From positions 6,304-70,303 of the IMG/VR virus record IMGVR_UViG_3300035130_000101: a stretch of 64,000 nt of DNA. One strand, written 5' to 3'. The position numbers and the translations under genes were made by a program. Below, in pieces: positions 1 to 64,000 of the stretch; positions within the stretch are counted from its first letter, which is position 1; each line of letters opens with the position of its first letter. The notes beneath the pieces were generated by a model. The model saw only the letters and a list, made by a program, of their open reading frames with translations. It did not search any database and was not told the DNA's origin. Source of the DNA: a virus.

Positions 1-111
1 CCTAAATAATATATCACCGCCGCCACACCCCAAGTCAAGCACCGTCTTGCCAGCAAAGTCAATGTGCTGGCTGATAATATCCCACTGTGCGGGCGCTCTG
101 GTATTATGCAA
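1..111 (-). CDS. SAM-dependent methyltransferase, N-terminal part only (gene runs off window start)
   Basis: Manual minus-strand translation (TTG)HNTRAPAQWDIISQHIDFAGKTVLDLGCGGGDILFR. VLDLGCGGG is class I MTase motif I. Start codon uncertain. Confidence 0.4.
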   Translation of the reverse strand, partial: MHNTRAPAQWDIISQHIDFAGKTVLDLGCGGGDILFR

Positions 112-529
112 TGGCGGCAATTTCATCTAATGTTCTCCTGAGCCAATATTCGTCTCCCTCGCGGCGTTTGCTCGGTCGCGGGTCACACTCTAATCGGCTC
201 TCGCTAAAGTCAATCAGGTAGGGATGATTGTCTCTAATCAGGATATTCGGCCTGGTCAGGTCGCCATGCCTGATACCGGCAATCTCCAGAGCTTTGGGTA
301 TCTTGTCAAAATGGTAAGCTAACAGGTCAATGTCGGTTACAGGTGTCTGTTCGATGTGGTGCAAGCGGATTGTCTCTATGTCTGTCTGCTCGGCATATGG
401 TACGTAGCCGGAGGGGTAAAGCGTCCTGAGGCACCATATTTCGTTATCGGTCATAAATTTAGGCTGAGTCTTGTAGACCCAAACGCCGTTACCGACTATT
501 CTGGATATACCGTTGTCAGAGATAATCAC
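104..529 (-). CDS. protein-kinase-fold / LPS(Kdo)-kinase-like protein
   Basis: 141-aa ORF. HGDLTRPNILI (HxDxxxxN catalytic loop) followed by YLIDFSES (DFG-like). Confidence 0.5.
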   Translation of the reverse strand: MIISDNGISRIVGNGVWVYKTQPKFMTDNEIWCLRTLYPSGYVPYAEQTDIETIRLHHIEQTPVTDIDLLAYHFDKIPKALEIAGIRHGDLTRPNILIRDNHPYLIDFSESRLECDPRPSKRREGDEYWLRRTLDEIAAIA

Positions 530-855
530 AGTACTTCAAACCATTTACAATAGGTGATTTTACACATAGATTCCAGTTCCAAAAAAATCATTGCTGACGA
601 ATCACTACTCCCGGCTACTGGATTATGTACTACCTTATCAATAATCCTCACGATCTCACCAATAACGACAGATCCTTTTGTTCCTTTTTGAATGATATTA
701 AATTTTGTCCCAATCTCTAATAGAGGTTGAACAGAATCAACTGGGCCAAAAAAGTGTATCTCTCCGTCTTGACATATCAAGTTGACATCAACCGGCAAAG
801 GCTCCATATCATCAGTAGTGCAAAGATAATAATTTGTATTTAATTCCCAGGTCAT
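526..855 (-). CDS. hypothetical protein
   Basis: 109-aa ORF with a 4-nt overlap with the downstream gene. No motif recognised. Confidence 0.4.
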   Translation of the reverse strand: MTWELNTNYYLCTTDDMEPLPVDVNLICQDGEIHFFGPVDSVQPLLEIGTKFNIIQKGTKGSVVIGEIVRIIDKVVHNPVAGSSDSSAMIFLELESMCKITYCKWFEVL

Positions 856-902
856 AATAAACAGTCCTTTTGCTAATTACGTTCATAGATTTTCTAGGTT
901 GC

Positions 903-1355
903 TCATCGCCATACAGAAACATCTGCGGTTGGGTATATTTCACAGGCTTTTAGGTATCTTCTTACAAATTCTACAAGCCCATCATAATCACCCCAACCGT
1001 TAGATGGATTGAATTGCTTGAACCGTTCGGGGTCGCCCTCAAGTAATGCTAACCCTTTCCGAAGTGGCTCAATCAATTCGCCAGCCTTACTGATATTGAT
1101 TTCATCAGGTCGCCATAAATATTGGTATATACCGGCTTCTGAGGCCATTGTGGTAAGATTATGTGTGATATTTGCGGTATAAACTTCTTTGCTATCATCG
1201 TCGCCAATTTGGGTTATAGCCGGTTCGCACCCTGGGAATTTTTCATTCCATTCATCACGTGAAATCTCTTTTATTGAACCATTTTCACGGATAAAAATAC
1301 CCGACCCAGTCTCGTTCTTTTTATCAGGAAATATTAAGGAAACATCAAGACTCAT
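903..1355 (-). CDS. hypothetical protein
   Basis: 150-aa ORF in a co-oriented operon. No motif recognised. Confidence 0.45.
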   Translation of the reverse strand: MSLDVSLIFPDKKNETGSGIFIRENGSIKEISRDEWNEKFPGCEPAITQIGDDDSKEVYTANITHNLTTMASEAGIYQYLWRPDEINISKAGELIEPLRKGLALLEGDPERFKQFNPSNGWGDYDGLVEFVRRYLKACEIYPTADVSVWR

Positions 1356-1392
1356 TTTTGTACCTTTCCGCCTACAATAATGACATAGAGTG

Positions 1393-2112
1393 TTAAATCT
1401 TGTAGATTGAGTTTATATGGTCGGTATAGATTTTGTTATAAGAATAGTCATCAAAGTAGCGGTTAATACCATCTGCCTTTTCAGACAGTTCTTTATGCGG
1501 CTCAAGCTCGTGCGTCTCGACAATGACCAACTTTGGCCGGTAACGGTCAATCGAAAAACCGTCAAGCACGTCTATCTCTGCGCCCTCAACATCGACAATC
1601 AACACTTCAAAATCTGGCTGCCAGTTATGCTTTTCAAGCAGAAAATCGAGCGTCACCATCTCGCACTCGATAAACTTATCGGCATCAAGGCCGCTGAATT
1701 TCGACCACTCGATACCGTTGTAGATGGCTACCATCTCCGGCTTGATAGTAGAGTTTGAGCCACCGAGGTAGAGCTTGACAGTATCATTCCTTGAGCCGAT
1801 GCAACATTGCTCAAGTATTACCCTATCATTGCCTTGATAAAGTTTCTGGCAGTCTGCTATCATATCCGGCTGAGGTTCAACTAAAAGCCCCTGCCAGCCG
1901 GCCTCGATAAGGCAATGCGAATTGCTCCAATTGTAGCAGTTAAAAGCGCCGATCTCCACCACCCTCCCGTCGGTGATGTAGCCGAAATGTGACAGGTAGA
2001 TGTCAACGAGATTAGGGACCTGACAGTTAGGGACGTTGATGTATCTCATCTTTTCGTATTTGGTATAACTGAGGCAATGATGACAACGATAAACCAAAAT
2101 AGAGCAAACCAT
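1393..2112 (-). CDS. FkbM-family methyltransferase-like protein
   Basis: VVEIGAFNCYNWSN ... LLVEPQP ... LIVDVEGAEIDVL resemble FkbM-type MTase motifs. An internal Met at 2049 is an alternative start. Confidence 0.55.
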   Translation of the reverse strand: MVCSILVYRCHHCLSYTKYEKMRYINVPNCQVPNLVDIYLSHFGYITDGRVVEIGAFNCYNWSNSHCLIEAGWQGLLVEPQPDMIADCQKLYQGNDRVILEQCCIGSRNDTVKLYLGGSNSTIKPEMVAIYNGIEWSKFSGLDADKFIECEMVTLDFLLEKHNWQPDFEVLIVDVEGAEIDVLDGFSIDRYRPKLVIVETHELEPHKELSEKADGINRYFDDYSYNKIYTDHINSIYKI

Positions 2113-2223
2113 ATATATCTCAATTCACCAGTCACCATCATTCATAAGCCTATCGTGGCAGACAAAAAACTGACGATCATTACAATAGACCAGACAAAAT
2201 AAGCATATTTCGATGTCACTTTT

Positions 2224-2246
2224 TCTCAATTCAAATTGAAAAAATC
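2224..2246. repeat. palindromic CAATTG-type motif, degenerate copy
   Basis: tctcaattcaaattgaaaaaatc. Overlaps the stop of 2226-3356. Confidence 0.5.
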
Positions 2247-3356
2247 TCTAAACTTTTCAACGATGTAGGATAGGTCATTCAGGTTAAGCCCCTGGTGGCA
2301 GCCAATATATAGCCCGTTTCGATTCACCCAATCTGCCACCGGGTAATCGTCCGGCTCCCACAGCCCCTGGTAACACGGCTGCCGAGTCAGCGGCAGGGCC
2401 AGCCTTGATTCAATGCCGTTCTCTGCCAGGAATCGCCGCAGGTTGTTCCTTGTGCCTTCTTGCCGACAAACGAGCGGGTACATCTGAAAAGCGTGTTCTG
2501 AGTGTGACCGGATAGCCGGCAATTGTAGCCGGTCCTCAAGTGACGCTAAATGCTCTGTCAGATAGGCGGCGTTCTCTTGCCGGTGGCTGATAATTTCCGG
2601 TAGATCGTCCAGTTGCGCCAGACCCAGCGCAGCCTCAAGTTCAGTCATCCTAAAGCTATGGCCCACTCGCTTGAAGTCAAATTTGCGCCCAAGCCAGGTA
2701 TGATCGTAATGCTGGCCAGTCGGTAGCTCATTAAGGTCAATTCCGTGGTTGACCAGTGACCGCATATAGAGTGCATATTCGGGATTGTCGGTAATACCCA
2801 GGCCGCCAACTCCGGTCACAAGGATATGAGCCATATAGGTAGAGAAACAAGAAATGTCACCAAACGAGCCAACTGGATAACCAAAGCGGGTGACAAGCAT
2901 CGCCTCGCAGGAATCCTCTATGACCTTGATCTTGCTGCCGTAGATAGCAAACGGGGCAACCGTCCGGCTCAACTCATCTATGGCGCTGGCTTGTCCAAAG
3001 ATGTGGACCGGGATAATGCACTTGGTATTCTCGTTGATTGCCGCTTCGATCTTGGTGTAGTCAAGATCATAGTACCGGCTATCCACGTCAACCAGTACCG
3101 GCTTTAATCGCAAGTGCAAAACGACGTTGACCGTAGCCACAAACGTAATAGCTGGAATGATAACCTCGCTGCCGTCCGGCCAGCCGTGCATCTCCTTTAG
3201 CGTCTGCAAAGCCACCAAGAGCGATGACGTGCCGCTATTGGACAATACTCCATACTGGCAATTGTGCATCTGAGCAAAGCGGGATTCGAACTCTCTCGAC
3301 ATCTGACCGTAGGACAACCGGCCGGTATCTAAAACCTGATTGACCAATTGTTGCAT
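2226..3356 (-). CDS. DegT/DnrJ/EryC1-family PLP/PMP sugar enzyme with His at the Schiff-base Lys position (ColD/E1-like 3-dehydratase signature)
   Basis: SNSGTSSLLVAL, EDSCEAM, and FSTYMAHILVTGVGG aligned to SFxxxKxxxxGEGG puts His where Lys is expected. Met at 3356 abuts the upstream stop at 3358. Confidence 0.7.
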   Translation of the reverse strand: MQQLVNQVLDTGRLSYGQMSREFESRFAQMHNCQYGVLSNSGTSSLLVALQTLKEMHGWPDGSEVIIPAITFVATVNVVLHLRLKPVLVDVDSRYYDLDYTKIEAAINENTKCIIPVHIFGQASAIDELSRTVAPFAIYGSKIKVIEDSCEAMLVTRFGYPVGSFGDISCFSTYMAHILVTGVGGLGITDNPEYALYMRSLVNHGIDLNELPTGQHYDHTWLGRKFDFKRVGHSFRMTELEAALGLAQLDDLPEIISHRQENAAYLTEHLASLEDRLQLPAIRSHSEHAFQMYPLVCRQEGTRNNLRRFLAENGIESRLALPLTRQPCYQGLWEPDDYPVADWVNRNGLYIGCHQGLNLNDLSYIVEKFRDFFNLN

Positions 3357-3357
3357 T

Positions 3358-4182
3358 TTAGGCGTAGCTTGGAATGTCCCAAGTGCTATTTTGTTCAAGG
3401 CTCTTCTCCTGAAAAGCCCAGGTAGAAGGCCGGAACAGGTTGTCACCCGTCATAATAATTTGTTTGCCGGTATATTCTTGCATAACAGACCTGATGTCAT
3501 TCAGGTTTTTTATCCTGGTTTCAAGTTCTTCATTATCTGATTTCTCAATACCAAATGAGGCCGATTCATAAGCAAGACCGTTACATTCGATATAGCGGAA
3601 CCGTTCAGCAATGAGAAGCCATTCAGCGTCAACGCCTGCGCCGTTTGCTGTTGATTCAGCTACAATTTTTTGAGCCACTGGTCTGGAAAGCCCACGAGAG
3701 CCTGATAGTATATCTACATTGTAGCCAAAAAGACGATTGCACTCCAACTCGGTAATTCTTTGCAATTCGGGGTGGGTATTAAATGCCTGTTCGGTTCGGC
3801 CAAAAACAACGAAATCGTATAGAGGAATGTGATTTACTACACTTCGCAATTCATCGGGATAATTGATTATCCAGTAAAGCACTCTGTCAAAATCGCAATA
3901 ATGAAAATGATCGGCTTGAGTTTGCAATCCGAAATTGATACTCATTCTTCGAGCCTGAGCCAAGCCACCCATAGCTTGGACTTTGGCAGCCTCACCTAGT
4001 AAGTCAATTACCTTACCGTCTGTAGTATCCGTCACGACAACAACTATGCTGTCATATATTCGCTGCAATTCAGGCAGATATAATGAGATAGCGTCGATGA
4101 GCTTTCCATCAGAATCGTGAAGGGCTGATAAAAGAGTGGTCACAATAAAGCCCTTTTTACTACTTCTTTTGTCTGTCCTCAT
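3358..4182 (-). CDS. hypothetical protein, possible GT-A-like glycosyltransferase
   Basis: 274 aa. VVVVTDTTDG and HYCDFDR acidic motifs (weak evidence). Confidence 0.35.
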   Translation of the reverse strand: MRTDKRSSKKGFIVTTLLSALHDSDGKLIDAISLYLPELQRIYDSIVVVVTDTTDGKVIDLLGEAAKVQAMGGLAQARRMSINFGLQTQADHFHYCDFDRVLYWIINYPDELRSVVNHIPLYDFVVFGRTEQAFNTHPELQRITELECNRLFGYNVDILSGSRGLSRPVAQKIVAESTANGAGVDAEWLLIAERFRYIECNGLAYESASFGIEKSDNEELETRIKNLNDIRSVMQEYTGKQIIMTGDNLFRPSTWAFQEKSLEQNSTWDIPSYA

Positions 4183-4331
4183 TTATTACATCGATATAGA
4201 TAGTGATAGTTTATGTAGTTGAATTTAGTATTTTTGATTTCTTCTTTAGAGGGAACGTCTGAAACCCAATCGTCAATCTCTTGCCAATTGTGCCTACACT
4301 TTTTCACGAATAGAGATCTTATCTTGTTCAT
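4179..4331 (-). CDS. small hypothetical protein
   Basis: 50 aa from the Met at 4331 (ATGA overlap with the upstream stop). The ORF track lists a longer 63-aa form. Confidence 0.3.
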   Translation of the reverse strand: MNKIRSLFVKKCRHNWQEIDDWVSDVPSKEEIKNTKFNYINYHYLYRCNK

Positions 4332-4516
4332 AGCGCCCCAATGTATCTGAGTAGCACAATTACGACCCAAATAAAAAATGCTGTAAGTCCCAGGCCGATT
4401 ATCAGGGATATTACTCCACCGACAATTGAGGCTATTTTTATCCGCCTGAAATCTCTATCGAAATCATCTGACATTTTTTGAAACCGTTTATCAAAGTCAC
4501 TCATAATCCAAACCAA
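4328..4516 (-). CDS. small membrane protein
   Basis: 62 aa. Hydrophobic span IASIVGGVISLIIGLGLTAFFIWVVIVLL. Confidence 0.4.
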   Translation of the reverse strand: MVWIMSDFDKRFQKMSDDFDRDFRRIKIASIVGGVISLIIGLGLTAFFIWVVIVLLRYIGAL

Positions 4517-5228
4517 ACCTTTCCTTCAATTCCTGTCTGTCTGTCATCTTCAGTCCCGGTATCCCGCTCCGGTCGTGATAGTTCCATTGCCCCCGTTGGA
4601 TGACGTTGACGTGCCGCAGCGGAGCCTGCCGGGTGCCGAGTACCAACCAATCGGGGTGGTTGTTTACCCTGCCAGCCATCTCTATCTGTTGGGCCGTTTC
4701 ACCGGGGACAAGCACCTCTCTCAGTAAGTCTCGCCGCCACATTCCACCCCAGAGTGACATATGGTACTGGCTATTCGGGTCGCTCTTAATCAGGTCGAGA
4801 TAGCCCAGAGTATCATAGGTATTGTAGCCCCAATAGAACTGATTGTAGCCTTCTGGTGGCGTGCCTGAGTAAAGCCGCTCATCAGCCAGGTCGAACTTGA
4901 GAACGTTGGTATACTGGTGCATATAGTCGTAGATCATCTGGACGGCTTTGGTGTCAACGGGACGGGAAAGAAAATAATCATCGAGCATAAGGATAAAGAC
5001 TTCATCGGCTACGGTGTCCAGTACCTTTATGAGTGCATCGCTCCATTTGTTGGCCGGGTAATTTTTGAATTTGCCGATAGAGTAGAAATTGGAATCACAC
5101 TCAATTCTGGTATAGCCGCAAGTCAGGCGAGTATGCTCAAGTCCGTTAAAATATTTGGTCCACTGATACCAAAAGGGGGGAATAGTCCACTGCTGATTGT
5201 CGCTGGTCATTACAATTACTTGTATCAT
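4497..5228 (-). CDS. hypothetical protein, possible glycosyltransferase
   Basis: 243 aa. FILMLDDYFL is a DxD-like motif (weak). Confidence 0.35.
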   Translation of the reverse strand: MIQVIVMTSDNQQWTIPPFWYQWTKYFNGLEHTRLTCGYTRIECDSNFYSIGKFKNYPANKWSDALIKVLDTVADEVFILMLDDYFLSRPVDTKAVQMIYDYMHQYTNVLKFDLADERLYSGTPPEGYNQFYWGYNTYDTLGYLDLIKSDPNSQYHMSLWGGMWRRDLLREVLVPGETAQQIEMAGRVNNHPDWLVLGTRQAPLRHVNVIQRGQWNYHDRSGIPGLKMTDRQELKERFGLDYE

Positions 5229-5291
5229 CGGTTCCTCTACAAAAAATATCCGGGTCTCTGTATGCCGGATGGGATTAAATGTTGTTATCGG

Positions 5292-6191
5292 TTACGTTCC
5301 TTTGTTTCCTCTATACCATTCTATCGTTTGCCTTAACCCATCTATCAGCGACGTTTCCGGCTGCCACCCTAACAGTGACTTAGCTCGGCTATTATCATAT
5401 AGCCGTCTTTTCTCACCAGTAGGCTTTGTCTTATCCCAGGCGACGGTGCCATCGAAACCGGTCAACTCAACCAATAAATCAACCAACTCAGCAATCGACA
5501 CCTCTTGATTAGACGAGATATTGACCGGCTGACCCACGTCGGTATCAATGAATTTGGACAGGGCCTTTGCCACGTCACCAGCATACAGAAAATCTCTAGT
5601 AGCCTTGCCGTCGCCCCAAATGGTAACAACCTCTTTGGCCTCGATAAACTTACGTACCAAGGCAGCTATGACGTGGCCGCTTTCTCCAAAGTTGTCTCTT
5701 GGACCATACATATTAACCGGAATAGGATACTCAAAAGCCATCCCGTACTGCTCGCGGCAGGCTTCCAGTTGCGCCAGGGCCACCCGCTTACTAATGCCAT
5801 ATGAACCATTAGACTTTTCAGGATAGCCACTCCACAGGTTGCCCTCTTTCATCGGCAATAGCGGAAAGTCAGGATAAGCGCAAACCGAGGAGACAAACAC
5901 GAACTTCCCGACGCCAATCTCAGCACACTTCTGGATAAGCTGAGTATTCATCATCACATTGTCATAATAGATGCTGGCCGGGTTTGCCATATTGTAGGAA
6001 ATGCCGCCGACGTTGGCCGCTAGGTGGTAGACGATATCGGGCTTGACAAAATGATCGAAAAGGGCATCAATATGATCATGTTGCCGCAGGTCATAGGCGC
6101 GGGATAGAACGGGGTAAACGTCGTGGTCACTTAAGAGGGGGTAGAGATGGCTGCCAAGAAAGCCAGCGGAGCCGGTCAGGAGTATCTTCAT
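5292..6191 (-). CDS. NAD(P)-dependent sugar epimerase/reductase, GDP-L-fucose synthase (Fcl/ColC)-like
   Basis: MKILLTGSAGFLGS (GxxGxxG), YGISKR (YxxxK), PVNMYGPRDNF...SGHVIAALV. Met at 6191 overlaps the upstream stop. Confidence 0.7.
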   Translation of the reverse strand: MKILLTGSAGFLGSHLYPLLSDHDVYPVLSRAYDLRQHDHIDALFDHFVKPDIVYHLAANVGGISYNMANPASIYYDNVMMNTQLIQKCAEIGVGKFVFVSSVCAYPDFPLLPMKEGNLWSGYPEKSNGSYGISKRVALAQLEACREQYGMAFEYPIPVNMYGPRDNFGESGHVIAALVRKFIEAKEVVTIWGDGKATRDFLYAGDVAKALSKFIDTDVGQPVNISSNQEVSIAELVDLLVELTGFDGTVAWDKTKPTGEKRRLYDNSRAKSLLGWQPETSLIDGLRQTIEWYRGNKGT

Positions 6192-6370
6192 TGCCGTTTC
6201 CTCATTGCCAGCCATACCTCATCGGCCGTCGGCTTGCGCACTTTTTCCGCCGCCAAGTAGGTTTGCAGAATCCAGACGATATGCGCCGTCTTGCTACGCT
6301 GTGCTTTTTGGGCGCTGGCGGTTAGTTGGGTATTGAGTTTATCGGGTAAGCGTAGGGTGAAGCGGGTCAT
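6188..6370 (-). CDS. ribbon-helix-helix (CopG/Arc-like) DNA-binding protein
   Basis: 60 aa. MTRFTLRLPDKLNTQLTASAQKAQRSKTAHIVWILQTYL fits a beta-strand plus two helices. Confidence 0.5.
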   Translation of the reverse strand: MTRFTLRLPDKLNTQLTASAQKAQRSKTAHIVWILQTYLAAEKVRKPTADEVWLAMRKRQ

Positions 6371-6396
6371 TTTTTCTCAATTTCGGTTGATATTTT
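6371..6396. repeat. palindromic motif, degenerate copy
   Basis: tttttctcaatttcggttgatatttt, between 6397-6696 and the start of 6188-6370. Confidence 0.4.
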
Positions 6397-6680
6397 CTAG
6401 CCGTAGCCGTAGCCGTCGCCGGAGCCGTAGCCGTAGCCGTCGCCGGAGCCGTAGCCGTCGCCGGAGCCGTAGCCGTCGCCGTAGCCGTCGCCGTCGCCGG
6501 AGCCGTAGCCGTCGCCGTAGCCGTCGCCGTAGCCGTAGCCGTAGCCGTCGCCGGAGCCGGAGCCGTAGCCGTCGCCGGAGCCGGAGCCGTAGCCGTCGCC
6601 GGAGCCGGAGCCGTCGCCGGAGCCGTAGCCGTCGCCGTAGCCGTCGCCGGAGCCGGAGCCGTAGCCGTCGCCGTAGCTAA
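6397..6680. repeat. GC-rich tandem hexamer-based repeat (GCCGTA/GCCGTC/GCCGGA units)
   Basis: Visible run of gccgtagccgtcgccggagcc units. Encodes (GDGYGS)n on the minus strand. Confidence 0.85.
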
Positions 6681-6696
6681 TCAATGCGCTGTCCAC
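6397..6696 (-). CDS. low-complexity (GDGYGS)n Gly/Asp/Tyr/Ser repeat protein
   Basis: GTG start with GAGGAGG 7 nt upstream. After 7 N-terminal residues the product contains only G, D, Y and S. Confidence 0.45.
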   Translation of the reverse strand: MDSALISYGDGYGSGSGDGYGDGYGSGDGSGSGDGYGSGSGDGYGSGSGDGYGYGYGDGYGDGYGSGDGDGYGDGYGSGDGYGSGDGYGYGSGDGYGYG

Positions 6697-6971
6697 TCTG
6701 GAACCTCCTCAATCGACTGCCGGGCTTTCGGCGTACAATCCAAAATCTCAATGGCTTCGGTCAAAGTGACCAAAGTGACAGCGACGGGGAATTTGCAATC
6801 ATTGGGCTTGCTTACTCCCCGAACGGCCAACTCAGATAATGAGGCTGCCCCTGACCAGTACCACAAGCGTCGGGCATTGGTCAAAACGACTTCCTTACCA
6901 TTCCGGCTTTCCAATTCGCCTGCAAAAACACCGGCGCTGTACGTTCTGACAATTACATACTTCTTGTCCAT
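6681..6971 (-). CDS. hypothetical protein
   Basis: 96 aa. AGGGAG SD upstream of the ATG at 6971. First gene downstream of promoter 7044-7073. Confidence 0.5.
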   Translation of the reverse strand: MDKKYVIVRTYSAGVFAGELESRNGKEVVLTNARRLWYWSGAASLSELAVRGVSKPNDCKFPVAVTLVTLTEAIEILDCTPKARQSIEEVPEWTAH

Positions 6972-7000
6972 TGTTCACTCCCTTTCTATCTGTCTGATTA

Positions 7001-7020
7001 TTTCAATTGCGGTTAATATT
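7001..7020. repeat. palindromic motif, degenerate copy
   Basis: tttcaattgcggttaatatt, in the 5' leader between promoter 7044-7073 and the ATG at 6971. Confidence 0.4.
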
Positions 7021-7043
7021 TCTATAGGAAACAAGCCTATCTC

Positions 7044-7073
7044 ATTATACACCACCTTGACACCATTTGTCAA
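7044..7073 (-). promoter_or_regulatory. sigma70-type promoter
   Basis: Minus strand TTGACA-18 nt-TATAAT, upstream of 6681-6971. Confidence 0.65.
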
Positions 7074-7076
7074 TAA

Positions 7077-7111
7077 GAAAAGCCGCCGGCCCCGATACAC
7101 CGACGGCTTTT
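7077..7111. terminator. imperfect hairpin flanked by A- and T-runs
   Basis: aaaAGCCGcCGG...CCGaCGGCTtttt, downstream of the integrase-like gene. Confidence 0.45.
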
Positions 7112-7184
7112 CCTTCGATCTTTGCAGCGCCCGGCGCGCCTGAACGTGGACGTTGCTAATAGGAAGTGAACCGATTCCATTGTA

Positions 7185-7841
7185 TCACAGGTGGTTACGT
7201 GTGTCAACACATCTCATATACCTGGCAATTGTGCCGGACTTGAGACCGGTTAGCTCGCGCACTACTGCCGGTCCGTCATCCTCTAATCGGTGAACAATGC
7301 CAGACTGATAGATCGTCATCGCTGTTACCGGCTTAGTGATTTCCTGTTCCCTAGCCACCCTTTTGATATGGTTAGTCAGCGTAGACACGGACGTATGTCC
7401 ACCTCTGGACACTGACTTTTTAACAATATCTCCCGGTCTGGTCAAGTTATGATAAGCCTCTCTGGCTAAAATCTGATAAAGTAATGGTAAGCCAGTTATA
7501 ACCGCCTTTACCTGCCCCCGGCTTATAGTCTCTACCAGTTTTGTTTTGTGCAGAGTTGATACCATCCGAACTTCGACGGGCTTTCCAATGTCATCAAAAA
7601 ACATACTAATCGCCCGCTTCGCTTGGTTGGTAGTAGATCGGGAGTATTCGCCGGGCCGGACCATCCAGGCCAAATACTCGTCAATATGCCATTGCTCAAG
7701 CTCGGATAATTTGATCGGAGCGTGAAATTTGGCAAGCTCGATTATCCAGCGGGAATAGAGCCGGACGGTATTTTTGGACAGGCCCGCAAAGGCGCTGTCT
7801 AATTTTTGTTGTAACTCATTTGATGGTTTCATATTTGACAT
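7185..7841 (-). CDS. short tyrosine-recombinase/integrase-like protein (catalytic motifs partly degenerate)
   Basis: 218 aa. N-terminal SAM-like core-binding pattern (VRLYSRWIIELAKF...WHIDEYLAWM...NQAKRAISMFF). NLTRPGDIV resembles box I Arg and IARYM a candidate Tyr, but the HxxR region is not recognisable. Confidence 0.45.
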   Translation of the reverse strand: MSNMKPSNELQQKLDSAFAGLSKNTVRLYSRWIIELAKFHAPIKLSELEQWHIDEYLAWMVRPGEYSRSTTNQAKRAISMFFDDIGKPVEVRMVSTLHKTKLVETISRGQVKAVITGLPLLYQILAREAYHNLTRPGDIVKKSVSRGGHTSVSTLTNHIKRVAREQEITKPVTAMTIYQSGIVHRLEDDGPAVVRELTGLKSGTIARYMRCVDTRNHL

Positions 7842-7862
7842 TATAGCACGTTTTGGTATAAT
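7835..7862 (+). promoter_or_regulatory. sigma70-type promoter (extended -10)
   Basis: TTGACA-16 nt-TATAAT with TGg immediately upstream of the -10. Drives the small-ORF array. Confidence 0.7.
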
Positions 7863-7901
7863 ATCAAGTAAGATATAGTGTTATGATATTGTTAGATTGC
7901 T

Positions 7902-8108
7902 ATGGTTTATCTTGGTTACGTTTACGATGAAATGTCATACTGCCCGGAGTTGGTTGGTGTGTTTGCCACCAAACCTGCCGCTTACCGTGCAGTTAGAAAA
8001 CGGATCAAAGAGATGATTATAGAGCATTGGGAGTGTTGGGCGGGAGGACGATACCGCCACGATTACCATTTTACGTGGCGTATTAAACCCGTTGAACCAG
8101 CAACCTAA
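7902..8108 (+). CDS. hypothetical small protein
   Basis: 68 aa, first gene after promoter 7835-7862. Stop TAA lies inside a CCTAAC boundary motif. Confidence 0.5.
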   Translation: MVYLGYVYDEMSYCPELVGVFATKPAAYRAVRKRIKEMIIEHWECWAGGRYRHDYHFTWRIKPVEPAT

Positions 8109-8218
8109 CAACGGCTTACAGCGGACGGATTGACCTGGCCGTTTACATCGACCGCCCTGGCCGCCGCTGAAGCCGGGGCGTTATACGGCACGTTGCCAAC
8201 AGAGTCCGGAGTAATTGT

Positions 8219-8593
8219 ATGTGGTACAAAAAATACCCTAAATTAAATTCAGCACTATTCACGTATGAGAATAGTGGCAAGCGGAGCAACGACCCGCCCC
8301 CGTATTCGTTAGTTGAGCGTGGTGGCGAACTGATAGACATTGAAGATAAATATTCGGTGTCGGGCTACAAAATTTTAGGCTACACGGAAAGCCCGCCGTT
8401 CCCGGCAGAAGGGTATCCAGCCGTAGCTGTCCTTTTTGAAAATCAATCGTTTGAAAAAATTTGGTGGCACTATCCCTGTAATGAGCCGTATAACAATCAA
8501 AATGCAGGGGACGCCCCAAGCTCGATTTTACAGCCGCCTAATCTTGTGGCTCCAAGTCGGAGTAGGCGGCGAACTAATAAAACGCGCCCCTGA
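8219..8593 (+). CDS. hypothetical protein
   Basis: 124-aa ORF with an ATG start. The 3' end overlaps spacer hairpins. Confidence 0.45.
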   Translation: MWYKKYPKLNSALFTYENSGKRSNDPPPYSLVERGGELIDIEDKYSVSGYKILGYTESPPFPAEGYPAVAVLFENQSFEKIWWHYPCNEPYNNQNAGDAPSSILQPPNLVAPSRSRRRTNKTRP

Positions 8594-8638
8594 TTTTGGG
8601 GCGTTAGGCGGATTGCCGCTAGAAAAGGAGTTGATCTT

Positions 8639-8926
8639 ATGAATGATGTAGATAGGCGACTGATGCAAGACAAACAAGACCAGCTTTTGGCCGTGGCGAA
8701 AAAAGCGATGGTTCAACAGAAAGAAATCAACGAATTGCATCAGGCATTAACGCGAATCGCATCGTACGATACCCCCGACGAGATACGCCAAGACGCGGCT
8801 GATGAATATGGCCTAGATTACGAAGAAGCCTTGGAAATGGCCTATGAAAACATTATCCAGGAGGCCAAATCAATGCTTGGCAAATATCCCCCTAACAAGC
8901 CGGTGGAGCCGACCGGACAATCTTAA
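8639..8926 (+). CDS. hypothetical small protein
   Basis: 95 aa. AAGGAG SD 8 nt upstream. Confidence 0.55.
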   Translation: MNDVDRRLMQDKQDQLLAVAKKAMVQQKEINELHQALTRIASYDTPDEIRQDAADEYGLDYEEALEMAYENIIQEAKSMLGKYPPNKPVEPTGQS

Positions 8927-9000
8927 TTTTCAAGACCAGGCCCAGGCCGGCGGCTCACCGGCGGGCGTTAGGCGGCTTCGCTGCGAAAGGAACAATCGAA

Positions 9001-9420
9001 ATGGGTACGTATTGGGATGGGAATGGAAAGTATCAAGAATGGTCAGACAAACTCGAAGATCAAGTCCCTATGTCTGGCCGGGCTGAAAAATTGCACATTG
9101 ATCTAGTGCGTAATATCAGCAATTGTTATTATGACCACTTCAACAATGGTAACTGCAATTGGGGGAACAAAAGCGAACAATTTGCACACATCGAATACCA
9201 CGCCGATGCACTTCACGAAGCAGCACTGGCCGAAGGCATTGAAAATATCCGTAGTTTACTGTCGTCTATTCGTTCCCCGTTGGACGCTGATTTTGCAAAA
9301 AATTTGTTTTACTGCGGCGAAGATGCAGAGGACTTGGAAGAAAATTGGGAAAAGCTGGCAGATATTATTATCGGTTGGGCGTGGAAGGTTGAGCAGTCTT
9401 TACCAGTACCAGCCGCCTAA
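9001..9420 (+). CDS. hypothetical protein
   Basis: 139 aa. Bracketed by the 9-bp inverted repeat GTTAGGCGG (8967-8975) / CCGCCTAAC (9413-9421); the latter contains the stop codon. Confidence 0.55.
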   Translation: MGTYWDGNGKYQEWSDKLEDQVPMSGRAEKLHIDLVRNISNCYYDHFNNGNCNWGNKSEQFAHIEYHADALHEAALAEGIENIRSLLSSIRSPLDADFAKNLFYCGEDAEDLEENWEKLADIIIGWAWKVEQSLPVPAA

Positions 9421-9567
9421 CAAAAAATTGTACCCGAATTGCTACTGTTCGTTTCAACAACGGCCACACGCTGGCAATCTCGGTTTAAATTGCGGCTCTT
9501 AACGCCAAGCCGCAATCGGGTAAATTTAGGGCGTTAGCTGGCTCATTGCCAGTGGAGGCGAGTGGAA

Positions 9568-9756
9568 ATGCTAGAATGTCCTGATTGCAAAATTCCGTTT
9601 GAGGTGGTAAGAATACATCGCCGCCACCAGACTGCTTTTAAAAATATGAATGCCGCTGTGAAATGGTGTCCGTTTTGTGGTCGCCAGCTAACAAAGCAAT
9701 TCAAGCGGACTGAGCAACCGTCACAGTCCGATCAATCATTAGAGTCTGCCGCTTAA
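9568..9756 (+). CDS. zinc-ribbon small protein
   Basis: CPDC...CPFC pairs. GGAGG SD about 10 nt upstream of the ATG at 9568. Confidence 0.5.
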   Translation: MLECPDCKIPFEVVRIHRRHQTAFKNMNAAVKWCPFCGRQLTKQFKRTEQPSQSDQSLESAA

Positions 9757-9777
9757 TTGCGGCGTTAGGCGGATAAA

Positions 9778-9990
9778 ATGATAGAAAACTACATTTGTAT
9801 CGAACAACGGAAACGGATTGGTAGTATCGTTTACGACGATGTCATACTCGAACTAGAACGATTTGCAGATAGGATAGAAATAGAGATGTCGAACAGTGAC
9901 GATCACAATGTACATATTAGGATAAATATTGAGCAGGCAAAAAAGTTAGCTGAGTTCATAGGCGGTTTTGTTGGTATGGTATCCGCTTGA
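9778..9990 (+). CDS. hypothetical small protein
   Basis: 70 aa. Preceded by a GCCGC/GCGGC hairpin plus GTTAGGCGG. Confidence 0.5.
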   Translation: MIENYICIEQRKRIGSIVYDDVILELERFADRIEIEMSNSDDHNVHIRINIEQAKKLAEFIGGFVGMVSA

Positions 9991-10061
9991 CTTTACGCCG
10001 CAGGGTCGTTCACCCGCCACGGCCCTGGCAGCGGCACAACGGCGGGTGTTAGGCGGACAAA

Positions 10062-10277
10062 GTGGCAAAAATATATGGTGTGACAAAAATACATTTTCTG
10101 GCAGAGCCATTAGTGATAATTGGCGAGAAAAAGATGACGTTGGAAATGGCAGAACGTTGGCTTGCCAGAGAACACGGTGAAAATGCAGAAGTAGACGCAA
10201 TCAATTGCACATCAATATATGATGACCGTGATTATTATATTTTGGGGATTGTAGAAAATAGCAACCAATCCGCCTAA
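10062..10277 (+). CDS. hypothetical small protein
   Basis: 71 aa, GTG start. Bracketed by GTTAGGCGG (10048-10056) / CCGCCTAAC (10270-10278). Confidence 0.45.
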   Translation: MAKIYGVTKIHFLAEPLVIIGEKKMTLEMAERWLAREHGENAEVDAINCTSIYDDRDYYILGIVENSNQSA

Positions 10278-10320
10278 CAAATCGTTCGTAGCGAATTGCT
10301 AACCTTGTTTTTTATTGTGG
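10267..10320 (+). repeat. spacer element family 1, copy 1
   Basis: cctaacaaatcgttcgtagcgaattgctaaccttgttttttattgtggtcggtt. Close match to 11387-11440. Confidence 0.7.
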
Positions 10321-10403
10321 TCGGTTGGGGCCACTACCGCACATTAACCCGCAGGCATTGTGCCAACCCGCAATCGCCACAACTCAAGCGTTAGGTGCTT
10401 GTA

Positions 10404-10690
10404 TGAAAAATCCACGGTGGTTAATGGTAACAAGAAAAATCACAGATGGTTTAGTGCTGGTTTGGTCGCCGGAATGCAATGAGCAATTATGGGCGTTAGG
10501 TAACAGGCCAGGATATAAACATCACAATTGCGCTATCTGTAATAGAGAAATTCCAAAAAATACAGAAAAAATGTACAGACCTGTGGGAAATCCACGCAAT
10601 AGAATGTGCAGAATTTGCCAAGACTGCGCTTTGATGAACCACCCACCTAACAAACATTTGCAGCCCGACCCCGACAGCCGCCGCAAATGA
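10404..10690 (+). CDS. Cys-rich (zinc-binding?) small protein
   Basis: ATG at 10404 after AGGTG. CAIC...CRICQDC. Confidence 0.45.
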
Positions 10691-10762
10691 GACGGCTGCG
10701 GGCGTGGGCACATCGGTATCAAGCGAGCCGCCGCAGGCGGGCGGCTGAAATGTGGCGTTATA
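10646..10762 (+). repeat. spacer hairpin element family 2, copy 1
   Basis: Starts CCTAACAAACATTTGCAGCC and ends GCGGCTGAAATGTGGCGTTA. The arms are mutually complementary. Confidence 0.7.
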
Positions 10763-10777
10763 TGGCTAGGAGGAAAA

Positions 10778-11026
10778 ATGATCTACGACGGACTGCTGGT
10801 TTACGGTGACAATTTCAATCCAGGTGCCGTTTGTCCGCATTACCTGCCAGAGAGCCAATACACTTTTACGTGGTATCGCAACGAGGACGGTATCCCGGTT
10901 TTGAGCGGTTACGATCCTAAAGATGATTTGGCTACAGATTGGCTTTGTGTGTGCGGCCACTATGAAACTGGAGGCTGCTGCTGTAGGCACTGTGGCGCTG
11001 AACCGCCGTGGGGCTGTATGTGCTAA
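10778..11026 (+). CDS. Cys-rich small protein
   Basis: 82 aa. AGGAGG SD. C-terminal CVCGHYETGGCCCRHCGAEPPWGCMC. Confidence 0.5.
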   Translation: MIYDGLLVYGDNFNPGAVCPHYLPESQYTFTWYRNEDGIPVLSGYDPKDDLATDWLCVCGHYETGGCCCRHCGAEPPWGCMC

Positions 11027-11033
11027 CAGCCAT

Positions 11034-11136
11034 ATAACAAACATTTGCAGCCGACCGCCCAGGCTGCGGATAACGAAGATCAAGCGCAATCATAGTCACA
11101 TTTCACCGTGGGCGGCGGCTGAAATGTGGCGTTACT
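11034..11136 (+). repeat. spacer hairpin element family 2, copy 2
   Basis: Starts ATAACAAACATTTGCAGCC and ends GCGGCTGAAATGTGGCGTTA (a 20-mer identical to 10741-10760). Confidence 0.7.
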
Positions 11137-11140
11137 TCTT

Positions 11141-11386
11141 ATGCAAAACAAGCAAAAATATTCAGCGCGTCAAATTATACCACCTCAGTTAACAGATACC
11201 GATAAAGAGCGATTTATCACAAATAGCAAGGCTCATATGTTGTTCGACCTGGCTATAAAACTGGCTGACAAAGGCGACGAACTTACAATTGAGGTAAAAT
11301 TTGAGGAATATAAAACCAAACACTATGACACACCCTGGCTGAATGAAAGCCGGGTTGATATGGTTGCGTGGGTAACAACCCCGTAA
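11141..11386 (+). CDS. hypothetical small protein
   Basis: ATG at 11141 (the ORF track starts at an alternative codon, 11126). Confidence 0.45.
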   Translation: MQNKQKYSARQIIPPQLTDTDKERFITNSKAHMLFDLAIKLADKGDELTIEVKFEEYKTKHYDTPWLNESRVDMVAWVTTP

Positions 11387-11440
11387 CCTAACAAATCATT
11401 CAAGCGGAATTGCTGATCTTGGTTTTTATTGCGTCAGTTA
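11387..11440 (+). repeat. spacer element family 1, copy 2
   Basis: cctaacaaatcattcaagcggaattgctgatcttggtttttattgcgtcagtt. Confidence 0.7.
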
Positions 11441-11443
11441 TAG

Positions 11444-11472
11444 TTGCTAAATAACAGTATTGGAGGTATAAT
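11444..11472 (+). promoter_or_regulatory. sigma70-type promoter
   Basis: TTGCTA-17 nt-TATAAT. Confidence 0.5.
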
Positions 11473-11478
11473 AACCGT

Positions 11479-11556
11479 GTTCAGGATAGCATAACTCAAT
11501 GGGCGCATTTTTTATTTAACGTGGCCCCCATCGGCTAAAAGAGTGCTATCCTGAAC
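11479..11556 (+). ncRNA. 5'-terminal leader stem-loop
   Basis: GTTCAGGATAGCA (11479-11491) and TGCTATCCTGAAC (11544-11556) are perfect 13-bp complements. It begins about 7 nt after the -10 at 11467-11472. Confidence 0.5.
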
Positions 11557-11601
11557 AAATAGCGCCGGCCGGTGGGGGTCTCCATTTTTAAGGGAGGAAT
11601 A

Positions 11602-11997
11602 ATGATATACTTTAGATCAAGAAAATATAAGTCTACCTTTAATTGTTCCTTTATGGCAAAAGATGGCCAAAACATTGATGATTTGTCAAGGTGTCAGATA
11701 GGCGATTCAGTATCAATTATATTCGACATTCCGCAGAAAATTGCAGACATGGTAAGTGAGAGTGGGCTATCTGATAGTGCTGGAATACGCATTTACAAAG
11801 ATAATAATACTTATTCAGTTCATATTCCATTCAAGATAATCGAGCGTGATCATTCGTTCTCTTGGAATGATATCGGCACTTTACAAACCCTAGGAACATC
11901 AATTTACGTTGAGGCAAAAAGCGGATACTGGGAAGATATGTTCAAATGGATATGCCTGAATGAAAGACCAATATGGGCAGTGGAAGATGAACAATGA
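11602..11997 (+). CDS. hypothetical protein
   Basis: AAGGGAGG SD directly upstream of the ATG at 11602. Confidence 0.5.
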   Translation: MIYFRSRKYKSTFNCSFMAKDGQNIDDLSRCQIGDSVSIIFDIPQKIADMVSESGLSDSAGIRIYKDNNTYSVHIPFKIIERDHSFSWNDIGTLQTLGTSIYVEAKSGYWEDMFKWICLNERPIWAVEDEQ

Positions 11998-13190
11998 AAC
12001 GTATCTTCACTATCGAACAGGACAAAGAAGTTGCCGAGCTATACCAGCAGGGAATGTCATCTATCAAGCTCGCCGAGCAATATGGCGTTGACAAGTCAAC
12101 GGTCTTGGGGGCGTTGAAACGGCAAGGGATAAGGCGGAGAACTAATAGAGCCTTTACCAGAGGTGAAGAGCAACAGATAGCTCACATATATCAAGCTGGA
12201 CACAAGATAACGGACATTGCAAAAGCGTATGGCTATGATTTCACTACTATTAAAAATGCCCTCAAGAGACAAGGAGTTAAGCAAGGGGATGACCGGTTTA
12301 CTTTTTCGGCCACACAAGAAAAGGAGATACTTGAAGAGTACAAATCTGGAAACAAGATGGCCGATATTGCAAAAAAATATCAGGCATCCCCAGGAACAAT
12401 ATCTAAAGCGATAACCAATCAGGGTGGCAAGGTCAGAGACGGACGCATCTTTACTGATAGCGAAGAAGTAATGATAGGCCACATTTACGAATCCGGCTTT
12501 AGCCCTCAGCAAATTTCAGTGGCGTATGGCGTATCACGTAGCGCAATTATAAATACAATAGATAGACGTGGGATTGATAAGCGCCCTAACAGAAAAAACT
12601 TTTTTGACGAAAAGGCTTTTGATAGTCTTGACAGTGAAGCCCCCCTATATTGGCTTGGCTTTTGTTATGCCGATGCCAATGTAACTAACTATGAACTCAG
12701 GATTGGACTTGCTATCAAGGATATAGATCACTTGCAGTTACTGGGAGATTTTATGCAAAGTGATAAGACGGTAAAAAAATATCGAAATAATACAGCTTGT
12801 CAATTGAGCTTTGCTAGCGTGTATCTTACAAAAAGGTTGCACTCATTAGGATTGATAGCAGGTAGAGGTGAATTTGAAAAGCTCGTGCCGCATATTCCCG
12901 ATAATCTGGCTCATCATTTTATTCGCGGATATCTTGACGGTGACGGCTGCATTACTGAAAGTAATTATCTTATCAGATTTCTAGGGCAAGTTGATATACT
13001 GGAATGGATTAGAAATATCCTTCATAGTAATGCAGGTGCTAGCAATTCCGTTTCTATTAAAAAACGGAGGGGCATCTACAGTATTGGATGGGGAGGCCGA
13101 TATCAAGGTCCTAAAATAATAGACTATCTTTATAAAAATGCGACTATATATCTCGATAGAAAAAGAAAAGTAGCAAGAAGTTGGAAATAA
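11994..13190 (+). CDS. LAGLIDADG homing endonuclease with four N-terminal tandem HTH repeats
   Basis: Four roughly 55-aa repeats (FTxEQ..I..Y..G.s...IA..YG.s..tI..al.RqG). C-terminal LGFCYADANV and IRGYLDGDGCI are two LAGLIDADG motifs. Confidence 0.7.
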   Translation: MKRIFTIEQDKEVAELYQQGMSSIKLAEQYGVDKSTVLGALKRQGIRRRTNRAFTRGEEQQIAHIYQAGHKITDIAKAYGYDFTTIKNALKRQGVKQGDDRFTFSATQEKEILEEYKSGNKMADIAKKYQASPGTISKAITNQGGKVRDGRIFTDSEEVMIGHIYESGFSPQQISVAYGVSRSAIINTIDRRGIDKRPNRKNFFDEKAFDSLDSEAPLYWLGFCYADANVTNYELRIGLAIKDIDHLQLLGDFMQSDKTVKKYRNNTACQLSFASVYLTKRLHSLGLIAGRGEFEKLVPHIPDNLAHHFIRGYLDGDGCITESNYLIRFLGQVDILEWIRNILHSNAGASNSVSIKKRRGIYSIGWGGRYQGPKIIDYLYKNATIYLDRKRKVARSWK

Positions 13191-13195
13191 AAAAT

Positions 13196-13220
13196 AGGAC
13201 TGAGGACAATCCTCAGTCCT
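13196..13220. terminator. bidirectional rho-independent terminator between convergent genes
   Basis: AGGACTGAGGA-caa-TCCTCAGTCCT (11-bp stem) with an upstream A-run. Confidence 0.75.
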
Positions 13221-13242
13221 ATTAACATAACAACTTTACATA

Positions 13243-14778
13243 TTATAACCAAACGGCATATTTGCTGCCGGTGCTTCTCAGTGAAATTCCGCCGTCCACC
13301 CAGTGGGCGCTCTCGGCGTCGGCTTCTCTCAGGTGACTGATCGGCGCATACTTCACGTTTTGGAGCCTTCCAGCCAATTGGGGCGTCCGCAACACCACCC
13401 GCTGTTCCGTCTTGCACAGCCCCTTGAGACAGAAGTTGATATCGTTCCAGGCCCAGGCGAACACGCCCCGGTCGGTCCAGAACCGCTGCACGTTGCGAAT
13501 GAGATTGAACTCGGTCATTGCCTGCCGATAATCTTTGTGCTGGCGGTAAGTGACGGGGAAGTTGCCGGTCGTCCGCAGCGGAACCATATAGATGTCGCTG
13601 GCGTACTCGCCCGGATCGAGACTGGCCGGCGTGTTGGTGTTGTTCTGTTCGTAGATGCCGGTGTCCTCAATGACCTTGTACGTCCGGCCATTGACGGCAA
13701 TCTGGCCCATCACCCGCATATTGTCCCGGTCCTGAATGTTCGAGCGACCGTCCAGCGTCACTCGCGCATTGCTGGCCGCAGCGATGGCAATGGCTACCTG
13801 GTCGGTATTGTAGGCAATCGGCCATACCCTGGACATCTCATACCACAGTTGAGGCCGCATCGCAAAGACCCACTCAGCCGGTAGCATCCCGGTATCAGCC
13901 GCCAACGTGTAGATGAAATACTCCATCATCGATATCTGGTTGACCAGGGCCGTGGCATTGGAAGCCACATCAGCATAGGCAAAGTTGTCGATATAGCTAT
14001 CCAACGACGGACAGGCAGTGTTTGTGTCGGCGTCAACCTGGCCCGTGGCAATCTGGTTGTCAAGGCCGGGGAACTCTTTATAACCACCGCCGATGTTGTT
14101 GTTGGCCGGGCTGCCTTGCCACATATGCGTGGTAAGAAGCCGCTCCAGCCGCACCCCGACGCTGACCATCTGGGACATCGTTACCAGGTTCAAAATCTGA
14201 TTGGGATTCAGGCCGCCGGGCATCAACCCGGCTTGTGTTCCCATATTCAGATTCATCCCGTGTAGTACCAGGTCCGAGAAGTCACCCCGGTTGATACGTA
14301 GACCAAGTTCGTCCATTTCGATAGTTTCAGTCGAACGGGCCACCCGCCCGAATTGCGCCGTCAGGTTACAGGCTTTCAAGTAGCCCGTGGGCGCATCCTC
14401 GCAGGGCGTCGCCGGTTCGTTGCCGATGTCATCCGAAAAGCCGGACAAAGCCCCAAAGCGCGGATCTTCGTCATTGTTCGGCAGAAGCGGCAAAACGGAT
14501 GAAATGCCGTGTGGCTGGACGTGGGTCGAGATGATGTCACGTTCCAAACCAAGAGTGGAGAAGGTGCCGCGCAAGCCGTGAAGCTTTTGAGCAGTCATCG
14601 TGGTGGCCGGCGCTTTGGTAATCAGGTCGTTGACCATTTCCATTGCCTTGACCTGAAATTCCTTGTCGCTGTTAGTCTGGCCGATCTGGTTGGCCGCCAG
14701 CGCCGCCAGAAGCGCCTGATTTTGCTGAATCAAGCCCATCAGTTGTTCAGAACTCATTGTGTCACTCATTGCCGCCAT
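13243..14778 (-). CDS. putative major capsid protein
   Basis: 511 aa, last gene of the head operon, directly after the protease/scaffold gene. Assigned by synteny only. Confidence 0.5.
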   Translation of the reverse strand: MAAMSDTMSSEQLMGLIQQNQALLAALAANQIGQTNSDKEFQVKAMEMVNDLITKAPATTMTAQKLHGLRGTFSTLGLERDIISTHVQPHGISSVLPLLPNNDEDPRFGALSGFSDDIGNEPATPCEDAPTGYLKACNLTAQFGRVARSTETIEMDELGLRINRGDFSDLVLHGMNLNMGTQAGLMPGGLNPNQILNLVTMSQMVSVGVRLERLLTTHMWQGSPANNNIGGGYKEFPGLDNQIATGQVDADTNTACPSLDSYIDNFAYADVASNATALVNQISMMEYFIYTLAADTGMLPAEWVFAMRPQLWYEMSRVWPIAYNTDQVAIAIAAASNARVTLDGRSNIQDRDNMRVMGQIAVNGRTYKVIEDTGIYEQNNTNTPASLDPGEYASDIYMVPLRTTGNFPVTYRQHKDYRQAMTEFNLIRNVQRFWTDRGVFAWAWNDINFCLKGLCKTEQRVVLRTPQLAGRLQNVKYAPISHLREADAESAHWVDGGISLRSTGSKYAVWL

Positions 14779-16481
14779 CCTGCCTGAGTCCAGCCCAGTT
14801 CATTCCACCATAACCCCGTCGAGCCGTCCTGCTTGGCCTTGTTCTGTTCTGGCCCTGGCACTTCGCCTGTCACCTGATTTTGCTTGGTGAAAAGCTCGCT
14901 CTTGACAAACGAGGCCAGCGACGCTTCCGGGATGGAAGCCGCCTGTTTTTCAAGCCGCTCTTTGTCCGTTTTCTCCAACTCCTTGAGCCGGCTATCAATG
15001 ACCTGGACGCTCTCGCCAATGGCCCTGATAGAGGTGGTCAAAGCCCGGACTGCCTCGACCATATCCGCCGAAGGCTGCTCCGCTTGAGCCGGGGCAGGTT
15101 GCTCTTTGGCCTGTTCTACCGGTGGCGTCTTTTCTTTGCTCTCCGTTCCGGCGTCGCTGGCTTGCTTGGCCCGCTGCGCCAGCTCATCTTCCATTTGTTT
15201 TACCCGCTCCTCGCCAAAGGCTGCAATGAACTCCTCTCGCTTGTGAGCCGGTATCTCTTTTACATCGTTCATACCGTTACTCTCCTTACTGATTAAATGA
15301 AACGCTAAACTGTTAGCTGCCGCCTTTGTCGGCAGGAACGTAATTTCCCTACTACGCCGGCGAGTGATAATCGACTTGTCCTTATCATCTTCCCGGCGCA
15401 CCTCTTTGCGAGGCATACCGTGTGACATCCCCCGCCAGTTTGCTTTGATGACACCTTCAGCCGCCCACCCCTTATCTTTGTCGAACGTGCCGCCGGCGAT
15501 GCAAAAGCCGGACTTTTCGTCATAGGCGTGATAGTGGGTTTTCCCGACCGGATAGGGATAATGCCACAGCCAGACTTCCGGCATCGGCCACTCGCCGCTA
15601 TTTACCGCCTGGTCGAACTCTTTGTGAGCGTCGGAGGAGATGATCTCAGGCGGGTTGTCGTTGTCACGGTAATTGTTGGTATATGCGCCAAGCCAGTGGT
15701 ATTGCCCGTCCACCTCTTTCCAGATGTGAGAGAAGGTATTTTTTTCTAACTGCGGTTGAGATTTCTCTTTCAGGCCGAATATCTCTTTGGTTTTGGCAAT
15801 GGCCCGGTCGATAATCGTTTCCTGCTCGACTTCCTTTTGGGTGTTTTCCAAGATGCGCCGGGCTTTGGCTTGCAACGAGGCTTTCTTGTCAGCGGAGATG
15901 CCCTTCATCTGAGGGATACGGGCGATTGCATTGCGTATATGGGGCAGATCAACTTTGCCGGAAGCGTCTTTGTAGGGCAAGTGGCGACAGGTGCGGGGCT
16001 TGGTTTTGTTTTCGCTGTCCTTTTCGCCGCAGCCGGATTCAACGTAGAGGAAGCTGGAGTCAGGTAAGTTGTTGACGAAAGCGGTTGACCAGACGGCTTT
16101 CAAAACGTCGTCACGATCATCAACCTCTTTATCGTCGCTTTCATCTATCTCTTTCAAATCACCACGAGCCACACCCATTCGGTTAATAAACTCCCCGGCC
16201 AGATTAGCCAGAGCGCCGGGCTTGTCCTCTACCATATCGGACATCATAATATTTGAGGCCAGGTCCCTGAAATACTCGGTCGCCTTGCGTACATCGGCTT
16301 CCATCTCCCGGCTTTCCATATAGGCGTCAAGCTCTTCAAACGAAGTAATACCGGGCGGAATCCACATCGGTTCATCATACATCTTAGTAACGTCGGCCTC
16401 TTTGGTTTCCTGGCCGGCGTCTTTGTTTTCGGTATCTTCGGCTTTGTCTGCGGTTTTTGGGTCGTCTGCTTTGTTGCCCAT
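14766..16481 (-). CDS. putative prohead protease / scaffold fusion protein
   Basis: 571 aa. Acidic N-terminus. The central SDAH...GMSHGM...REITFLPTKAAANSLA resembles HK97-type (U35/S78) prohead protease blocks. C-terminus is coiled-coil and Lys/Glu-rich. Confidence 0.5.
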   Translation of the reverse strand: MGNKADDPKTADKAEDTENKDAGQETKEADVTKMYDEPMWIPPGITSFEELDAYMESREMEADVRKATEYFRDLASNIMMSDMVEDKPGALANLAGEFINRMGVARGDLKEIDESDDKEVDDRDDVLKAVWSTAFVNNLPDSSFLYVESGCGEKDSENKTKPRTCRHLPYKDASGKVDLPHIRNAIARIPQMKGISADKKASLQAKARRILENTQKEVEQETIIDRAIAKTKEIFGLKEKSQPQLEKNTFSHIWKEVDGQYHWLGAYTNNYRDNDNPPEIISSDAHKEFDQAVNSGEWPMPEVWLWHYPYPVGKTHYHAYDEKSGFCIAGGTFDKDKGWAAEGVIKANWRGMSHGMPRKEVRREDDKDKSIITRRRSREITFLPTKAAANSLAFHLISKESNGMNDVKEIPAHKREEFIAAFGEERVKQMEDELAQRAKQASDAGTESKEKTPPVEQAKEQPAPAQAEQPSADMVEAVRALTTSIRAIGESVQVIDSRLKELEKTDKERLEKQAASIPEASLASFVKSELFTKQNQVTGEVPGPEQNKAKQDGSTGLWWNELGWTQAGWRQ

Positions 16482-16492
16482 TGCACCACCTT

Positions 16493-16530
16493 AAAAACAA
16501 AAAGGGCTTAAGTCGGATTGACTTAAGCCC
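16493..16530 (-). terminator. strong rho-independent terminator immediately upstream of the head-gene RBS
   Basis: Minus strand GGGCTTAAGTC-aatcc-GACTTAAGCCC followed by TTTTTGTTTTT, then AAGGTGG and the ATG at 16481. Confidence 0.75.
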
Positions 16531-16763
16531 CAGGTAAGAGAGCGGTTTATTGAGCGGGCCTCTCGCCCGCTTGGAGTATCATCGGTCTGACTCTGGCAGC
16601 CTGCCCGGCCCAGGCTATCGGGCAACTTATGGACGCATTTTCAAAAAAATATATCCTTGTCTAATCGGGGTTTTGATTATGGCTCAATCCCCCGCTAAAG
16701 CCGGGTGAGTAGCCAAGTGTCTAGGATAGCACCCCAGGGACGTTAGCTTGTCCACTCTCCACA

Positions 16764-16792
16764 ATTATATCAAAATAACTGTGCTATGTCAA
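16764..16792 (-). promoter_or_regulatory. sigma70-type promoter (consensus)
   Basis: Minus strand TTGACA-17 nt-TATAAT. The -35 overlaps the stop of 16789-17133. Confidence 0.7.
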
Positions 16793-17133
16793 GCAATAAT
16801 AACCGCCTGCTCATTGCGTATCACCCACCCAACCGGAACCCCCGCCTTGACCACGAATATTCGCTCCAACGTGCCGGTAGAATTACGCATACTCTCCGGT
16901 ACAATCGAGTGCATCAAATCATCCCAACCATTGCCGATCTCAGAGATTGACAGCAGCGACACGTCAAAGTTGCGAGGCTCAAGTGGTACTCTGGTTGGCT
17001 TGCACCAGCCGATAGGCAAGCCCGATGACAAAAAGACCTTAATGGATATTAGCGCCACGCCTTCGCAGCCGCCGTCATCCCGGTTGTTGGCGACGGATTG
17101 TAAGCGCCACTTGAGTTTGGTCCAGTTATCAGC
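16789..17133 (-). CDS. hypothetical protein
   Basis: Met at 17133 (MADNWTKLKW...) overlaps the upstream stop. The ORF track gives a longer form to 17175. Confidence 0.4.
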   Translation of the reverse strand, partial: ADNWTKLKWRLQSVANNRDDGGCEGVALISIKVFLSSGLPIGWCKPTRVPLEPRNFDVSLLSISEIGNGWDDLMHSIVPESMRNSTGTLERIFVVKAGVPVGWVIRNEQAVIIA

Positions 17134-17383
17134 CATATTTTTCTGCAAACTCCGAATCGGGATATAACTCGACAATAGTCACCTTTAGCCAAGCCAGGGC
17201 CTCTATGATGGTGTCAAATCCTTGCGCCTTCCTAATACCGTTCGTAGTATCGCCAATTATGGCGTTGATACCACTGTCCCAAAACCAGCTTATGGTTATG
17301 TTGATCTCGCTGTCGTAAATGTCTTGGAGGATATTCGAGACATCAACTGTAACGGTTGCCTCTTTAGCCATACAGTTTATCAA
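17129..17383 (-). CDS. hypothetical protein
   Basis: 84-aa ORF, tightly packed in the operon. Confidence 0.45.
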   Translation of the reverse strand: MINCMAKEATVTVDVSNILQDIYDSEINITISWFWDSGINAIIGDTTNGIRKAQGFDTIIEALAWLKVTIVELYPDSEFAEKYG

Positions 17384-17852
17384 GCCCCCTGTTCTTTGCC
17401 TTAATCATCGCATTGGTAAACGGTCGCCGCCGCCGCTTCTGTATCAACTCAGTCCATCCTCTGGCCTTGATACCGGGTCGCGGTCGCCGCTTATTGACGA
17501 ATAGCATCCGCCCCCGGCCCCGGCCAGACTTGAGCTTGCCGGGCGTAGTCTTGCTCTTCCAGTCTTGTGACATCGTGGCGTAGCGGACGCAAGTACCTTC
17601 ATCAAGCCATTTGAATTTGTTTAGCGCATCTTCGGAGCCGTTTGGGCCAGTCAGAACAGAAGCATCTTTTGTGGTCAACCCGATTAACGTTTCCGCCTTT
17701 GGCTTGTCACCCTTCCAGGTTGCCCAGGTTTGCTCAAGTAACTTTTCGTTCTCTTTTCCCTCGGCGCGCAAAGCATTAAGAAGCTCTAAGCGAACCTCTT
17801 TAAGTCTCATTGGCTTGGCTTTGATCGCCTTGACCTGAAATACTTCTGCCAT
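17364..17852 (-). CDS. hypothetical (virion-associated?) basic protein
   Basis: 162 aa with an Arg/Lys-rich C-terminus. Lies in the head region. Confidence 0.4.
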   Translation of the reverse strand: MAEVFQVKAIKAKPMRLKEVRLELLNALRAEGKENEKLLEQTWATWKGDKPKAETLIGLTTKDASVLTGPNGSEDALNKFKWLDEGTCVRYATMSQDWKSKTTPGKLKSGRGRGRMLFVNKRRPRPGIKARGWTELIQKRRRRPFTNAMIKAKNRGLDKLYG

Positions 17853-17867
17853 TATGCATCCTAACTA

Positions 17868-17896
17868 TTGACAATCAATAGTGAATAGAGCATAAT
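17868..17896 (+). promoter_or_regulatory. sigma70-type promoter
   Basis: TTGACA-17 nt-CATAAT. Shares the 17-mer CTATTGACAATCAATAG with the promoter at 30847-30875. Confidence 0.65.
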
Positions 17897-17925
17897 AAGG
17901 TATACTGATTAAGGAGTGAATAACA

Positions 17926-18186
17926 ATGGAAATCAACGTCAAATTTCAATGGTGTAACAATCGCCCGGTTTTTGAAATTCCTCTAATTGACACCGAAACC
18001 GGCCCAGAGCCTCGCTTGCCCAAGCATTGCGGCGGAACCTTCCTTTACAATCCCGACAAAACCCGCTGTGCCGTTATTGCCACCAAAGGGACGGCCACCT
18101 ATTTGATGCAGCGCAAGTATGCCAGATTTCTTGGCGTAGCAAAAGCCACCCCGGACGGCATCGGGCATTACGAATTGCCGCTCTGA
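17926..18186 (+). CDS. hypothetical protein (lone plus-strand gene inside the head module)
   Basis: 86 aa. AAGGAG SD and its own promoter at 17868-17896. Confidence 0.5.
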   Translation: MEINVKFQWCNNRPVFEIPLIDTETGPEPRLPKHCGGTFLYNPDKTRCAVIATKGTATYLMQRKYARFLGVAKATPDGIGHYELPL

Positions 18187-18512
18187 TCGTCTACCTCTTG
18201 CCACCGTCCGCCGATCTTATTCATCCCCAACCGCTGCCGGGTCCGCTTCTGAAAGCGCTGGAACCGCTTTTGAAACTCTCGCCGTAATCGCCGGTCATCT
18301 GTCGGCTTTGGCCGATTGTACCGTAGCTCGTTATTCAGAAAATAGCTATGATACCACGTCCCGCAGTTAGGACATTCCAGGCCAATCTCGATTAAGTCCT
18401 CTTCCTGCTGCCGGTCGGTAAAGCCATCGGCGCGAACAAGAGTATTGCAATTGCTACATTTGGTTAGCTTCTGGCCTTTCAGTTGGGCCAGGACTTGCCG
18501 GGTTGTCTGCAT
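18168..18512 (-). CDS. zinc-ribbon protein
   Basis: CSNC...CPNC. Basic C-terminus. Confidence 0.5.
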   Translation of the reverse strand: MQTTRQVLAQLKGQKLTKCSNCNTLVRADGFTDRQQEEDLIEIGLECPNCGTWYHSYFLNNELRYNRPKPTDDRRLRREFQKRFQRFQKRTRQRLGMNKIGGRWQEVDDQSGNS

Positions 18513-18527
18513 ATCTACCTACCTCAC

Positions 18528-18554
18528 AAAATCTCAATTGCGATTGAAAAAATT
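18528..18554. repeat. palindromic motif copy
   Basis: aaaatctcaattgcgattgaaaaaatt. Confidence 0.7.
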
Positions 18555-19179
18555 ATCTACGTGGCCCTCTTAGGCCCGGTGGTCTACCCCTGGTTGCCGG
18601 TTCACTGGTCGGTACAAGCGTACATTGACAACGCCAACCTCCGCAAGCGAGATCACGTGACTGCGGTCGAAGCCCATATCGCTCCCATACACTGGCCCGG
18701 TAAACTCTGCCGTTCAGCCTGGCGCAATCCTCGCAATGCTCAGTTGGCCCAACTACCCATTGCAACTTTTGATCTCCACAGGCCATTGTTTTGGCTTTTT
18801 CTCTGGCCTCACTGTACCTACCAATCCATAGCTCTGCTCTCTGTAAATGAGGCTCAAGCTTTGCACCGGATGATTTATTATTTTCCTCAATGGAATCACC
18901 AAAGCCAAGCAGATACGGAAACTGAGAATTTATAAACGAATCACGAGCCGCAATTTCTTGGTTTGTTAGTTCGTCTTCGTTGATTCCACAAGATGCCGCT
19001 CCTTCTTTCCAGGCTATCCGCAAATGTCTAGTTATGGCAAAATTCATCGTATCAAAAAAGTCGAATACGGTACTTTCGCCTAACCACAAACGACGTACAG
19101 CCGACCTAACAGCCAGCCGGTAGTCAGAAATAGCTTTCGTGTGGTCTAGCCAGGATTCGACATCTGCCAAGTTGTCCAT
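18553..19179 (-). CDS. head morphogenesis protein, Mu F / SPP1 gp7-like
   Basis: C-terminal GPTEHCEDCARLNGRVY...CGGWRCQCTLVP matches the MuF-family Cys/His motif. Located near the portal. Confidence 0.6.
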   Translation of the reverse strand: MDNLADVESWLDHTKAISDYRLAVRSAVRRLWLGESTVFDFFDTMNFAITRHLRIAWKEGAASCGINEDELTNQEIAARDSFINSQFPYLLGFGDSIEENNKSSGAKLEPHLQRAELWIGRYSEAREKAKTMACGDQKLQWVVGPTEHCEDCARLNGRVYRASVWERYGLRPQSRDLACGGWRCQCTLVPTSEPATRGRPPGLRGPRR

Positions 19180-19628
19180 CAGTCCTTCAAGAAATCTTCC
19201 GTAGTATAAGAATTAATGTCTTCGACTAACTCGGCAGATGTGGAATCAATGATAATTTTAGTATGCGGATGCCAATAGTCATTAAGCCATTTTATTAGCT
19301 CTCTCGTCAATCGTTCAAATTCGTCTTTTGCCTGTTCATTTATATTCATCGGCTTTTCACTCCCACGCTTCCCATATATGCAGGCTTCGACATCCTTCAA
19401 ACATTCATTTAGAATAGCGGAAATCTCATCCACTTTGAACTTGTAACCGTCATCTGATTCATAATCGGTCAAGATGACTTTTTCGATGTCAAAAAGCATT
19501 TCTGCCATCCGCGCAATAATCATCTTGACATTGTGACCATCCGTACCGTGTCCGAAATCTTGCTTATACACTTGGCAAAACTCAATCTCTTTTTGCTGTC
19601 TCTCATCAAATAGAATAAGCCAACTCAT
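19179..19628 (-). CDS. hypothetical protein
   Basis: 149-aa acidic ORF. Confidence 0.45.
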   Translation of the reverse strand: MSWLILFDERQQKEIEFCQVYKQDFGHGTDGHNVKMIIARMAEMLFDIEKVILTDYESDDGYKFKVDEISAILNECLKDVEACIYGKRGSEKPMNINEQAKDEFERLTRELIKWLNDYWHPHTKIIIDSTSAELVEDINSYTTEDFLKD

Positions 19629-19643
19629 CTGTCTGCCTTTCTT

Positions 19644-20120
19644 TTATACTTCCCACGCTTCCCATATTTGCCTAAGAAATCTAGTCTCGTAATCCGATAA
19701 GCCAAACCTATCTTGTCTAGTTTTCCAGGTCTTATCAATATCCGTTTCAGTATCACGTTGTTGTCTAGCAACTTCCCAATCACATAACATCTCCAAAATA
19801 TCACCCAATGGCATACTCAAAATACCATCAGGCCAATATTCAGGGTGATGACTATTACGAGAAACGTGCAATCTTGCAGCGTTATTATTATGTACTATGG
19901 CTTCATACTCAGGTGAGCCATATTCATACTTTCGGGCATTATCAAGTTGGCAAAATCCCCCGAATTCTTCAAGGTCGAATTTGCTAAGGTCGTGTCTATC
20001 TGCCCTGTCCTCTAAGTCGCGGGCAAGTTTCCTGAGAAGATTGGCAACTCTTTGACGATGCTCGATTATCTTAACCAGCGTTATGATCTCGGAACTTGTT
20101 TCCATCTTTATATCTCCCAC
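19644..20120 (-). CDS. hypothetical protein with HD-like motifs
   Basis: RHDLSKF ... HHPEYW (weak HD-domain resemblance). Confidence 0.35.
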   Translation of the reverse strand: MGDIKMETSSEIITLVKIIEHRQRVANLLRKLARDLEDRADRHDLSKFDLEEFGGFCQLDNARKYEYGSPEYEAIVHNNNAARLHVSRNSHHPEYWPDGILSMPLGDILEMLCDWEVARQQRDTETDIDKTWKTRQDRFGLSDYETRFLRQIWEAWEV

Positions 20121-21988
20121 GCCACACAGGACCAGAATCCCGGCGCAAATGGATCTTTCTTACTATCACAATTGTGCCGGGCCATAAATGCCTTACGCCG
20201 CTCCGGGTCACTACGCTTGATAGTCATATTTGGGTCGCCGTAATGGACAACCCGCTCTTTGCCCTGATAACGTACCGTCCGCATATATTTCTTGTCCGGC
20301 CTGGTTGACGCCCGTTGACCGGAGGCCATAACCGTAATGCCGTTGTAGGTGATGCGGGATAGGGCCTTTTCGTCCTGGTCGGCCATACCCTCTTCGGCGT
20401 CATCTTCCGGCTCTTCCTCTTCTACCATCTCTTCACTGTCCGGCTCCGGCTCCGCTGCCATCATCGGTTCTGCCATCCGCAGGCCCTTCAATTTCTGCAA
20501 GGCCGCCAATGCCATACTTGCCTGTACCTTGATCTTACTCCGCGCATTAGACATCAAGACCCGCTGCATAGTCAGTATCGCTTCCTCGATTTGCTCAGGC
20601 GTGGCATCCAACGGCGGCAGGACTTCAGTATATTCCGGTGACTGGAAGAGCGCCAGCACATCTTCACCGTCCGGCGTTCGACCATCGGCCAATTCCATCG
20701 CAATGAATTGCGCTTCGGTAATCTCACCACTCTCGACCATCGCCTCTCTTTCGGTGCGAATATCTGTCACGCCGAGAGACAAGTCCTTTTCCCGGCGCTC
20801 GCTTCTGACATTGCGAATATCGGCGTTAAGCTTGTCTTGTTCGTCATCCTGGTAATCGAATACGAGCCTAAGATATGGCGGTAGGAACTTGGCTTCAATC
20901 TGCTGTGTGGCCTGTCCAATAATCACGCCCGGTCCCTTGCCACGCATCTTTAAATGTTGCACTTCGGCGTCGGCTTTCGTCTGGCCGGCTACGCCAAAAG
21001 CAAAGGCAAGTTGACGCATATCCACGCCAAAAGCCAGGGCCAGAACTGCCATTCCAAGCTGAGTATCGGTCATCGAATCAAAGCCATCTGGCAACGAGGC
21101 AAAATCTAACAGCCTTATTGCGCCCTTGACAGCCGCAACAGGTAACTTGGCATATCTGGTCAAGCCTTGATTATCCATCACCTCATCAGTTCCTCTTAAG
21201 GCAACTGATACAGCCGTTGCCTCTCTTACGCTGCCATCACCGCCCTCAATAGCAACCATCCCTCTGTATGGCCGGCTACCGAGTTTTTCCTGCTTGTACC
21301 GCCCCTCGTCTATCAGGTTTTGCGCTACGTTCACGGCCCGGCTCACAGCGCAAAAGCCCACGCCGTACATAGAGCCGATGGGGGCTGACTGGGGAGTGAG
21401 ATTGATAACCCGGCTTTTGTGTAACCGGTATCTTGCGCCGTCCATATCGGTATAGATAATCGGATATTCAGGATTCTGCGTCCGCCAGCAGTCGCAGCCG
21501 TCAAGGTGAATGAGTTTGGTAGGTGGCCCCTGGAGAGGTTCGTCACCCCGGCCCGGTCCCTCGATGACCATAAAAGCGCCGTTATCGATGGTATGATAAT
21601 CCTCGATAAAAGCGCCGTAGCAAGCAGGCCAGCCCTGTACCGTGAAGTTGCTACGGCTCTCAGAGTTGTTCTGCAAAATCCTGGTGTACTCTTCGGCTTC
21701 CCTGACGTAGCTCTTGATAGTGTTGTCACGAGCTACCACCTTGACCGGCATTGCTACCATCATATCCCGCAAGGTGTTGACCGTGCCGGATAGATGATCG
21801 CTCAATTTCCAGAACTTGCGTAACTCGTTGTCACGGGCCTGTGACCACCAGGCCGGCAATAGCTCGCCGGCGACGGCTAACCAGGCGTAGAAGGGAAAGC
21901 CGCCATAAGCCGTATCGTCATCTCGTGGGGGAAAGACTTCTTTTGTCTCAAGAGCCGCTGCTAATGCTTGTTCCTGTCCGTTATCCAT
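20108..21988 (-). CDS. portal protein with C-terminal extension
   Basis: 626 aa, immediately downstream of TerL (start/stop overlap). An acidic linker EEMVEEEEPEDDAEE is followed by a roughly 90-aa extra domain. Confidence 0.6.
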   Translation of the reverse strand: MDNGQEQALAAALETKEVFPPRDDDTAYGGFPFYAWLAVAGELLPAWWSQARDNELRKFWKLSDHLSGTVNTLRDMMVAMPVKVVARDNTIKSYVREAEEYTRILQNNSESRSNFTVQGWPACYGAFIEDYHTIDNGAFMVIEGPGRGDEPLQGPPTKLIHLDGCDCWRTQNPEYPIIYTDMDGARYRLHKSRVINLTPQSAPIGSMYGVGFCAVSRAVNVAQNLIDEGRYKQEKLGSRPYRGMVAIEGGDGSVREATAVSVALRGTDEVMDNQGLTRYAKLPVAAVKGAIRLLDFASLPDGFDSMTDTQLGMAVLALAFGVDMRQLAFAFGVAGQTKADAEVQHLKMRGKGPGVIIGQATQQIEAKFLPPYLRLVFDYQDDEQDKLNADIRNVRSERREKDLSLGVTDIRTEREAMVESGEITEAQFIAMELADGRTPDGEDVLALFQSPEYTEVLPPLDATPEQIEEAILTMQRVLMSNARSKIKVQASMALAALQKLKGLRMAEPMMAAEPEPDSEEMVEEEEPEDDAEEGMADQDEKALSRITYNGITVMASGQRASTRPDKKYMRTVRYQGKERVVHYGDPNMTIKRSDPERRKAFMARHNCDSKKDPFAPGFWSCVAWEI

Positions 21989-23628
21989 TATGCTACCCTC
22001 TTACCGTCTACTACCACGACCACGCCGGTATTACGTAAGTCGTTCCAACTCCAAAAGCAGGCGTCCACCAGATCATAGGGCTTGTGCTTGGGTACTCGGT
22101 TTAGCGCCTTTTCCAACGTCGTATGAGTACCGATGACGTGTATGATCTTACCCTTTTCATAATCCGATAGCATCAAGTTCCAGCGATGCACCTTCGGCCC
22201 GTAGCCTGCGCCTGCCTTGTCGCTCACGAAGTCCGGTAGAAAACGGGTTGTGTCGATAGTCCCGTTGCCGTCCGTCACCTGTATTATACCATCAATTCGC
22301 TCGATTTGGGGAAAGTTATCATCCTTGACTAACTCCTCGATAGCCAGGTAGAACTCATCGGCCCACAGGTCGCCGCCCTGGTCGGTTTCCACGCCCACCC
22401 GGTCAAAGCGTAATTCGACCGCCTTGAGGATAGCTCGCTTAAGGCAATCAAGCGGAGTGGTGATTTGCTCCCAACTCCAAAAGCGGTAGATAACGTCATC
22501 AACGCCTATGCCGTCGGCGTTGATACCCATACTGTCGCTCTGGTCGGTAGAGGTGACGGCCGGATCGCACCACACGCAGCCGTCCGTCAATTCCGGTACG
22601 TCGTCAAAAGCGCAATGTCTGAATTCGAGATGATTGAACAGGCCGCCGTCCTGTTGCTCTACTTCGTGTTGCGCCTCTTTGAGAAATGCAGACAAGCCCC
22701 AGGTATTGATAGCATCCTGGCAAACCTGGATATTCTGCCCGTCCCAGGTTGGTGTACCGGCTATGATGGTATAGCCGCCGCCCTCGGTAGCCTCATATGC
22801 CAAATCATCAATCGCCTTGTATGGTCCTGACACTCGCCTATCCGCCAGAAAGCTGGCCTCGATATCTGACACCCCGGCCAGTTGCGCCGCTATGCCATCG
22901 GGAATAATCATATTCTGGATAAAGAGAATAGCCGCATCATCGGAGCCAGCGGGGAGTAGCGAGGTGGTCAGGGTGTCCTTTTTCTTTTGGGTGGTTTTGG
23001 GCGAGTCGTGCTTGCCGTCGATATCGTCCAGTATAATAAAGTCGGGCCGGTTTTCTTTTGCCTTCGCCCCACGCCGGGCCGTGTCAAGACCGATGGCATC
23101 GAGGATAAAGCCGTTAGCGCAGCGTAGCCGTTGCCGCCGCCATCCTTTTGACTGGCCGTACTTGCCCACTTCGCGCTGGGCCATTTCGGGATAGTAAGCG
23201 GCTAGTTGCTCGTTGCCTTCTAAGATGTCGGCAATCGTCCCTACGTGCTGGTCAGCCTGATCTTGCACCTCACAGCAATACCAGCCGTAGAGCCGGTGGC
23301 TTTCAGCGCCCAGTCGGATTGCCGCCAGCTCTGCGCTTGTCGATTTCGTCCCACCTCTCGGCCAGATAGCCACCAACGGAGCCGGCCTAATGCCCTTGCG
23401 GATTGACCAGACCCATTGCCAGAACTCGGTGTGTCGCTGGGCAAATGGAGCGGTTACGTAGGTTGGGAATATGGTTGTTAGCCACTCTTGCCAATCGAGC
23501 GGCGGTATCTTCTTTCGGTGTAAATCTTGCAATTTCCCGGCAGTTTCCATAAGGAACTGCTGCCGAGCCACAGGATGCAACGATTTGAACCACGTTATTA
23601 GCTTCGGGTCAATCGTTCGTGGTTGCAT
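21988..23628 (-). CDS. terL: terminase large subunit
   Basis: 546 aa. WPRGGTKSTS (Walker A-like), DFIILDDIDG (Walker B), plus a C-terminal nuclease-sized domain. Confidence 0.75.
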   Translation of the reverse strand: MQPRTIDPKLITWFKSLHPVARQQFLMETAGKLQDLHRKKIPPLDWQEWLTTIFPTYVTAPFAQRHTEFWQWVWSIRKGIRPAPLVAIWPRGGTKSTSAELAAIRLGAESHRLYGWYCCEVQDQADQHVGTIADILEGNEQLAAYYPEMAQREVGKYGQSKGWRRQRLRCANGFILDAIGLDTARRGAKAKENRPDFIILDDIDGKHDSPKTTQKKKDTLTTSLLPAGSDDAAILFIQNMIIPDGIAAQLAGVSDIEASFLADRRVSGPYKAIDDLAYEATEGGGYTIIAGTPTWDGQNIQVCQDAINTWGLSAFLKEAQHEVEQQDGGLFNHLEFRHCAFDDVPELTDGCVWCDPAVTSTDQSDSMGINADGIGVDDVIYRFWSWEQITTPLDCLKRAILKAVELRFDRVGVETDQGGDLWADEFYLAIEELVKDDNFPQIERIDGIIQVTDGNGTIDTTRFLPDFVSDKAGAGYGPKVHRWNLMLSDYEKGKIIHVIGTHTTLEKALNRVPKHKPYDLVDACFWSWNDLRNTGVVVVVDGKRVA

Positions 23629-24157
23629 CGCTCTCCATTGCCGCCATAGTCAATATCTCAAGGAATTGACGTTGAACCTCATCACTATTCAGGCTATCCG
23701 GCAACGTTTGCCGCCAGTCGATCTTGACCGGCGCGTCAAGACCGAACAACTTAAGCCGCCGGTCGATGCACCAACGGATACCGGCTAAAAAGCTCTCGTT
23801 GCCGGTCATCTGTTCCTGTTTGGTACTGACTTCGTTGCGCTCGCTTTCAGCTTCACTGACTACTTTGGCGGTACTGCTTTCCTTGACCTGCAACGACCGC
23901 TGCCAGGCTTGCCAGTATTCGACTTCTAAGTTGTCTATCTTTGCAAGCTCGATAGCTACCCGTTCATTGAAATTGACAAGGGAGGATTCAAGCCACTTGG
24001 CCCGAATAGCCTTGAGGTCATAACCTACCATCTGCCGGGTCATTCCAAGCCGGGCGGCAATATCTACTTGAATGACGCCTTGCAGGTAGAGCCGGGCGAT
24101 TTCTACCCGATCACGTTCTATTTGGATTACACTTCGTTTTGGTGCTGCCATAAGCAA
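23609..24157 (-). CDS. putative terminase small subunit (HTH)
   Basis: 182 aa. N-terminal HTH VDIAARLGMTRQMVGYDLKAI. Overlaps the terL start. Confidence 0.5.
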   Translation of the reverse strand: MLMAAPKRSVIQIERDRVEIARLYLQGVIQVDIAARLGMTRQMVGYDLKAIRAKWLESSLVNFNERVAIELAKIDNLEVEYWQAWQRSLQVKESSTAKVVSEAESERNEVSTKQEQMTGNESFLAGIRWCIDRRLKLFGLDAPVKIDWRQTLPDSLNSDEVQRQFLEILTMAAMESDATTND

Positions 24158-24180
24158 ACTTCTTAATGCAAACTAACTTT

Positions 24181-24204
24181 TCTTAATTGCAATTGAGATT
24201 TTTT
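24181..24204. repeat. palindromic motif copy
   Basis: tcttaattgcaattgagatttttt. Encodes the ...NLNCN-stop end of the upstream ORF. Confidence 0.7.
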
Positions 24205-25232
24205 GATAGCACTCGCAACGCCTCTTGTTTGTCGAGCGCCGGGCCGACGTACTCGAAAGAGGCTCGAAGGCGTTTTGTTAATCCACTGATTCCCTTTTGC
24301 TTGGCTAAATCCCGTCCTTTTACCATCGACTTTGTTTTTCTGGTTGGTTTTTGTATCATCACCCAGTTTTTTGACCTATTTCTAGCGTGTATCATTGCCG
24401 GATTGCTCGTTTGAGACTGCCACCGATACCCAACCGCCTTAAACATCGCCCCGACATAATCACTCAAAGCGTTACCAATCCCCACGCCCTGGAAGTCCGG
24501 CAAGCAAACCGTTCGATGTTCCCGCTTGATGTTCTTTGCTTTTGGATGCGGAAAGTGCAACGCTGCCGTAAACGCCACTGGCCTATCGTCATAAAAAGCG
24601 CAGAAGCAAACTGCCGCCGTATTCAAGACGGTGTCTAAATAATGATACTGCCGGAATATTCGCCCAAGCGGTGTGATGAACGCGTTTAACTTCGAGCTTA
24701 ATCTCTGGTCGCTGGTGAAGATACCTCCCGGTGTAATATTCGCCCGTGTGAGGCTGATACACCCAATCCGGCTCAAGCCAATCCAGAATGTCATAATGCA
24801 CAGAGACGGCAATAAACTTTTTGTCCTTGCGCCTGATCGCTTTGGATAACGCCGCGCTGCCTATCTGGGCCACGGTCCTATCAACGACACTTGTAAACTC
24901 ATCTATGACAACCAACTCTCGTTCATCGGCCAAAGCCCTGGCCAGCGTCGCCCGGAATTGCTCACCATTCGACAGTACCCGAAACGGACGCAACCACGAC
25001 GGCGGGGAAGAAAAGCCGACAGATGACAGATAGCCGGTGATGTCTTTTGTGCTCAAGCCGTCTGGAATAGTATCTCTACCGCCCCCACATCGCCCACGTT
25101 CCTGATCTCTTTCAGCAGTTCTATCGCCTGCCGTGCCTCACTCTCTATCGGCAATGAAGCCACAAGCGCCGAAATGTCTGTACTCTTCATATCGGCGGTG
25201 ACAAAGCGGACGGTACTTAGTTTGTGGTTAAG
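24183..25232 (-). pseudogene. ABC-ATPase-like (signature, Walker B and H-loop, no Walker A) plus GNAT-like protein, split into three ORFs by single-G indels
   Basis: LSNGEQFRATLARAL, LVVIDEFTS, VSVHYD, then W..F.QYHYL...GVGIGNAL. Frames rejoin if one G is added in the G5 run (plus-strand C5 25082-25086) and one G is removed from the G3 run (plus-strand C3 24663-24665). Confidence 0.5.
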
Positions 25233-25497
25233 GTACATCGCTGCTATCTTCGTCATCTTCCGGCAAATGAACCCCATTACTCTCTGCGAAAAATGTCCAG
25301 GTTTCTTCCTGCCCCAGTGAGATAAGATTGGCAAATTCGCACCGTAAGATGTCGAAACGTTTGTGCAAATCTTTCAAATCATCCGAGTTTAACTTGAGTG
25401 CCTGTAGTAGCAGCAGGTCATTAAGCTCGGTCCAGTCATTATTGATATGCCTGGTGATCTCGCCAACCCGGTCCATTGTCATTTTTTTTCTGACCAA
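25228..25497 (-). CDS. hypothetical acidic-tail protein
   Basis: 89 aa ending in PEDDEDSSDVP. Confidence 0.45.
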   Translation of the reverse strand: MVRKKMTMDRVGEITRHINNDWTELNDLLLLQALKLNSDDLKDLHKRFDILRCEFANLISLGQEETWTFFAESNGVHLPEDDEDSSDVP

Positions 25498-25558
25498 CAG
25501 ATAGCCTCAGTTAATGAAAGCCTGGATAAAGGCAGATGCTTGCTGACGGTGATGTCTC

Positions 25559-26098
25559 TTAAAGTTCGTTAATTTGACGGTCCACCACCGCCATCTCTTC
25601 TCTAATTTCATTGATTTTGGTCGTCTCCCATTCTATCTCATTTTGTATTTCCGTTGATACATTCATACCCTGCCGGGCCGCGGTATCTCTGGCCTTATCG
25701 AGATTTTGCATATGCGTCTTGAGCTGGAACCTGAGATGTGTTAAATGGTCCTGCAAAACGTCTCCAAATAACTCTGCGGTTCGACGCTTTACCTGTTCGG
25801 AAACGTTACCATTCTTGGATATATATTCCAGAATTACCAGAAAGATGCGCTCAAACTTATCATCTCTGGACACCAAATAATCGTTAAGTTCCCGAATAAT
25901 ATCATCGATGGTGGCCCGTTCTTTGAGCAAATCGAATGTTATTTCGTCTAGCCGGTCAACATTTTTATAAAATTGTGACGAGAAGATACTGAGAACATCC
26001 TCGATTGTCTTAACCTGCTGTAGACTTTGTTCAAGGCGTTCGTTGAGTTGATATAGTTGTCTAAGGTACTGGAGTATTTCTCTTGGTTCGCTAGACAC
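25559..26098 (-). CDS. hypothetical coiled-coil protein
   Basis: 179 aa with a heptad-rich sequence. Confidence 0.45.
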   Translation of the reverse strand: MSSEPREILQYLRQLYQLNERLEQSLQQVKTIEDVLSIFSSQFYKNVDRLDEITFDLLKERATIDDIIRELNDYLVSRDDKFERIFLVILEYISKNGNVSEQVKRRTAELFGDVLQDHLTHLRFQLKTHMQNLDKARDTAARQGMNVSTEIQNEIEWETTKINEIREEMAVVDRQINEL

Positions 26099-26115
26099 AT
26101 TGCACTACAAATAAC

Positions 26116-26472
26116 CTATTTCCCGCCGTACAGCAGCCGGCCGTTGGTGATAATCTTCTGACCCAACGTACCAACCAATGTTAGCCAGGCAAAGTCAACG
26201 GCGGCAGTATTGAGCCAATCTATAAGGCCGGCTTCGACCAGGGCCGGGTAACTTTCGACATCGGACGGTAAGATGAAATTGACGGTAATAACCAACCCGA
26301 TGTAACCGATAAGATACGGCATTACCATCCCCCTGAACCACCCGGCCAACTCTGCCCAGTCAAACGAGCCGGTACGCAAAGCGGCGGCAATGGCCAGCAC
26401 CACGTCTAGAAAAATGAGGCCAACCAGAATTTGAAACTGTGCGGTTTGCATTACTGCTTGAATCAAGTCCAT
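26116..26472 (-). CDS. multi-pass membrane protein, holin-like
   Basis: 118 aa with 3-4 hydrophobic spans. No endolysin was recognised nearby. Confidence 0.35.
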   Translation of the reverse strand: MDLIQAVMQTAQFQILVGLIFLDVVLAIAAALRTGSFDWAELAGWFRGMVMPYLIGYIGLVITVNFILPSDVESYPALVEAGLIDWLNTAAVDFAWLTLVGTLGQKIITNGRLLYGGK

Positions 26473-26474
26473 CG

Positions 26475-26702
26475 TTATTCCCTCCCGGAAAACAGAAAAC
26501 GGGCCGCGTTATAGACCCGTTGCAATATAACCTCTTCGCTTGTCACACCTTGCGCCCAGCGCTTGATCTCAGCCGGAGTGCATCCATCCTTAACCGCCGC
26601 TTCTATTTTCGACAACAGGGCCAGGTGATGCTCTTCCAGTAAAAGATAGTCGCGCTCACATAGGGCGCTTTCGATTTCGGTTTGGTGTGTGCTTTTAGAC
26701 AT
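26475..26702 (-). CDS. hypothetical small protein
   Basis: 75-aa ORF abutting the holin-like gene. Confidence 0.45.
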   Translation of the reverse strand: MSKSTHQTEIESALCERDYLLLEEHHLALLSKIEAAVKDGCTPAEIKRWAQGVTSEEVILQRVYNAARFLFSGRE

Positions 26703-26726
26703 AATACCATTTTAGCACATTGCCCG

Positions 26727-26751
26727 TTTTTTTTCAATAGTGATTGAGAAA
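26727..26751. repeat. palindromic motif, variant copy
   Basis: ttttttttcaatagtgattgagaaa, about 25 nt upstream of the ATG at 26702. Confidence 0.5.
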
Positions 26752-27055
26752 TTATAGGATTTCTAACTTTTTACGAGTAAGCCCGGCGCAACCATCACGC
26801 CGGGCTTGCCTTACACACAAGATTAGCACATTGACATACTATTATGCAAAACCGTTTTCCCCAACGGTTCAACTAGAACTCATTATCTCATCAGCACTCC
26901 TTTCTGTCATACCCACGTTTGCCGTTATCGCCGTCGTTGCACTACCTTGATTCCTACTCCTTAGCCATTCGGTCATCGAGCCAGGGACGGCGGTTGCTTC
27001 ACTCGCCGGCATAGTCCTATACCACTAGGTTTACCCCTGCCGGTGAGGTTAGTCA

Positions 27056-27292
27056 CTATCCTAATGGGTCAAGCCCGGCGCGCTCTCTGACCTGATTGTA
27101 CTCGGCCAGATGCTCGTCACCGTCCGTCCTCATAGCCGGGGCAGTTTCCACACGATAGTCGATAATGGTATTATCAATCATCGCTACCGCTATGCTGATA
27201 CAGTCATCAACATCATCGGTATCGTCGCTATCGATGCCGGTCAATACCTGCTTGATTTCACGCATCTTGTCAATCAACTCTTGGACTGTCAT
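27056..27292 (-). CDS. hypothetical small acidic protein
   Basis: 78-aa ORF. Palindromic motif copy sits 12 nt upstream of the start. Confidence 0.45.
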   Translation of the reverse strand: MTVQELIDKMREIKQVLTGIDSDDTDDVDDCISIAVAMIDNTIIDYRVETAPAMRTDGDEHLAEYNQVRERAGLDPLG

Positions 27293-27303
27293 AGTTCAAC
27301 TCC

Positions 27304-27331
27304 TTTTTCTCAATTGCAATTAAGATTTTTT
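27304..27331. repeat. palindromic motif copy
   Basis: tttttctcaattgcaattaagatttttt. Confidence 0.7.
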
Positions 27332-27874
27332 GCGCCAGCCGTGGGCAGTCGGCTCGCTGTTGAGTTTGCGGTAGTTTAGGTCGATAATCTCTTGCCAGGT
27401 TACGCCAAGTTCGCTGATAAATGGCTCAAGACATCCCCAAATGACTTTTAACCGACTAACGTCAATCCATTGTTTGTCGAGGTAGTCATTTAGAATTGTA
27501 TAGGAGTTTTGCCCCATTACCGCCAATAGCTTTTTGACCGACCACCGATAGTAGTTCTCTCCCTTTATCTGCTCAAGAGAAATATCGGCAATGTAACAGA
27601 TAATCCTTAGATAATATGTGTAATCCCCTGTTTCGTCCAAGACAAGCGGGGTATAAAAGAGTGTCTCGTTATCACACCGGCAATCCCACTGGCTGGCCTC
27701 TCCGCAATTCTTACACTGCCACCAGGAGAATTGCGGCTTAAATCTCTCTTTGCCGTACAAATCCAGCAACTCGCCCGCTTCCCCTGCCAGCTTGATAGCC
27801 GGGTGCAACGGGTCACTGTGGAGAGGATGGTCCTTAGCGTACCAGGTTAGAAGAGCTTTTTCGATGTCGTTCAT
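27320..27874 (-). CDS. MazG-like nucleotide pyrophosphohydrolase with Cys-rich insert
   Basis: AIKLAGEAGELLDLYGKERF (EExxE-type MazG helix). WWQCKNCGEASQWDCRC insert. Confidence 0.5.
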   Translation of the reverse strand: MNDIEKALLTWYAKDHPLHSDPLHPAIKLAGEAGELLDLYGKERFKPQFSWWQCKNCGEASQWDCRCDNETLFYTPLVLDETGDYTYYLRIICYIADISLEQIKGENYYRWSVKKLLAVMGQNSYTILNDYLDKQWIDVSRLKVIWGCLEPFISELGVTWQEIIDLNYRKLNSEPTAHGWRKKS

Positions 27875-29445
27875 ATCATTTTCACCTGTGTAATCTCTTT
27901 CTCAGCTATCTCTAGGTTTTTGCAACCCCTTTCCCAGTAATTTGGCTTAAGTTCAAACAAGATAGCCTTGCGATCCATCTTAACTGCCTGATAACCCTCA
28001 CTCGCGTGACCACCATATGGAGACATTATTATATCTCCCAATTTGGTGTATTCACCGATTAGTTGACCTATTAAATCAAGCTGAAGAGGGCAGATGTGTT
28101 TTTCCTCGCTCTCGTCCTTTTGTTTTGCATATTTTAAGGCATTGGTTATTACATTGGTCTGCCGAATATCCATCAGGCAGTTGGGGTGACTGTCGGGCAA
28201 GCCGTCCAGATCAAACCAGACCGGTGAAGCGTATCGCTGCCACAACAGAATCGAGTAGTAGGTATTGTCTCTCCAACTGACAGGCGGACGATTGCCGACG
28301 TAATCGGAATGCACTTCATTGCCTTTGGTAATCGCCATCTGCCAGGTTCGTTCTTTTTCCTCGATTGTCTGAACTTCGCCGTTTGTCTGAATAATGTCAG
28401 AGTATACCCGCTCAAATGTCTGGTACTCAACATCCGGTGGCCTGATGCTATGCTTGACTACGTTATTCTCAAAGTCACCTTTCCAGTTACGAAACGTGAC
28501 AACGAACGAACCATCAGTCAAGGCGACCCGGCTATGGAATTTCCAGCCGTCAACCGACTCAAACTGCTTGATTATCGAGGCCAACATTCGGGCGGTGCAG
28601 TGGATAGAAGTCAAGCGGCCGGGGGTAGTTTTTCTCAGAATGTCACTGCAAAGAAGATCATCCATATATTTTTTTGTTGACCAGAATGAGTACTGGACCG
28701 GTACCTGCTCGATATTATCAATCCTTCCCCTAATATCAACCCCTAACGGCGTTGAGATATACTCGCCCTCATTAGTCCAGATATGGACCATCCGCTCTAC
28801 GACCTGCGGGTTAAGCGGCGGCAACTTGTCATTGATCTTTTCGCCGCCCTTGTTGAATACCAGGACGTAATCAGCGCAGCCCTGCCGGGTAACTTCGGCC
28901 CGCTCTGAAAAGCTCTTGTGTAGTAGGCCGTAGGTTTTGGTACGTTGCATCTCGATAACCGGGTCTTTCCAGACCGTCATCCATCGCTCGAAATTAAAGC
29001 CGATGGATTCACAGAGGCGGATAATCTCACCGGGGAAGTCATACAGACCGGCATAACCGTGAGATGACATATAGCGCATCGTGTCTTTGCAGTGAACGGC
29101 CATTCGCCCACCATCCTCCAGGACCCTGAACATCTCAGTCAGGTGATAATACCAGCCCTCGAAAAATTGTTCCTCGCTATCGGTGTTGCCCAAATCGGCA
29201 ATGGAGTCAGAATAAATATACAACGCGAGAAAGGGCGGGGAATACGGGATGAATTGAACTGATTTGTCGGGTAAATTCCTCATTCCAAAAACACAATCAG
29301 CCCCATAAAAAGCCCAGTTCTCTCCAAACTTCTGGTCAATTATCTGATTCACTTCATCCTCCCATTCAAAAAGTGGGGCAAGACCATTTCCGTATTGCCC
29401 AGATTGGTTGTCAATTTCTTTTGGTCTATTCGCCACAAACCACAT
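27871..29445 (-). CDS. DNA methyltransferase (N4-C or N6-A, beta-class motif order)
   Basis: IPYSPPF (motif IV, SPPF) near the N-terminus. IMSPYGGHASEGYQA (motif I-like) near the C-terminus. Large middle insert. Confidence 0.6.
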   Translation of the reverse strand: MWFVANRPKEIDNQSGQYGNGLAPLFEWEDEVNQIIDQKFGENWAFYGADCVFGMRNLPDKSVQFIPYSPPFLALYIYSDSIADLGNTDSEEQFFEGWYYHLTEMFRVLEDGGRMAVHCKDTMRYMSSHGYAGLYDFPGEIIRLCESIGFNFERWMTVWKDPVIEMQRTKTYGLLHKSFSERAEVTRQGCADYVLVFNKGGEKINDKLPPLNPQVVERMVHIWTNEGEYISTPLGVDIRGRIDNIEQVPVQYSFWSTKKYMDDLLCSDILRKTTPGRLTSIHCTARMLASIIKQFESVDGWKFHSRVALTDGSFVVTFRNWKGDFENNVVKHSIRPPDVEYQTFERVYSDIIQTNGEVQTIEEKERTWQMAITKGNEVHSDYVGNRPPVSWRDNTYYSILLWQRYASPVWFDLDGLPDSHPNCLMDIRQTNVITNALKYAKQKDESEEKHICPLQLDLIGQLIGEYTKLGDIIMSPYGGHASEGYQAVKMDRKAILFELKPNYWERGCKNLEIAEKEITQVKMI

Positions 29446-30827
29446 TCGGCTACAACCTCGTTCACTCGTTTCTGCATTTTCTTATGTTGCGCTCCCTTGC
29501 GCTTGAGTGACTTGACTATGCCTATCTCCGTTTCCGTGGCGTACATATTGACAACAGACTGCCGGGCATTGCCGAACCGGTCAGTTCTGCCAACGGCCTG
29601 ATACCAGCTCTCCCATTTGTAATTGATAGAAACGAAGTGGTGCCTGGCGCAATGTTGCCAGTTAAGCCCGAGCCCGGCAATGCTATCTTTCGTAATGATA
29701 ATCCGACTATTGCCGGTCGAAAAGGAATCAAGCTTAGCCTCTTTGTTTGCCAGGTTATCTCGGCCTGATACCTCTACTACTTCACCGTTCTTGTAAATAG
29801 CCTGTAGCTCTTTAGCCAGGAGCTTTGATTCATCTTCCAGATCACACCAAACGATATGAGGTTCGCTTGGCTCTTTTTCGACTTCCTCAATCGCACATAT
29901 TACCCGGTCCTGATAGGTGGCTTTCTTCTCTGCCCACATCTCTGTTGATGAAGGCGTATCGGGCAACATCAAATAACGTTGCCCTTTCTTGGTGGTCATA
30001 TCCCAGGCCCGGCGATGGTCAACGTCTAGCGTATGGAATCGGATGTCAAGCGGTGGCCTGATGTATCCCTCATCGCTGCCACCGATATCAGACGGCGTAG
30101 AGATGATACTGGCCCAGGTTGTTACCCAGCGCCAGAAGTCCTTTTCGCCCAACGGCTTAAGAATGTAATTGCCGGCCACCATCTTTTTATCTTTCATCGA
30201 GGCGTTCATAAACCAGTTGGCAATCATCTGGTTGGAGTCCATCACGCCTAATGCCTCGGCGTGATTGCCAAGTTCGAGGAAGTCATTCGGGGAAGGTGTA
30301 GCGGAGCAAAGCAAACCATAGCGGATCTCGTTCATAAATGGCAAAACAAACTTTTTCGTCTCGCCGGTATAGCTCTTGAGAATCGAGCTTTCATCGATAA
30401 CAACACCGCCGTCTTTCCAATGAAACGGCTTGAATTTGCCCCGGAACATATCAAAGTTGACAATGGTTATCGGACAATCTGACAAAACAGCATCGTCATA
30501 ATTCCTGACCTGTTCAATCTCAACGTCAATCTTTCGGGCTTCCCTGACGGTTTGCTTGGCTACGGCTAACGGGCAAACTATCAAGACCGGCGCGCCGGTC
30601 TTTTTGTGTACCTGCTTGGCCCATTCGACCTGCAAGAGCGTTTTCCCTAATCCTCGCTCCCAAAACGCAGCGCCCCGGCCAAGCTTGATTAGCCACTGCA
30701 ATGACCACTGCTGCCAGTCGAATAACATCGGGTTAATATCAGCCAGATCAACGTCAAAACCAACCGGCTTGGCGCTAATCTGTTTACTGATAAGATAATC
30801 CTCATACGTTTCAAATTTTGGTATCAT
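29349..30827 (-). CDS. SNF2/DEAD-box family helicase
   Basis: GLGKTLL (motif I), VVIDESSILK (motif II), LLCSATPSPN (motif III). C-terminal helicase domain with QAVGRTDRFG (motif VI). Confidence 0.7.
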   Translation of the reverse strand: MIPKFETYEDYLISKQISAKPVGFDVDLADINPMLFDWQQWSLQWLIKLGRGAAFWERGLGKTLLQVEWAKQVHKKTGAPVLIVCPLAVAKQTVREARKIDVEIEQVRNYDDAVLSDCPITIVNFDMFRGKFKPFHWKDGGVVIDESSILKSYTGETKKFVLPFMNEIRYGLLCSATPSPNDFLELGNHAEALGVMDSNQMIANWFMNASMKDKKMVAGNYILKPLGEKDFWRWVTTWASIISTPSDIGGSDEGYIRPPLDIRFHTLDVDHRRAWDMTTKKGQRYLMLPDTPSSTEMWAEKKATYQDRVICAIEEVEKEPSEPHIVWCDLEDESKLLAKELQAIYKNGEVVEVSGRDNLANKEAKLDSFSTGNSRIIITKDSIAGLGLNWQHCARHHFVSINYKWESWYQAVGRTDRFGNARQSVVNMYATETEIGIVKSLKRKGAQHKKMQKRVNEVVAECGLWRIDQKKLTTNLGNTEMVLPHFLNGRMK

Positions 30828-30846
30828 AGCTCACTCCTTAATGACT

Positions 30847-30875
30847 ATAATAGCACACCCGCTATTGATTGTCAA
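30847..30875 (-). promoter_or_regulatory. sigma70-type promoter
   Basis: Minus strand TTGACA-17 nt-TATTAT, then an AGGAG SD and the helicase ATG. Confidence 0.65.
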
Positions 30876-31149
30876 TAGTCCTGCCTACTTGCAGATGATG
30901 CGGCAAGACATTGCGCTTTCCAACGATGTCGAGGCCGTCGATCTCCAGGGCCTCGTCATACTGGCCCATATTGACGTAAACGGTCGTTGCTGGCTGGCCG
31001 AACTTGCGCCGGTAGGCAGCAACGGCGGCTTTGATCTTGTCGGCCTGGGTAGTTTTTTTATCGGCGTCGTACCACATCAAAAGCATCGGTTTCCTCTTTT
31101 TGGTAAAGGCCGTTATCGGAATCGGCCCGGTGATAAAATCGGTTAGCAT
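30862..31149 (-). CDS. hypothetical protein
   Basis: 95-aa ORF. Palindromic motif copy lies upstream. Confidence 0.45.
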   Translation of the reverse strand: MLTDFITGPIPITAFTKKRKPMLLMWYDADKKTTQADKIKAAVAAYRRKFGQPATTVYVNMGQYDEALEIDGLDIVGKRNVLPHHLQVGRTIDNQ

Positions 31150-31162
31150 TTTGGTTCACTCC

Positions 31163-31187
31163 TTTTTTTGAATTGCAATTGAAATAA
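31163..31187. repeat. palindromic motif copy
   Basis: tttttttgaattgcaattgaaataa. Confidence 0.7.
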
Positions 31188-32243
31188 TTATGAGTTGATT
31201 TGCCACATCTCCGGCGCTCGATGCGATGGGCCGTCAAAATCGAGCATCTTCCAAGATACTTCCATTACCCTATCAAGCACCGCCCGGCCAAGATAATCCT
31301 CAAGCGCCAAACGGCCCGGCGCTTTCTCCGACATTTCGCCCGGTCCGCAGTTGAATGTCAAGATAGTTGGCATCTCAGCATTGTACCGGTAATTCAGGAC
31401 AGAATAGAGCGTTGACTTCACCCACTCGGACGGCTGCCGCTTGTCTAGGTCGTCTATCACAATGACAAGGCCCTGCTGCAACTCTCGGATGACATCGGCC
31501 TCGGTCTCCTGGCTAATCCGGTTGCCGTCCTCGTCTTTGTCCCACGTACCTTGCAGCCGCTTGAGATATTCGGGCCATACCCGGAAATAGCAATCACGAA
31601 AGCCCCGGTCTATAGCCTCGTGAATGACGGCAGCGGCAAGGTGGCTTTTGCCGGTCCCAACGTTGCCATACATAATCAGCCAGTTATCCCGCTCCCGCTT
31701 GCCGGAAAAGAGCATATCAACGTAAGCCGTCACCTTTTGGCGCAGTTGTTCACTCTCCGGCCAATCGTGGCGAATAGCGTAGCTGTCAAATGTGGCTTGG
31801 CGCAACCAACCAATCAGGCCAGCTTTTGTCAGATGAGCTTCGTACAGGTCGCGCTGTATCTTGTCGGCTTCACGCTCTTTCAGGCGCTTGGTTCGCTCAA
31901 GTGAAGTTCGCCCACGGTCGCAGCCGCAATAGTCCGGCCATATCAGGACGGGCCGAACCACGCCAATAACCTCTTGCTCGATAATGCGAGGAATGAGAAG
32001 GGAGCCGCAAAACTTGCACTTGAGGCCGACGCGCTGGGCGATCTCTTCAGACGATAGCTGTACCAGTTCACGCCGGTAATGTCGCCACGCCTGCCGCCAC
32101 TGTTCGTCTTGGCGCTCGGCTTCCCGGCGCATAGCAGCATAGCGGAGCCGCTCTTGCCGGTCCTCAACCTCTTGCTTTGAAGGCTGCCGTTGCCCTCTTT
32201 GCGATTTCGTCATCTGCTGGTGTAGCCACTTGTTTACGTCCAT
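31188..32243 (-). CDS. DnaC/IstB-like AAA+ helicase loader with N-terminal zinc finger
   Basis: GNVGTGKSHLAAAV (Walker A), LVIVIDDLD (Walker B), CKFC...CGC. Confidence 0.65.
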   Translation of the reverse strand: MDVNKWLHQQMTKSQRGQRQPSKQEVEDRQERLRYAAMRREAERQDEQWRQAWRHYRRELVQLSSEEIAQRVGLKCKFCGSLLIPRIIEQEVIGVVRPVLIWPDYCGCDRGRTSLERTKRLKEREADKIQRDLYEAHLTKAGLIGWLRQATFDSYAIRHDWPESEQLRQKVTAYVDMLFSGKRERDNWLIMYGNVGTGKSHLAAAVIHEAIDRGFRDCYFRVWPEYLKRLQGTWDKDEDGNRISQETEADVIRELQQGLVIVIDDLDKRQPSEWVKSTLYSVLNYRYNAEMPTILTFNCGPGEMSEKAPGRLALEDYLGRAVLDRVMEVSWKMLDFDGPSHRAPEMWQINS

Positions 32244-33006
32244 TTCGGTTCACTCCGTTTGGTTTTTTCTTTGGCTTGTCGGTTATTTGACCGGCAGCAA
32301 GCCAACTATCAAGTATAGCTTTTATGTAAGTCCATTTTCTAACATTGTTTTCCGCTGCCTCTTTTATTGCTTTCTCTACCCAACCAGCCGGACATTCGGC
32401 GGTATAGGTGCGAATATTGTCTGATATAATCTGGCTCAAAGAACCGATATTCTCTTCCCAGGATATGCACGCTTTCTGAAAATCAGTCGGCGGTATAGTA
32501 GTATTTAAACTCTGATTCTGTATCTGTATCTGGTGCGTTTCTTGAAACGTTTCATTTCCGTTTCTTGAAACGTTTCTTTTCGTATATTGATTATGATTAT
32601 CTTCCCCGTCGTCGGTGTCGTCATCACCGTTTTTAGTCTGCTTTCGTCTGTATCTCTTAACGCGCTCGTAGCTGTTATCGCTCTTGAATTGGCGTTGCTC
32701 CCAATTGGTGACAACAAAAATGCCGTCATTGTCGACAAAAAGCATATCAAATTCGACAAATTCACGGCATATTTTGGAAAATTGTCCGTTTTCAAGACCG
32801 ATCTCTGAGCAAATGAAGTCATCTGGTAACGCCGTTCCCTTATTGGAAACGAGCCGGCCGCGCTCCGGTGACTCCCCGGCCAGCATTAAGAGCGATGTCC
32901 ACACCCCAATTATTAGCGGCTTGGGCAGGTTTAACTCAGCCGCAATCATCTTGATCTTCCTGTCTGAAAGTGTCTCTGTGTAAAGTCTTAACCAGGGCAT
33001 CGACAT
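32164..33006 (-). CDS. replisome organizer / DnaD-domain replication initiation protein
   Basis: N-terminal MPWLRLYTETLSDRKI (phage replisome-organizer-like). C-terminal WEENIG...KWTYIKAILDSW (DnaD-like). The gene body contains two iterons. Confidence 0.6.
   Translation of the reverse strand: MSMPWLRLYTETLSDRKIKMIAAELNLPKPLIIGVWTSLLMLAGESPERGRLVSNKGTALPDDFICSEIGLENGQFSKICREFVEFDMLFVDNDGIFVVTNWEQRQFKSDNSYERVKRYRRKQTKNGDDDTDDGEDNHNQYTKRNVSRNGNETFQETHQIQIQNQSLNTTIPPTDFQKACISWEENIGSLSQIISDNIRTYTAECPAGWVEKAIKEAAENNVRKWTYIKAILDSWLAAGQITDKPKKKPNGVNRNGRKQVATPADDEIAKRATAAFKARG
32536..32576. repeat. two iteron copies CGTTTCTTGAAACGTTTC inside the replication-organizer gene
   Basis: Exact 18-mers at 32536-32553 and 32559-32576. 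Internal palindrome GTTTCttGAAAC. Confidence 0.75.
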
Positions 33007-33045
33007 TGAAAAAACCTCTTTCCGTTACACTCGTTGTTTCAAGAC

Positions 33046-33063
33046 CGTTTCTTGAAACGTTTC
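33046..33063. repeat. third iteron copy upstream of the replication-organizer gene
   Basis: Exact CGTTTCTTGAAACGTTTC, preceded by the partial cgttgtttcaagac. Confidence 0.75.
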
Positions 33064-33080
33064 ATTATCCATTAAAGAAA

Positions 33081-33105
33081 CCTCAATTGCGATTGAAATA
33101 AAAAA
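33081..33105. repeat. palindromic motif copy
   Basis: cctcaattgcgattgaaataaaaaa, between terminator 33101-33193 and the replication genes. Confidence 0.7.
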
Positions 33106-33193
33106 GCCCCTTTATCAAGCCGGCCCGGACAGGGTGGTTTTTTGTCCGGGGCTGGCCGGCCCCGGAGGGCCGGCTTGATAAAAGAGCCTTTTT
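33101..33193 (-). terminator. large branched GC-rich hairpin with flanking A/T runs
   Basis: Outer arms CTTTATCAAGCCGGCCC / GGGCCGGCTTGATAAAAG. Inner hairpins CCGGACA...TGTCCGG and CCGGGGC...GCCCCGG. T-run on the minus strand. Confidence 0.65.
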
Positions 33194-33323
33194 AATTAAG
33201 GTGTATTTGATTATTAGAGAGCGTCTATTGCTCACCTTATCCCTGTCCCTTTTGCCGCTTTGACCTCTCGGCCCCGGTTTGCCAGACCGGACGGCGTTAA
33301 ACGTACTTTATCTTACACTGATT

Positions 33324-33352
33324 ATTATACCGCGCCTTAACAAAATTGTCAA
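33324..33352 (-). promoter_or_regulatory. sigma70-type promoter (consensus)
   Basis: Minus strand ACTATTGACA-17 nt-TATAAT. Confidence 0.7.
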
Positions 33353-33393
33353 TAGTGTTCATAAGTCAATTATAGCGGAGTTAGCGCCGGGTG

Positions 33394-33672
33394 TCAAGGC
33401 TGAGTTTTTCGACTGTGATACTCCTGATGACACCGATGGCACAAACAAGTCAAGTCCCCTGGCTCTTCTCGCCCCAGCCGCTCATACGTTCGGTGGTGCG
33501 CTTCCAGCCGATCCGGGCTATTGCACAACTGACAACGATAGCCGGCGCGCCGTTTGCACTCGTCGGCCCGTTTACGCCAAGCGTCGGACTGGATGTAGCG
33601 GTGATAGTCCGGCCGGCGCAAGTAGACCAAGAAAGAGAGAGCGGCTTTAACTTTGGCTATCATATATCCCAA
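33394..33672 (-). CDS. small HNH-like nuclease-fold protein
   Basis: CQLCNSPDRLEAHHRTYERLG...CLCHRCHQEYH. Confidence 0.5.
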   Translation of the reverse strand: MGYMIAKVKAALSFLVYLRRPDYHRYIQSDAWRKRADECKRRAGYRCQLCNSPDRLEAHHRTYERLGREEPGDLTCLCHRCHQEYHSRKTQP

Positions 33673-33922
33673 CCTCTACCACCTGCCCGGCCTCTTTGAC
33701 GATGACCGCATCTCTGGTCAGTTGCAGCGCATTGCCGAAACCAACCTGCACTAACTCGCTTCTCTCGACCAGATGCAAGACGGTCGCCTTTGGCAAACTC
33801 AGCAACCGGGCTACCTGGTCAACGGTCGTGTGGCCCTGGGCGACGGCTACGGCGATGCGTTGCTTTGTGGTCATCTTGGGAATTCGTCCCACGTTCGACC
33901 GTCCAAGATACGTCCGCCCCAA
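33647..33922 (-). CDS. winged-helix/HTH DNA-binding protein
   Basis: HTTVDQVARLLSLPKATVLHLVERS. Confidence 0.45.
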   Translation of the reverse strand: MGRTYLGRSNVGRIPKMTTKQRIAVAVAQGHTTVDQVARLLSLPKATVLHLVERSELVQVGFGNALQLTRDAVIVKEAGQVVEVGIYDSQS

Positions 33923-34575
33923 ACGCCATCAACTTTACGATTGCCGCCGTGCTGTTTGTGAAAATAGGCAATATCATACCTCTGACAATCATCCCTGACT
34001 TGCCTAAACCAGTCAAGATCAGCCGGGCGATAGTTTGGGCCGCTCTCGCCGCCTGAAATTATCCAGTCAATAACAGGACTGTAAGGATAAAAGTCAACCG
34101 GTCCAAGTGCCGGCTCGTAACTGACAAATTTAACGGTCGCAGGAATCTCGTCAAGGGATTCGAGCCGCCATAAATAATCTTTTGCCTCTATGCTGACACC
34201 TAACCAGACATTGGGCCAGCCGTTGCCCCAATCATCCGGCATACAATATCTGGCCCATTCCGGTCTTTTGGTCAAAATCTGGTAGGTTAAATGGGGAGTC
34301 TGCCTGATAATGTCCCAGGCTTCATCTCGCCACGGGTCGGCCTCTTCGATGAAGAAATCTGACCAGGAACAGGTAAAAACTTTGGCCGACTTTTGCCAAG
34401 ATAACGGCTTTCCGAATGTGGCCCGGCTTGATTTAACTATCGTTGCCGGGTCTTGTCCGTATCGTTTTTTGTCCCGATACATATAGCAATTTTTGCAGCC
34501 GGGGCTAACTTTCTGGCAACCTTGCCAGGGATTCCAGGTATGATTCGTCCATTCTATATTGCTATTTTTGCCCAT
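33871..34575 (-). CDS. phage Gp37/Gp68-family protein
   Basis: N-terminal NIEWTNHTWNPWQGCQKVSPGCKNCYM is the hallmark of this family. Confidence 0.65.
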   Translation of the reverse strand: MGKNSNIEWTNHTWNPWQGCQKVSPGCKNCYMYRDKKRYGQDPATIVKSSRATFGKPLSWQKSAKVFTCSWSDFFIEEADPWRDEAWDIIRQTPHLTYQILTKRPEWARYCMPDDWGNGWPNVWLGVSIEAKDYLWRLESLDEIPATVKFVSYEPALGPVDFYPYSPVIDWIISGGESGPNYRPADLDWFRQVRDDCQRYDIAYFHKQHGGNRKVDGVWGGRILDGRTWDEFPR

Positions 34576-34579
34576 ATCA

Positions 34580-34801
34580 TTACCTCAGCCACACGCTAAA
34601 CAGGTCTTTGATCAGTGACCAGTTGTCATTAAGGTCCTGACTATCCAACCCGGCCGCGTGGAGCTTGCCGATCAACGTACCGGTTGGCTGCTCGCCGGCT
34701 TTGATCGCTTGCCAGGCATCAGCGGTGTGTTCATCCATAATGCGACGGATGATAGCACCCTTGTCAGATTTTTTTGAATTGCAATTGAAAGAAAGCGTCA
34801 T
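34580..34801 (-). CDS. hypothetical small protein
   Basis: Met at 34801 has a GGAG SD and an ATGA overlap with the upstream stop, so the palindromic motif then falls in codons 4-9. Met at 34738 is the alternative. Confidence 0.4.
   Translation of the reverse strand: MTLSFNCNSKKSDKGAIIRRIMDEHTADAWQAIKAGEQPTGTLIGKLHAAGLDSQDLNDNWSLIKDLFSVWLR
34769..34794. repeat. palindromic motif copy
   Basis: tttttttgaattgcaattgaaagaaa. Probably inside the first codons of 34580-34801. Confidence 0.65.
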
Positions 34802-34995
34802 TGCACTCGCTCCAATCTGACCGTATGGGCGGGATGGTCGAACTCGAACTCGATAGCTATTTGCGGTGACACAAAAAACCGCTCCAGCTTGGCGCGCACC
34901 TCTTCGGGGCAAAACGCAAAACAGTCGCGGATAACGTCCTCATTATCGGTTTGGTTGACCGGTTGATAGCCGGTCCTGATAAAACGGTAAAGCAT
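34798..34995 (-). CDS. hypothetical small protein
   Basis: 65-aa ORF. Confidence 0.4.
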   Translation of the reverse strand: MLYRFIRTGYQPVNQTDNEDVIRDCFAFCPEEVRAKLERFFVSPQIAIEFEFDHPAHTVRLERVQ

Positions 34996-34998
34996 AGC

Positions 34999-35316
34999 TC
35001 ACTCCTTTGCAAACTTCACTATCGGCAAAATATACCGGTCAGGATTATCGAACATATCAGACGTAAAGCGGAACACACGCCAGCCAAGCAAAACGGCCTG
35101 GTTGTACTTCTCGCAGTCGCCCGTAAAGCCCTTGCCCCTGGTGTGACGGCCACCTGAATGAATACCGCCTTCGATCTCTATGGCAATGAGCTTGTCGGGC
35201 AATGCCCGGTCAAAGCGCCATTTTCGCTCCGGATGAAAGCGGTACTCTTCGACGAGAGCCGGGCCGCCGTAAACTCGCCAGTAATAATCGAAGGTGGCCT
35301 CAAGATCGGTTTTCAT
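34999..35316 (-). CDS. DUF559/Vsr-like endonuclease-fold protein
   Basis: YRFHPERKWRFDRALPDKLIAIEIEGG...LLGWRVFRFT. Met at 35316 preferred. Confidence 0.45.
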   Translation of the reverse strand: MKTDLEATFDYYWRVYGGPALVEEYRFHPERKWRFDRALPDKLIAIEIEGGIHSGGRHTRGKGFTGDCEKYNQAVLLGWRVFRFTSDMFDNPDRYILPIVKFAKE

Positions 35317-35524
35317 CACCGTTGCCGATGGGAACAAACTCAACGTTAACCCGATAACCAACCCCGGCGGCAATTCTGTCCAAGGTATTCAATTGAACAT
35401 TGCGCGGCATATCGTCATCAGCAATTAACTGGCCGATACGATTACGAGATACGCCAACCTCTTTAGCCAATTCATAAACAGGCTTGCGGCTTTTGCGAAC
35501 AATCAAAAATAGCGGATTTAGCAT
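35300..35524 (-). CDS. XRE-family HTH regulator (repressor-like arm of the divergent switch)
   Basis: VYELAKEVGVSRNRIGQLI HTH. GGAGG SD. Consensus promoter at 35546-35574. Confidence 0.6.
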   Translation of the reverse strand: MLNPLFLIVRKSRKPVYELAKEVGVSRNRIGQLIADDDMPRNVQLNTLDRIAAGVGYRVNVEFVPIGNGDENRS

Positions 35525-35545
35525 TTGTTCTTACCTCCACTTGTC

Positions 35546-35574
35546 ATTATAACACAAAAGATTACTTTTGTCAA
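35546..35574 (-). promoter_or_regulatory. sigma70-type promoter (consensus), repressor side of the switch
   Basis: Minus strand TTGACA-17 nt-TATAAT, then a GGAGG SD. Confidence 0.75.
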
Positions 35575-35601
35575 TATATACAATGAAATTGCAAAATAGA
35601 C

Positions 35602-35630
35602 TTGACAATGAAATGGAAATGTGATATAAT
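35602..35630 (+). promoter_or_regulatory. sigma70-type promoter (consensus), early rightward side of the switch
   Basis: TTGACA-17 nt-TATAAT. Confidence 0.75.
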
Positions 35631-35671
35631 GTAGACATCAAAGCAAACAGATTAGGGCAAGGGAGATTAAG

Positions 35672-35863
35672 ATGGAAGTCAACTTTAACGAAATGGTACA
35701 CGAGCTATTTGAGGCTTTAGATGATACGGTCTTGGCCGAGTATTACAATTACGAAGCTGGGCTTGTTGATTATCCATCAGAGACAGCCCTTAACGCCTTG
35801 CGTAACTATCAAGACAAAGGATTCGGAGAAAGTAAGGCATTACAGGTAATAGATATACAATAA
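35672..35863 (+). CDS. hypothetical small protein (first early gene)
   Basis: 63 aa. GGGAG SD. Downstream of promoter 35602-35630. Confidence 0.5.
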   Translation: MEVNFNEMVHELFEALDDTVLAEYYNYEAGLVDYPSETALNALRNYQDKGFGESKALQVIDIQ

Positions 35864-35920
35864 AAAAACTCCCCGGCGTTCGCAGCGCCGGGGAGCCTAG
35901 CCAAACTAAGGAGTGATTAA

Positions 35921-36121
35921 ATGTCAAGTAATATTGTAGCACAGAATACACAGCAGGTCAACAGTCTTGATGACCGGCCCATTTTAGTCATTTTGCCCAA
36001 TCGTTGCTATTGGCTGGATATGACCGATGACCAGCCGATACCGTTTCAAGGCGAGCCGCAGTATGGGCAATACTGGGACGGATCGCCGGAAGATTGGTAT
36101 GGCCTGGAGGCCAGAGGATGA
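35921..36121 (+). CDS. hypothetical small protein
   Basis: 66 aa. AAGGAG SD. Confidence 0.5.
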   Translation: MSSNIVAQNTQQVNSLDDRPILVILPNRCYWLDMTDDQPIPFQGEPQYGQYWDGSPEDWYGLEARG

Positions 36122-36387
36122 TTGACCAAATCTTAGACTGGGGCAGAGCCAACGCCAACGGCAGCAAGAAAGCCATTGACACCGCCGGCCACTTCGACCG
36201 CAGCCAGACCGAAGCCTGGCGCAAAGAACTGCGCCGTCGCTTCAAAGACGGTGAGCGTCACATTGATGGTAGCTGGCGACAGGGCTATGAACTGGTCTTA
36301 CCCACGGGTGAGGCCATCGGAGTGACGAACGGCCACGCTAGTCATTTTGTGATATACTATCGAAAAGGAGCGATATACTATGGCTAA
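36118..36387 (+). CDS. hypothetical protein
   Basis: ATG at 36118 overlaps the upstream stop (ATGA). Confidence 0.45.
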   Translation: MIDQILDWGRANANGSKKAIDTAGHFDRSQTEAWRKELRRRFKDGERHIDGSWRQGYELVLPTGEAIGVTNGHASHFVIYYRKGAIYYG

Positions 36388-36583
36388 TCCGACCAGAGAC
36401 GAAATCTTATTGAGAGAAGAACTCTACCGGCTGGCTTACCAGCACCGGGCCAGTCACATCGACCAGCGCCGGCAATCTATCTTTAAGCGAGATGGTCACG
36501 GCTGGCAAGAGTTGAAAGTAGGCGAAGTGGAATGGAAGCGGTGGCATCAGGCTTACCCGCCGATGTCAACAGAAGTGGTTTAA
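36380..36583 (+). CDS. hypothetical small protein
   Basis: 67 aa, overlapping the previous stop. Confidence 0.45.
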   Translation: MANPTRDEILLREELYRLAYQHRASHIDQRRQSIFKRDGHGWQELKVGEVEWKRWHQAYPPMSTEVV

Positions 36584-36606
36584 ATTCAATCGCAATTCAA
36601 AAAAAA
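36582..36606. repeat. palindromic motif copy
   Basis: aaattcaatcgcaattcaaaaaaaa, between a stop codon and the SD of 36613. Confidence 0.65.
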
Positions 36607-36612
36607 GGAGTT

Positions 36613-37653
36613 ATGATGTCTGAAAAATCTTTAGTACCAACAAGTAATACTTTAGCTGTAATGCCAGCGATGGAGATTGCCGAAGCCGTTGATCGTTATT
36701 CAGCTATCACTGCTTTCACCCAACGGATTATGAAAAATGGTATAGACTATGGCGCAGTGCCAGGAACAGATAAGCCGACTTTGCTCAAGCCGGGGGCAGA
36801 AAAACTGTCTGCCTTTTTTGGATTGACGCCGGCTTTTGAACCGATAGAGATTATCAAAGATTGGACTGGTAGAGATCACGGTGAGCCGTTCTTTGAGTAT
36901 CAATACAAGTGTCGCCTGTTTCGGGGTGACCGGCTCATTGCCGAAGGAATTGGCTCTTGTAACAGTTGGGAGAAAAAATATCGCTATCGCTGGGTGAGTG
37001 AAGATGAAGTACCGTTTCATCTCAATCCTGACAATCTCTTATCACGCAAAAGCGGACTGATTGAATTTGAGTTTGCCATCAACAAACGAGAAACCGCTGG
37101 CAGGTATGGCAAACCGGCAGAATATTGGGATGCTTTTAAAACCGCTATTGCCGCCGGAGATGCAATCAAGACTACCCGTAAAACGTCATCCGGTAAAGAT
37201 CTTGACGCCTGGATGATAGAGACGGTTGTCTACCGAGTACCGAATGAGGATATTTTTAGCCAGGTAAATACCATCGACAAAATGGCTCAGAAGCGGGCGC
37301 TTGTCGCTGCTGTCCTGATAGGTGTCAATGCCTCTGAGTTTTTCACTCAAGACCTTGAAGATATGGACATCGATAGCAATATCGTTGATTCTGTTGCTGT
37401 GCCGGTATCAAGCGAACAATCCAAGCAATCTGGCAAAAAGCAACAGAGTAAAAAGCAAAATGGCAACGGGCGCAATCCTCAAACGATGCTGGAAGAGGTC
37501 AACGCCCGGACCGGCAATCACTACGAAAATGTAAATCACCTGTATAACACGCTGGGCAACTGGCCGGACTTCTCTAACGATGAGGCGTATCAATCTGCCC
37601 TGAATAATGCTGTTGACCACGCCAACAAAGACAAAGACGAATTGCCATTTTAG
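36613..37653 (+). CDS. possible single-strand annealing / recombination protein
   Basis: 346 aa. AAGGAG SD. DYGAVPGTDKPTLLKPGAEKL and DKMAQKRALVAAVL blocks recall phage recombinases, but the family was not identified. Confidence 0.3.
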   Translation: MMSEKSLVPTSNTLAVMPAMEIAEAVDRYSAITAFTQRIMKNGIDYGAVPGTDKPTLLKPGAEKLSAFFGLTPAFEPIEIIKDWTGRDHGEPFFEYQYKCRLFRGDRLIAEGIGSCNSWEKKYRYRWVSEDEVPFHLNPDNLLSRKSGLIEFEFAINKRETAGRYGKPAEYWDAFKTAIAAGDAIKTTRKTSSGKDLDAWMIETVVYRVPNEDIFSQVNTIDKMAQKRALVAAVLIGVNASEFFTQDLEDMDIDSNIVDSVAVPVSSEQSKQSGKKQQSKKQNGNGRNPQTMLEEVNARTGNHYENVNHLYNTLGNWPDFSNDEAYQSALNNAVDHANKDKDELPF

Positions 37654-37719
37654 CAATCATACTCCGCCGCTCGTGACTGCGCTCGCCTCAAGGCAAAGGG
37701 CTTGACGGCGGCGGGGTAG

Positions 37720-37750
37720 AAAAAATCTCAATCGTAATTGAGATTTTTTA
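37720..37750. repeat. palindromic motif copy (13-bp potential stem)
   Basis: aaaaaatctcaatcgtaattgagatttttta, 12 bp upstream of the -35 at 37762. Confidence 0.7.
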
Positions 37751-37761
37751 AGGTTAGACTA

Positions 37762-37790
37762 TTGACATTTAACTCCAAATAGCTTATAAT
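37762..37790 (+). promoter_or_regulatory. sigma70-type promoter (consensus)
   Basis: ACTATTGACA-17 nt-TATAAT. Confidence 0.75.
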
Positions 37791-37837
37791 GGATAGTATA
37801 GATAGATAGTTATTTAGTAAGCTAAGGAGTGAACCAA

Positions 37838-39001
37838 ATGAACAAAGTGATAGGTTATTATGTCCTCTGGCGAGTGCCAGAGCTTGACGCCCGATATGAT
37901 GACCTGGCAGACCTGGCCGGGTCACTGGGCATCGAAGAGAAGTACATCCCTACCCCACCCAAGCGTCGGGGCGCGTGGGAAAAGGCCACCAACCTGGGCC
38001 GCAATTACCCGATTGAGCCGCCATTCGAGTTGGTGCAGGAAGTCCAACGCAAGTACGGCGTTACCCCGACCGTCCGGCTTGAGACGGTCATTGTCTCCAA
38101 GTCTGCGCCGGTCCTTATCCGGCACATCGTCCGGCGAGTGACCATCCCGGCCAGTGACGAATCCTCAGACAAGCGCCGGTTGGCCGAGCGGCAATTAGAC
38201 CAGCAGACGGTTTGCATAATGCAGTTCGATTGCAATACCGAAGCGATGCAATCGACCGGCTACAGCGACCTGAGAGATTTCGCCGGTTGGGTCAACGGCA
38301 ACCTTAGAGACATCGTGCAATCGCTGCACGATGACGTTGATCGGGCAATGAACCGGGAAAGCGGGTCAAAGGTTCGTGACGGCATCCGTGAGTTTTTGCT
38401 CGATAACGGCGGCGTGTTACAGACAGCCGGCGGCGCTTATTTCCTGCCCTATACGCCGGAACTGTACGACGACCTGAAAGCCGTCAAGGTCTATCTGGAA
38501 GGCTGCATCGATTGGGCCGCCAAGCGTAATGATGACGGATCTCCGGCAGATCGGCCCTCGTTTGTGGTCATTCCCCTGGTCAAGACAGATGAGGCGCTCG
38601 ATACCATCCTCGACATTGCCGAATCCGCCGAAGCGCAATTCGGACAGTCAATCGAGGAGATGATTAACGAACTGTCACCACTCTTCAAGGGCGACCGGAG
38701 CGAGAAAGTTGCCAACAACATCCGGGCCAGGGTGAATGACCGCTACGCCCAGATGCAAGAGAACGTCCGGCGCTACAAGCTGGCCCTGGATGATAGCTTG
38801 CCCCGGCTTGACGCTCTGCTCGATAAGGCCCGGCAGTTAATCGACCAGGCAATGGCAATTGACACATACCGGGTCGGACGTAAGACGGTAGAGGCCGGAC
38901 AGGTAGAGGCCGCCGATGTGACCTGGCGCGGCCAGCGAGTTATGGAAAGCGTCACCATTGACGCAGTTAGCACCGACTACCGCAAGAGCCGGGAATTGTA
39001 G
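37838..39001 (+). CDS. hypothetical protein
   Basis: 387 aa. AAGGAG SD 8 nt upstream of the ATG at 37838. Own consensus promoter. Confidence 0.5.
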   Translation: MNKVIGYYVLWRVPELDARYDDLADLAGSLGIEEKYIPTPPKRRGAWEKATNLGRNYPIEPPFELVQEVQRKYGVTPTVRLETVIVSKSAPVLIRHIVRRVTIPASDESSDKRRLAERQLDQQTVCIMQFDCNTEAMQSTGYSDLRDFAGWVNGNLRDIVQSLHDDVDRAMNRESGSKVRDGIREFLLDNGGVLQTAGGAYFLPYTPELYDDLKAVKVYLEGCIDWAAKRNDDGSPADRPSFVVIPLVKTDEALDTILDIAESAEAQFGQSIEEMINELSPLFKGDRSEKVANNIRARVNDRYAQMQENVRRYKLALDDSLPRLDALLDKARQLIDQAMAIDTYRVGRKTVEAGQVEAADVTWRGQRVMESVTIDAVSTDYRKSREL

Positions 39002-39069
39002 AGACAATGGCCGGCGTGAGAGATTGCGCCGGCCTTTTTGTCACGATAAAAGAAAAGGAGAGAACTATT

Positions 39070-39420
39070 ATGACCGATCTAATAACCGTCACCCAGGCCG
39101 CCAAACTGCTTGGCGTGAGTTATTACACCGTTACCAACAAGTATATCAAGCGTGGCCTACTCCCCGCCGAACTGGTCAACACCGGCCAGGGCAAGGGCCA
39201 CACTCGTTACCAGATCAAACGGGCCGATGTCGAGGCATTGAAGGAACGCCGGGAAAGCGGCGAGGCGGCTTTCCGGCCCGGCCCAACGGGAGAGAATAAG
39301 GGCAAGACGCTGATGTACCTGCCCAGGCCGGCGGCGTGGGGAGAATGGATTAAGACGGCGCTTGAGCCAGAGGAGAGGGTTGCCGCGTTGGAAGCGGCAG
39401 CGAGGGCGAAAGAGAAGTAA
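39070..39420 (+). CDS. MerR/excisionase-type HTH DNA-binding protein
   Basis: ITVTQAAKLLGVSYYTVTNKYIKRGLL. AAGGAG SD before the ATG at 39070. Confidence 0.5.
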   Translation: MTDLITVTQAAKLLGVSYYTVTNKYIKRGLLPAELVNTGQGKGHTRYQIKRADVEALKERRESGEAAFRPGPTGENKGKTLMYLPRPAAWGEWIKTALEPEERVAALEAAARAKEK

Positions 39421-39446
39421 AAATCTCAACCGCAATTCAAAAAATA
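39421..39446. repeat. palindromic motif copy
   Basis: aaatctcaaccgcaattcaaaaaata, immediately after the stop at 39420 and before terminator 39450-39470. Confidence 0.6.
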
Positions 39447-39449
39447 AAA

Positions 39450-39470
39450 GCCCCATATCGGGGCTTTTTT
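39450..39470. terminator. rho-independent terminator between convergent genes
   Basis: GCCCC-atatc-GGGGC followed by TTTTTT, with an A-run upstream. Confidence 0.75.
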
Positions 39471-39492
39471 GCTGGTGTAACGGTGTTGAACA

Positions 39493-40242
39493 TTAGCCAA
39501 TATGCAGAACTGCAACCCTGGCCTTTTGGTAAATTGTTTCTTTCAAATTCTTGATACTCTTATCGACAGGTATGTAATACTCCGATCCAGAATGACCAGC
39601 AGGGCAAAGCCATTTTGCTTCTAACGTTTGTCTAATAATATCTTCCTCCCAAACTATAAAAGTAGGGCAATCGCAAAAAATGCACTTCATCTCAAAAGAA
39701 TCTATAGGTATAGTGTTCAACTTTCCTTCTTCGCAACGACTTTTTTCTTCTACAAATTGATCGGCATACTTAATAATTGCCCTTATAGTTGAATCCGTAT
39801 CCCAAACTGCATCGTGCAACCAAGACGATAGCGGTTGTTCCCTGTACGAAATAATCAAATCGAAATATTCATTGAAAGTCATCTTTTTATCAGGATCATA
39901 TTTGGGATATTGCGGGGCTAACGTGTTGGCTATTACCCTAACGATAGACGACCATAAGTTTTTCAGGTTGGGAGTATATGATTGGGTTTTGCCTTGTGAT
40001 TTTGGTTTAGGTGTCTCACTGTGCAAGTCAGCTATCCAATCTGGAAGATTATTACTCTTTTCAAGATTGCAACTGCTGCAAGACCAAACCAAATTCAAGA
40101 TGGAATCAGTACCACCCCTTGACAACGGTATTAAGTGGTCACAATGACCGTTATCATCTACTTTGCCACAATGAAAACAAGTGGCATTATCTCGCCTTTT
40201 GACCAAGCTTCTCAGGCGACTCCAGCTAGTTTCCGTTGTCAT
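39493..40242 (-). CDS. HNH endonuclease
   Basis: CFHCGKVDDNGHCDHLIPLSRGGTDSILNLVWSCSSCNLEKSN. Confidence 0.7.
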   Translation of the reverse strand: MTTETSWSRLRSLVKRRDNATCFHCGKVDDNGHCDHLIPLSRGGTDSILNLVWSCSSCNLEKSNNLPDWIADLHSETPKPKSQGKTQSYTPNLKNLWSSIVRVIANTLAPQYPKYDPDKKMTFNEYFDLIISYREQPLSSWLHDAVWDTDSTIRAIIKYADQFVEEKSRCEEGKLNTIPIDSFEMKCIFCDCPTFIVWEEDIIRQTLEAKWLCPAGHSGSEYYIPVDKSIKNLKETIYQKARVAVLHIG

Positions 40243-40378
40243 ACTTTTTCCTCATTTCCTCAATATACTTGTCTATTGCCTGCCTGATATGCTCTGCAAT
40301 GCTTTTACCGGTACGCTCTTTTAGAGCCTTCAGGATTGCCCTTTGTTCCTTCGTCAAATAAATTTCAGTCCGTATCAT
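40226..40378 (-). CDS. ribbon-helix-helix (CopG-like) protein (unlisted 50-aa ORF)
   Basis: Manual translation MIRTEIYLTKEQRAILKALKERTGKSIAEHIRQAIDKYIEEMRKKYDNGN. GGAGGA SD. Overlaps the HNH start. Confidence 0.5.
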   Translation of the reverse strand: MIRTEIYLTKEQRAILKALKERTGKSIAEHIRQAIDKYIEEMRKKYDNGN

Positions 40379-40382
40379 AATA

Positions 40383-40414
40383 AATATCCTCCGTATACGT
40401 ATACGGAGGATATT
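40383..40414. promoter_or_regulatory. 32-bp perfect palindrome overlapping the RHH gene SD
   Basis: aatatcctccgtatac|gtatacggaggatatt. The right arm on the minus strand supplies GGAGGA 8 nt before the ATG at 40378. Confidence 0.7.
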
Positions 40415-40463
40415 ATACCATAGACTTGCTCATTATCATAATTAGGGGCTAATAAGTGACTTA

Positions 40464-41723
40464 TTAGATGCTAAGTTCCTCCCTAAGTGACTTCACCTTG
40501 TAGAAATTATCACCGCTCAAGTTAGGTTTCTCCCAAATTTCTTGAGCTATCTCTTGATTACTAGCCCCGTCCAAGATCATTGCAGATATTCTATCATCAA
40601 TACTACTAGAGCCAGATTGCAAAACCAAGTCCGGGACAATCACGTTGTCATTGTTTTCATTTCCGTATGGAGGAATATAGCACTCTTGTTCGCCATTGCC
40701 GGCGTCAATTGTCGCTCTGCGCTGTTTGGTTATCTGGTCTATTTCAAGCCGGACGATGAATAGCCCTTCCCTAATATCTCCCTGCCCTTCCAGGCCAAGC
40801 GGTTTAACTAACTCAGAGTGAGAACCGATAAACAGCCTGAATCCAACCTTGCGGCTTTCCCGAATGAGCATACCTAAGATTTTGCCACCGGCTTTTGTTT
40901 CCTCTTTGATTGAGTTAAACTCATCGATGATAACCGTCATTGGCTCAAAGCTAGTATCACCGCTTGCCCGCCTCTTGTATCGGTTATTTACCTCATCGAC
41001 CAGTCCGATTAAGAAATCCTCTATACTGGTATAATCCCGGCCGGCCCCGATGATTTTATCAGTCGGCCAGATACCCGGCGTATAGTGCGGGTCAATAATC
41101 GTTACGTTCTTTGATCTCTGGGCTATATGCTGCAAGAGCGTAGTTTTTCCGGCGTCCGATGCCCCTTTGATTAGCACTCTCTCAGCCCTATCTAGCATCG
41201 ACAACAGGTCAACGTAGTTTGGCTTTTGCGGTACGATCTTCCCGGCTTCCAACATCTTGGATTGTCCGGTTGTCATCAACGTGTTGGCATAGAGTAATTC
41301 AGCCGGCGTCGGATCGTGGTCGTGACCGTTGACCCGGAGGCGAGTACCGCCAAGCCGAGCTAACTCTTCAGATATAGTCCCATCTAGTAATCTAATTTGT
41401 TCGTAGAACCAAGCCTCGTTGTTTGCAGAATAAATCAGACGTGAATCAAGCTCCATCTTCCTCGTTTTGGCCCGTTCTCGCTTGGTCCACTGGTAGAATA
41501 TAAATACCAGCGCGCAAAAACCGATAATAGCCGATAGGCCGATAGCTACTCCCAGGCCGATAGCCAACCAAAAGGCAACGACCGTGATAACCGGCCACGC
41601 GGCAACGATCAAAGCAGCAAATAGCATAAACAGGAATATGCCAACCACCATATAAAAACGGACCCGAATAGCACCCGTCCGGCTCCGTTGGAAATCGGCA
41701 ATGACCGTATCACGTTGCGTCAT
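40464..41723 (-). CDS. membrane-anchored FtsK/HerA-type P-loop ATPase with C-terminal HTH
   Basis: Two N-terminal TM spans. KGASDAGKTTLL (Walker A), MTVIIDEFNS (Walker B). C-terminal LuxR-like ILDGASNQEIAQEI. Confidence 0.55.
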   Translation of the reverse strand: MTQRDTVIADFQRSRTGAIRVRFYMVVGIFLFMLFAALIVAAWPVITVVAFWLAIGLGVAIGLSAIIGFCALVFIFYQWTKRERAKTRKMELDSRLIYSANNEAWFYEQIRLLDGTISEELARLGGTRLRVNGHDHDPTPAELLYANTLMTTGQSKMLEAGKIVPQKPNYVDLLSMLDRAERVLIKGASDAGKTTLLQHIAQRSKNVTIIDPHYTPGIWPTDKIIGAGRDYTSIEDFLIGLVDEVNNRYKRRASGDTSFEPMTVIIDEFNSIKEETKAGGKILGMLIRESRKVGFRLFIGSHSELVKPLGLEGQGDIREGLFIVRLEIDQITKQRRATIDAGNGEQECYIPPYGNENNDNVIVPDLVLQSGSSSIDDRISAMILDGASNQEIAQEIWEKPNLSGDNFYKVKSLREELSI

Positions 41724-41947
41724 AAGTTTATCCCCACGCCAAAGGCCAACGCCTTAAAGCTAATGACGATGACCTTATTTGCCAGTCCGACCGCCTCGCA
41801 CCATATCCGCCACTCCGCCCGAATTGACAAGATAGCCTGGTGCAGGCGCTCGAAAATGGACAGGATAAGCGCAAAGACGAAAACGACGCTGTCGTTGTCA
41901 TCAACTATTTGAACCGATACTAAGATGCGGGTAGCCTGTAAGATCAT
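41720..41947 (-). CDS. hypothetical small hydrophobic protein
   Basis: Met at 41947 (ATGA overlap). 75 aa. Confidence 0.35.
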   Translation of the reverse strand: MILQATRILVSVQIVDDNDSVVFVFALILSIFERLHQAILSIRAEWRIWCEAVGLANKVIVISFKALAFGVGINL

Positions 41948-42132
41948 CACTTGCCCTTTTCCAGGGTGATAACCCGCTGGTTTTCCAGCCGGGCACACTC
42001 CTGGCGGAAATCCCGGTCAACGCCGAAACCAACAGCCAGGGCGAACAACGTCGGCTTGTCACCACCTTGCAAGAAACTACTTACCAAAATAGCCAGGATG
42101 TCACCTTTGTAAAGGGTCAATGATTGCATCAT
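41947..42132 (-). CDS. hypothetical small protein
   Basis: 61 aa, translationally coupled in the operon. Confidence 0.4.
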   Translation of the reverse strand: MMQSLTLYKGDILAILVSSFLQGGDKPTLFALAVGFGVDRDFRQECARLENQRVITLEKGK

Positions 42133-42134
42133 AT

Positions 42135-42863
42135 TTACTTCCTATCCTCTATACTTTTATAAGCCCGGCTTACTGTAGAAACGGAGCATCCCCACGAGGC
42201 CGCAAGCTCCGCTGCCGTGGGTTTGTCACCATTGCAATTGACGGCAATCCAGCGCGCCCTATCTGCAAATGACATTGACTCCCACGTTTGCGCCTGCTTT
42301 AATTCTGTTTGCAATACCGTTGCTTGAGATTGCGCTATCTCTAAATCTTTTTGCGTCGCCTGTAATTCCTGTTGCCTCTCTTGACGCTCTGCAATCGAGA
42401 TAGTTGCATCGGTTTGCAAGTCATCGTCGTTCGGTTGCACTTTGTAAGCATAAGCCGCGCCCAGTACCATCAGTGGCATATAGGATGCAAGTCCGAACGT
42501 CCATAATCTTTGCGCCGTTGGTGACAGCGATTGCGCCATTGTTTCATTATTCATTGTCGAGTACATTACCGGTCCAAGCGTAAGTGCAATCAAGACGATA
42601 AGCGCAATTTTCAACGTCCATAAAATCGCAGATTGCACCTTACTGTCCGTTTTTGTCCGGGCCAGATAACCGATAACAAGACCCTCGACAATAGCCCGGA
42701 TTGACCAGGCCCAATGATCTGCCAGCCAGATATTGACCGGGATTGCACCGGGCGACTTGCCAGATGACATAAATCCCTGAATCTGATAGGGAATAATCAT
42801 TGTCGCTGCCGACAAGATTAGCAGTATCCAGAGTTGATTACTACGCTTTGTCAACCACTCCAT
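42135..42863 (-). CDS. multi-pass membrane protein with coiled coil and C-terminal HTH
   Basis: Four hydrophobic spans, ERQERQQELQATQKDLEIAQSQ, then TAAELAASWGCSVSTVSRAYKSI. Confidence 0.5.
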   Translation of the reverse strand: MEWLTKRSNQLWILLILSAATMIIPYQIQGFMSSGKSPGAIPVNIWLADHWAWSIRAIVEGLVIGYLARTKTDSKVQSAILWTLKIALIVLIALTLGPVMYSTMNNETMAQSLSPTAQRLWTFGLASYMPLMVLGAAYAYKVQPNDDDLQTDATISIAERQERQQELQATQKDLEIAQSQATVLQTELKQAQTWESMSFADRARWIAVNCNGDKPTAAELAASWGCSVSTVSRAYKSIEDRK

Positions 42864-43011
42864 TGGTTACCCCCTCCTTTTGCCGGGCCATCTCCTTCTC
42901 CAATATCTGCCGGACAATCCAGCTAACCGACCGGTCCTCAGCGGCGGCCCGCTCTTCCAAAAACTCCACGATCTCATTAGTCAATACAAAAGCCTTCGTT
43001 GGTTGCGTCAT
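42841..43011 (-). CDS. ribbon-helix-helix protein (unlisted 56-aa ORF)
   Basis: Manual translation MTQPTKAFVLTNEIVEFLEERAAAEDRSVSWIVRQILEKEMARQKEGVTNGVVDKA. GGAGGG SD. Promoter at 43048-43076. Confidence 0.5.
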   Translation of the reverse strand: MTQPTKAFVLTNEIVEFLEERAAAEDRSVSWIVRQILEKEMARQKEGVTNGVVDKA

Positions 43012-43047
43012 TATTTTTCCCTCCGTGATATATATGAACTATGCAAC

Positions 43048-43076
43048 AGTATACCACCTCTTATACTGAGTGTCAA
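43048..43076 (-). promoter_or_regulatory. sigma70-type promoter of the accessory operon
   Basis: Minus strand TTGACA-17 nt-TATACT. Confidence 0.65.
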
Positions 43077-43094
43077 TAGGTGCTAATAATTGGC

Positions 43095-43127
43095 AATAAA
43101 AAAGGCCCGGTTATCCGGGCCAAAAAA
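43095..43127 (-). terminator. terminator after the tail operon
   Basis: GGCCCGG-ttat-CCGGGCC flanked by A-runs (T-runs on the minus strand). Confidence 0.65.
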
Positions 43128-43150
43128 TATCAATTGCAATTGAGAAAATT
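43122..43150. repeat. palindromic motif copy
   Basis: aaaaaatatcaattgcaattgagaaaatt, abutting the stop of 43149-43688, followed by the GC hairpin terminator. Confidence 0.7.
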
Positions 43151-43688
43151 ATAGTAACCAGATTCTTGCCTCAGTATATATCTCTGTCCCAACTGCAAAA
43201 AGACTCCCTGCTGCTACTCCAAACCCAAAAGTTGCAGAGGTTGCCGAGCATCTATGTTGTATTTCTAAGGCTTTACTGGCCGCTAATGTGAAATTGCCGA
43301 CTATAAACGAGCGCGTTTGCGATAATGGCCCCGTGTGATAGGAAAACTCGCTAGTCCCGCTCATTATAACAGCAGCATCAGTTGCATTGTATAATCTAGC
43401 AGCGTGGTAGTTTACTAGATAGGCTGGGGCAGTAGCGGTGACAAAGTACGTACCGGCTGGTAGCGTGAATTGATTAGATGCCAGAGAATACCCAGCCAGA
43501 TCGCTATATACTGTTGTGTTTAGTACTCTAGTTCGCCAGGCCCCACTGGTAAATGTCCCACCGTCCGTCCCAGATGCTTTTTGATCTTGGATGATAACAA
43601 CAAGTCGTCTAGGGCTAATCTCCGGCTTGACCAAACTATCTATCTGTCGTTGCAGACTATTCACCTGCCGCATCAACTCTTCTATCAC
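43149..43688 (-). CDS. putative tail fibre / receptor-binding protein
   Basis: 179 aa. N-terminal coiled coil then a beta-rich domain. Last gene of the tail operon. Confidence 0.35.
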   Translation of the reverse strand: MIEELMRQVNSLQRQIDSLVKPEISPRRLVVIIQDQKASGTDGGTFTSGAWRTRVLNTTVYSDLAGYSLASNQFTLPAGTYFVTATAPAYLVNYHAARLYNATDAAVIMSGTSEFSYHTGPLSQTRSFIVGNFTLAASKALEIQHRCSATSATFGFGVAAGSLFAVGTEIYTEARIWLL

Positions 43689-44812
43689 AGCGCCGCCTCG
43701 TAATCAAGCCTGGCCTGTACTGTCTCTTCGCCGTTATCGTTAAGCGAAATAGTGACGGCCCGAATAATGGTATTGAATTGGCGATTGAGATACTTGGCCC
43801 CGACCTTATAGCCAAAGTCCCAATCGATGCCATAGCGAGTGCCTTCGGTATCGACCGGCGTCGCTCCAAAACGGATACGAGGCCGTCCGGCTGTCAACCT
43901 GTCCCTGGCCGCTTCCCTCACGCCATTGTCGGTCGTCTGGTTGCGAGCGTCGGCAAAACCTTCTGACCTGGCCCAGATCGAGGCGCTATACCGGTCGCTG
44001 TCATAAACCTGTTGGATAGTACGCAACTCGCCTTCGCCCTGGCCGCCGGCGTAGATGTAGTTCTCTTCATCTGTGTAATCATACTCAAGCGCCGGTTCAC
44101 GCATATTGCCGCTTTGCTGGTCGAACGTTACACGGTCGCTCACGTCCTGCCCTGGCTGCCCTGTGTAAGTCCTGAATTGGAACGTGATACTGTTAGCCGC
44201 CACCACATTCGGTACGATGTCAAAAAATACCTCTGTCCCGGCTTCCCTGGCCGCATTACCTAAAGTCGCTAAAACTCCCTGCCCGGCCGTGGTCAAGAGC
44301 TTGTCAAAAGCAAAAGCCTTCGTGATAGACGGTCCCAAGCTCAGGTCGGCGTCAATGCTGAGATTGCTCCATACTCTCGTACCAGCATCCGGCGTCGGGT
44401 CAACCCCATCGGCAATGGATTCGGTCACAACCTCTTTCATCATATCGTCGGCATTGTCGGTTTTGTCGGCTTGCGCTGCACCGGAATAGGCCGCTACAAT
44501 CCGCCGCCGTAGTAGGTCGTTGACATCCGGGCCACCAAATTCTACTATCTGGTCACTGCCGCGAGTGCTAAACTTCCAGCGTCGGACAAAATAGACGCGC
44601 CATAGGCTGAGAGCGCCGCCGGTCGGTTGCCGCCATATCTGTATCATCCGATCCGGGGCAATCAAGTCCGGGTCGAATGACAGCGGCATCTGGAGATTGC
44701 AATAGGCAATACCGTTGACGACACGGGAAGCGTCAAGAGAGATGACTTGACTAAGGGGAGCAAGGCGGAGGCCACTGTCATTTGTTAGCCAAAGTTCATA
44801 AGATGCTGTCAT
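43685..44812 (-). CDS. putative distal tail / baseplate protein
   Basis: 375 aa, downstream of the TMP and the 841-aa protein. Assigned by synteny only. Confidence 0.35.
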   Translation of the reverse strand: MTASYELWLTNDSGLRLAPLSQVISLDASRVVNGIAYCNLQMPLSFDPDLIAPDRMIQIWRQPTGGALSLWRVYFVRRWKFSTRGSDQIVEFGGPDVNDLLRRRIVAAYSGAAQADKTDNADDMMKEVVTESIADGVDPTPDAGTRVWSNLSIDADLSLGPSITKAFAFDKLLTTAGQGVLATLGNAAREAGTEVFFDIVPNVVAANSITFQFRTYTGQPGQDVSDRVTFDQQSGNMREPALEYDYTDEENYIYAGGQGEGELRTIQQVYDSDRYSASIWARSEGFADARNQTTDNGVREAARDRLTAGRPRIRFGATPVDTEGTRYGIDWDFGYKVGAKYLNRQFNTIIRAVTISLNDNGEETVQARLDYEAAL

Positions 44813-44840
44813 AAATTTTCAACTGCGATTGAAAAAATTA
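44813..44840. repeat. palindromic motif copy filling a whole intergenic gap
   Basis: aaattttcaactgcgattgaaaaaatta. Spans from the stop at 44838-44840 to the ATG at 44812. Confidence 0.65.
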
Positions 44841-47363
44841 GTATGATGAAAAGCTGTCGCGCCAGAGCATATAGGCGGTAATGGTAGGCGCACCAGCTAC
44901 ATTAACAAATGAGGTTACGTCGTTGTTATCGGGTAGAAGCGCCCACGTTCCAAAATCTGAATTTGCCAATATAGCATCTGGACGTGAACCAAAAAAGTCA
45001 GAAATAATACTTTGTTCTTTAGGTGACAAATCAATTACTAATGTTTCACCGTCAAGTAATGAGTAATTGAATAAAAGTTCTTTACCGGTACGCAAAGAAC
45101 GCAAATTATATATTGTTGCTGTAGTACCACCGGAGCGATTGAAAAAGACTTTAGGATATACTATCGTTCCGTCATTGTCTATTGATGTTAGTCCTCCAAA
45201 GTAAGCTGTTCCAGTGGTAGTATATCCAATAAACAAATCAAAAAGTTTGTTATTTGTTGGATCGCTTCGCCCGATTTGTATAGCATATACAATTGGCGAT
45301 CCCGGCAAATCTATATCTAAACTTGACCAGGTGTACCCATTCCAAAAGGCTATTCTATCCGTTGTCGTGATGCCACCAGCGGTAGTAAAAAAACCACCGG
45401 CATATAATGTTCCATCTGGACCAATGGCTAATGAATAAACAGTATTATTCATTCCAGTACTGAGGGCTGACCAAAAACTTCCATTCCACGAAGCGACGCG
45501 AATTGCAGCCCCGCCACCAGCAGTAGAAAAATCCCCCCCTGCATATAATGTTCCGTCTGGGCCAATGGCTAATGTCTGGACACTACCATCCATTCCAGTG
45601 CCGAGGGCTGACCAGGAAGAGCCATCCCACGAAGCAACGCGATTTGCAGCCCCGCCACCGGCAGTAGTGAAATTACCTCCTGCATATAATGTTCCGTCTG
45701 GGTCAATGGCTAAGTCATTGACAGTACTATTCATTCCAGTGCTGAGGGCTGACCAGGAAGAGCCATCCCACGAAGCGATATAATTTGCAGCCCCGCCACC
45801 GGCAGTAGTGAAATTACCTCCTGCATATAATGTTCCGTCTGGGCCAATGGCTAATGTCTGGACAACGTTATCCATTCCAGTGCCGAGGGCTGACCAGGAA
45901 GAGCCATCCCACGAAGCAACGCGATTTGCAGCCCCGCCACCGGCAGTAGTGAAATCCCCCCCCGCATATAATGTTCCGTCCGGGCCAATGGCTAATGCAA
46001 AGACAGCACTACTCATACCAGTGCCGAGGGCTGACCAACTTTCATCTTGTTTATGCCATCTAACTATATTGTCAGCATTGGCGATATTATCAAAATTTGT
46101 AAACTGTCCGCCTACATAGACATAGGTATCATCTTCGACGATTGCTCTAATATTTGTGTATGTACCGGCTGCATCTGGTGGTCCCAGGGGATTCCATTGT
46201 CCAGTGGAACGTAATCGGCCAGCAACATACCTAAACGTGGCGCTATCATTCGTATCCAGCACCGCCGCGCTCTCCCCCACTTCCAGCCAAAACGGGTTAG
46301 GCGCGGTCAACTGAATAGCGGCCCGCTGAGAAAACTTATTGAGTTTTAACCAGTTGCCATCGTCGATACTCCGGTCATCACAGTAGACAACCGGCATATC
46401 TCCTTCAAGCCCGCCGCCATATCTAACCGCTATCTCTTTCTGGACTTTAGCGCCGTTAAAGCGGATTCGGGTCAGTTGCAGATCGTCGGCAAAGAAGGCT
46501 TCTTCCAACTCTTGCGTCTTCTCGTGAAGCTCTGATTCTGTATCAGCAATGAACTGTCCGATTATGGTAAACTCTCTCGGCTCTATCTTTTCGTTGTTTA
46601 GCTCACCACCGGGCAGGATTGCATAGCTATCAACTCCGAGGCGACGGGGTGCACTACCGGCTCCGACTACCCGTTCGACCTGGAATTTGTACTCCTCCCA
46701 AAAGTCAACGGACTTGCCACCGGCTTTACTCAGGGCGCTGCGCTGACTTATCGAGGCGTGTTCGCTGCCAAGCCATTCGCATCCGTCCTGAGTGCCGTCG
46801 ATGTAGGTTGTCCAATATGCAAGCGGCTCGACCTGCACTCCGTCCAGATAAAACGTACCAGGTTGCGCTGCGGTAATTTCAAGCGTCGTCCGTCCGTTGG
46901 CTTGCGCTGCCGCAAAGGGCGCGCCGTACAATGACCAGCTATCATCTATCTTCTCGACGAACTTGAGCCTCTTGGTTGCGCTGCCGATAGTTACCAGGAG
47001 ATTGGTATTGCCCCGCACTCTGGCCGTGACAAAATGCTCGACATTGGTCAAGGCGGAGGTGGTCAGGCTTACGCCGTCGCCAATGGCAGGCGCGGCCACC
47101 TGGTAGGAATAGAGGCCGTATTTTTGATAAGTCGTTACTCTGGTCGTAGTAGCGCCGGAAACGTCCGAGAAATTAGCGGTCGTTTCCGCCGATGGATTCA
47201 GAACGTAATTGCTTGAGGCCACCGGCGTTATGATTCGCCATTTGTTATCCACGGTTGGTACCCCTGTCTTGAAGATTACAGGCAGGTAAATCTTCTCTTG
47301 CGCCTGGGAGTAGCCCGGCCATAAGATGATTACCAGACATATTAAAGCTAGTAGTTTTTTCAT
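44838..47363 (-). CDS. large tail-associated protein with signal-peptide-like N-terminus and six 47-aa beta-propeller-like repeats
   Basis: MKKLLALICLVIILWPGYSQAQE. Repeats SWxGSSWSALGTGMxxxVxxLAIGPDGTLYAGGxFTTAGGGAANxxA. Confidence 0.5.
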   Translation of the reverse strand: MKKLLALICLVIILWPGYSQAQEKIYLPVIFKTGVPTVDNKWRIITPVASSNYVLNPSAETTANFSDVSGATTTRVTTYQKYGLYSYQVAAPAIGDGVSLTTSALTNVEHFVTARVRGNTNLLVTIGSATKRLKFVEKIDDSWSLYGAPFAAAQANGRTTLEITAAQPGTFYLDGVQVEPLAYWTTYIDGTQDGCEWLGSEHASISQRSALSKAGGKSVDFWEEYKFQVERVVGAGSAPRRLGVDSYAILPGGELNNEKIEPREFTIIGQFIADTESELHEKTQELEEAFFADDLQLTRIRFNGAKVQKEIAVRYGGGLEGDMPVVYCDDRSIDDGNWLKLNKFSQRAAIQLTAPNPFWLEVGESAAVLDTNDSATFRYVAGRLRSTGQWNPLGPPDAAGTYTNIRAIVEDDTYVYVGGQFTNFDNIANADNIVRWHKQDESWSALGTGMSSAVFALAIGPDGTLYAGGDFTTAGGGAANRVASWDGSSWSALGTGMDNVVQTLAIGPDGTLYAGGNFTTAGGGAANYIASWDGSSWSALSTGMNSTVNDLAIDPDGTLYAGGNFTTAGGGAANRVASWDGSSWSALGTGMDGSVQTLAIGPDGTLYAGGDFSTAGGGAAIRVASWNGSFWSALSTGMNNTVYSLAIGPDGTLYAGGFFTTAGGITTTDRIAFWNGYTWSSLDIDLPGSPIVYAIQIGRSDPTNNKLFDLFIGYTTTGTAYFGGLTSIDNDGTIVYPKVFFNRSGGTTATIYNLRSLRTGKELLFNYSLLDGETLVIDLSPKEQSIISDFFGSRPDAILANSDFGTWALLPDNNDVTSFVNVAGAPTITAYMLWRDSFSSY
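45340..46050. repeat. 141-bp tandem repeats (about 5-6 units) inside 44838-47363
   Basis: gcagccccgccaccggcagtagtgaaat recurs at about 45645, 45786 and 45930, a 141-nt period. Boundaries approximate. Confidence 0.75.
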
Positions 47364-47369
47364 TTCTGA

Positions 47370-47396
47370 TTTCTTTCAATTGCAATTGATACTTTT
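47370..47396. repeat. palindromic motif copy
   Basis: tttctttcaattgcaattgatactttt, between the TMP stop and the ATG at 47363. Confidence 0.7.
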
Positions 47397-50300
47397 TCAT
47401 CCAATAAGCGCCTTTGCTACCTGATACTGCTGGATAACCGACTGCGGGGAGGCCAACGTGTTAACTGTCATATTGAACGTGTTATTTCTGTCGCCACCAC
47501 CTTTTAGCATCCCGGCTAATCGGTCCATAACCAGGCTGTCAATCGTCATCCCTCTCGGCGTGACAAGCAACTCCTCACCCGGCTCAAGGTACATCGGGCC
47601 AAACGTGTCACCCCGACCTTGCCCCGGTATTTTGTAGCCCAGGCCCAAGCCGTTTTGTAAACCGATACCCCGCATAAAGCCGATGCCTTTAGAAAAGCCG
47701 ATGCCGGTTTGTGCGCCGGATGCACTGCCAGCATCCTGCGCTGCCCGTGCCGCCTCTTTAGCAGCCTCCGCCATTTTCCTGAAAGCCTCTTCTGCGTCCA
47801 TAACGATCTCGATTAGATCATCGATAGCATCGGCAGCATCTTCCATATCGTCGACGATCTTTTCAGCCGCCCGAGATGCCGCTTCGCCTACTGCCGTGAA
47901 AGCCGAACCGAGAGCGTGAACGGCGGCAGTCAATTGATTGACCAGGGTCATAATAGCATTGATTGCGTCAGTGGCGGTTGTTTGGAGCGTCGGCAACGTT
48001 AGCACGTAAATATCGATGAGTGCAGTATCAAGCGGTATTATCCCCGTATCTTTTAACAATAGTAGTTTCTCGGATATCAGATCATATGTCAGCGTGAAGG
48101 CATCTTGCAACAGGGGCAAAGTGATCTCTACAAAATCGAGAATGGATTGCACGAAAGCCGTCCATTGCTCCTGTACCGGTAGCAGTCCAGCAGAGATAGA
48201 TTCAAACGCTGCTAACGGGTCAGCAGTGTCAAACTCTGGTCCAGTTGACTCTTCCTCTCCGCCACCGAATAAGCTACTAAAAACACCGGTGACGGCTTCG
48301 ACTGCTTTGCTTGCCAGCGAGCCTATGCCATCAATAAGACCCTGGATTAAATCAGCGCCAAAATCATAAAAAACGGTACTTGGTGAACTAATGCCAAGAG
48401 CTTCCTTAAAAGAGCTTATCAAAGCATTGGCACTTTCTGTTATAGCATTTTCCAAGTCCTGTTGAGCCTGTTTTATACCATTCTTGATACCATCTATGAT
48501 ATTTGTGCCGACTACTTTAGCTATTGTTTTCATATTTTCGCCAATGCCATTTAGGACACTGGTAAGTTCGCTTATCGTCGCCGGCTCGACTTGTATGCCT
48601 ATTTCATCGAGTAGGCCAGACACGATACCGGCGACGATTTGCGCCGCCAGTCCAACTATAGCTTGTGACACCGCCGATACTGCCGCTACCAGTCCGATTA
48701 TGATCTTGCCCAAGACCTTAGCCATCTCAGGGCCATTATCTCCAAAGTTACCAATTTGCTCGCCTAAAAATTGACCGATGGCAAAACCGGCATCTTTTAA
48801 GCCTGCTTGGGTTTCAGGTGATCCGGCCCATCTGATTATCTCCGCTACAACAACAATCAGTGCCTGAGTAGCCATATCAACGGCAGTATTAGTCCATTCC
48901 CAAAATTTAGCAGCCCAGTCTGAGTGAGCCTCGATCAACTCCGGTGCATAGTCTCTAATCTTTTGCCCGACAAACCCGGTCAACTCAGCCATCTTACCGG
49001 GACCATCAACGAGAGCGGTTACTGTCCAGTCCCAAAACTGATTGCCCCAAGTTGTTAATTGCGCCTCTATCTGAGGCCAAGCGTTATTGATAGTATCGAC
49101 GATCATTTCAATGACCGCCTGAAAATCAGTCGCCCCGCTGCGAAATGCTTCTATCCAACTGCTGACAAAAGCGATGGCGTTTTCAAGCGCAGGCACAACC
49201 TGATTATCCAGAGCATCGGTCAACGGGCCGGCAAAATCTGAGGCAAACGAGATACCCAGACTGATAAGCTGATTAACAAACGGCAATAGTCGAGTGCCAA
49301 TCGTATCGGCCAGGGCGCGCAAGGTGTTTTTGAATAGCTGTATCTGACTTTTGGTGGTAGCGTATCGCTGCGCCGCCTCGTTTGCCAGGGCCGTGTTTTC
49401 CTCAAAAGCCCCGTTAGCCGTCTGTAAGGTGCGCTCTAACAGATCACCCGCCCCGGCCAGTGACAGAAATGACCGGATTAACCGTTGATCTTCCAGGCCC
49501 AACTCGGCCAGCGTATTAACAGCATCGTCACCTTGCGCCCCCAGGCCCTCGACAAAAGCCAGAAATGCTCCGCTTGCATCTTTCTCCCAAGCGGCCTTGA
49601 AATCCTCAACGGTCATATTAGACGTGGCTGCAAATGTCGCCAGCAGGTTACTATCTATCGGTTGCCCGTGCTGCTGCCTGAGTAAATCTGTTTCCGCTTG
49701 CAATTCCTGAATAGCCTGAGCTGTCTCAAAAGCCTTTTGCCGGGTCTTGTCGCCCAACTGCCGCCCGAACTCCTCAGCCGAGCCACCGGCGGCAATGAAA
49801 GCTTGCTCTTGCGCTAATAGCTCCGCTTGCAAGCCAGGAAATTGCGCCTCTAGCCTGGCGGATTCGGCATTGAGTTTTGTCAACTTGTCAACGTTCTTAT
49901 CAATCTCATCTGTATAATCAACAAAGCCGGTAGCAGCCCCGGCCACGGCGTTATTGATTGCCAACAGAACCTTTTGTGTTGCCGTACCACCCGCTTCCGC
50001 CTCTACGCCAACCGATGACATTGCCGTACCGATGGCCAGTACATCAGCCTGGGTAAGCCCGGCTATTTTACCAGCCCCGGCTAGCCTCTCGCCAAAAGCC
50101 AAAATATCACGTTCTGTAGTAGCGAAGTTATTACCCAGGGCAACGATAGTCGAACCAAGTTGCTCGATATTCATCCCCATATCATCGGCGGAAATGTTGA
50201 AAATGTTGGAGATACGGGCCAGGCCGGTCGCAGCCTCTTCGGTCGAGAGGTTAGTTGATACACCCAGCGCGGCGACAGTTTCAGTAAATTCCAGTAGGGC

Positions 50301-50741
50301 ATCTTTGCCGATACCCAATTGACCGCCCAGCTCACCGATAGCAGCTAATTCCTCGAAGGTCAAGGGGACTGTTTTTGTCAGATCAACAAAGCCAGCGCGC
50401 AACTCCTTGCCAGCTTCGTTCAATTCACCGATACCGGAAGTCAAGCCGTCTGTTGTTTTGATGACCCCGGCAAATGCATCTTCAAACGATATGGCCGTGG
50501 TAGTCGAGACAGTAGCCAGCGCGCCCACGCCAGCGGCCAGCGCGCCCACACCGGCGACGGCTACGCCTGCGGCAAGTTTGGCGGTACTGCCTAATGCGCT
50601 GCCGAGCTTGCCGAACATTCCGCCGGCTTTGTCGGCGGACTTACCTAAGCCAAGTTGGGCTTTGTCGGCTTTGGAGAGATCGCGGAGATATGAGTTAAGG
50701 TTGCGTGCTAAAAATTCTACTCCTACTGGTGTTAATGCCAC
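47397..50741 (-). CDS. tail tape measure protein
   Basis: 1114 aa, Ala/Gly/Leu-rich and helical, with hydrophobic central segments. GTG start. Confidence 0.8.
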   Translation of the reverse strand: MALTPVGVEFLARNLNSYLRDLSKADKAQLGLGKSADKAGGMFGKLGSALGSTAKLAAGVAVAGVGALAAGVGALATVSTTTAISFEDAFAGVIKTTDGLTSGIGELNEAGKELRAGFVDLTKTVPLTFEELAAIGELGGQLGIGKDALLEFTETVAALGVSTNLSTEEAATGLARISNIFNISADDMGMNIEQLGSTIVALGNNFATTERDILAFGERLAGAGKIAGLTQADVLAIGTAMSSVGVEAEAGGTATQKVLLAINNAVAGAATGFVDYTDEIDKNVDKLTKLNAESARLEAQFPGLQAELLAQEQAFIAAGGSAEEFGRQLGDKTRQKAFETAQAIQELQAETDLLRQQHGQPIDSNLLATFAATSNMTVEDFKAAWEKDASGAFLAFVEGLGAQGDDAVNTLAELGLEDQRLIRSFLSLAGAGDLLERTLQTANGAFEENTALANEAAQRYATTKSQIQLFKNTLRALADTIGTRLLPFVNQLISLGISFASDFAGPLTDALDNQVVPALENAIAFVSSWIEAFRSGATDFQAVIEMIVDTINNAWPQIEAQLTTWGNQFWDWTVTALVDGPGKMAELTGFVGQKIRDYAPELIEAHSDWAAKFWEWTNTAVDMATQALIVVVAEIIRWAGSPETQAGLKDAGFAIGQFLGEQIGNFGDNGPEMAKVLGKIIIGLVAAVSAVSQAIVGLAAQIVAGIVSGLLDEIGIQVEPATISELTSVLNGIGENMKTIAKVVGTNIIDGIKNGIKQAQQDLENAITESANALISSFKEALGISSPSTVFYDFGADLIQGLIDGIGSLASKAVEAVTGVFSSLFGGGEEESTGPEFDTADPLAAFESISAGLLPVQEQWTAFVQSILDFVEITLPLLQDAFTLTYDLISEKLLLLKDTGIIPLDTALIDIYVLTLPTLQTTATDAINAIMTLVNQLTAAVHALGSAFTAVGEAASRAAEKIVDDMEDAADAIDDLIEIVMDAEEAFRKMAEAAKEAARAAQDAGSASGAQTGIGFSKGIGFMRGIGLQNGLGLGYKIPGQGRGDTFGPMYLEPGEELLVTPRGMTIDSLVMDRLAGMLKGGGDRNNTFNMTVNTLASPQSVIQQYQVAKALIG

Positions 50742-50770
50742 TTGACAAAATCCTTAAACTAAGATACAAT
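50742..50770 (+). promoter_or_regulatory. sigma70-type promoter of island cassette 1
   Basis: TTGACA-17 nt-TACAAT. The -35 abuts the GTG start of the TMP on the other strand. Confidence 0.65.
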
Positions 50771-50777
50771 AATTCTT

Positions 50778-50852
50778 GCCAGACAGTTGACTGAATAGAA
50801 TGGTTGATATAAAATTACAAATACTCTCCTCTGCTTTGGTCAATTGTCTGGC
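50778..50852 (+). ncRNA. 5'-terminal leader stem-loop of cassette 1
   Basis: GCCAGACAGTTGAC (50778-50791) pairs with GTCAATTGTCTGGC (50839-50852) with one G-U. It starts about 7 nt after the -10. Confidence 0.5.
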
Positions 50853-50903
50853 GACAAAGGCCATTCCAAAAGCGGAGGAGTTTTTTATTGCAAGGAGATA
50901 GCT

Positions 50904-51521
50904 ATGAGCAATATCGTTAAAGCAAAGGTCAAGGTAAGGGGCACTCGCCCATTTTGGCAACATCGTTTTGGCCCGGAAGCATTGCCACTCGAAAAGAAGG
51001 AAAAGACGGGCGTCGCCGGCAACAACCCCGAAGAATGGAGACAGACGGCAATGGTCAATAAAGACGGACAGCTTTTCTTTGAAGGTACTTACATTTTTGG
51101 TTCGCTGCGTGAGGCTGCAAAGTACACGAAGCGAGGCCGGGCATCCCTGCAAAAGCCGGTTGCCGCTACGCTTCAAATCTTGGAAGATAGAATCCTGCTT
51201 GATCGCTTTTTCCCCGGCTTTCCCAACGGTCACAAATTCGACATCGCTACCGTTGAAGAGCTGCCACGCGACCAGGAAGAATTGGTCTATTTGGACGTGA
51301 GAGGCGTCGTGAATCCATCGACGCGAGGCCGGAACGTGCGCTATCGGGTCGCTGCTTCTCCTGGTTGGCAAACCGAGTTTACCATTATGTTTGATAAGAC
51401 CATTGTCAGCCGGAATGAAATGGAAGCTATCTTGATTGACGCCGGGCGACTGGTTGGCATCGGCAATGGTCGGACTATCGGAATGGGCCGGTTTGAGGTT
51501 GAACAGTTCGAGTGCGAGTGA
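50904..51521 (+). CDS. island paralog A: uncharacterised roughly 205-aa protein with RAMP-like C-terminal glycine-rich loop
   Basis: AAGGAG SD. ...AGRLVGIGNGRTIGMGRFEVEQFE fits GhGxxxxxGhG. Clearly homologous to 53825-54403. Confidence 0.6.
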   Translation: MSNIVKAKVKVRGTRPFWQHRFGPEALPLEKKEKTGVAGNNPEEWRQTAMVNKDGQLFFEGTYIFGSLREAAKYTKRGRASLQKPVAATLQILEDRILLDRFFPGFPNGHKFDIATVEELPRDQEELVYLDVRGVVNPSTRGRNVRYRVAASPGWQTEFTIMFDKTIVSRNEMEAILIDAGRLVGIGNGRTIGMGRFEVEQFECE

Positions 51522-51783
51522 TATTACGGGGTCCGGTACAGTAGGGCGCAGCGGGGTAAGGTGTGGTAGAGTTTGGTACAGCGAGTTACGGTCCAGCTTG
51601 GCAAGCCATAGCAAGGAAAACAAATCTAATTTACGCGATATAGTATAACGCGGTCGAGTCGGGTTTTGTCCGGCAAGGATATGTCGAGTCAGGTTAGGCT
51701 GAGTCGGGTTAGGTCTCGTAAAGCGATGCAAGAAAAACAAACTAAACCACCACGAGGCGTAGTAGGGAACGGTAAGGTGGGGT
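51522..51783 (+). other. C-poor GT-rich degenerate-repeat tract 1 (non-coding)
   Basis: Stops in all plus-strand frames. GGTAAGG x2, GGTTAGG x2, GTCGAGTC(G/A)GGTT x3, GCAAGG(A) repeats. Confidence 0.6.
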
Positions 51784-52137
51784 ATGGCTCGCTTGTGTTC
51801 GGTCGAGTTAAGCAAAGCAAGGGATTTAATGCCAAAATCAAGACAGCCACAAGCAATATGGCAAGCCACCCGCCAAAGAGTTTGGCTTAGGGACAAGGGC
51901 CGTTGCCAGGGACCATACTGCAAAGATAAGCCTGAATGGTCCCTATCTCTGAAAGAGTGCCATATTGACCATATTCGCTCTGGCAAGTTGGCTACAAACA
52001 AATCGAGTAACCTCCGTGTTTTATGCCGTCGCTGCCATACCCTTAGAGCCGACAACAGGCATCGGGGTATGATAGCTTCTGCCCTACGTGCTAACATAAT
52101 TCCTGCCAATTGGCGTGAATTAGTCTGGGATGACTGA
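51784..52137 (+). CDS. small HNH endonuclease (island copy 1)
   Basis: RDKGRCQGPYC...CHIDHIRSG...NLRVLCRRCH. Start uncertain (ATG at 51784 or about 51829). Confidence 0.6.
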   Translation: MARLCSVELSKARDLMPKSRQPQAIWQATRQRVWLRDKGRCQGPYCKDKPEWSLSLKECHIDHIRSGKLATNKSSNLRVLCRRCHTLRADNRHRGMIASALRANIIPANWRELVWDD

Positions 52138-52221
52138 CCCGGCTTGGCGCAGCAGAGCAAGGATCAGCACCGACCGGCGTGGTGGGGTGTGGTAGAGTGC
52201 AGTTTAGTATCGCAAGGATAA
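52138..52221 (+). other. GT-rich tract 1b downstream of HNH-1
   Basis: Shares GGCGCAGC and the 13-mer GGTGTGGTAGAGT (52186-52198) with tract 1 (51560-51572). Confidence 0.55.
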
Positions 52222-52244
52222 GGGCCAGCAATGGCCCTTTTTTC
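52222..52244 (+). terminator. terminator of island cassette 1
   Basis: GGGCC-agcaat-GGCCC followed by TTTTTT. Confidence 0.65.
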
Positions 52245-52358
52245 TTTTGTGCGCCGGTCGGTGTCAGCGGCATTTTTTACCTTTTCTCTTCGCAAAAACA
52301 ACATTTTGCGAAGTAAAATATCCAACCTTAAAAGTGTGCAAATTGGTATTGAGGACTA

Positions 52359-52387
52359 TTGACAAGTGAACACTTATCTGCTATAAT
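52359..52387 (+). promoter_or_regulatory. sigma70-type promoter (consensus)
   Basis: GGACTATTGACA-17 nt-TATAAT. Confidence 0.75.
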
Positions 52388-52420
52388 AAGTACATCAAAC
52401 AGTAAGAAAGGATTAAGAAA

Positions 52421-52639
52421 ATGACTAAGCAGTTCAGATTTGTAGGTTTTTCTCATAAAACTTGGGAACCCGGTTGTCGAAATCTTGGTATGGTGTGGGC
52501 TTCTTCCATCGATGAAGCTCGGCAAGCCTTCAAAGAGAACGGCTTAGCTCCTCCGGTTATAAAACGAAAATTAGGCGACGCTTCTTATCGTCTAGTGGAT
52601 GATAACGGTAATGTCACTAAAGAAATGATTTTTCGCTAA
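52421..52639 (+). CDS. hypothetical small protein
   Basis: 72 aa. Consensus promoter at 52359-52387. Confidence 0.5.
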   Translation: MTKQFRFVGFSHKTWEPGCRNLGMVWASSIDEARQAFKENGLAPPVIKRKLGDASYRLVDDNGNVTKEMIFR

Positions 52640-52690
52640 CCACCCACCCGCCCCGCCGGTGGCCTCGTAACCGGCAGAAAGGTACTTAAG

Positions 52691-52894
52691 ATGAAAGATA
52701 TGGCATATTTTGTTAATCTGGTAGATGAGGCCAAGAAAACCAGAGATAATATTGGCGAGATGTTCAATGAAGCCTACTATGCCAAGCAAGATACTACTCG
52801 TTTACAACGGTTATTTGATAAAGCTACCGACCGCATCTTGCGCCGGATGGGTTATGTCTGGTTATTAGACCAGGCGAAAAATTTCAAAGAGTAA
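52691..52894 (+). CDS. hypothetical small protein
   Basis: 67-aa ORF. Confidence 0.45.
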   Translation: MKDMAYFVNLVDEAKKTRDNIGEMFNEAYYAKQDTTRLQRLFDKATDRILRRMGYVWLLDQAKNFKE

Positions 52895-52939
52895 CCACTT
52901 AATGGCCCGCCCGGGGCCTATCCGGGCAAAGGTGCTAAA

Positions 52940-53101
52940 ATGTTTTTGTCGCAGTCAGATTTTTCTCACTTGTTCAATGTTCTCAGGTCGGTTTATCCCA
53001 GTGACCTATACTCTGACAATGATTTGCTCGACTTCCTGGCTACACTAGACCACGTTCCAGATAATGATGAATTGTTAGACTTGTTCGAGGAGGCAATGTA
53101 A
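52940..53101 (+). CDS. hypothetical acidic small protein (unlisted 53-aa ORF)
   Basis: Manual translation MFLSQSDFSHLFNVLRSVYPSDLYSDNDLLDFLATLDHVPDNDELLDLFEEAM. TAATG overlap with the next gene. Confidence 0.4.
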   Translation: MFLSQSDFSHLFNVLRSVYPSDLYSDNDLLDFLATLDHVPDNDELLDLFEEAM

Positions 53102-53301
53102 TGTCATCTTCTCTCAAATCCCAACACCGCATCCAGCTTGACCCCGGCAACTTCGCCCGGCTGCAAGACATCGCCAAGCGGCTTGGCTACGTTCACCGGG
53201 CCGGGCCAGGAGCCGGTAAGGTCGGGTCGGTAAGCACGTTGATGGACGCAATCGCAAACCAAGAATCCGTAGTATCGTTAGCCAAAGAAAGGAATGAATG
53301 A
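53101..53301 (+). CDS. hypothetical small protein, possibly RHH-like
   Basis: HRIQLDPGNFARLQDIAKRLG. Confidence 0.4.
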   Translation: MSSSLKSQHRIQLDPGNFARLQDIAKRLGYVHRAGPGAGKVGSVSTLMDAIANQESVVSLAKERNE

Positions 53302-53558
53302 TGACCGATTATCAGATGATAAAGGAATACCTTGCAAGGCAAGTCAAGGAATGCGAACAGGCCATTATTAAATTTACAAATCGAGCAAACTTTGACGCAG
53401 GATTGGTGGCCGAGTTTCAAAGCTATGAACCCGATGTAGCTCTTATTTATGCTCAATGGCATCGCTTTCATCGAGATAAAGTCATCTATTTTCAAAAAAC
53501 GCTGGCGGTATTTCAAGATCGTTATTATGACTTTACCAAGTTTGACCCTAACCCTTAA
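53298..53558 (+). CDS. hypothetical small protein
   Basis: 86 aa, followed by terminator 53566-53588. Confidence 0.45.
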   Translation: MMTDYQMIKEYLARQVKECEQAIIKFTNRANFDAGLVAEFQSYEPDVALIYAQWHRFHRDKVIYFQKTLAVFQDRYYDFTKFDPNP

Positions 53559-53565
53559 CCACCTC

Positions 53566-53588
53566 GCCCCCGCAAGGGGGCTTTTTTT
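53566..53588 (+). terminator. terminator of the island small-gene operon
   Basis: GCCCCC-gcaa-GGGGGC followed by TTTTTTT. Confidence 0.75.
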
Positions 53589-53625
53589 ATTTCCCCTTTT
53601 TCGGCTTGACGTAATTTGCATCACT

Positions 53626-53654
53626 TTGACACCAATAATCATTTGTGATATAAT
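53626..53654 (+). promoter_or_regulatory. sigma70-type promoter (consensus) of island cassette 2
   Basis: TTGACA-17 nt-TATAAT. Confidence 0.75.
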
Positions 53655-53659
53655 ATCCC

Positions 53660-53774
53660 TTGTCAGACTAAACGGTTTGCGAGGGCGCTTTTTTGTTGCC
53701 CACAATTAACCGAATAATTGCGGATAGACCGCCCGGCTTGAATAGGGTAAGCGCCCAAACCGTTAGTCTGACAA
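53660..53774 (+). ncRNA. 5'-terminal leader stem-loop of cassette 2
   Basis: TTGTCAGACTAAACGGTTTG..GGGCGC (53660-53688) pairs with GCGCCC-AAACCGTTAGTCTGACAA (53751-53774), with bulges. Confidence 0.5.
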
Positions 53775-53824
53775 CTAAGGTTTTTCGAGCCGGGCGTTCT
53801 GTTTGCAAGAAAGAAAGGGTCACT

Positions 53825-54403
53825 GTGTATACCGTTGATGTATCTGTAGAAGGTGTTGCGCCATTGCTGCAACACAAGTTCCCGTTGCCGGACTTCTCCG
53901 ATCTTGGCAAGGGAGGCAAACAGTCCACGGGAGAAAAGGATTATACTGAGGAATGGAAGGATTATCTGTACGTAGATTCCGATGGCGAAATCTTTCAACC
54001 TGCCGTTCACTTTGACGGCTGTATGGTCAAGGCCGCCGTCAATTTCAAAATCCAGGGCAAGCGCGGCAAAACCTACAAAGATTTGTTCAAAGGTAACGTG
54101 TTCTGTTCGCCGGATGAAATTCTGCACGGTATTAAAGCTCCTGAAACTTTGGACAATGACGCCGACAAGCCGCTTTATTTGGATATTCGCCCCGTTGTTA
54201 TCAGCCGGGCCAGGGTAGTCAGGATTCGCCCCGCTTTTGCACCGGGCTGGAAACTGAGCTTTGAGATTGAAATCCTTGACGATCAAATTCCTGCCAACGT
54301 TGTTAATGAGGTTCTGTCCCTGGCCGGTAAGACCGTCGGTGTCGGTGATTTTCGCCCCCGTTTTGGCCGGTTTATGGTTACGAGGTTTGAGGTTCGGAAG
54401 TAG
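53825..54403 (+). CDS. island paralog B: uncharacterised roughly 192-aa protein homologous to 50904-51521
   Basis: GTG start chosen by alignment to paralog A (VSVEGVAPLLQHKF vs VKVRGTRPFWQHRF). C-terminal AGKTVGVGDFRPRFGRFMVTRFE. Confidence 0.55.
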   Translation: MYTVDVSVEGVAPLLQHKFPLPDFSDLGKGGKQSTGEKDYTEEWKDYLYVDSDGEIFQPAVHFDGCMVKAAVNFKIQGKRGKTYKDLFKGNVFCSPDEILHGIKAPETLDNDADKPLYLDIRPVVISRARVVRIRPAFAPGWKLSFEIEILDDQIPANVVNEVLSLAGKTVGVGDFRPRFGRFMVTRFEVRK

Positions 54404-54657
54404 ACTTTGTGGTAAGGGTGGGCAACGGTCAGGTAAGGTCCGGTAGTGGCAGGCTAGGAGAGGTTTAGTCCGGTATCGGTGTGACCTGGTGAGGGAAGGT
54501 CTGGTAAGGTAAAGTGAGGTAAGGGAAGTCTTGTGGTAAGGGAAAGGTGAAGTCGGATCGGGTGAGCTAAGATTGGGTGGGGTGTGGATTGGTGAGAATT
54601 GGCGCGGGCAGGTGAGGCAGAATAAGGTAAGGTTATCCAAATATTCGGTTGTCTGTT
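54404..54657 (+). other. C-poor GT-rich degenerate-repeat tract 2 (non-coding)
   Basis: Ten GGT(A/G)AG cores (GGTAAGG x6, GGTGAGG x2, GGTGAG x2). About 10 percent C by manual count. Stops in all frames. Confidence 0.65.
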
Positions 54658-54924
54658 ATGTCAAAGTATTTTACAGTAAACGAACTCCCTGGTTTGCATT
54701 TTCTATGGTATTCTCGATTGCCGCTTGATGTCTGGTTGCCGCTCAAGCAATACGTCTATCAAAGAGACGGCGGTATCTGCCAGTATTGCGGTAATCAGTT
54801 TGCCTACGAAAAAACTCACTGTCATCACGTTTTAGAATTATGTGAAGGCGGTACAAACCACCCCACGAACCTCAAGACGCTTTGCATTGATTGCCATAAA
54901 ACCAGACACCCGTTTATGAAGTAA
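54658..54924 (+). CDS. small HNH endonuclease (island copy 2)
   Basis: RDGGICQYCG...CHHVLELCEGGTNHPTNLKTLCIDCH. Confidence 0.65.
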   Translation: MSKYFTVNELPGLHFLWYSRLPLDVWLPLKQYVYQRDGGICQYCGNQFAYEKTHCHHVLELCEGGTNHPTNLKTLCIDCHKTRHPFMK

Positions 54925-55016
54925 TCTTGTGGCAGGGCCGTGGTACGGTGATGTGATGTGAGTTTTGGTGCGGCAAGGTGCGTCCGGGTGATGTAAGGAT
55001 TGGCTTGGTAAGGTAA
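54925..55016 (+). other. GT-rich tract 2b downstream of HNH-2
   Basis: cttgtggcaggg..., ggtgatgtgatgtgag, ttggtaaggtaaggg. Runs into terminator 55017-55042. Confidence 0.55.
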
Positions 55017-55042
55017 GGGTAGATTAAGTTCTACCCTTTTTT
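55017..55042 (+). terminator. terminator of island cassette 2
   Basis: GGGTAGA-ttaagt-TCTACCC followed by TTTTTT. Confidence 0.7.
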
Positions 55043-55335
55043 GTTTTTGGCATATTTGCATCGCTTACGTGCGCCTCGATTAGTAAACTTGCTTGATGAT
55101 AGGCAATCATTTCAGCTACAAATTCTCTTGGATATTCACCACGTCTTAACTTTAATAATTCATCTAAACCGGCTCCGCAATATATCGCTGCCCTAAATTG
55201 AGAGAATAATCCTAAGCTACCATTGTGACTTGTAATCCCTACTGGCTTTCCAGAGCGAAGCGGATATTCTTCAATTGCAATACCGTTTCTTTTAATCCCG
55301 AAAGCGAGATTTGGCCGCTGCCAAGTCCTCCTCGC
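55024..55335 (-). CDS. start-less 103-codon ORF in the +1 frame relative to the chaperone gene; candidate frameshift extension
   Basis: Manual translation ARRTWQRPNLAFGIKRNGIAIEEYPLRSGKPVGITSHNGSLGLFSQFRAAIYCGAGLDELLKLRRGEYPREFVAEMIAYHQASLLIEAHVSDANMPKTKKGRT. No ATG/GTG/TTG until codon 83. AT-rich codon usage. Confidence 0.35.
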   Translation of the reverse strand, partial: ARRTWQRPNLAFGIKRNGIAIEEYPLRSGKPVGITSHNGSLGLFSQFRAAIYCGAGLDELLKLRRGEYPREFVAEMIAYHQASLLIEAHVSDANMPKTKKGRT

Positions 55336-55810
55336 TTACGCCTGAAAGCATTGACAGCAAATTCCAATCGTCTGCCCCCAAAGCAAAATATCGTATAAAG
55401 ACAAAGCGACGTTCAAACTCATCGTCAAGATCGTAGTCATCCAGGTTCAGATGGCCCCGCTTCGCCAGAAAGCGCAACTTCTTGAGCCAGGCATCATCTG
55501 CCGGCAGGCCGTCAACCAATTCAACGCCGAGCATCGCCATTACATCAAAGCCCGCCTGTACCCGTTTGGCGAAGGCTTCCTGTTTGGCCGCGAGGTAGTC
55601 CGGGTCGTTTGGGTTTTCAACCGGATAATCTTTTCCCTCTACTTTTTGCTTTGGTACAGGCGGGTCTTTGATTGCCGTCGCCGCTTCCTGAATGGTAGCA
55701 GTAGGCACGGGGATAAGGCGAACCGTTATACCGGTCGATAGCTTGATCGGTTCGTCCAGATTGAGTTGTCCGTTCTTCTTTGCCGCGTCAACGGCGGGGC
55801 TTCTGGCCAT
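55292..55810 (-). CDS. putative tail assembly chaperone
   Basis: 172 aa with an acidic C-terminal half, between the putative tail tube and the TMP (by synteny). Confidence 0.45.
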   Translation of the reverse strand: MARSPAVDAAKKNGQLNLDEPIKLSTGITVRLIPVPTATIQEAATAIKDPPVPKQKVEGKDYPVENPNDPDYLAAKQEAFAKRVQAGFDVMAMLGVELVDGLPADDAWLKKLRFLAKRGHLNLDDYDLDDEFERRFVFIRYFALGADDWNLLSMLSGVSEEDLAAAKSRFRD

Positions 55811-56018
55811 CTGTCTTGCTCCTTATTCTATCTATGGTTTTGCCCTCGTTGTTCATTATGAAAACGAGCATACCCGGCAAGACCTCTATTTCTGTCTCAG
55901 TACCATTAGACAGCGACAGCAGGATTGACTTACTGCCGCTGTCTATAAATGTTTTGGTGCGTACCGTATGGCAATCGTGCAAAGTCTCTTGATTGCCTTG
56001 CACGAGCTTCACGAACAT
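55788..56018 (-). CDS. hypothetical small protein
   Basis: 76-aa ORF in the tail operon. Confidence 0.4.
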   Translation of the reverse strand: MFVKLVQGNQETLHDCHTVRTKTFIDSGSKSILLSLSNGTETEIEVLPGMLVFIMNNEGKTIDRIRSKTDGQKPRR

Positions 56019-56046
56019 AATCTACCTACCTATCTGGATTCGGTTT

Positions 56047-57558
56047 TTAATCCTCGCCAACCAGGACAATGCCATCACTGCCATTATCCGCCAGGCCAAC
56101 GCCAACCACAAAGTTGACATCTTCCTTGCAAGCGGCCAGGGCATTTACCCGGTCATTTGCCGGTAATGTGGCGCTACCCTCCGGCAATAGTTGCCAGGAA
56201 TAACCGCCGTCATAGGTGCGGAAGATGCGCCCGGCTGCCGCATCCGTAGCGTGGGCCAGATAGCCCACCGATTTAGAAGCAAAAGCGATGTCATAGATGA
56301 CGCCCGCCCCGGAGCCGCTAAAGCCTTTGGCAGTAAAGGTGACACCGTTATTGACGGTATAGTACAATGTACCGCCGCTGGTCCCAAGCCACCACTCACT
56401 ATCGTTATTAGCCTTAATCCAAACGGCGTTGTAATCCACACCGACGCCGGTCGGAGGCGTGATCTCCGTGAAGGTGACACCGTTCTCGCTCTTGAGGATA
56501 GCCGAAGCGTTACCGACAGCAATGATCTTGGATTCAGAAATGGCGTGAATAGCGTTAAGATCATCCGTCAAGACAGTTCCAGCTTCCAATACCGTCACCC
56601 CGGCGGTTGGGTCGGTCAGCTTGTAGACGTAGCCGCCATTAGCGGCGATGAAGGCGACGCTGCCCAAGCTCCAGATATCCTGCGGTTGCTTGCTCGCCAC
56701 AAAGCCGGTGGTGACTTCTGTCCAGGTCGGATCAGGCGTAGTGTCGAAGTCGTCAATGTCGGCATAGTGAAGCGAGTTTGACGTTTCGTCAATGACGACT
56801 ACGTACCCGGCTACACAGGCGATACCGGTCGGACTATCGGCCGCGCCCATCGTGTCGATATCAACGGCATACCAGTTTACCCCACCGTCGATGGAGAATA
56901 CCACGTCTGCCGGTGTGGATGGTGAGCCACCTGCCGCAATCGAGACGGCAAAGATTTTTTCGCAGCCGTCCGACGGATCTTCACAATCGCCACAAGAGGC
57001 CGAGTCGCAGATAACTACATCTACGATCTCATTGGTTACAATCGACCCGGCCCGACTTGCAAAGCCGAGCTTTAGCACCTCGTACCATTCCCGCATCGAG
57101 ATGTCGGCCGTTTCGTTGACCTGGGCCCGCTCGTCGCTGGATAATGCACCAAGCTCATCGGTGGCGTAGTTGGTTACCTTCGTCTTTTCCAAGATGAGCT
57201 TTTTCTCAAACTCGTTAAACAGAGACACGTCCTGACATTGCCCCAGGTTTAGATGAATGTCACTGGAACAACGCCGGTCAGCAACCCTCTTGAGTACCGA
57301 CGCTTCATTGAGCGGATAGATACCCATTATCTGAGTCGTCGGCCTTTCGTCCGCTTCCTGAATTTCGCCAATCTCCTCGAACTGGTCCGCCTTATTGGGG
57401 TGTGGCGCTTCGATCTTGGTCACATCACCGTAAGACTTTTCCAGCGCACCGGCCCGCATAAAGTTATGATAAGCCGGCGTCCTATCTGCCCGCGCCTCGT
57501 TTTCGATGATGAAAACTCGGCTTAATCCGGTTTTGGCCGGACTCCAATTGTCAGTCAT
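56047..57558 (-). CDS. putative major tail protein with C-terminal BNR/Ycf48-like propeller repeats
   Basis: 503 aa. Position upstream of the chaperone and TMP. The C-terminal half has SxDGGxxW-like repeats (SIDGGVNWY, NNGVTFT, YDGGYSWQ). Confidence 0.4.
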   Translation of the reverse strand: MTDNWSPAKTGLSRVFIIENEARADRTPAYHNFMRAGALEKSYGDVTKIEAPHPNKADQFEEIGEIQEADERPTTQIMGIYPLNEASVLKRVADRRCSSDIHLNLGQCQDVSLFNEFEKKLILEKTKVTNYATDELGALSSDERAQVNETADISMREWYEVLKLGFASRAGSIVTNEIVDVVICDSASCGDCEDPSDGCEKIFAVSIAAGGSPSTPADVVFSIDGGVNWYAVDIDTMGAADSPTGIACVAGYVVVIDETSNSLHYADIDDFDTTPDPTWTEVTTGFVASKQPQDIWSLGSVAFIAANGGYVYKLTDPTAGVTVLEAGTVLTDDLNAIHAISESKIIAVGNASAILKSENGVTFTEITPPTGVGVDYNAVWIKANNDSEWWLGTSGGTLYYTVNNGVTFTAKGFSGSGAGVIYDIAFASKSVGYLAHATDAAAGRIFRTYDGGYSWQLLPEGSATLPANDRVNALAACKEDVNFVVGVGLADNGSDGIVLVGED

Positions 57559-57835
57559 TTTCTACCTCCATACTCCTGTATAAGGCTACCAATGGGCGCT
57601 TGATAGCCGTCAGGATAATGCTATCGAGGCCGCTCCGTGAATACTGAATATCATTTTTGCTGATAAGTTTATTTTCAACCAGGCCGTTGTGTATCTGCCT
57701 GATAATATCTTCCCAGTCCAGTTGCCGGATGTCTGGCGGGTCAGCTCTGATACCCGGCGCGGTATCAAGGTCGTTATCCTTGATATGATAGAGATGCTTG
57801 TAGCCGTCGCTGTCAATTCGCTCGATTAGTCTCAT
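57551..57835 (-). CDS. hypothetical protein (head-tail joining region?)
   Basis: 94 aa, overlapping neighbouring genes. Confidence 0.4.
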   Translation of the reverse strand: MRLIERIDSDGYKHLYHIKDNDLDTAPGIRADPPDIRQLDWEDIIRQIHNGLVENKLISKNDIQYSRSGLDSIILTAIKRPLVALYRSMEVEND

Positions 57836-58206
57836 ACACGCCTATGCCCTATCACGTTCAACTTACCGATAACCCCTTGTCCACCCGCTGCCAACGTGAT
57901 AATCAACTGGACGCCTTGAGATGACATCTCTGGTGAAAATGGGATAAAACCAGGACCGCTTGCAGTAATATCTATTTCGAAAAAGATATGACCTGCCCCG
58001 TCATCTATCTGCAAATTGCCACCTGTTGGCGTATCATTATACGACCAGGCCACACCCTCGATAATATGCCTGCCAGCCCCAACCGGAGCAGGATAGACAA
58101 TCTGCACCGCCTCATCTGCACTGCCAATGCTTCTATTCTCTGTTTCAAACTGTACCGGTTCCAAAGCTACCGGTGATGATGGGCCAGATGTTATGCCTCT
58201 TGCCAT
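57832..58206 (-). CDS. hypothetical protein
   Basis: 124 aa. Palindromic motif copy lies upstream. Confidence 0.4.
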   Translation of the reverse strand: MARGITSGPSSPVALEPVQFETENRSIGSADEAVQIVYPAPVGAGRHIIEGVAWSYNDTPTGGNLQIDDGAGHIFFEIDITASGPGFIPFSPEMSSQGVQLIITLAAGGQGVIGKLNVIGHRRV

Positions 58207-58218
58207 TTTTTACGCTCC

Positions 58219-58247
58219 AAAAAATCTTAATTGCAATTGAGATTTTA
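58219..58247. repeat. palindromic motif copy
   Basis: aaaaaatcttaattgcaattgagatttta, between the stop at 58245 and the ATG at 58206. Confidence 0.7.
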
Positions 58248-60143
58248 CACTACGGCAAAATCAGGTATTCTTTCGGCCAGCTTGCCCAACTTGCGCCAGG
58301 CCAACACTTCACCTTTACGAGTACCAAAGGGATTATTCAAATCTTCCGGACTAATAAAAAAACTGCCGTCACCTTCGCCAGTGCCGCTGAAAGCCAGGTC
58401 GCGGCGCAGGTCGTTGAACATTGCCCGGATATTCTGACAACCGCACGGAGGCCGCTCTAGCCGGGCCGAGGCCATCCACGCTATAGCCTGAGCATAGTAT
58501 TTTGATAATCGCTCGCAACTCTCGCCGCGCAAGAAACGCTCGTCAAGATCGCCAGCATAATACCAGATTTTGACCGTATCAGGCTCTCGACACTCTGACC
58601 ATTGGGCTAGTGACCAGGATTCCTCACCTTCGTCATAGGTGGCCGGCGTCGGTACAGCAATGCCCCGGTCAACTTCCCTGATATGCAAACAGCCGTCTTG
58701 AGTAGTGTTAGAGCAAGCCGCGCAACCGGTCCCGCCGCAAGAAGTGCAAACTGTATTGAGTAGAACATTAAGCGGTTTTGGCTCCCAAGAGAACTCGGCG
58801 CTCTTGGTGGTCGTATCGGTATATTCTCGATACACGTCAACGGCTGAAACGAAATTAGTCACTGTTGCCAGGTCCAGACCATCGAATCCCGCCGTCGTCG
58901 GATAAGCGGCTAATAGGTCAGGGTTAAGCAGCAGCCAGCTATCATAAACCAGGATGACGTTACCGCCGCTGATTGTCTTGCTTCGAGCCGGCCTTATCTC
59001 CCATTCTAACGCGCCGCCGGTCCCGGCAAAGTAGGCATTGATCTCACACTCATCGGTCAGGCTCGTTGCTACGGTAATTGTAGCCGTATCGTTGATACCG
59101 CTGCCGCTCTCATCCGAATAGGCAACTGCCACGTCATCGTCAAGCAAGGTAACGGCTCGTTGGCCCGCCTGGATGAACTTGCCCTTTTTGGTGATGACGC
59201 TCTTATACATCCCCCGACCATTCGAACCAAGACCAAAGACGTCCCGTCGATAGTGACGGGGATAGGGATGCATCTCTTTGGCTATCCACTTCGGAGCCGG
59301 GTAGTAGCCAAGATAGTTGGCAATCTCTTCCTCGACATTGTAAATCGTATCGGCCAACTCCGACAGGCTAATCCGGTCCGCTGCTTGCCAGGGATAACGA
59401 GGCCAAACGTCATCACAGTTTGAGCCAACTGGAAATACAGTCTGACCGAATCCGCCGGAAAAGTGCGGGGGGTTTAGTCCCATAATTGCCGCGTAAGTTG
59501 GCAATGACAAGAGTGTCCGTTGTAGTGGTTGAGCAAATGTCGGGCCGGCTCCCGAACCGCCGCCGGTGACAGGAGTACCAGTGGCGCTACCAGTTGTGCT
59601 GCTACTTGATACTATTTCCGTATCTGGATTAGAAAATGAATAACTTGACCGGCGTGACCAGAAATAATATGTGCCATCATCCAGATACGGCAGTCCGGCA
59701 TTGCTATCTCTGGCTATCCCAAACGTGTCAGTCGTGCCAGCCCAAATGATATTCTGACCGGCAATATCGGTTGTTATCCAGACCGTTACTCCCTCAATCG
59801 GTAATGTGGTGACAGAATCGGTAATCGTATAGGTGAAAGATCGCGCCCCCGGCGTGCGCTGAACAACAGAATATTCGAGATTTTGTTGAACGATGCCAAC
59901 ACCTGTAACTCGAATAGAGACAGGACCAATAGTATCAGCCTCGCCAGCAGTAGCCAGATATGCATACCATCCGTTGGCAATCTCAGATTTAGTGCCAACC
60001 CCGGCAGCAAAAGCTGCAGCAGCCTTAGAGATTTCCAGGGTGAATGTATTGCCCAGTCCGGCCACTTCTGTATTGGTAGCATCGACCAAAACAAAGGTGA
60101 TTAGATTCTGTTGGTTAAGTATCCACTCTCCACCTAAGCCCAT
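58245..60143 (-). CDS. large virion-associated protein with carboxypeptidase-regulatory-like beta-sandwich
   Basis: 632 aa. YTITDSVTTLPIEGVTVWITTD...GTYYFWSRRSSYSF. Confidence 0.3.
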   Translation of the reverse strand: MGLGGEWILNQQNLITFVLVDATNTEVAGLGNTFTLEISKAAAAFAAGVGTKSEIANGWYAYLATAGEADTIGPVSIRVTGVGIVQQNLEYSVVQRTPGARSFTYTITDSVTTLPIEGVTVWITTDIAGQNIIWAGTTDTFGIARDSNAGLPYLDDGTYYFWSRRSSYSFSNPDTEIVSSSSTTGSATGTPVTGGGSGAGPTFAQPLQRTLLSLPTYAAIMGLNPPHFSGGFGQTVFPVGSNCDDVWPRYPWQAADRISLSELADTIYNVEEEIANYLGYYPAPKWIAKEMHPYPRHYRRDVFGLGSNGRGMYKSVITKKGKFIQAGQRAVTLLDDDVAVAYSDESGSGINDTATITVATSLTDECEINAYFAGTGGALEWEIRPARSKTISGGNVILVYDSWLLLNPDLLAAYPTTAGFDGLDLATVTNFVSAVDVYREYTDTTTKSAEFSWEPKPLNVLLNTVCTSCGGTGCAACSNTTQDGCLHIREVDRGIAVPTPATYDEGEESWSLAQWSECREPDTVKIWYYAGDLDERFLRGESCERLSKYYAQAIAWMASARLERPPCGCQNIRAMFNDLRRDLAFSGTGEGDGSFFISPEDLNNPFGTRKGEVLAWRKLGKLAERIPDFAVV

Positions 60144-61039
60144 TATCGCATTTTCCTCATCTTGGCCCTTTCCATACCCTTGAAAAGCACCTCTTCAAGT
60201 GTCCCTACAAATGGAGTGACATTGAGATATAGAAATTTTGGTCTGTAGTATTTTCTAAACGGTGGTCTGAAAGTTTCGTCTCTCAATCTGATATTTCTGG
60301 ATGGATAAACTCTCGATATTGCAACGAGTATGCCGGGTATGAATATTGCAGTCGGCAACACTCGTCTTGGCTGATACTCTAACTCCAGTTCCGGTCTAAA
60401 TGTGCCGTCTCTCAATCTCAGATTTCGGCTAGGATGCACCCTGGAAATCAGAATAGTTGAGACATCAGGTGTTACCGTCGTCGCTGGCGGTAACTGACGT
60501 TTTATTTGGTAATATCGATAGTCTACTCCTCGCTGCCAAACATTCCTCAATCGAGGATGTGTAGCAAACAATGCACCCGGCACAAACTCGCTGGGGAATA
60601 TTATCCGCTTGGGCTGATAATATTCCCTTGATGGTTGTCTAAAAGTTGCATCTCTAAGTCTTGAGTTTCTACTAGGATGAGCCTTAGAGGGTGCAACCAG
60701 AATGCCAGGTATGAATTCACTTGGCGGTAATACTCGCCTCGGCTGATAATACTCCCTAGACGGCTGTCTAAAAGTCGTATCCCGTAGTCTCGGATTACGA
60801 CTAGGATGTATTTTTTGAACCGCAACGAGTACGCCCGGTACAAAAACCGCAGTTGGTAGATTGTGTCTAAGTTGATAATACTGTTGTAGTATCAGCCGGA
60901 ATGTATCATCTCTTAATCTTAGGTTCCGGCCAGGATGTGACTTAGAGACGCCAACAACCGATACATCCGGTACAACTGCTGTTGTCGTAGGAAGTTTTCG
61001 CCTTGGCTCATAATGCCATCTACGACGAAATACTCCCAT
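60143..61039 (-). CDS. repeat protein (about six 42-aa repeats, HPSRNxRLRDxTFR core)
   Basis: Repeats are visible in the translation: VHPSRNLRLRDGTFR, IHPSRNPRLRDTTFR, AHPSRNSRLRDATFR and others. Confidence 0.45.
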   Translation of the reverse strand: MGVFRRRWHYEPRRKLPTTTAVVPDVSVVGVSKSHPGRNLRLRDDTFRLILQQYYQLRHNLPTAVFVPGVLVAVQKIHPSRNPRLRDTTFRQPSREYYQPRRVLPPSEFIPGILVAPSKAHPSRNSRLRDATFRQPSREYYQPKRIIFPSEFVPGALFATHPRLRNVWQRGVDYRYYQIKRQLPPATTVTPDVSTILISRVHPSRNLRLRDGTFRPELELEYQPRRVLPTAIFIPGILVAISRVYPSRNIRLRDETFRPPFRKYYRPKFLYLNVTPFVGTLEEVLFKGMERAKMRKMR

Positions 61040-61046
61040 TATTCGA

Positions 61047-61508
61047 TTATCCGCCTACTTCCTCAAATACAATCGTGCCGTTCATCGTCAAAGCATCGTC
61101 AGGCGCAGATTGTAATTCCACGATAAATAGGCCGGATGGTGATACAACCGGTCTATCTTCGGGAGGAGGCAGGAAGTAGAATCCAATCTGCACGTTAAAT
61201 GCCTCCGCGTGCAAAAAGGTTCCTTCAACACTCTGAGTTGTATTGTTTGCTTCAACGGTTCCGCCAAAGGCAGCATCCCCTACTTGCAAGGGACTGGGAG
61301 TAACAGACGTGCCGCCCGAACCAGTTGCCGTACCACGATGAATCAGAATCGGCAACATCTCTGCTTGTGCATCACCAGCATCAGAAGATTGAGTGATCGT
61401 TACGGAGTGAATGATTACTGCCGCATCTGCCGGAGCAATCAGCTCGAATAAATCTTGCGCTGCCGATACTGCTACCTCTTCAAAAACCGCTGCATATGTT
61501 CTGCCCAT
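61047..61508 (-). CDS. hypothetical protein
   Basis: 153-aa ORF. Confidence 0.45.
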   Translation of the reverse strand: MGRTYAAVFEEVAVSAAQDLFELIAPADAAVIIHSVTITQSSDAGDAQAEMLPILIHRGTATGSGGTSVTPSPLQVGDAAFGGTVEANNTTQSVEGTFLHAEAFNVQIGFYFLPPPEDRPVVSPSGLFIVELQSAPDDALTMNGTIVFEEVGG

Positions 61509-61523
61509 TTTTTACCCCTTTAC

Positions 61524-62378
61524 TTACATTCTCAATAATATATTTTTGCTTGGATGTCTACGTGACGGGAAAGGCATCCCTACTGCTGCTGCCACCGAAG
61601 GCACTACAAAAAATGTTGGTATTCGCGGCTTGTACAATTCCCACCTGGTAGCAGGGTCGAATAGTTGCCAGTTTTCGGCGGCTAATAATATTCGGTTGTA
61701 GAACCTTATCTCCGGCATTTCACCGGAAGCATTAAAGTTCCCGGTTACTCCATTTAGTGTGAATAACGCCGCCCGGTCAGTATCCTGACCGCCCTGTGCT
61801 TTCGTTGTTGTCCCAATTGAAACACCATCACGGTAAAAACTGACTGCGTCATCAGTGTCCCACGATATTGCATAGTGGTGATACCGATCTGTATCCAAAA
61901 CAAAGGTGTCACTATACACGGAAGAACTTGAATATAGGCTCAATTTGTAGCTAGTACCACTGTCCTGATATATACCACAAAAAAACCGGGGGGAGCTAGA
62001 ATTGAAATTATTCGTGAAAATTACGTGTCGGGCGATGCTGTTTGAATTGGCTTTATACCACCAACTTATGGTAAACGGTCTGGGTGCGGCGGCATTTAAA
62101 ATACTATTCGGAAAAGTAACGTATTTTGTGGTCGTGTTGTCGGGAGCCAAGACAGGACCTTGCGTTCCAACGTCCCAGCCCAACCCACCAGTTAAAGTAC
62201 CACGACTACCCACAGTACTGAGGTCCAGCAATATGTTACTGCCAAATGACGGTCGGGTGGGACACCACCCAACCAATCCGGTAGCCTGCGGTGACTTCGT
62301 GTTTAGTTCAAAATCTACAGCGGGGGGTCCTGGAAGTTTCCACCCACTTCGATGTGAAAACCGGTTGAAAGAATCCAT
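61524..62378 (-). CDS. LamG/concanavalin-A-like lectin-fold protein
   Basis: PFTISWWYKANS...YKLSLYSSS...HHYAISWDTDDAVSFYRDG. Confidence 0.5.
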   Translation of the reverse strand: MDSFNRFSHRSGWKLPGPPAVDFELNTKSPQATGLVGWCPTRPSFGSNILLDLSTVGSRGTLTGGLGWDVGTQGPVLAPDNTTTKYVTFPNSILNAAAPRPFTISWWYKANSNSIARHVIFTNNFNSSSPRFFCGIYQDSGTSYKLSLYSSSSVYSDTFVLDTDRYHHYAISWDTDDAVSFYRDGVSIGTTTKAQGGQDTDRAALFTLNGVTGNFNASGEMPEIRFYNRILLAAENWQLFDPATRWELYKPRIPTFFVVPSVAAAVGMPFPSRRHPSKNILLRM

Positions 62379-62379
62379 A

Positions 62380-62763
62380 TTATTCCAGTGCCGTAATGAC
62401 CCAGGCCGTACCTAATTGCGCTGTCCAGGTTGAAGCGACACCACCTCCAACCTGAACCGCGATTAAAAACCATCCTGGCGTAATTAACACATCTTTTCGT
62501 TGCACCAACCCGGCAGACGCCGGGCGTGGAAATACCGAGCGGACTGTACCGACTGTTTCATATGTTCCACCGTAATCAGTGGAACGGAACAATTCAACCT
62601 CAGCCCCGGCACTAATACTGGTTGTATTTGGATTAGTAATAACTACCGGAACCCAACCCTCCAACTCCTGACTCAATACAAATGAAAATGTAGCATATCC
62701 CGATTGCGCCACACCTGCTCCGGCTACATAAGTCCCTACCAGAGCTTGCACAAAATTAGCCAT
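62380..62763 (-). CDS. hypothetical protein
   Basis: 127-aa beta-rich ORF. Confidence 0.4.
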   Translation of the reverse strand: MANFVQALVGTYVAGAGVAQSGYATFSFVLSQELEGWVPVVITNPNTTSISAGAEVELFRSTDYGGTYETVGTVRSVFPRPASAGLVQRKDVLITPGWFLIAVQVGGGVASTWTAQLGTAWVITALE

Positions 62764-63451
62764 AGCCCTTTACCTCAAACAATTCTGATTGCTGTAATTT
62801 GCCATTTTGTGGTAAGTCATCCAATGTGACTGGCGAAATGCGTAGATGATGACAGTGGACATTCAACGCCGCGTATGCTTCAATGTTCAGTCTTTTTAGT
62901 CGCAAAAAGAATGAGTGGTCCTCGCTATATGGAAAAATCTTGTCGAATGGTTGCTCGTTTAATTCGGTTGCTATCCGGTCAAATACTCTACGACGTACAA
63001 ATAGACATCCTCCACCGGCAGAACCAATTTGCACAACTTTGACGTTATCCGGCCAAACGGCCATCGGTTGCAATCCGGGTGCATCCTCTGGGCCAACCCA
63101 TTGAAACAAAACCGGTACGTGTGGCGGCTGTTTCATTTGATACAAGCCACTTACTACATCCAGGTCGTGTTTGTTGGCAATCATCACCATTCGGGCTACG
63201 ATGTCAGGCTCAAAAACGTGGTCTGTGTCTAGCTGCACCAACCAATCTCCAACGAAGCGTGACACTAGGGCGTTTCTGGCCGGGGCGTGATCTGAAAAAG
63301 CAGACCGCTCCAGGTGAATGTGTACGCCCTCGTCGCACCATTCGGCATTAAAAGCTGCCATCTGGCCCCAAGACCAACAGAATTGCTCCAGTACTGCGGG
63401 CAGGCCACCTAAATATGCAACTGTACCGATTGCTTTAGAGCCGATAATCAT
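62756..63451 (-). CDS. GT2-like glycosyltransferase
   Basis: LVQLDTDHVF (DxD) and GGGCLFVRRRVF. Confidence 0.5.
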   Translation of the reverse strand: MIIGSKAIGTVAYLGGLPAVLEQFCWSWGQMAAFNAEWCDEGVHIHLERSAFSDHAPARNALVSRFVGDWLVQLDTDHVFEPDIVARMVMIANKHDLDVVSGLYQMKQPPHVPVLFQWVGPEDAPGLQPMAVWPDNVKVVQIGSAGGGCLFVRRRVFDRIATELNEQPFDKIFPYSEDHSFFLRLKRLNIEAYAALNVHCHHLRISPVTLDDLPQNGKLQQSELFEVKGYG

Positions 63452-64000
63452 TTATCCACCCATTCCATTGTTCGGCCACTCGCCACCAGTCACAACGCTG
63501 CCGAGCTTCCGTCATCATCTCTTGCCTGATTGCCTTCTGCGCGCTAGGGTTTTCAACCAAGCGACAAATGGCATCGACATACCGTGCTCGCACCAGAGCA
63601 TCTCCAGACGGACTACCCTCGATAAAAACGCCGTGCTTTACGTTGTCCAGCGTAGCCCAATATGGTCGAGTAATCGGAATTGCACCTAATACCTGTGCCT
63701 CCATACAGGATATGCACGAAGTCTCGGTAAAGTCAGTCGGATAGACCCACATTCCTGACTGCATAAATTCTTTGTATAGCTGCTTTTGCCCGATGCGCCC
63801 GTGCCAAATAACACCATCCATTTGTTTGGCCCGTTCCATCGTATCGAATGATGGCTGCCACGGTCGCCGGTCGCCGTGACCGTCTGAAATCATCTTAATG
63901 TTGTCAATACCGTAGAAGATGTGCAGCTCTAAATCTTCTACTTGTTCCCTGGCTCGTTCAAAGATGGTCAATAACGCCGCCAATCCCCGATCTGGTGAAC
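63435..64000 (-). CDS. GT1 (GT-B)-like glycosyltransferase, C-terminal part (probably continues beyond the window)
   Basis: PTDFTETSCISCMEAQVLGAIPI resembles the E(x7)E region of GT-B enzymes. An N-terminal domain is absent from the window. Confidence 0.45.
   Translation of the reverse strand, partial: SPDRGLAALLTIFERAREQVEDLELHIFYGIDNIKMISDGHGDRRPWQPSFDTMERAKQMDGVIWHGRIGQKQLYKEFMQSGMWVYPTDFTETSCISCMEAQVLGAIPITRPYWATLDNVKHGVFIEGSPSGDALVRARYVDAICRLVENPSAQKAIRQEMMTEARQRCDWWRVAEQWNGWINDYRL

Follow-up and report, generated by a model that had tools for sequence, protein, structure and literature searches.

VIPR (Viral Interference Programmable Repeat) systems have been described for the Escherichia phage SUSP1 and a Pseudomonas fulva prophage (type II), and the structure of the SUSP1 Vipr protein has been deposited as PDB 36pp (bioRxiv 10.64898/2026.04.26.720920, 10.64898/2026.04.26.720927). 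As described there, they combine a small Cas7-like protein with guide RNAs (vrRNAs) of GGY-NN repeats for RNA-guided DNA targeting by phages, and the glycine-rich loop, or G-loop, of Vipr, a Cas7-like RAMP, holds the GGY of each pentamer. The preprints count 667 VIPR systems in 664 loci, name seven types in all, report an enrichment of types III and V in host defence islands, and present nuclease-type VIPRs that destroy their targets as a prediction only. From the preprint text and the legend of Fig. S21, we infer that type III is the HNH type; by elimination from the same text, it appears to be the single-vrRNA kind.

The window analysed here is a 64-kb stretch of viral DNA, with a plus-strand island (50742-55042) that separates the tape measure gene from a gene of 172 aa. 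We believe, with a probability of roughly 0.9, that this island consists of two independent VIPR systems of the HNH-accessory kind. This reading draws on the homology and predicted fold of the proteins, the anatomy of the repeats, the co-occurrence of the parts, the transcription signals, the covariation in the leaders, and a single candidate target. The original prediction had proposed a compact module of RAMP-like protein, repeat-rich RNA, and HNH nuclease for defence, exclusion or homing, which corresponds well to the VIPR description, and all six elements that it had listed per cassette were found at or near where it had placed them. Its claim of novelty was overtaken, as the class was already in the bioRxiv preprints of April-June 2026. 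The features are as follows.

47397-50741, minus strand: tape measure gene, flanking and outside the system (PHROG tape measure families, best E 8e-79)
50742-50770, plus strand: cassette 1 promoter, TTGACA-17-TACAAT (11/12 consensus bases)
50776-50903, plus strand: structured 5' leader of vipr-A, a 20-bp stem with an interleaved second stem
50904-51521, plus strand: vipr-A, putative Vipr protein of 205 aa with the divergent G-loop GIGNGRTIGMGRF
51530-51651, plus strand: vrRNA A1 by pentamer parse, 17 in-register RGY-NN pentamers (51530-51614) and an A-rich tail
51652-51755, plus strand: vrRNA A2 by pentamer parse, about 15 pentamers and a tail with a small hairpin
51756-51828, plus strand: vrRNA A3 by pentamer parse, about 13 pentamers reaching the HNH-A start codon
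51829-52137, plus strand: HNH-A, predicted nuclease of 102 aa from ATG 51829, accessory (vap-like) gene of cassette 1
52141-52249, plus strand: vrRNA A4 by pentamer parse, 15 pentamers and an intrinsic terminator
52220-52239, plus strand: stem of the cassette 1 intrinsic terminator
52359-53581, plus strand: separate transcription unit between the cassettes, with promoter, five small ORFs and terminator
52359-52387, plus strand: promoter of the five-ORF unit (12/12 consensus bases)
53566-53581, plus strand: terminator of the five-ORF unit
53626-53654, plus strand: cassette 2 promoter, TTGACA-17-TATAAT with TG (12/12 consensus bases)
53660-53824, plus strand: structured 5' leader of vipr-B with two long stems that interleave (z -4.0 vs shuffles)
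53825-54403, plus strand: vipr-B, putative Vipr protein of 192 aa with the G-loop GVGDFRPRFGRF
54407-54528, plus strand: vrRNA B1, GGY-NN pentamers from the boundary motif CTTTGTGG onward, in which the register shifts twice by 1 nt
54529-54648, plus strand: vrRNA B2, boundary CTTGTGG, then 18 in-register pentamers (54546-54635)
54658-54924, plus strand: HNH-B, predicted nuclease of 88 aa from ATG 54658 (mechanical ORF start TTG 54649)
54927-55038, plus strand: vrRNA B3, boundary CTTGTGG, about 15 pentamers and an intrinsic terminator
55015-55038, plus strand: intrinsic terminator of cassette 2
55292-55810, minus strand: 172-aa gene upstream of the tape measure gene, flanking; tail chaperone by position only

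The two proteins of about 200 aa, which the original prediction had called RAMP-like paralogs, are indeed paralogous (31% identity, E 2e-20) and are identified by homology as Vipr proteins. A profile of vipr-B and its relatives matched the SUSP1 Vipr protein (PDB 36pp) over residues 1-190 with an E-value of 3.5e-56, vipr-A alone matched it with 1.8e-6, and both paralogs matched phrog_4652 (E 9e-11 for vipr-A and 2e-21 for vipr-B); vipr-A has 1567 homologs. The AF2 models (pLDDT 85 for vipr-A; pLDDT 84 and pTM 0.81 for vipr-B) are predicted Cas7-like RAMP folds, for which Foldseek returned Cas7/Csm3 and Cmr4/Csm3/type VII Cas7, respectively, both at E 1e-7. None of the profile and structure searches assigned them to a phage family that does not bind RNA. 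In the alignment, the RNA-contact residues H17, R138, and R179 of SUSP1 Vipr fall on identical residues in both paralogs, whereas D177-W178 is replaced by D-F in vipr-B and by N-G in vipr-A. K33 of SUSP1 Vipr lies in a 5-residue insertion missing from the window proteins, which share only about 26-30% identity with SUSP-type Vipr.

The tracts beside the two vipr genes are built from a degenerate unit of five bases, which reads GGY-NN in cassette 2 and RGY-NN in cassette 1; this anatomy is that of the vrRNA guides of VIPR systems (bioRxiv 10.64898/2026.04.26.720920, 10.64898/2026.04.26.720927). Degenerate repeats had been noticed before, but the five-base unit and the guide role of the NN bases had been missed. 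The spacings between GGT triplets are almost all multiples of 5, and the self-identity of the tracts at lags 5, 10, and 15 is 0.40-0.51, compared with about 0.25 at other lags. A search of the whole 64-kb window for runs of 10 consecutive pentamers in which at least 5 carry GGY returned the island tracts; elsewhere it returned just two stretches, both short and marginal. Neither tract has a reading frame open across its whole length, in line with the stops in all frames noted originally; the description of the tracts as C-poor and GT-rich, however, does not suit cassette 1 (C 17%, G 34%, A 28%).

When the pentamers are anchored on their second and third bases, positions 4 and 5 are variable: the commonest base reaches at most 54% in the window tracts and at most 37% across each clade. 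Position 1 is G in 82% of the cassette 2 pentamers, and G (52%) or A (39%) in cassette 1. Its G fraction across clades (0.70 in A, 0.89 in B, and 0.93 in other Vipr loci) tracks the G-loop difference. A-clade guide units end with GCAAGG followed by a tail. Counting against the VIPR reading are the deviation of the cassette 1 repeats from canonical GGY and the register shifts in vrRNA B1.

Each cassette is predicted to be a single transcription unit, running from a sigma70-type promoter through leader, vipr, vrRNAs, HNH, and a further vrRNA to a terminator. The vipr-A leader has a minimum free energy of -38.2 kcal/mol (z -3.1 vs shuffles), and its topology is the interleaved arrangement found in relatives, whose homologous leaders show strong covariation for the two interleaved helices. 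The text of the discovery preprint (bioRxiv 10.64898/2026.04.26.720920 / 10.64898/2026.04.26.720927) does not mention structured vipr leaders. The unit at 52359-53581 encodes ORFs of 72, 67, 53, 66, and 86 aa that gave no family matches and no homologs in other VIPR loci, and no evidence ties it to VIPR.

HNH-A and HNH-B share 29% identity and belong to the small ββα-Me type with CxxC zinc-knuckle pairs, scoring 28.6 and 37.8 bits against the Pfam HNH cut-off of 21.4 bits. Their true starts are likely ATG 51829 and ATG 54658; the mechanical ORF 51784-52137 has its first 15 codons within vrRNA A3. We surveyed 62 related loci (13 B-clade, 33 A-clade, and 16 genome loci), 46 of them from viral contigs, in two clades whose Vipr identity goes as low as 43%. 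An HNH of the matching clade adjoins vipr in 62/62 loci, one exception lying at a contig end: HNH-B homologs in 13/13 and HNH-A homologs in 33/33 and 16/16. Same-strand repeat tracts accompany vipr in 13/13 B-clade and most of the 33 A-clade loci, so the expected co-occurrence of protein, tract, and HNH extends beyond this genome. Among 63 more distant Vipr loci, none had an adjacent HNH homolog, and all had tracts.

Candidate targets were sought by the published NN-x rule, using the guide NN bases only. Guide B2 (54546-54635) matched 30/36 NN bases at positions 9047-9100 of L147 and 8733-8786 of L148, a site at the upstream edge of a major head gene in another phage, where it spans a terminator as well as the ribosome-binding site and start codon of that gene. 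For the part of the match that extends past the seed, P is about 2e-4 to 1.4e-3. The two contigs represent one phage seen in two samples. The other guides, of about eight in all, gave no target matches above chance, and no self-target scored above shuffled-guide controls; the preprint likewise reports no self-targets for its own systems. The 15 matches of one 10-NN seed were all false and produced by codon bias.

The cassettes share with the SUSP1 and P. fulva systems a RAMP protein of about 20 kDa homologous to SUSP1 Vipr, 12-18-pentamer tracts flanking vipr on the same strand, in which (G)GY is fixed and NN varies, and a minimal two-gene phage-borne locus with a candidate target in another phage. 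They differ in having an HNH nuclease instead of the DNA-binding vap1 as the accessory gene, a conserved structured leader upstream of vipr, and unit boundaries of YTTGTGG (clade B) or GCAAGG plus tail (clade A) as opposed to the SUSP1 pseudoknot tail. The combination of Vipr, vrRNA, and a predicted HNH accessory protein resembles the nuclease-type VIPR of the preprint, from which, by description, the window cassettes differ in carrying three to four vrRNAs each and in their location within a phage tail module. Like the Cas7 subunits of Class 1 CRISPR-Cas (Csm3, Cmr4, type VII Cas7, and Csf2; TM 0.5-0.6), these proteins have a predicted RRM/RAMP fold with a glycine-rich loop, and each subunit would cover a set number of guide nucleotides, with bases flipped periodically. 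However, the periodicity is 5 nt rather than 6 nt, the guide is constrained to GGY in every repeat, and target reading would be gapped.

By homology with the SUSP1 system, the tract RNA would be cut into units of about 80-120 nt. Each pentamer would be bound by one Vipr protomer, with the glycine-rich loop and the thumb gripping the (G/R)GY bases and displaying the two variable NN bases. The resulting filament would read double-stranded DNA in an NN-x-NN-x code that skips every third target base. The bound target, most likely a rival phage, would be silenced and probably also cut by the co-encoded HNH nuclease. We infer these steps (RNA processing, filament assembly, DNA recognition, HNH cleavage), as well as orthogonality of the cassettes, from the preprints or by reasoning.

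An alternative, which we consider unlikely, keeps the VIPR assignment but has the HNH act as a homing or mobility endonuclease, not as the effector; it would spread the cassettes between phage genomes, with Vipr and vrRNA only silencing transcription. Phages commonly carry free-standing HNH homing endonucleases, which are likewise small and found in mobile insertions within phage structural modules. The island is an insertion, since in the relatives L129 and L130 a homolog of the 172-aa gene directly adjoins the tape measure gene with no island, vipr or HNH between them. Splitting of a tail chaperone gene from the tape measure gene had been predicted; the insertion held, while the 172-aa gene had no family match and is a chaperone only by position (the identical tape measure gene in L164 also matches Pfam PhageMin_Tail). 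Related cassettes lie antisense to their neighbours in varied settings, among glycosyltransferase genes in L003, in a tail module in L089/L090, and, in L022, on the tape measure gene's other side. According to the preprint, moreover, the sole experimentally tested VIPR represses without a nuclease. On the other hand, an HNH of the matching subfamily stays beside vipr in 62 loci of two clades, which would not be expected from loose hitchhiking. The HNH gene is embedded among guide RNAs, and in L005 an overlap of its start with the vipr stop points to coupled expression. The empty site and the relatives' flanking genes are matched by no guide.

It seems highly improbable that the tracts are DNA-level simple repeats beside a nuclease, forming G-quadruplexes or stimulating recombination, and that the 200-aa proteins are non-programmable DNA- or RNA-binding proteins. 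Two-tetrad G-quadruplexes could arise from (GGTNN)n, RecA prefers GT-rich DNA as its substrate, and most guides have no identifiable target. Yet the proteins are homologous to a Vipr solved with its repeat RNA, the tracts are invariably on the strand that encodes vipr, within the promoter-terminator unit, and their fixed and variable positions exactly match published vrRNAs. Even less credible is a degenerate or miniature CRISPR-Cas remnant, with a solo Cas7 and a decayed array. Pfam RAMPs and Cas6 (E 0.0055 and 0.018, both below cut-off) and PADLOC Cas6 and Csm4 models, the latter on the G-loop, gave weak matches, and the top structural matches are Cas7 subunits. However, Tandem Repeats Finder gave one 19-nt item in the island and no repeat-spacer array, and Rfam gave no matches; adaptation genes, large or small subunits, and other cas genes are absent from it. 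The sequence similarity is to Vipr, and no Cas7 family scored above threshold.

For the two VIPR systems proposed here, the cassettes differ in Vipr G-loop, fixed triplet (RGY vs GGY), unit boundary and tail motifs, and HNH partner, and they probably work side by side without cross-talk. Two divergent VIPR cassettes in tandem are unusual and distinguish this locus from the SUSP1 and P. fulva systems; equally unusual is what would be a nuclease-type VIPR in a phage tail module.

We identified the island at 50742-55042 as two independent HNH-type VIPR systems, a reading to which we assign a probability of about 0.9. VIPR systems consist of a RAMP protein of ~20 kDa (Vipr) and vrRNAs, in which 9-16 YNNGG repeats precede a conserved 3' tail. 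With one Vipr protomer per repeat, GGY is sequestered and NN is displayed. Recognition of double-stranded DNA by the filament alternates between the pairing of one NN and a skip of one target base, and competing phages and satellites make up most of the natural targets (bioRxiv 10.64898/2026.04.26.720920; 10.64898/2026.04.26.720927). The original prediction of a novel system was therefore superseded, as the VIPR class had already been described in these preprints. Each cassette of the island bears its own vipr gene, vrRNA guides and HNH gene.

Transcription units of the island, their genes and leaders, and the flanking genes
47397-50741, minus strand: tape measure gene (PHROG tape measure families, best E 8e-79)
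50742-50770 (promoter, 11/12 consensus) to 52220-52239 (terminator), plus strand: cassette 1 unit
50776-50903, plus strand: leader of vipr-A, two interleaved helices
50904-51521, plus strand: vipr-A, 205 aa
51829-52137, plus strand: HNH-A
52359-52387 (promoter, 12/12 consensus) to 53566-53581 (terminator), plus strand: unit of five small ORFs
53626-53654 (promoter, 12/12 consensus) to 55015-55038 (terminator), plus strand: cassette 2 unit
53660-53824, plus strand: leader of vipr-B, two interleaved helices
53825-54403, plus strand: vipr-B, 192 aa
54658-54924, plus strand: HNH-B
55292-55810, minus strand: 172-aa gene flanking the island (no Pfam or PHROG family match)

The plus-strand genes of the island are flanked by two minus-strand genes, in agreement with the opposite-strand arrangement originally predicted, and fall into three transcription units, each with a near-perfect sigma70-type promoter and an intrinsic terminator. 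The promoters and terminators expected for the two cassettes bracket both of them, tracts included. The island had also been proposed to split a tail chaperone gene from the tape measure gene. The position beside the tape measure gene is borne out in relatives, whereas the name chaperone reflects position only, with no family match. In two distant relatives (L129 and L130), the homolog of the 172-aa gene directly adjoins the tape measure gene, with neither vipr nor HNH gene between them. The suggested comparison with relatives in which the two genes are adjacent thus revealed the island-free arrangement, and we therefore regard the island as an insertion. Downstream of the tape measure gene, an 841-aa protein (44838-47363, minus strand) contains at least six tandem repeats of ~42 aa (…WSALGTGMxxxVxxLAIGPDGTLYAGGxFTTAGG…); a homolog in locus L006 has a faint match to the DUF5122 beta-propeller, and the protein probably serves as a tail fibre or in receptor binding.

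Between the two cassettes, five small ORFs of 72, 67, 53, 66 and 86 aa (52359-53581) have a 12/12 promoter and a terminator of their own. They gave no match in Pfam, PHROG or PADLOC, and homologs were absent from the set of 125 other loci, mostly VIPR loci, that was compared. We thus did not count them in the VIPR system, and they look like lineage-specific cargo. Within the 66-aa ORF (53101-53301), the stretch 53180-53229 on the plus strand carries about eight xGG-NN-like pentamers (ccGGGccGGGccAGGagCCGgtAAGgtCGGgtCGG), which could have arisen by chance, be left over from a decayed vrRNA, or mean that this ORF is not real.

The two ~200-aa proteins are paralogs as predicted, with 31% identity (E 2e-20). 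Paralog A (Vipr-A) produced sub-threshold Pfam matches to RAMPs and Cas6, and both paralogs belong to phrog_4652, a family of unknown function shared with Felixounavirus/Suspvirus proteins; distant homologs in Felixounavirus and Suspvirus phages were also detected by tblastn. The profile of paralog B (Vipr-B) and its relatives matched PDB entry 36pp, 'SUSP1 Vipr protein', over the full length with an E of 3.5e-56, and paralog A alone matched it with an E of 1.8e-6. The AlphaFold2 models of the paralogs (pLDDT 84.3, pTM 0.81 and pLDDT 85.3, pTM 0.80) found their best PDB matches by Foldseek among Cas7-family proteins, namely Cmr4, Csm3, type VII Cas7, Csf2 and gRAMP, with E of ~1e-7 and TM of 0.5-0.6 for both; no Vipr structure was among the matches from this fold library, which closed on 2026-04-08. 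The proposed RAMP-like nature of the proteins was thus supported by the suggested comparison with Cas-type folds, and according to the models both paralogs would adopt the minimal RAMP fold of Vipr, with its single RRM core, glycine-rich loop and thumb. In the 90%-identity protein collection, we found 527 homologs for Vipr-B and 1567 for Vipr-A, and 2580 clusters at 50% identity matched with E up to 0.001.

In the characterised SUSP1 Vipr, H17 contacts G1, R138 contacts G2, R179 contacts Y3 and D177 contacts G1, and W178 stacks on G2 (bioRxiv 10.64898/2026.04.26.720920; 10.64898/2026.04.26.720927). H17, R138 and R179 align to identical residues in both proteins of the island. Vipr-B has H17, R135, D175, F176 and R177 at the contact positions, D177-W178 being replaced by D-F. 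Vipr-A keeps H20, R148 and the arginine of the G-loop, has N-G instead of D177-W178, and its G-loop is one residue longer. The alignment suggests that the GGY-contacting residues are present in Vipr-B and partly so in Vipr-A.

The reading of two related loci revealed that the sequence originally described as GT-rich alternates GGT/GGC triplets with pairs of variable bases. Within the tracts of the window, the spacing between successive GGT is almost always a multiple of 5, and base identity reaches 0.40-0.51 at lags of 5, 10 and 15, compared with ~0.25 at other lags. A scan of the 64-kb window for runs of ten pentamers of which five or more carry GGY detected the island tracts and only two short marginal stretches. 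The repeat-rich tract predicted beside each protein is therefore a 5-nt-period tract on the vipr strand, essentially confined to the island within the window. When parsed with an anchor on pentamer positions 2 and 3 only, no base exceeded 54% at either position 4 or 5. Position 1 is G in 82% of the pentamers of cassette 2, and G in 52% and A in 39% of those of cassette 1. Across loci, the G fraction at this position was 0.70 in the A clade (relatives of Vipr-A), 0.89 in the B clade (relatives of Vipr-B) and 0.93 in other Vipr loci. The A-clade G-loop reads GIGxGRxIGxGRF, and the B clade and the other Vipr loci share a D-aromatic pair. The relaxed first base (RGY) of the cassette 1 repeats would fit the N-G G-loop of Vipr-A; YNNNG repeat variants are listed in the VIPR preprint (bioRxiv 10.64898/2026.04.26.720920; 10.64898/2026.04.26.720927). 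Being tandem YNNGG pentamers with a fixed GGY and hypervariable NN beside vipr on the same strand, the tracts have the features of vrRNAs, those of cassette 1 apparently with RGY.

An A-clade vrRNA unit has ~13-18 pentamers and ends with GGCAAGG or GCAAGG before a spacer or tail of 30-45 nt, and in locus L118 an identical 45-nt spacer is repeated after each unit. B-clade units are delimited by a YTTGTGG motif. These predicted ends are to be set against the conserved vrRNA tail of type II VIPRs, and from the clade boundaries we deduced four units in cassette 1 and three in cassette 2.

Predicted vrRNA units
51530-51651, plus strand: vrRNA A1, cassette 1
51652-51755, plus strand: vrRNA A2, cassette 1
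51756-51828, plus strand: vrRNA A3, cassette 1
52141-52219, plus strand: vrRNA A4, cassette 1
54407-54528, plus strand: vrRNA B1, cassette 2
54529-54648, plus strand: vrRNA B2, cassette 2
54927-55014, plus strand: vrRNA B3, cassette 2

The mechanically called HNH-A ORF shares its first 15 codons with unit A3, and the true start of HNH-A is probably the ATG at 51829, preceded by an AAGGGA ribosome-binding site. Rfam gave no match for the tract RNA, and Tandem Repeats Finder missed the tracts. Elsewhere in the window, GGY also reaches 5 of 10 pentamers in a 50-nt stretch on the coding strand of a 503-aa gene (56058-56107, minus strand). The C-terminus encoded there is rich in Gly and Val (GVGLADNGSDGIVLVGED), and GGT/GTT codons most likely produced the pattern by chance. 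The closest single-cassette relative has an extra GGY-pentamer tract ~1 kb upstream of vipr (L005/L006 4916-5030 and L007 3916-4030, minus strand), located on the strand opposite to vipr beside a 1475-aa gene, and this tract may be a vrRNA transcribed convergently.

Each cassette had been predicted to encode an HNH nuclease, and indeed both HNH-A and HNH-B, 29% identical to each other, pass the Pfam HNH cut-off. We gathered VIPR loci from viral contigs, metagenomes and genomes; a scan of genome contigs with a single-protein query gave no match. In the B clade (at least 58% identity to Vipr-B), an HNH-B-type gene adjoins vipr in 13 of 13 unique loci, with same-strand tracts alongside. Similarly, an HNH-A-type gene adjoins vipr in all 33 unique A-clade loci from viral contigs and metagenomes and in 16/16 from genomes and MAGs, the sole exception in HNH subtype being located where a contig ends. 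In the A clade, the tract scan was applied to the set of 33 loci and revealed same-strand tracts in most of them. The proposed metagenome-wide search for co-occurrence thus found an adjacent clade-matched HNH gene in 62 of 62 related loci, and tracts in 13/13 B-clade and most of the 33 A-clade loci. The HNH genes would accordingly represent adjacent accessory (vap) genes with a DNA-related function, judging from their sequences. The order of the parts varies among loci (vipr-tract-HNH, vipr-HNH-tract, or both), and in locus L005 the HNH start overlaps the vipr stop. Tracts were present in all of 63 more distant Vipr loci, none of which had an adjacent HNH homolog.

A-clade genes occur in assemblies of many phyla, including Pyrinomonadaceae, Armatimonadota, Bacillota isolates such as Paenibacillus cellulosilyticus, several cyanobacteria and Chlamydiales. 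No other surveyed locus contained A and B cassettes together. In a distant locus of the non-HNH group (L030), two Vipr genes (3203-3820 and 4890-5540) lie ~1 kb apart with tracts around both, so that tandem VIPRs also occur in other clades. The phage-like contig L003, 89.7 kb long and with many glycosyltransferase genes, carries a TnpB/IS605 OrfB gene (3853-5055; Pfam OrfB_IS605 and Cas12f1-like_TNB) ~1 kb upstream of a VIPR cassette, so that two different RNA-guided modules are neighbours there.

Seven VIPR types have been described, of which some have accessory genes for a nuclease or a helicase and one is shown with an HNH domain, and 667 systems were counted in 664 loci; for nuclease-type VIPRs, host defence islands were stressed (bioRxiv 10.64898/2026.04.26.720920; 10.64898/2026.04.26.720927). 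Type III would be the HNH type as we understand the preprint text, and it appears to have a single vrRNA and to be enriched in host defence islands. The cassettes have an HNH gene, but carry three to four vrRNAs each and lie in a phage tail module. Unlike Class 1 CRISPR-Cas systems, the island had no repeat-spacer array, multi-subunit effector or adaptation genes, and neither a CRISPR array nor other cas genes were found in it by Tandem Repeats Finder, Rfam, Pfam and PADLOC; PADLOC and Pfam produced only sub-threshold RAMP/Cas6 hints. A CRISPR remnant was rejected, as was the view of the tracts as simple DNA repeats. A sponge for a TRAP- or CsrA-like protein, G-quadruplex DNA and a Chi-like recombination hot spot were dropped as explanations of the tracts after the PDB match to SUSP1 Vipr.

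The long stems predicted at the 5' ends of the transcripts turned out to belong to a conserved element. The ~130 nt between promoter and vipr start form two helices with interleaved arms in the order h1-5', h2-5', h1-3', h2-3', an arrangement that the two cassettes share with at least nine relatives spanning both clades. We examined covariation in an alignment of eight leaders (A5: L008 4866-5003, L012, L014, L015, L016, L097, L098 and L101), using shuffles and a partner slid by 1-3 columns as controls. Standard pairs were formed by 90.5% of the alignment cells in the proposed structure compared with 44-51% in the slid controls, and 28 of 44 pairs were changed on both sides, as opposed to 8-11 in the slid controls. 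None of 500 shuffles matched the observed pairing values. The double changes cover 9 of the 11 pairs of helix 1 and 15/22 pairs of the helix 2 core. In the leader of L008, the one indexed in detail, the AAGGA ribosome-binding site falls within the basal 3' arm of helix 2, where its pairing partner is a U-rich stretch conserved among leaders. The leader might act as a translational switch or as an RNase III processing site. The word 'leader' is absent from the text of the VIPR discovery preprint (bioRxiv 10.64898/2026.04.26.720920; 10.64898/2026.04.26.720927), and this covariation-supported RNA may control vipr translation.

For natural targets of the guides, we required the 1-nt skip rule, agreement at no fewer than 80% of the NN bases and no match to the own genome. 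Large collections were searched with exact seeds only, for which sensitivity is low. No guide beat shuffled guides over the window and 146 fetched loci, in agreement with the reported lack of self-targeting in the preprint. Exact-seed scans of the collections with A2 and A4 gave no match, and the single non-coding match of A3 was discarded as chance, with 2 of 8 extension bases agreeing. A1 had one match, at 7723 of locus L091, with the first 10 NN exact and 26/34 bases in total; the skipped bases are codon wobble positions of a 660-aa tail-fibre-like ORF. The A1 seed did not recur in metagenomes, and we therefore treat this match as unproven. The 10-NN seed of B3 had 15 metagenome matches, all rejected as false given chance-level extension in unrelated genes; all 15 encode a common acidic helical peptide, T-[DE]-[DE]-[DE]-[FL]-A-[KN]-A-R-[DE]. 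These in-frame matches, to ACNGANGANGANTTNGCNAANGCNCGNGA, are those of the metagenome loci L149-L163. NN-x seeds that spell common codons inflate match counts, so that a match in the wobble frame is weak evidence, and both match counts and wobble-phase agreement overstate the case for VIPR targets unless extension and shuffled guides are checked.

The B2 seed matched two contigs of one phage (L147 and L148), with 30 of 36 guide bases in agreement (83%). Beyond the seed, 12 of 18 bases agree (binomial P 2e-4 to 1.4e-3); at ~1 chance seed match per scan and five seed scans of viral contigs, ~0.004 such false positives would be expected. The site (L147 9047-9100) takes in a terminator hairpin together with both the ribosome-binding site and the start codon of the gene for a 778-aa major head protein (phrog_10); this gene lies downstream of the terminase and portal genes. 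The other guides of the window had no match to this phage. The site is thus a plausible natural target of guide B2, as a single candidate.

We considered what the HNH proteins contribute. That they are effectors cutting Vipr-bound DNA has roughly even odds in our estimate, and this role is favoured because of the strict clade-matched linkage to vipr and the overlapping genes. The insertion behaviour of the cassette would fit a different role, in which the HNH protein is a mobility nuclease travelling with the cassette. The same linkage and gene overlap argue against this, and free-standing HNH homing endonucleases are sporadic and partner-independent, in contrast to the HNH genes studied here; we consider a mobility nuclease unlikely. 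A broader reading that joins these elements is also improbable as a whole, though slightly less so. HNH-type VIPRs would mainly be phage weapons rather than host defence, with two orthogonal sets, Vipr-A with RGY and Vipr-B with GGY, each with its own HNH, that would go beyond silencing and cut the DNA of rival phages, one possible cut site being the 5' end of the major head gene in a competitor. In this reading the cassette would be mobile, and its expression would be set by the conserved leader switching between interleaved helices, one of which covers the ribosome-binding site.

Beyond the text of the preprints are the two divergent cassettes in tandem, the abundance of nuclease-type VIPRs on viral contigs and within the tail modules of phages, the RGY repeat variant paired with an N-G G-loop, and the covariation-supported leader. 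A VIPR system could be recovered by a reader from raw sequence alone. As a class of RNA-guided DNA recognition VIPR is new, and knowledge of it has so far come mainly from a single tested type, which does no more than repress transcription; this locus is a clean natural example of a nuclease-associated VIPR in a virus. The region upstream of the major head gene in L147 provides a concrete candidate target, and the two divergent sets of protein, guides and HNH side by side lend themselves readily to testing whether they are orthogonal and whether the HNH turns binding into cutting.

What the first reader, a model, noticed from the sequence alone, without database searches (positions are those of the whole stretch)
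51522..55016. Strand-asymmetric GT-rich tracts built from GGT(A/G)AGG-type cores; the HNH genes appear inserted into them
Tract 2 (54404-54657) has ten GGT(A/G)AG cores, about 10 percent C by my count, and GGG/GGGG runs such as GGGTGGGGTGTGG. Tract 1 (51522-51783) has GGTAAGG, GGTTAGG, GTCGAGTCGGGTT and GCAAGGA repeats. Sequence on both sides of HNH-1 is related: GGCGCAGC and the 13-mer GGTGTGGTAGAGT occur at 51560 and 52186. Both sides of HNH-2 share CTTGTGG(T/C)A(A)GGG. This suggests each HNH gene landed inside a longer GT-rich 3' region.

Possible roles:
- a repeat RNA bound or processed by the upstream paralog
- an SD-like (AAGG/GAGG/GGTGA) or GGA-motif sponge RNA
- G-quadruplex-forming DNA or RNA
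- on the opposite strand, C-rich G-poor rut-like sites that would make Rho stop tail-operon transcripts entering the island
Basis: seen in the sequence. Interest (0 to 1): 0.7.

Follow-up and report, generated by a model that had tools for sequence, protein, structure and literature searches.

The report
Two phage VIPR guide-RNA systems with HNH
The GT-rich tracts are arrays of guide RNAs made of five-base GGY-NN repeats, each array belonging to a small Cas7-like "Vipr" protein and an HNH nuclease; together they form two copies of the VIPR RNA-guided DNA-targeting system first described in 2026 preprints, carried here inside a phage tail operon.

Summary
Tract 2 has 10.2% C, ten GGTRAG cores and the highest GC skew in the window. 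The underlying unit is not GGT(A/G)AGG but a pentamer, Y-N-N-G-G (GGY fixed, NN hypervariable), in about seven units of 12-22 pentamers.

Each "upstream paralog" is a Vipr protein. The AlphaFold model matches Cas7, hhalign gives 99% probability against phage SUSP1 Vipr, and the only PDB sequence hit is "SUSP1 Vipr protein". Same-strand pentamer tracts flank most of the 79 homologous viral loci; 52 of the 54 loci in the two window clades carry the cognate HNH.

The locus is therefore two VIPR systems (bioRxiv 10.64898/2026.04.26.720920), each a unit of vipr, vrRNA array and HNH accessory gene with its own promoter and terminator. They sit in a 4.3-kb opposite-strand island between the tail chaperone and tape-measure genes.

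The sponge, G-quadruplex and rut ideas and "HNH landed in the tract" are not supported. No natural target was found.

This is a new member of a known kind. Points of interest are that it is phage-borne and nuclease-armed, and that the two modules use different repeat grammars.

The parts
50742..50770 (+). Promoter of module 1 (TTGACA-17-TACAAT)
   Evidence: Matches 11 of 12 consensus positions.
50776..50903 (+). Structured 5' leader of vipr-1: a long stem, GCCAGACAGTTGAC paired with GTCAATTGTCTGGC
   Evidence: MFE -38.2 kcal/mol, z -3.1. Function unknown.
50904..51521 (+). vipr-1, 205 aa, Vipr (single-RRM RAMP). G-loop is GIGNGRTIGMGRF.
   Evidence: Pfam RAMPs E 0.0055 and Cas6 E 0.018. phrog_4652. 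BLASTP against SUSP1 Vipr E 8e-12. 1567 homologues.
51522..51626 (+). vrRNA 1.1: 17 in-phase Y-N-N-R-G pentamers followed by the end motif GCAAGGAAAACAAA
   Evidence: No significant fold, z +1.4.
51650..51745 (+). vrRNA 1.2: about 16 pentamers, then GCAAGAAAAACAAA
51756..51828 (+). vrRNA 1.3: about 13 pentamers, then GCAAGGGA. The end motif also serves as the ribosome-binding site of HNH-1.
   Evidence: The unit overlaps the 5' end of the mechanical ORF 51784-52137.
51829..52137 (+). HNH-1, the accessory (vap) nuclease of module 1, 102 aa from ATG 51829
   Evidence: Pfam HNH E 1.6e-6. The CxxxC, H-D-H, N and CxxCH motifs are intact. An HNH-1-type gene lies directly downstream of vipr in 40 of 42 Vipr-1-clade loci.
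52138..52219 (+). vrRNA 1.4 (about 14 pentamers, possibly two short units) ending in CGCAAGGATAAGG
   Evidence: Shares GGTGTGGTAGAGT with vrRNA 1.1.
52220..52249 (+). Intrinsic terminator of module 1
   Evidence: 8-bp stem followed by a T-run.
52359..53590 (+). Separate unit between the two modules: a 12/12 promoter, five small ORFs (52421-53558) and a terminator at 53566-53581
   Evidence: No Pfam or PHROG hits. No homologues next to other VIPR loci. Whether it belongs to the system is unknown.
53626..53654 (+). Promoter of module 2 (TTGACA-17-TATAAT with an extended -10 TG)
   Evidence: Matches 12 of 12 consensus positions.
53660..53824 (+). Highly structured 5' leader of vipr-2
   Evidence: MFE -67.1 kcal/mol, z -5.5. 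Function unknown.
53825..54403 (+). vipr-2, 192 aa from GTG, Vipr. G-loop is GVGDFRPRFGRF.
   Evidence: phrog_4652 E 1.6e-21. AF2 pLDDT 86. Foldseek top hits are Cas7, Csm3 and Cmr4, E about 1e-6. hhalign against SUSP1 Vipr: 99% probability, E 4e-18. PDB hit 36pp_D "SUSP1 Vipr protein", E 2e-21.
54404..54529 (+). vrRNA 2.1: header CTTTGTGGTAAGGG, about 22 Y-N-N-G-G pentamers with a few 4- or 6-nt slips, end motif GGTAAGGGAAGT
54530..54648 (+). vrRNA 2.2: header CTTGTGGTAAGGG, about 18 pentamers, end motif GGTAAGGTTATCC
54658..54924 (+). HNH-2, the accessory (vap) nuclease of module 2, 88 aa from ATG 54658
   Evidence: Pfam HNH E 2.1e-9. An HNH-2-type gene lies downstream of vipr in 12 of 12 Vipr-2-clade loci.
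54925..55014 (+). vrRNA 2.3: header CTTGTGGCAGGG, about 15 pentamers, end motif GGTAAGGTAAGG
55015..55048 (+). Intrinsic terminator of module 2
   Evidence: 9-bp stem followed by a T-run.

Best explanation
The region holds two complete VIPR (Viral Interference Programmable Repeat) systems. Each one is transcribed from its own strong promoter to its own terminator as vipr - vrRNA array - HNH - vrRNA.

Shown here:
- The two "paralogs" are Vipr proteins, homologous to the experimentally characterised SUSP1 Vipr.
- The GT-rich tracts are arrays of about 75-125-nt units built from Y-N-N-G-G pentamers, with conserved GGY and hypervariable NN.
- A cognate HNH gene is co-inherited with each Vipr clade.

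Taken from the two 2026 preprints on SUSP1 and P. fulva VIPR:
- One Vipr protomer binds each pentamer, so that Vipr forms a helical filament along the vrRNA.
- Vipr flips out and holds the GGY bases and presents the NN dinucleotides.
- The NN dinucleotides pair with double-stranded DNA under a one-nucleotide-skip rule (target reads xNNxNN..., where x is usually the codon wobble base). This forms a gapped R-loop.

Inferred, not shown:
- The primary transcript is cut between units, at the junction of the GGYAAGG end motif and the (Y)TTTGWGG header.
- Once a filament has engaged a target in a competing phage or other mobile element, the small HNH protein cuts that DNA, so the system destroys the target rather than only repressing it.
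- The two modules are orthogonal, each Vipr loading only its own array. Module 1 uses a relaxed Y-N-N-R-G repeat and a GCAAGGA end motif; module 2 uses Y-N-N-G-G and a TTTGTGG header.
For: - Fold: AF2 model with pLDDT 86 and pTM 0.80. The Foldseek PDB top 50 are all Cas7-family chains (type VII Cas7, Cmr4, Csm3, Cas7-11), E 6e-7 to 8e-5. Weak Pfam RAMPs and Cas6 hits.
- Homology to the characterised protein: hhalign of the family profile against SUSP1 Vipr gives 99% probability, E 4e-18, full length. BLASTP of Vipr-1 against SUSP1 Vipr gives E 8e-12. A profile search of the PDB returns a single hit, "SUSP1 Vipr protein" 36pp_D, E 2.2e-21.
- RNA-contact residues named in 10.64898/2026.04.26.720927 (H17, R138, D177, W178, R179) align to H17, R135, D175, F176, R177 in Vipr-2 and to H20, R148, N188, G189, R190 in Vipr-1.
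- Repeat: 5-nt period. GGY conserved, NN at about 0 bits. The SUSP1 locus read directly shows the same GGTNN arrays beside its vipr.
- Conservation: same-strand pentamer tracts abut most of the 79 homologous viral loci (30 of the first 37; all but a few of the second 42 had pentamers passing the filter). The maximum GC skew of the locus falls at the vipr stop in 8 of the 12 Vipr-2-clade loci.
- HNH synteny: 12 of 12 and 40 of 42 loci.
- Transcription units: promoters matching 11-12 of 12 consensus positions, and intrinsic terminators.
- Units are unstructured, as expected for a protein-bound guide.
- No self-target in the window, as reported for natural VIPRs.
- Literature.
Against: - No natural target was found. 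Exact seeds of 9-12 NN from five guides gave nothing beyond seed-only, chance-level matches in the viral, metagenome and genome collections.
- No expression, processing or binding data exist for this locus.
- The conserved, structured 3' tail (a pseudoknot in the SUSP1 clade) has no obvious counterpart here. Only short motifs are conserved.
- Module 2 units contain 4- and 6-nt slips, and module 1 has A in place of the first G in a third of its repeats. Some units could be decayed.
- A role for HNH in target cleavage has not been shown for any VIPR system so far.
- The preprint associates nuclease-type VIPRs mainly with host defence islands, not phages.
Confidence: 0.9

Rival explanations
1. 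The HNH genes are free-standing selfish homing endonucleases that inserted into a pre-existing GT-rich 3' region. They are not functionally tied to the repeats.
For: HNH genes are common mobile elements in phages. The tracts lie on both sides of each HNH, and the flanks share short strings. The position of HNH relative to the units varies among relatives, with a vipr-to-HNH gap of 0-344 nt.
Against: Each HNH type is restricted to one Vipr clade and is present in nearly every member: 12 of 12 and 40 of 42 loci. It is absent from 25 more distant Vipr loci. The last vrRNA end motif supplies the HNH-1 ribosome-binding site. The preprint lists HNH among the vap accessory genes.
Confidence: 0.04
2. 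The tracts are decayed, non-functional remnants of vrRNA arrays. The Vipr genes may still be intact, but the guides no longer direct anything.
For: Phase slips occur in vrRNA 2.1, and G1 is relaxed to A in module 1. No target was found.
Against: Period 5 is still significant in all four tracts. The relaxed G1 is shared by other loci whose Vipr has Ser at the same G-loop position, so it looks like a lineage property. Promoters, terminators, both vipr genes and both HNH genes are intact. The preprint notes frequent internal degeneracy in working vrRNAs.
Confidence: 0.05
3. The functional strand is the antisense one. The C-rich, G-poor complement of the tracts acts as rut sites, so that Rho stops tail-operon transcripts entering the island.
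For: The antisense strand of tracts 2 and 3 is 42-43% C and 10-12% G. The island sits on the opposite strand between the chaperone and the tape-measure gene, and no good sigma-70 promoter precedes the tape-measure gene.
Against: The composition follows directly from the GGY code. It is found wherever vipr occurs, whatever the neighbours and orientation. Terminating before the essential tape-measure gene would harm the phage.
Confidence: 0.03
4. The tracts act as a protein or ribosome sponge (SD-like or GGA motifs) or as G-quadruplex-forming nucleic acid.
For: TAAGG-type 5-mers are mildly enriched in tract 2 (10 vs 5.0, sd 2.6). GG every 5 nt formally allows two-tetrad G4s.
Against: GGA is depleted relative to shuffles (4 vs 9.3; 6 vs 10.6). 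There is no canonical G3+ quadruplex motif. In the solved VIPR filament each GG is held by protein.
Confidence: 0.01

Closest known systems
VIPR systems (Vipr + vrRNA + vap), bioRxiv 10.64898/2026.04.26.720920 and 10.64898/2026.04.26.720927; reference locus Escherichia phage SUSP1 (KT454805, vipr at 28477-29061, minus strand)
   Same: - A Vipr protein of about 20 kDa, homologous over its full length, with the same G-loop (GxGD[FYW]RPRFGRF) in Vipr-2.
- Arrays of units of roughly 75-125 nt (SUSP1's are about 100 nt) made of GGY/NN pentamers on the coding strand.
- A two-gene operon with an accessory gene.
- vrRNAs on both sides of the protein genes.
- Phage-borne, with no CRISPR array and no self-targets.
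   Different: - The accessory gene is a small HNH nuclease. SUSP1 (type II) has a DNA-binding Vap1.
- Units have 12-22 repeats, against 9-16 in the SUSP1 and P. fulva clades; the companion paper notes up to 30 in nature.
- No long structured or pseudoknot tail. Instead there is a short 5' header (Y)TTTGWGG and a 3' GGYAAGG or GCAAGGA motif.
- Module 1 uses Y-N-N-R-G, and its G-loop has Asn in place of the G1-contacting Asp.
- Two divergent systems (32-34% identity) sit side by side.
- The preprint places nuclease-bearing types mainly in host defence islands, whereas this one lies in a phage tail operon.
Class 1 CRISPR-Cas backbone proteins (Cas7: Csm3, Cmr4, type VII Cas7)
   Same: RRM fold with a thumb and a glycine-rich loop. 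Best structural matches have TM-scores of 0.5-0.6. One protomer binds each RNA repeat period, with periodic base flipping.
   Different: No CRISPR array and no other cas genes. The period is 5 nt rather than 6. The guide is read non-contiguously, 2 of every 5 nt. About 10-16% sequence identity.
HNH-armed Cascade variants (type I-E and I-F systems with HNH fused to Cas8 or Cas5). Recalled from my own knowledge, not tested here.
   Same: A RAMP filament on a guide RNA paired with an HNH nuclease instead of Cas3. This is the nearest precedent for how an HNH could cut DNA held in an R-loop.
   Different: There the HNH is a fused domain of a Cascade subunit and the guide is a contiguous spacer. Here HNH is a separate protein of 88-102 aa, and how it is recruited is unknown.
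TRAP (trp RNA-binding attenuation protein) binding of (G/U)AG repeats spaced by 2-3 nt. Recalled from my own knowledge.
   Same: A protein oligomer reads a triplet repeated every 5 nt or so along a single-stranded RNA.
   Different: The fold and function are unrelated. TRAP RNA is a regulatory leader, not a guide. I considered this as an analogy before the identification and then dropped it.

Membership tests
VIPR | Vipr protein homologous to the characterised SUSP1 or P. fulva Vipr | tested here: met
   hhalign 99% probability, E 4e-18, 176 aligned columns. BLASTP of Vipr-1, E 8e-12. The sole PDB profile hit is "SUSP1 Vipr protein" 36pp_D, E 2.2e-21.
VIPR | Small single-RRM RAMP fold with a thumb and a glycine-rich loop | tested here: met
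   AF2 pLDDT 86. Foldseek top hits are all Cas7-family chains. A beta-hairpin at residues 117-138 carries invariant R135. The G-loop is GVGDFRPRFGRF.
VIPR | Conservation of the residues that hold GGY (SUSP1 H17, R138, D177, W178, R179) | tested here: met
   Vipr-2 has H17, R135, D175, F176, R177. Vipr-1 has H20, R148, N188, G189, R190, so two of the five are substituted.
VIPR | At least 4 tandem YNNGG (or related YNNNG/NNNGG) repeats next to vipr on the same strand | tested here: met
   Seven units of 12-22 pentamers. GG spacing is 5 or 10 nt in 64% of cases, against 7% in the background.
VIPR | GGY conserved while NN is hypervariable | tested here: met
   Positions 2-3 carry 0.04-0.07 bits; G2 carries 1.35 bits. 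With a filter that does not use G1, G1 is G in 80% of 2235 pentamers from the 55 Asp-type loci with at least 15 pentamers.
VIPR | Invariable, structured 3' tail capping each vrRNA | tested here: inconclusive
   Only short conserved motifs were found: a (Y)TTTGWGG header before each recognisable unit in the Vipr-2-clade loci examined, and a GGYAAGG or GCAAGGA 3' motif. No significant fold, z from -1.1 to +1.4. True RNA ends are unknown.
VIPR | Accessory (vap) gene in the operon | tested here: met
   HNH-1 and HNH-2 (Pfam PF01844). Clade-specific synteny in 52 of 54 loci. The preprint's Fig. S21 legend lists HNH-domain Vaps.
VIPR | vrRNAs are expressed as RNAs of about 100 nt and co-purify with Vipr | not testable with these tools
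   Only indirect support: one promoter and one terminator bracket each vipr-array-HNH unit.
VIPR | Natural DNA targets matching the NN code under the 1-nt skip rule, and no self-target | tested here: inconclusive
   No self-target: best 9/17, equal to the permuted-guide null. No target in 83 fetched loci. Exact seeds of 9-12 NN for five guides returned only seed-only matches or nothing. A mismatch-tolerant search of the large collections was not possible.
VIPR | Assignment to one of the seven published types (the HNH vap is probably type III) | not testable with these tools
   The type tree, figures and data files are not held. Only figure legends could be read.
CRISPR-Cas (class 1) | CRISPR array of direct repeats of about 25-40 nt separated by unique spacers | tested here: not met
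   TRF and the repeat finder show no such array between 50700 and 55100.
CRISPR-Cas (class 1) | Additional cas genes (Cas1/2, a large subunit, Cas5/6) | tested here: not met
   The only other ORFs in the island are five small proteins with no Pfam or PHROG hit.
Free-standing HNH homing endonuclease | Sporadic distribution, independent of neighbouring genes | tested here: not met
   Each HNH type is tied to one Vipr clade, in 12 of 12 and 40 of 42 loci.
Known structured RNA families (Rfam, including HNH-associated HEARO/omega RNA) | Match to a covariance model | tested here: not met
   No Rfam hit at E <= 1 between 50000 and 56000 on either strand.
G-quadruplex or GGA/SD sponge | Canonical G3+ G4 motif; enrichment of GGA or SD motifs over composition | tested here: not met
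   No canonical G4. GGA is depleted. SD-like 5-mers are at most 2-fold enriched, in one tract only.

The most novel reading that the evidence does not exclude
This reading has three parts.

1. The two modules are mutually orthogonal, nuclease-armed VIPR systems whose repeat grammar is set by one G-loop residue. Where the residue that contacts the first guanine is Asp (SUSP1 D177), the repeat is Y-N-N-G-G. Where it is Asn, Ser or Ala, that guanine is relaxed or lost (window Vipr-1: Asn, 54% G and 33% A; three Ser loci: 52-62% G; three Ala loci: 5-13% G). That would be a protein-RNA specificity switch that lets several VIPRs coexist in one genome.

2. HNH-bearing VIPRs are common, mobile, moron-like cassettes of phages rather than mainly host defence systems. 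They are found next to portal, head and tail genes.

3. They cut, rather than only repress, rival phage DNA, and may even act as RNA-guided homing cassettes.
Probability: 0.25. Interest if true: 0.7.

Novelty: new member of a known kind. Interest (0 to 1): 0.5.

Why it matters
VIPR is a very recently described way of recognising DNA with RNA. Only two of every five guide bases are read, and every third target base is skipped. It has been proposed as the ancestor of CRISPR effector proteins.

This locus adds a clear natural example in which a lytic-type phage genome carries two divergent VIPR systems side by side. Each has its own HNH nuclease and a multi-guide array, and the pair is inserted in the middle of the tail operon.

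- It shows that nuclease-type VIPRs are phage weapons as well as host defences.
- It offers a ready-made pair for testing whether Vipr proteins discriminate between repeat grammars.
- It gives seven natural guides whose targets could reveal which competitor this phage fights.
- It shows that a plain reading of raw sequence can find such systems, while repeat finders, Rfam, Pfam and gene callers all miss them.

Tried and rejected
- **Rfam**, both strands, E <= 1: nothing.
- **The other extreme-skew region**, window 19468-19879: ordinary minus-strand coding sequence.
- **tblastn of Vipr-2 against 50,697 GenBank phages.** Only three weak hits. SUSP1 was not found this way, so I fetched the SUSP1 locus by accession and compared by profile.
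- **Target search under the 1-nt skip rule.**
  - Window self-scan, using skips of 0, 2 and 3 and permuted guides as controls.
  - All fetched loci.
  - Five exact-seed scans of viral contigs covering vrRNA 1.1 (5' and 3' seeds), 2.2 (middle and 3' seeds) and 2.3.
  - Two metagenome scans: vrRNA 1.2, and a 12-NN seed from 2.3.
  - One genome scan with vrRNA 2.3.
  - Hits matched the seed and then 0-2 of the remaining positions, in numbers close to chance.
- **The best lead.** Eleven contiguous NN of vrRNA 2.3 match the (D/E)EFAKARDKFF motif of Bacteroidota dnaE (12/17), and a multi-copy Lentisphaeria gene matches 10/17. I rejected it as unsupported for three reasons. About one seed hit is expected by chance. 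The hits are not independent, because the peptide is conserved. And this phage's perfect sigma-70 promoters and SD sites argue against a Bacteroidota host.
- **Close island-free relatives of the phage**, to test homing: only chaperone homologues at 29-34% identity exist in the viral collection.
- **Look-up of P0001**: not on record.
- **Homologues of the five small ORFs near other VIPR loci**: none.
- **TRAP-like ring binding and Cas6-type processing** were early working ideas. The VIPR identification superseded them.

Full report
**1. What is in the sequence**

The finding lies in a phage.
- The tape-measure gene (PF10145) runs on the minus strand from 50741 to 47397.
- The tail chaperone (55810-55292) and a 503-aa tail protein follow on the same strand.
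- Between them sits a 4.3-kb island on the plus strand.
- In distant relatives (chaperone 29-34% identical), the tape-measure gene starts about 215-270 nt after the chaperone ORF. The island is therefore an insertion into the canonical tail operon.

The island has three transcription units. Each has a sigma-70 promoter matching 11-12 of 12 consensus positions and an intrinsic terminator.
- Module 1, 50742-52249.
- Five small ORFs of unknown function, 52359-53590.
- Module 2, 53626-55048.

**2. The observation**

- Tract 2 has 10.2% C and ten GGT[AG]AG cores. It has the largest GC skew in the window, +0.66.
- Every quoted k-mer is at the stated place and is unique to the island.

The real regularity is a 5-nt period.
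- GG-to-GG distances are 5 nt (43%) or 10 nt (21%), against 4% and 3% elsewhere.
- Period 5 is the strongest Fourier component in all four tracts.
- Written as Y-N-N-G-G, positions 2-3 carry almost no information (0.04-0.07 bits). Y and GG are conserved.
- The tracts break into about seven units of 12-22 pentamers.
- In module 2 each unit starts with CTT(T)GTGG and ends with GGTAAGG. In module 1 each unit ends with GCAAGGA.
- TRF and a seed-based repeat finder barely register any of this, because two positions in five vary freely.

**3. The upstream genes**

- The two "paralogs" are 205 aa and 192 aa and 32-34% identical. Both belong to phrog_4652, a family of unknown function. They give only sub-threshold Pfam hits to RAMPs and Cas6.
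- The family is large. There are 372 and 1567 word-indexed hits, none of them named. A profile search finds 5607 representatives of 50%-identity clusters at E <= 1e-3.
- An AlphaFold model (pLDDT 86) matches Cas7-family chains throughout the Foldseek top 50.

**4. Conservation of the tract**

- I fetched 37 viral loci around Vipr-2 relatives and 42 around Vipr-1 relatives.
- In the closer relatives the region just downstream of the gene is G-rich and C-poor; it holds the locus's maximum GC skew in 8 of the 12 Vipr-2-clade loci. This holds whether the genome is about 30% or about 65% GC.
- Read directly, these regions are GGYNN arrays with the same header and end motifs.
- Same-strand tracts flank the gene in most loci, and almost never lie on the opposite strand.

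**5. Identification**

[quoted passage not shown] A second search found its structural companion, 10.64898/2026.04.26.720927.
- These papers describe VIPR systems:
  - a Vipr RAMP protein of about 20 kDa;
  - vrRNAs made of 9-16 YNNGG repeats plus a tail;
  - one protomer bound per repeat;
  - GGY held by the protein;
  - NN pairing with double-stranded DNA while skipping every third target base;
  - accessory vap genes, which include HNH nucleases.
- I read the reference locus in phage SUSP1 directly. It has a 195-aa vipr gene flanked by GGTNN arrays.
- The window family aligns to SUSP1 Vipr over its full length: hhalign 99% probability, E 4e-18; BLASTP E 8e-12.
- A profile search of PDB sequences returns a single hit, "SUSP1 Vipr protein", E 2.2e-21.
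- The residues reported to hold the GGY bases are conserved in Vipr-2 (H17, R135, D175, F176, R177). Three of the five are conserved in Vipr-1.

**6. The HNH genes**

- Both keep the zinc-binding cysteines and the catalytic His and Asn.
- HNH-2-type genes follow vipr in 12 of 12 Vipr-2-clade loci.
- HNH-1-type genes follow vipr in 40 of 42 Vipr-1-clade loci.
- Neither type occurs in 25 more distant Vipr loci, and two of those that I read (L015, L024) appear to carry a different, DUF559-like nuclease gene instead; that assignment rests on reading the sequence and was not tested.
- Between vipr and HNH there are 0-4 vrRNA units, and often one more after HNH.
- HNH is therefore a co-inherited component, the vap gene, and not a random insertion.
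- The mechanical ORF for HNH-1 overlaps vrRNA 1.3. The likely start is ATG 51829, whose ribosome-binding site is the vrRNA end motif.

**7. Mechanism**

Shown here:
- the homology;
- the repeat code;
- the synteny;
- the operon structure;
- the lack of RNA secondary structure in the units, z from -1.1 to +1.4;
- the absence of self-targets.

Taken from the preprints:
- filament assembly along the vrRNA;
- the gapped R-loop;
- the skip rule;
- R-loop growth from the 3' end of the vrRNA towards its 5' end.

Inferred:
- processing of the transcript at the unit junctions;
- DNA cleavage by HNH after target engagement;
- orthogonality of the two modules.

**8. Targets**

- I converted the guides into xNN patterns.
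- Local mismatch-tolerant scans of the window and of 83 loci gave nothing above the permuted-guide controls.
- Exact-seed scans of the public collections returned only matches confined to the seed or nothing at all.
- A genome scan with vrRNA 2.3 hit a conserved peptide-coding motif in Bacteroidota dnaE (12/17) and a Lentisphaeria multi-copy gene (10/17). This is near chance expectation and fits poorly with the phage's sigma-70 and SD signals. I do not count it as a target.
- Targets therefore remain unknown. A proper mismatch-tolerant search of the large collections could not be run.

**9. Rival readings**

- There is no Rfam family.
- There is no CRISPR array.
- There is no canonical G4 motif, and GGA is depleted.
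- The C-rich antisense strand follows from the code.
- Decay of some units cannot be excluded.

**10. Novelty**

The kind is known, but only since April-June 2026. This locus is a new member. Its notable features are as follows.
- There are two divergent systems in one island.
- HNH accessory genes sit in a bona fide phage, whereas the preprint ties nuclease types mostly to host defence islands.
- Related cassettes lie beside portal, head and minor-tail genes, often on the opposite strand.
- The vrRNA architecture is header-plus-end-motif, without an obvious structured tail.
- The G-loop residue correlates with how strictly the first G is kept.

Noticed in passing
window 50904-51521 vs 53825-54403; loci L001-L081: The G-loop residue aligned to SUSP1 D177, which contacts the first G of GGY, tracks how well that G is conserved. 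Asp: 80% G over the 55 loci with at least 15 pentamers. Ala (L020-L022): 5-13% G. Ser (L043, L050, L069): 52-62% G. Asn in window Vipr-1: 54% G and 33% A. Exceptions exist: L075, L077-L079 and L081 have Asp but low G, and L055 and L073 have Asn but high G.
   Followed up: partly
window 50776-50903 and 53660-53824: Both vipr genes have long, strongly structured 5' leaders with long stems (z -3.1 and z -5.5). They contain no GGY repeats. They may be regulatory, but their function is unknown.
   Followed up: partly
window 50888-50903, 51815-51831: The module 1 vrRNA end motif GCAAGG(A/G) is also the Shine-Dalgarno element of vipr-1 (GCAAGGAGATAGCTATG) and of HNH-1 (GCAAGGGATTTAATG). Binding of Vipr or processing at the last unit could be coupled to HNH translation.
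   Followed up: no
window 47397-55810; L084-L087: The island separates the tape-measure gene from the rest of the tail operon. No good sigma-70 promoter precedes the tape-measure gene (best match 9 of 12). Its transcription may have to run antisense through both VIPR modules.
   Followed up: partly
L104 (SRR11696579 contig), window 51829-52137 and 54658-54924: The same phage was assembled from a second data set. The public gene calls there omit both HNH genes and call a spurious minus-strand ORF instead. HNH-type VIPRs may therefore be under-counted in annotation-based surveys.
   Followed up: no
window 53190-53235 (inside small ORF 53101-53301): A short GGY-like stretch (CCGGG CCGGG CCAGG .. 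TAAGG TCGGG) lies inside one of the five small ORFs between the modules. It could be coincidence, a remnant vrRNA or a decoy.
   Followed up: no
window 54387-54394; L003, L007, L011 headers: The conserved C-terminal Phe-Glu-Val of Vipr is encoded by TTTGAGGT. That is the same string used as the vrRNA header (TTTGAGGTT) in low-GC relatives. The header may have arisen by duplication of the end of the gene.
   Followed up: no
L096-L099, L103 (Bacteroidota dnaE); L095, L100-L102 (Lentisphaeria): Eleven contiguous NN of vrRNA 2.3 match, in codon register, the DNA polymerase III alpha motif (D/E)EFAKARDKFF (12/17 overall). A similar peptide occurs in a multi-copy Lentisphaeria gene (10/17). I judged this to be chance.
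   Followed up: yes
L015 4516-5200, L024 3375-3900: Some more distant Vipr loci appear to carry a DUF559/Vsr-like nuclease gene, rather than an HNH, after the vrRNA array. This rests on reading the sequence only.
   Followed up: no
window 19468-19879: This is the second most extreme GC-skew region of the window (-0.48). It is ordinary A/G/T-rich coding sequence on the minus strand and is unrelated to the finding.
   Followed up: yes
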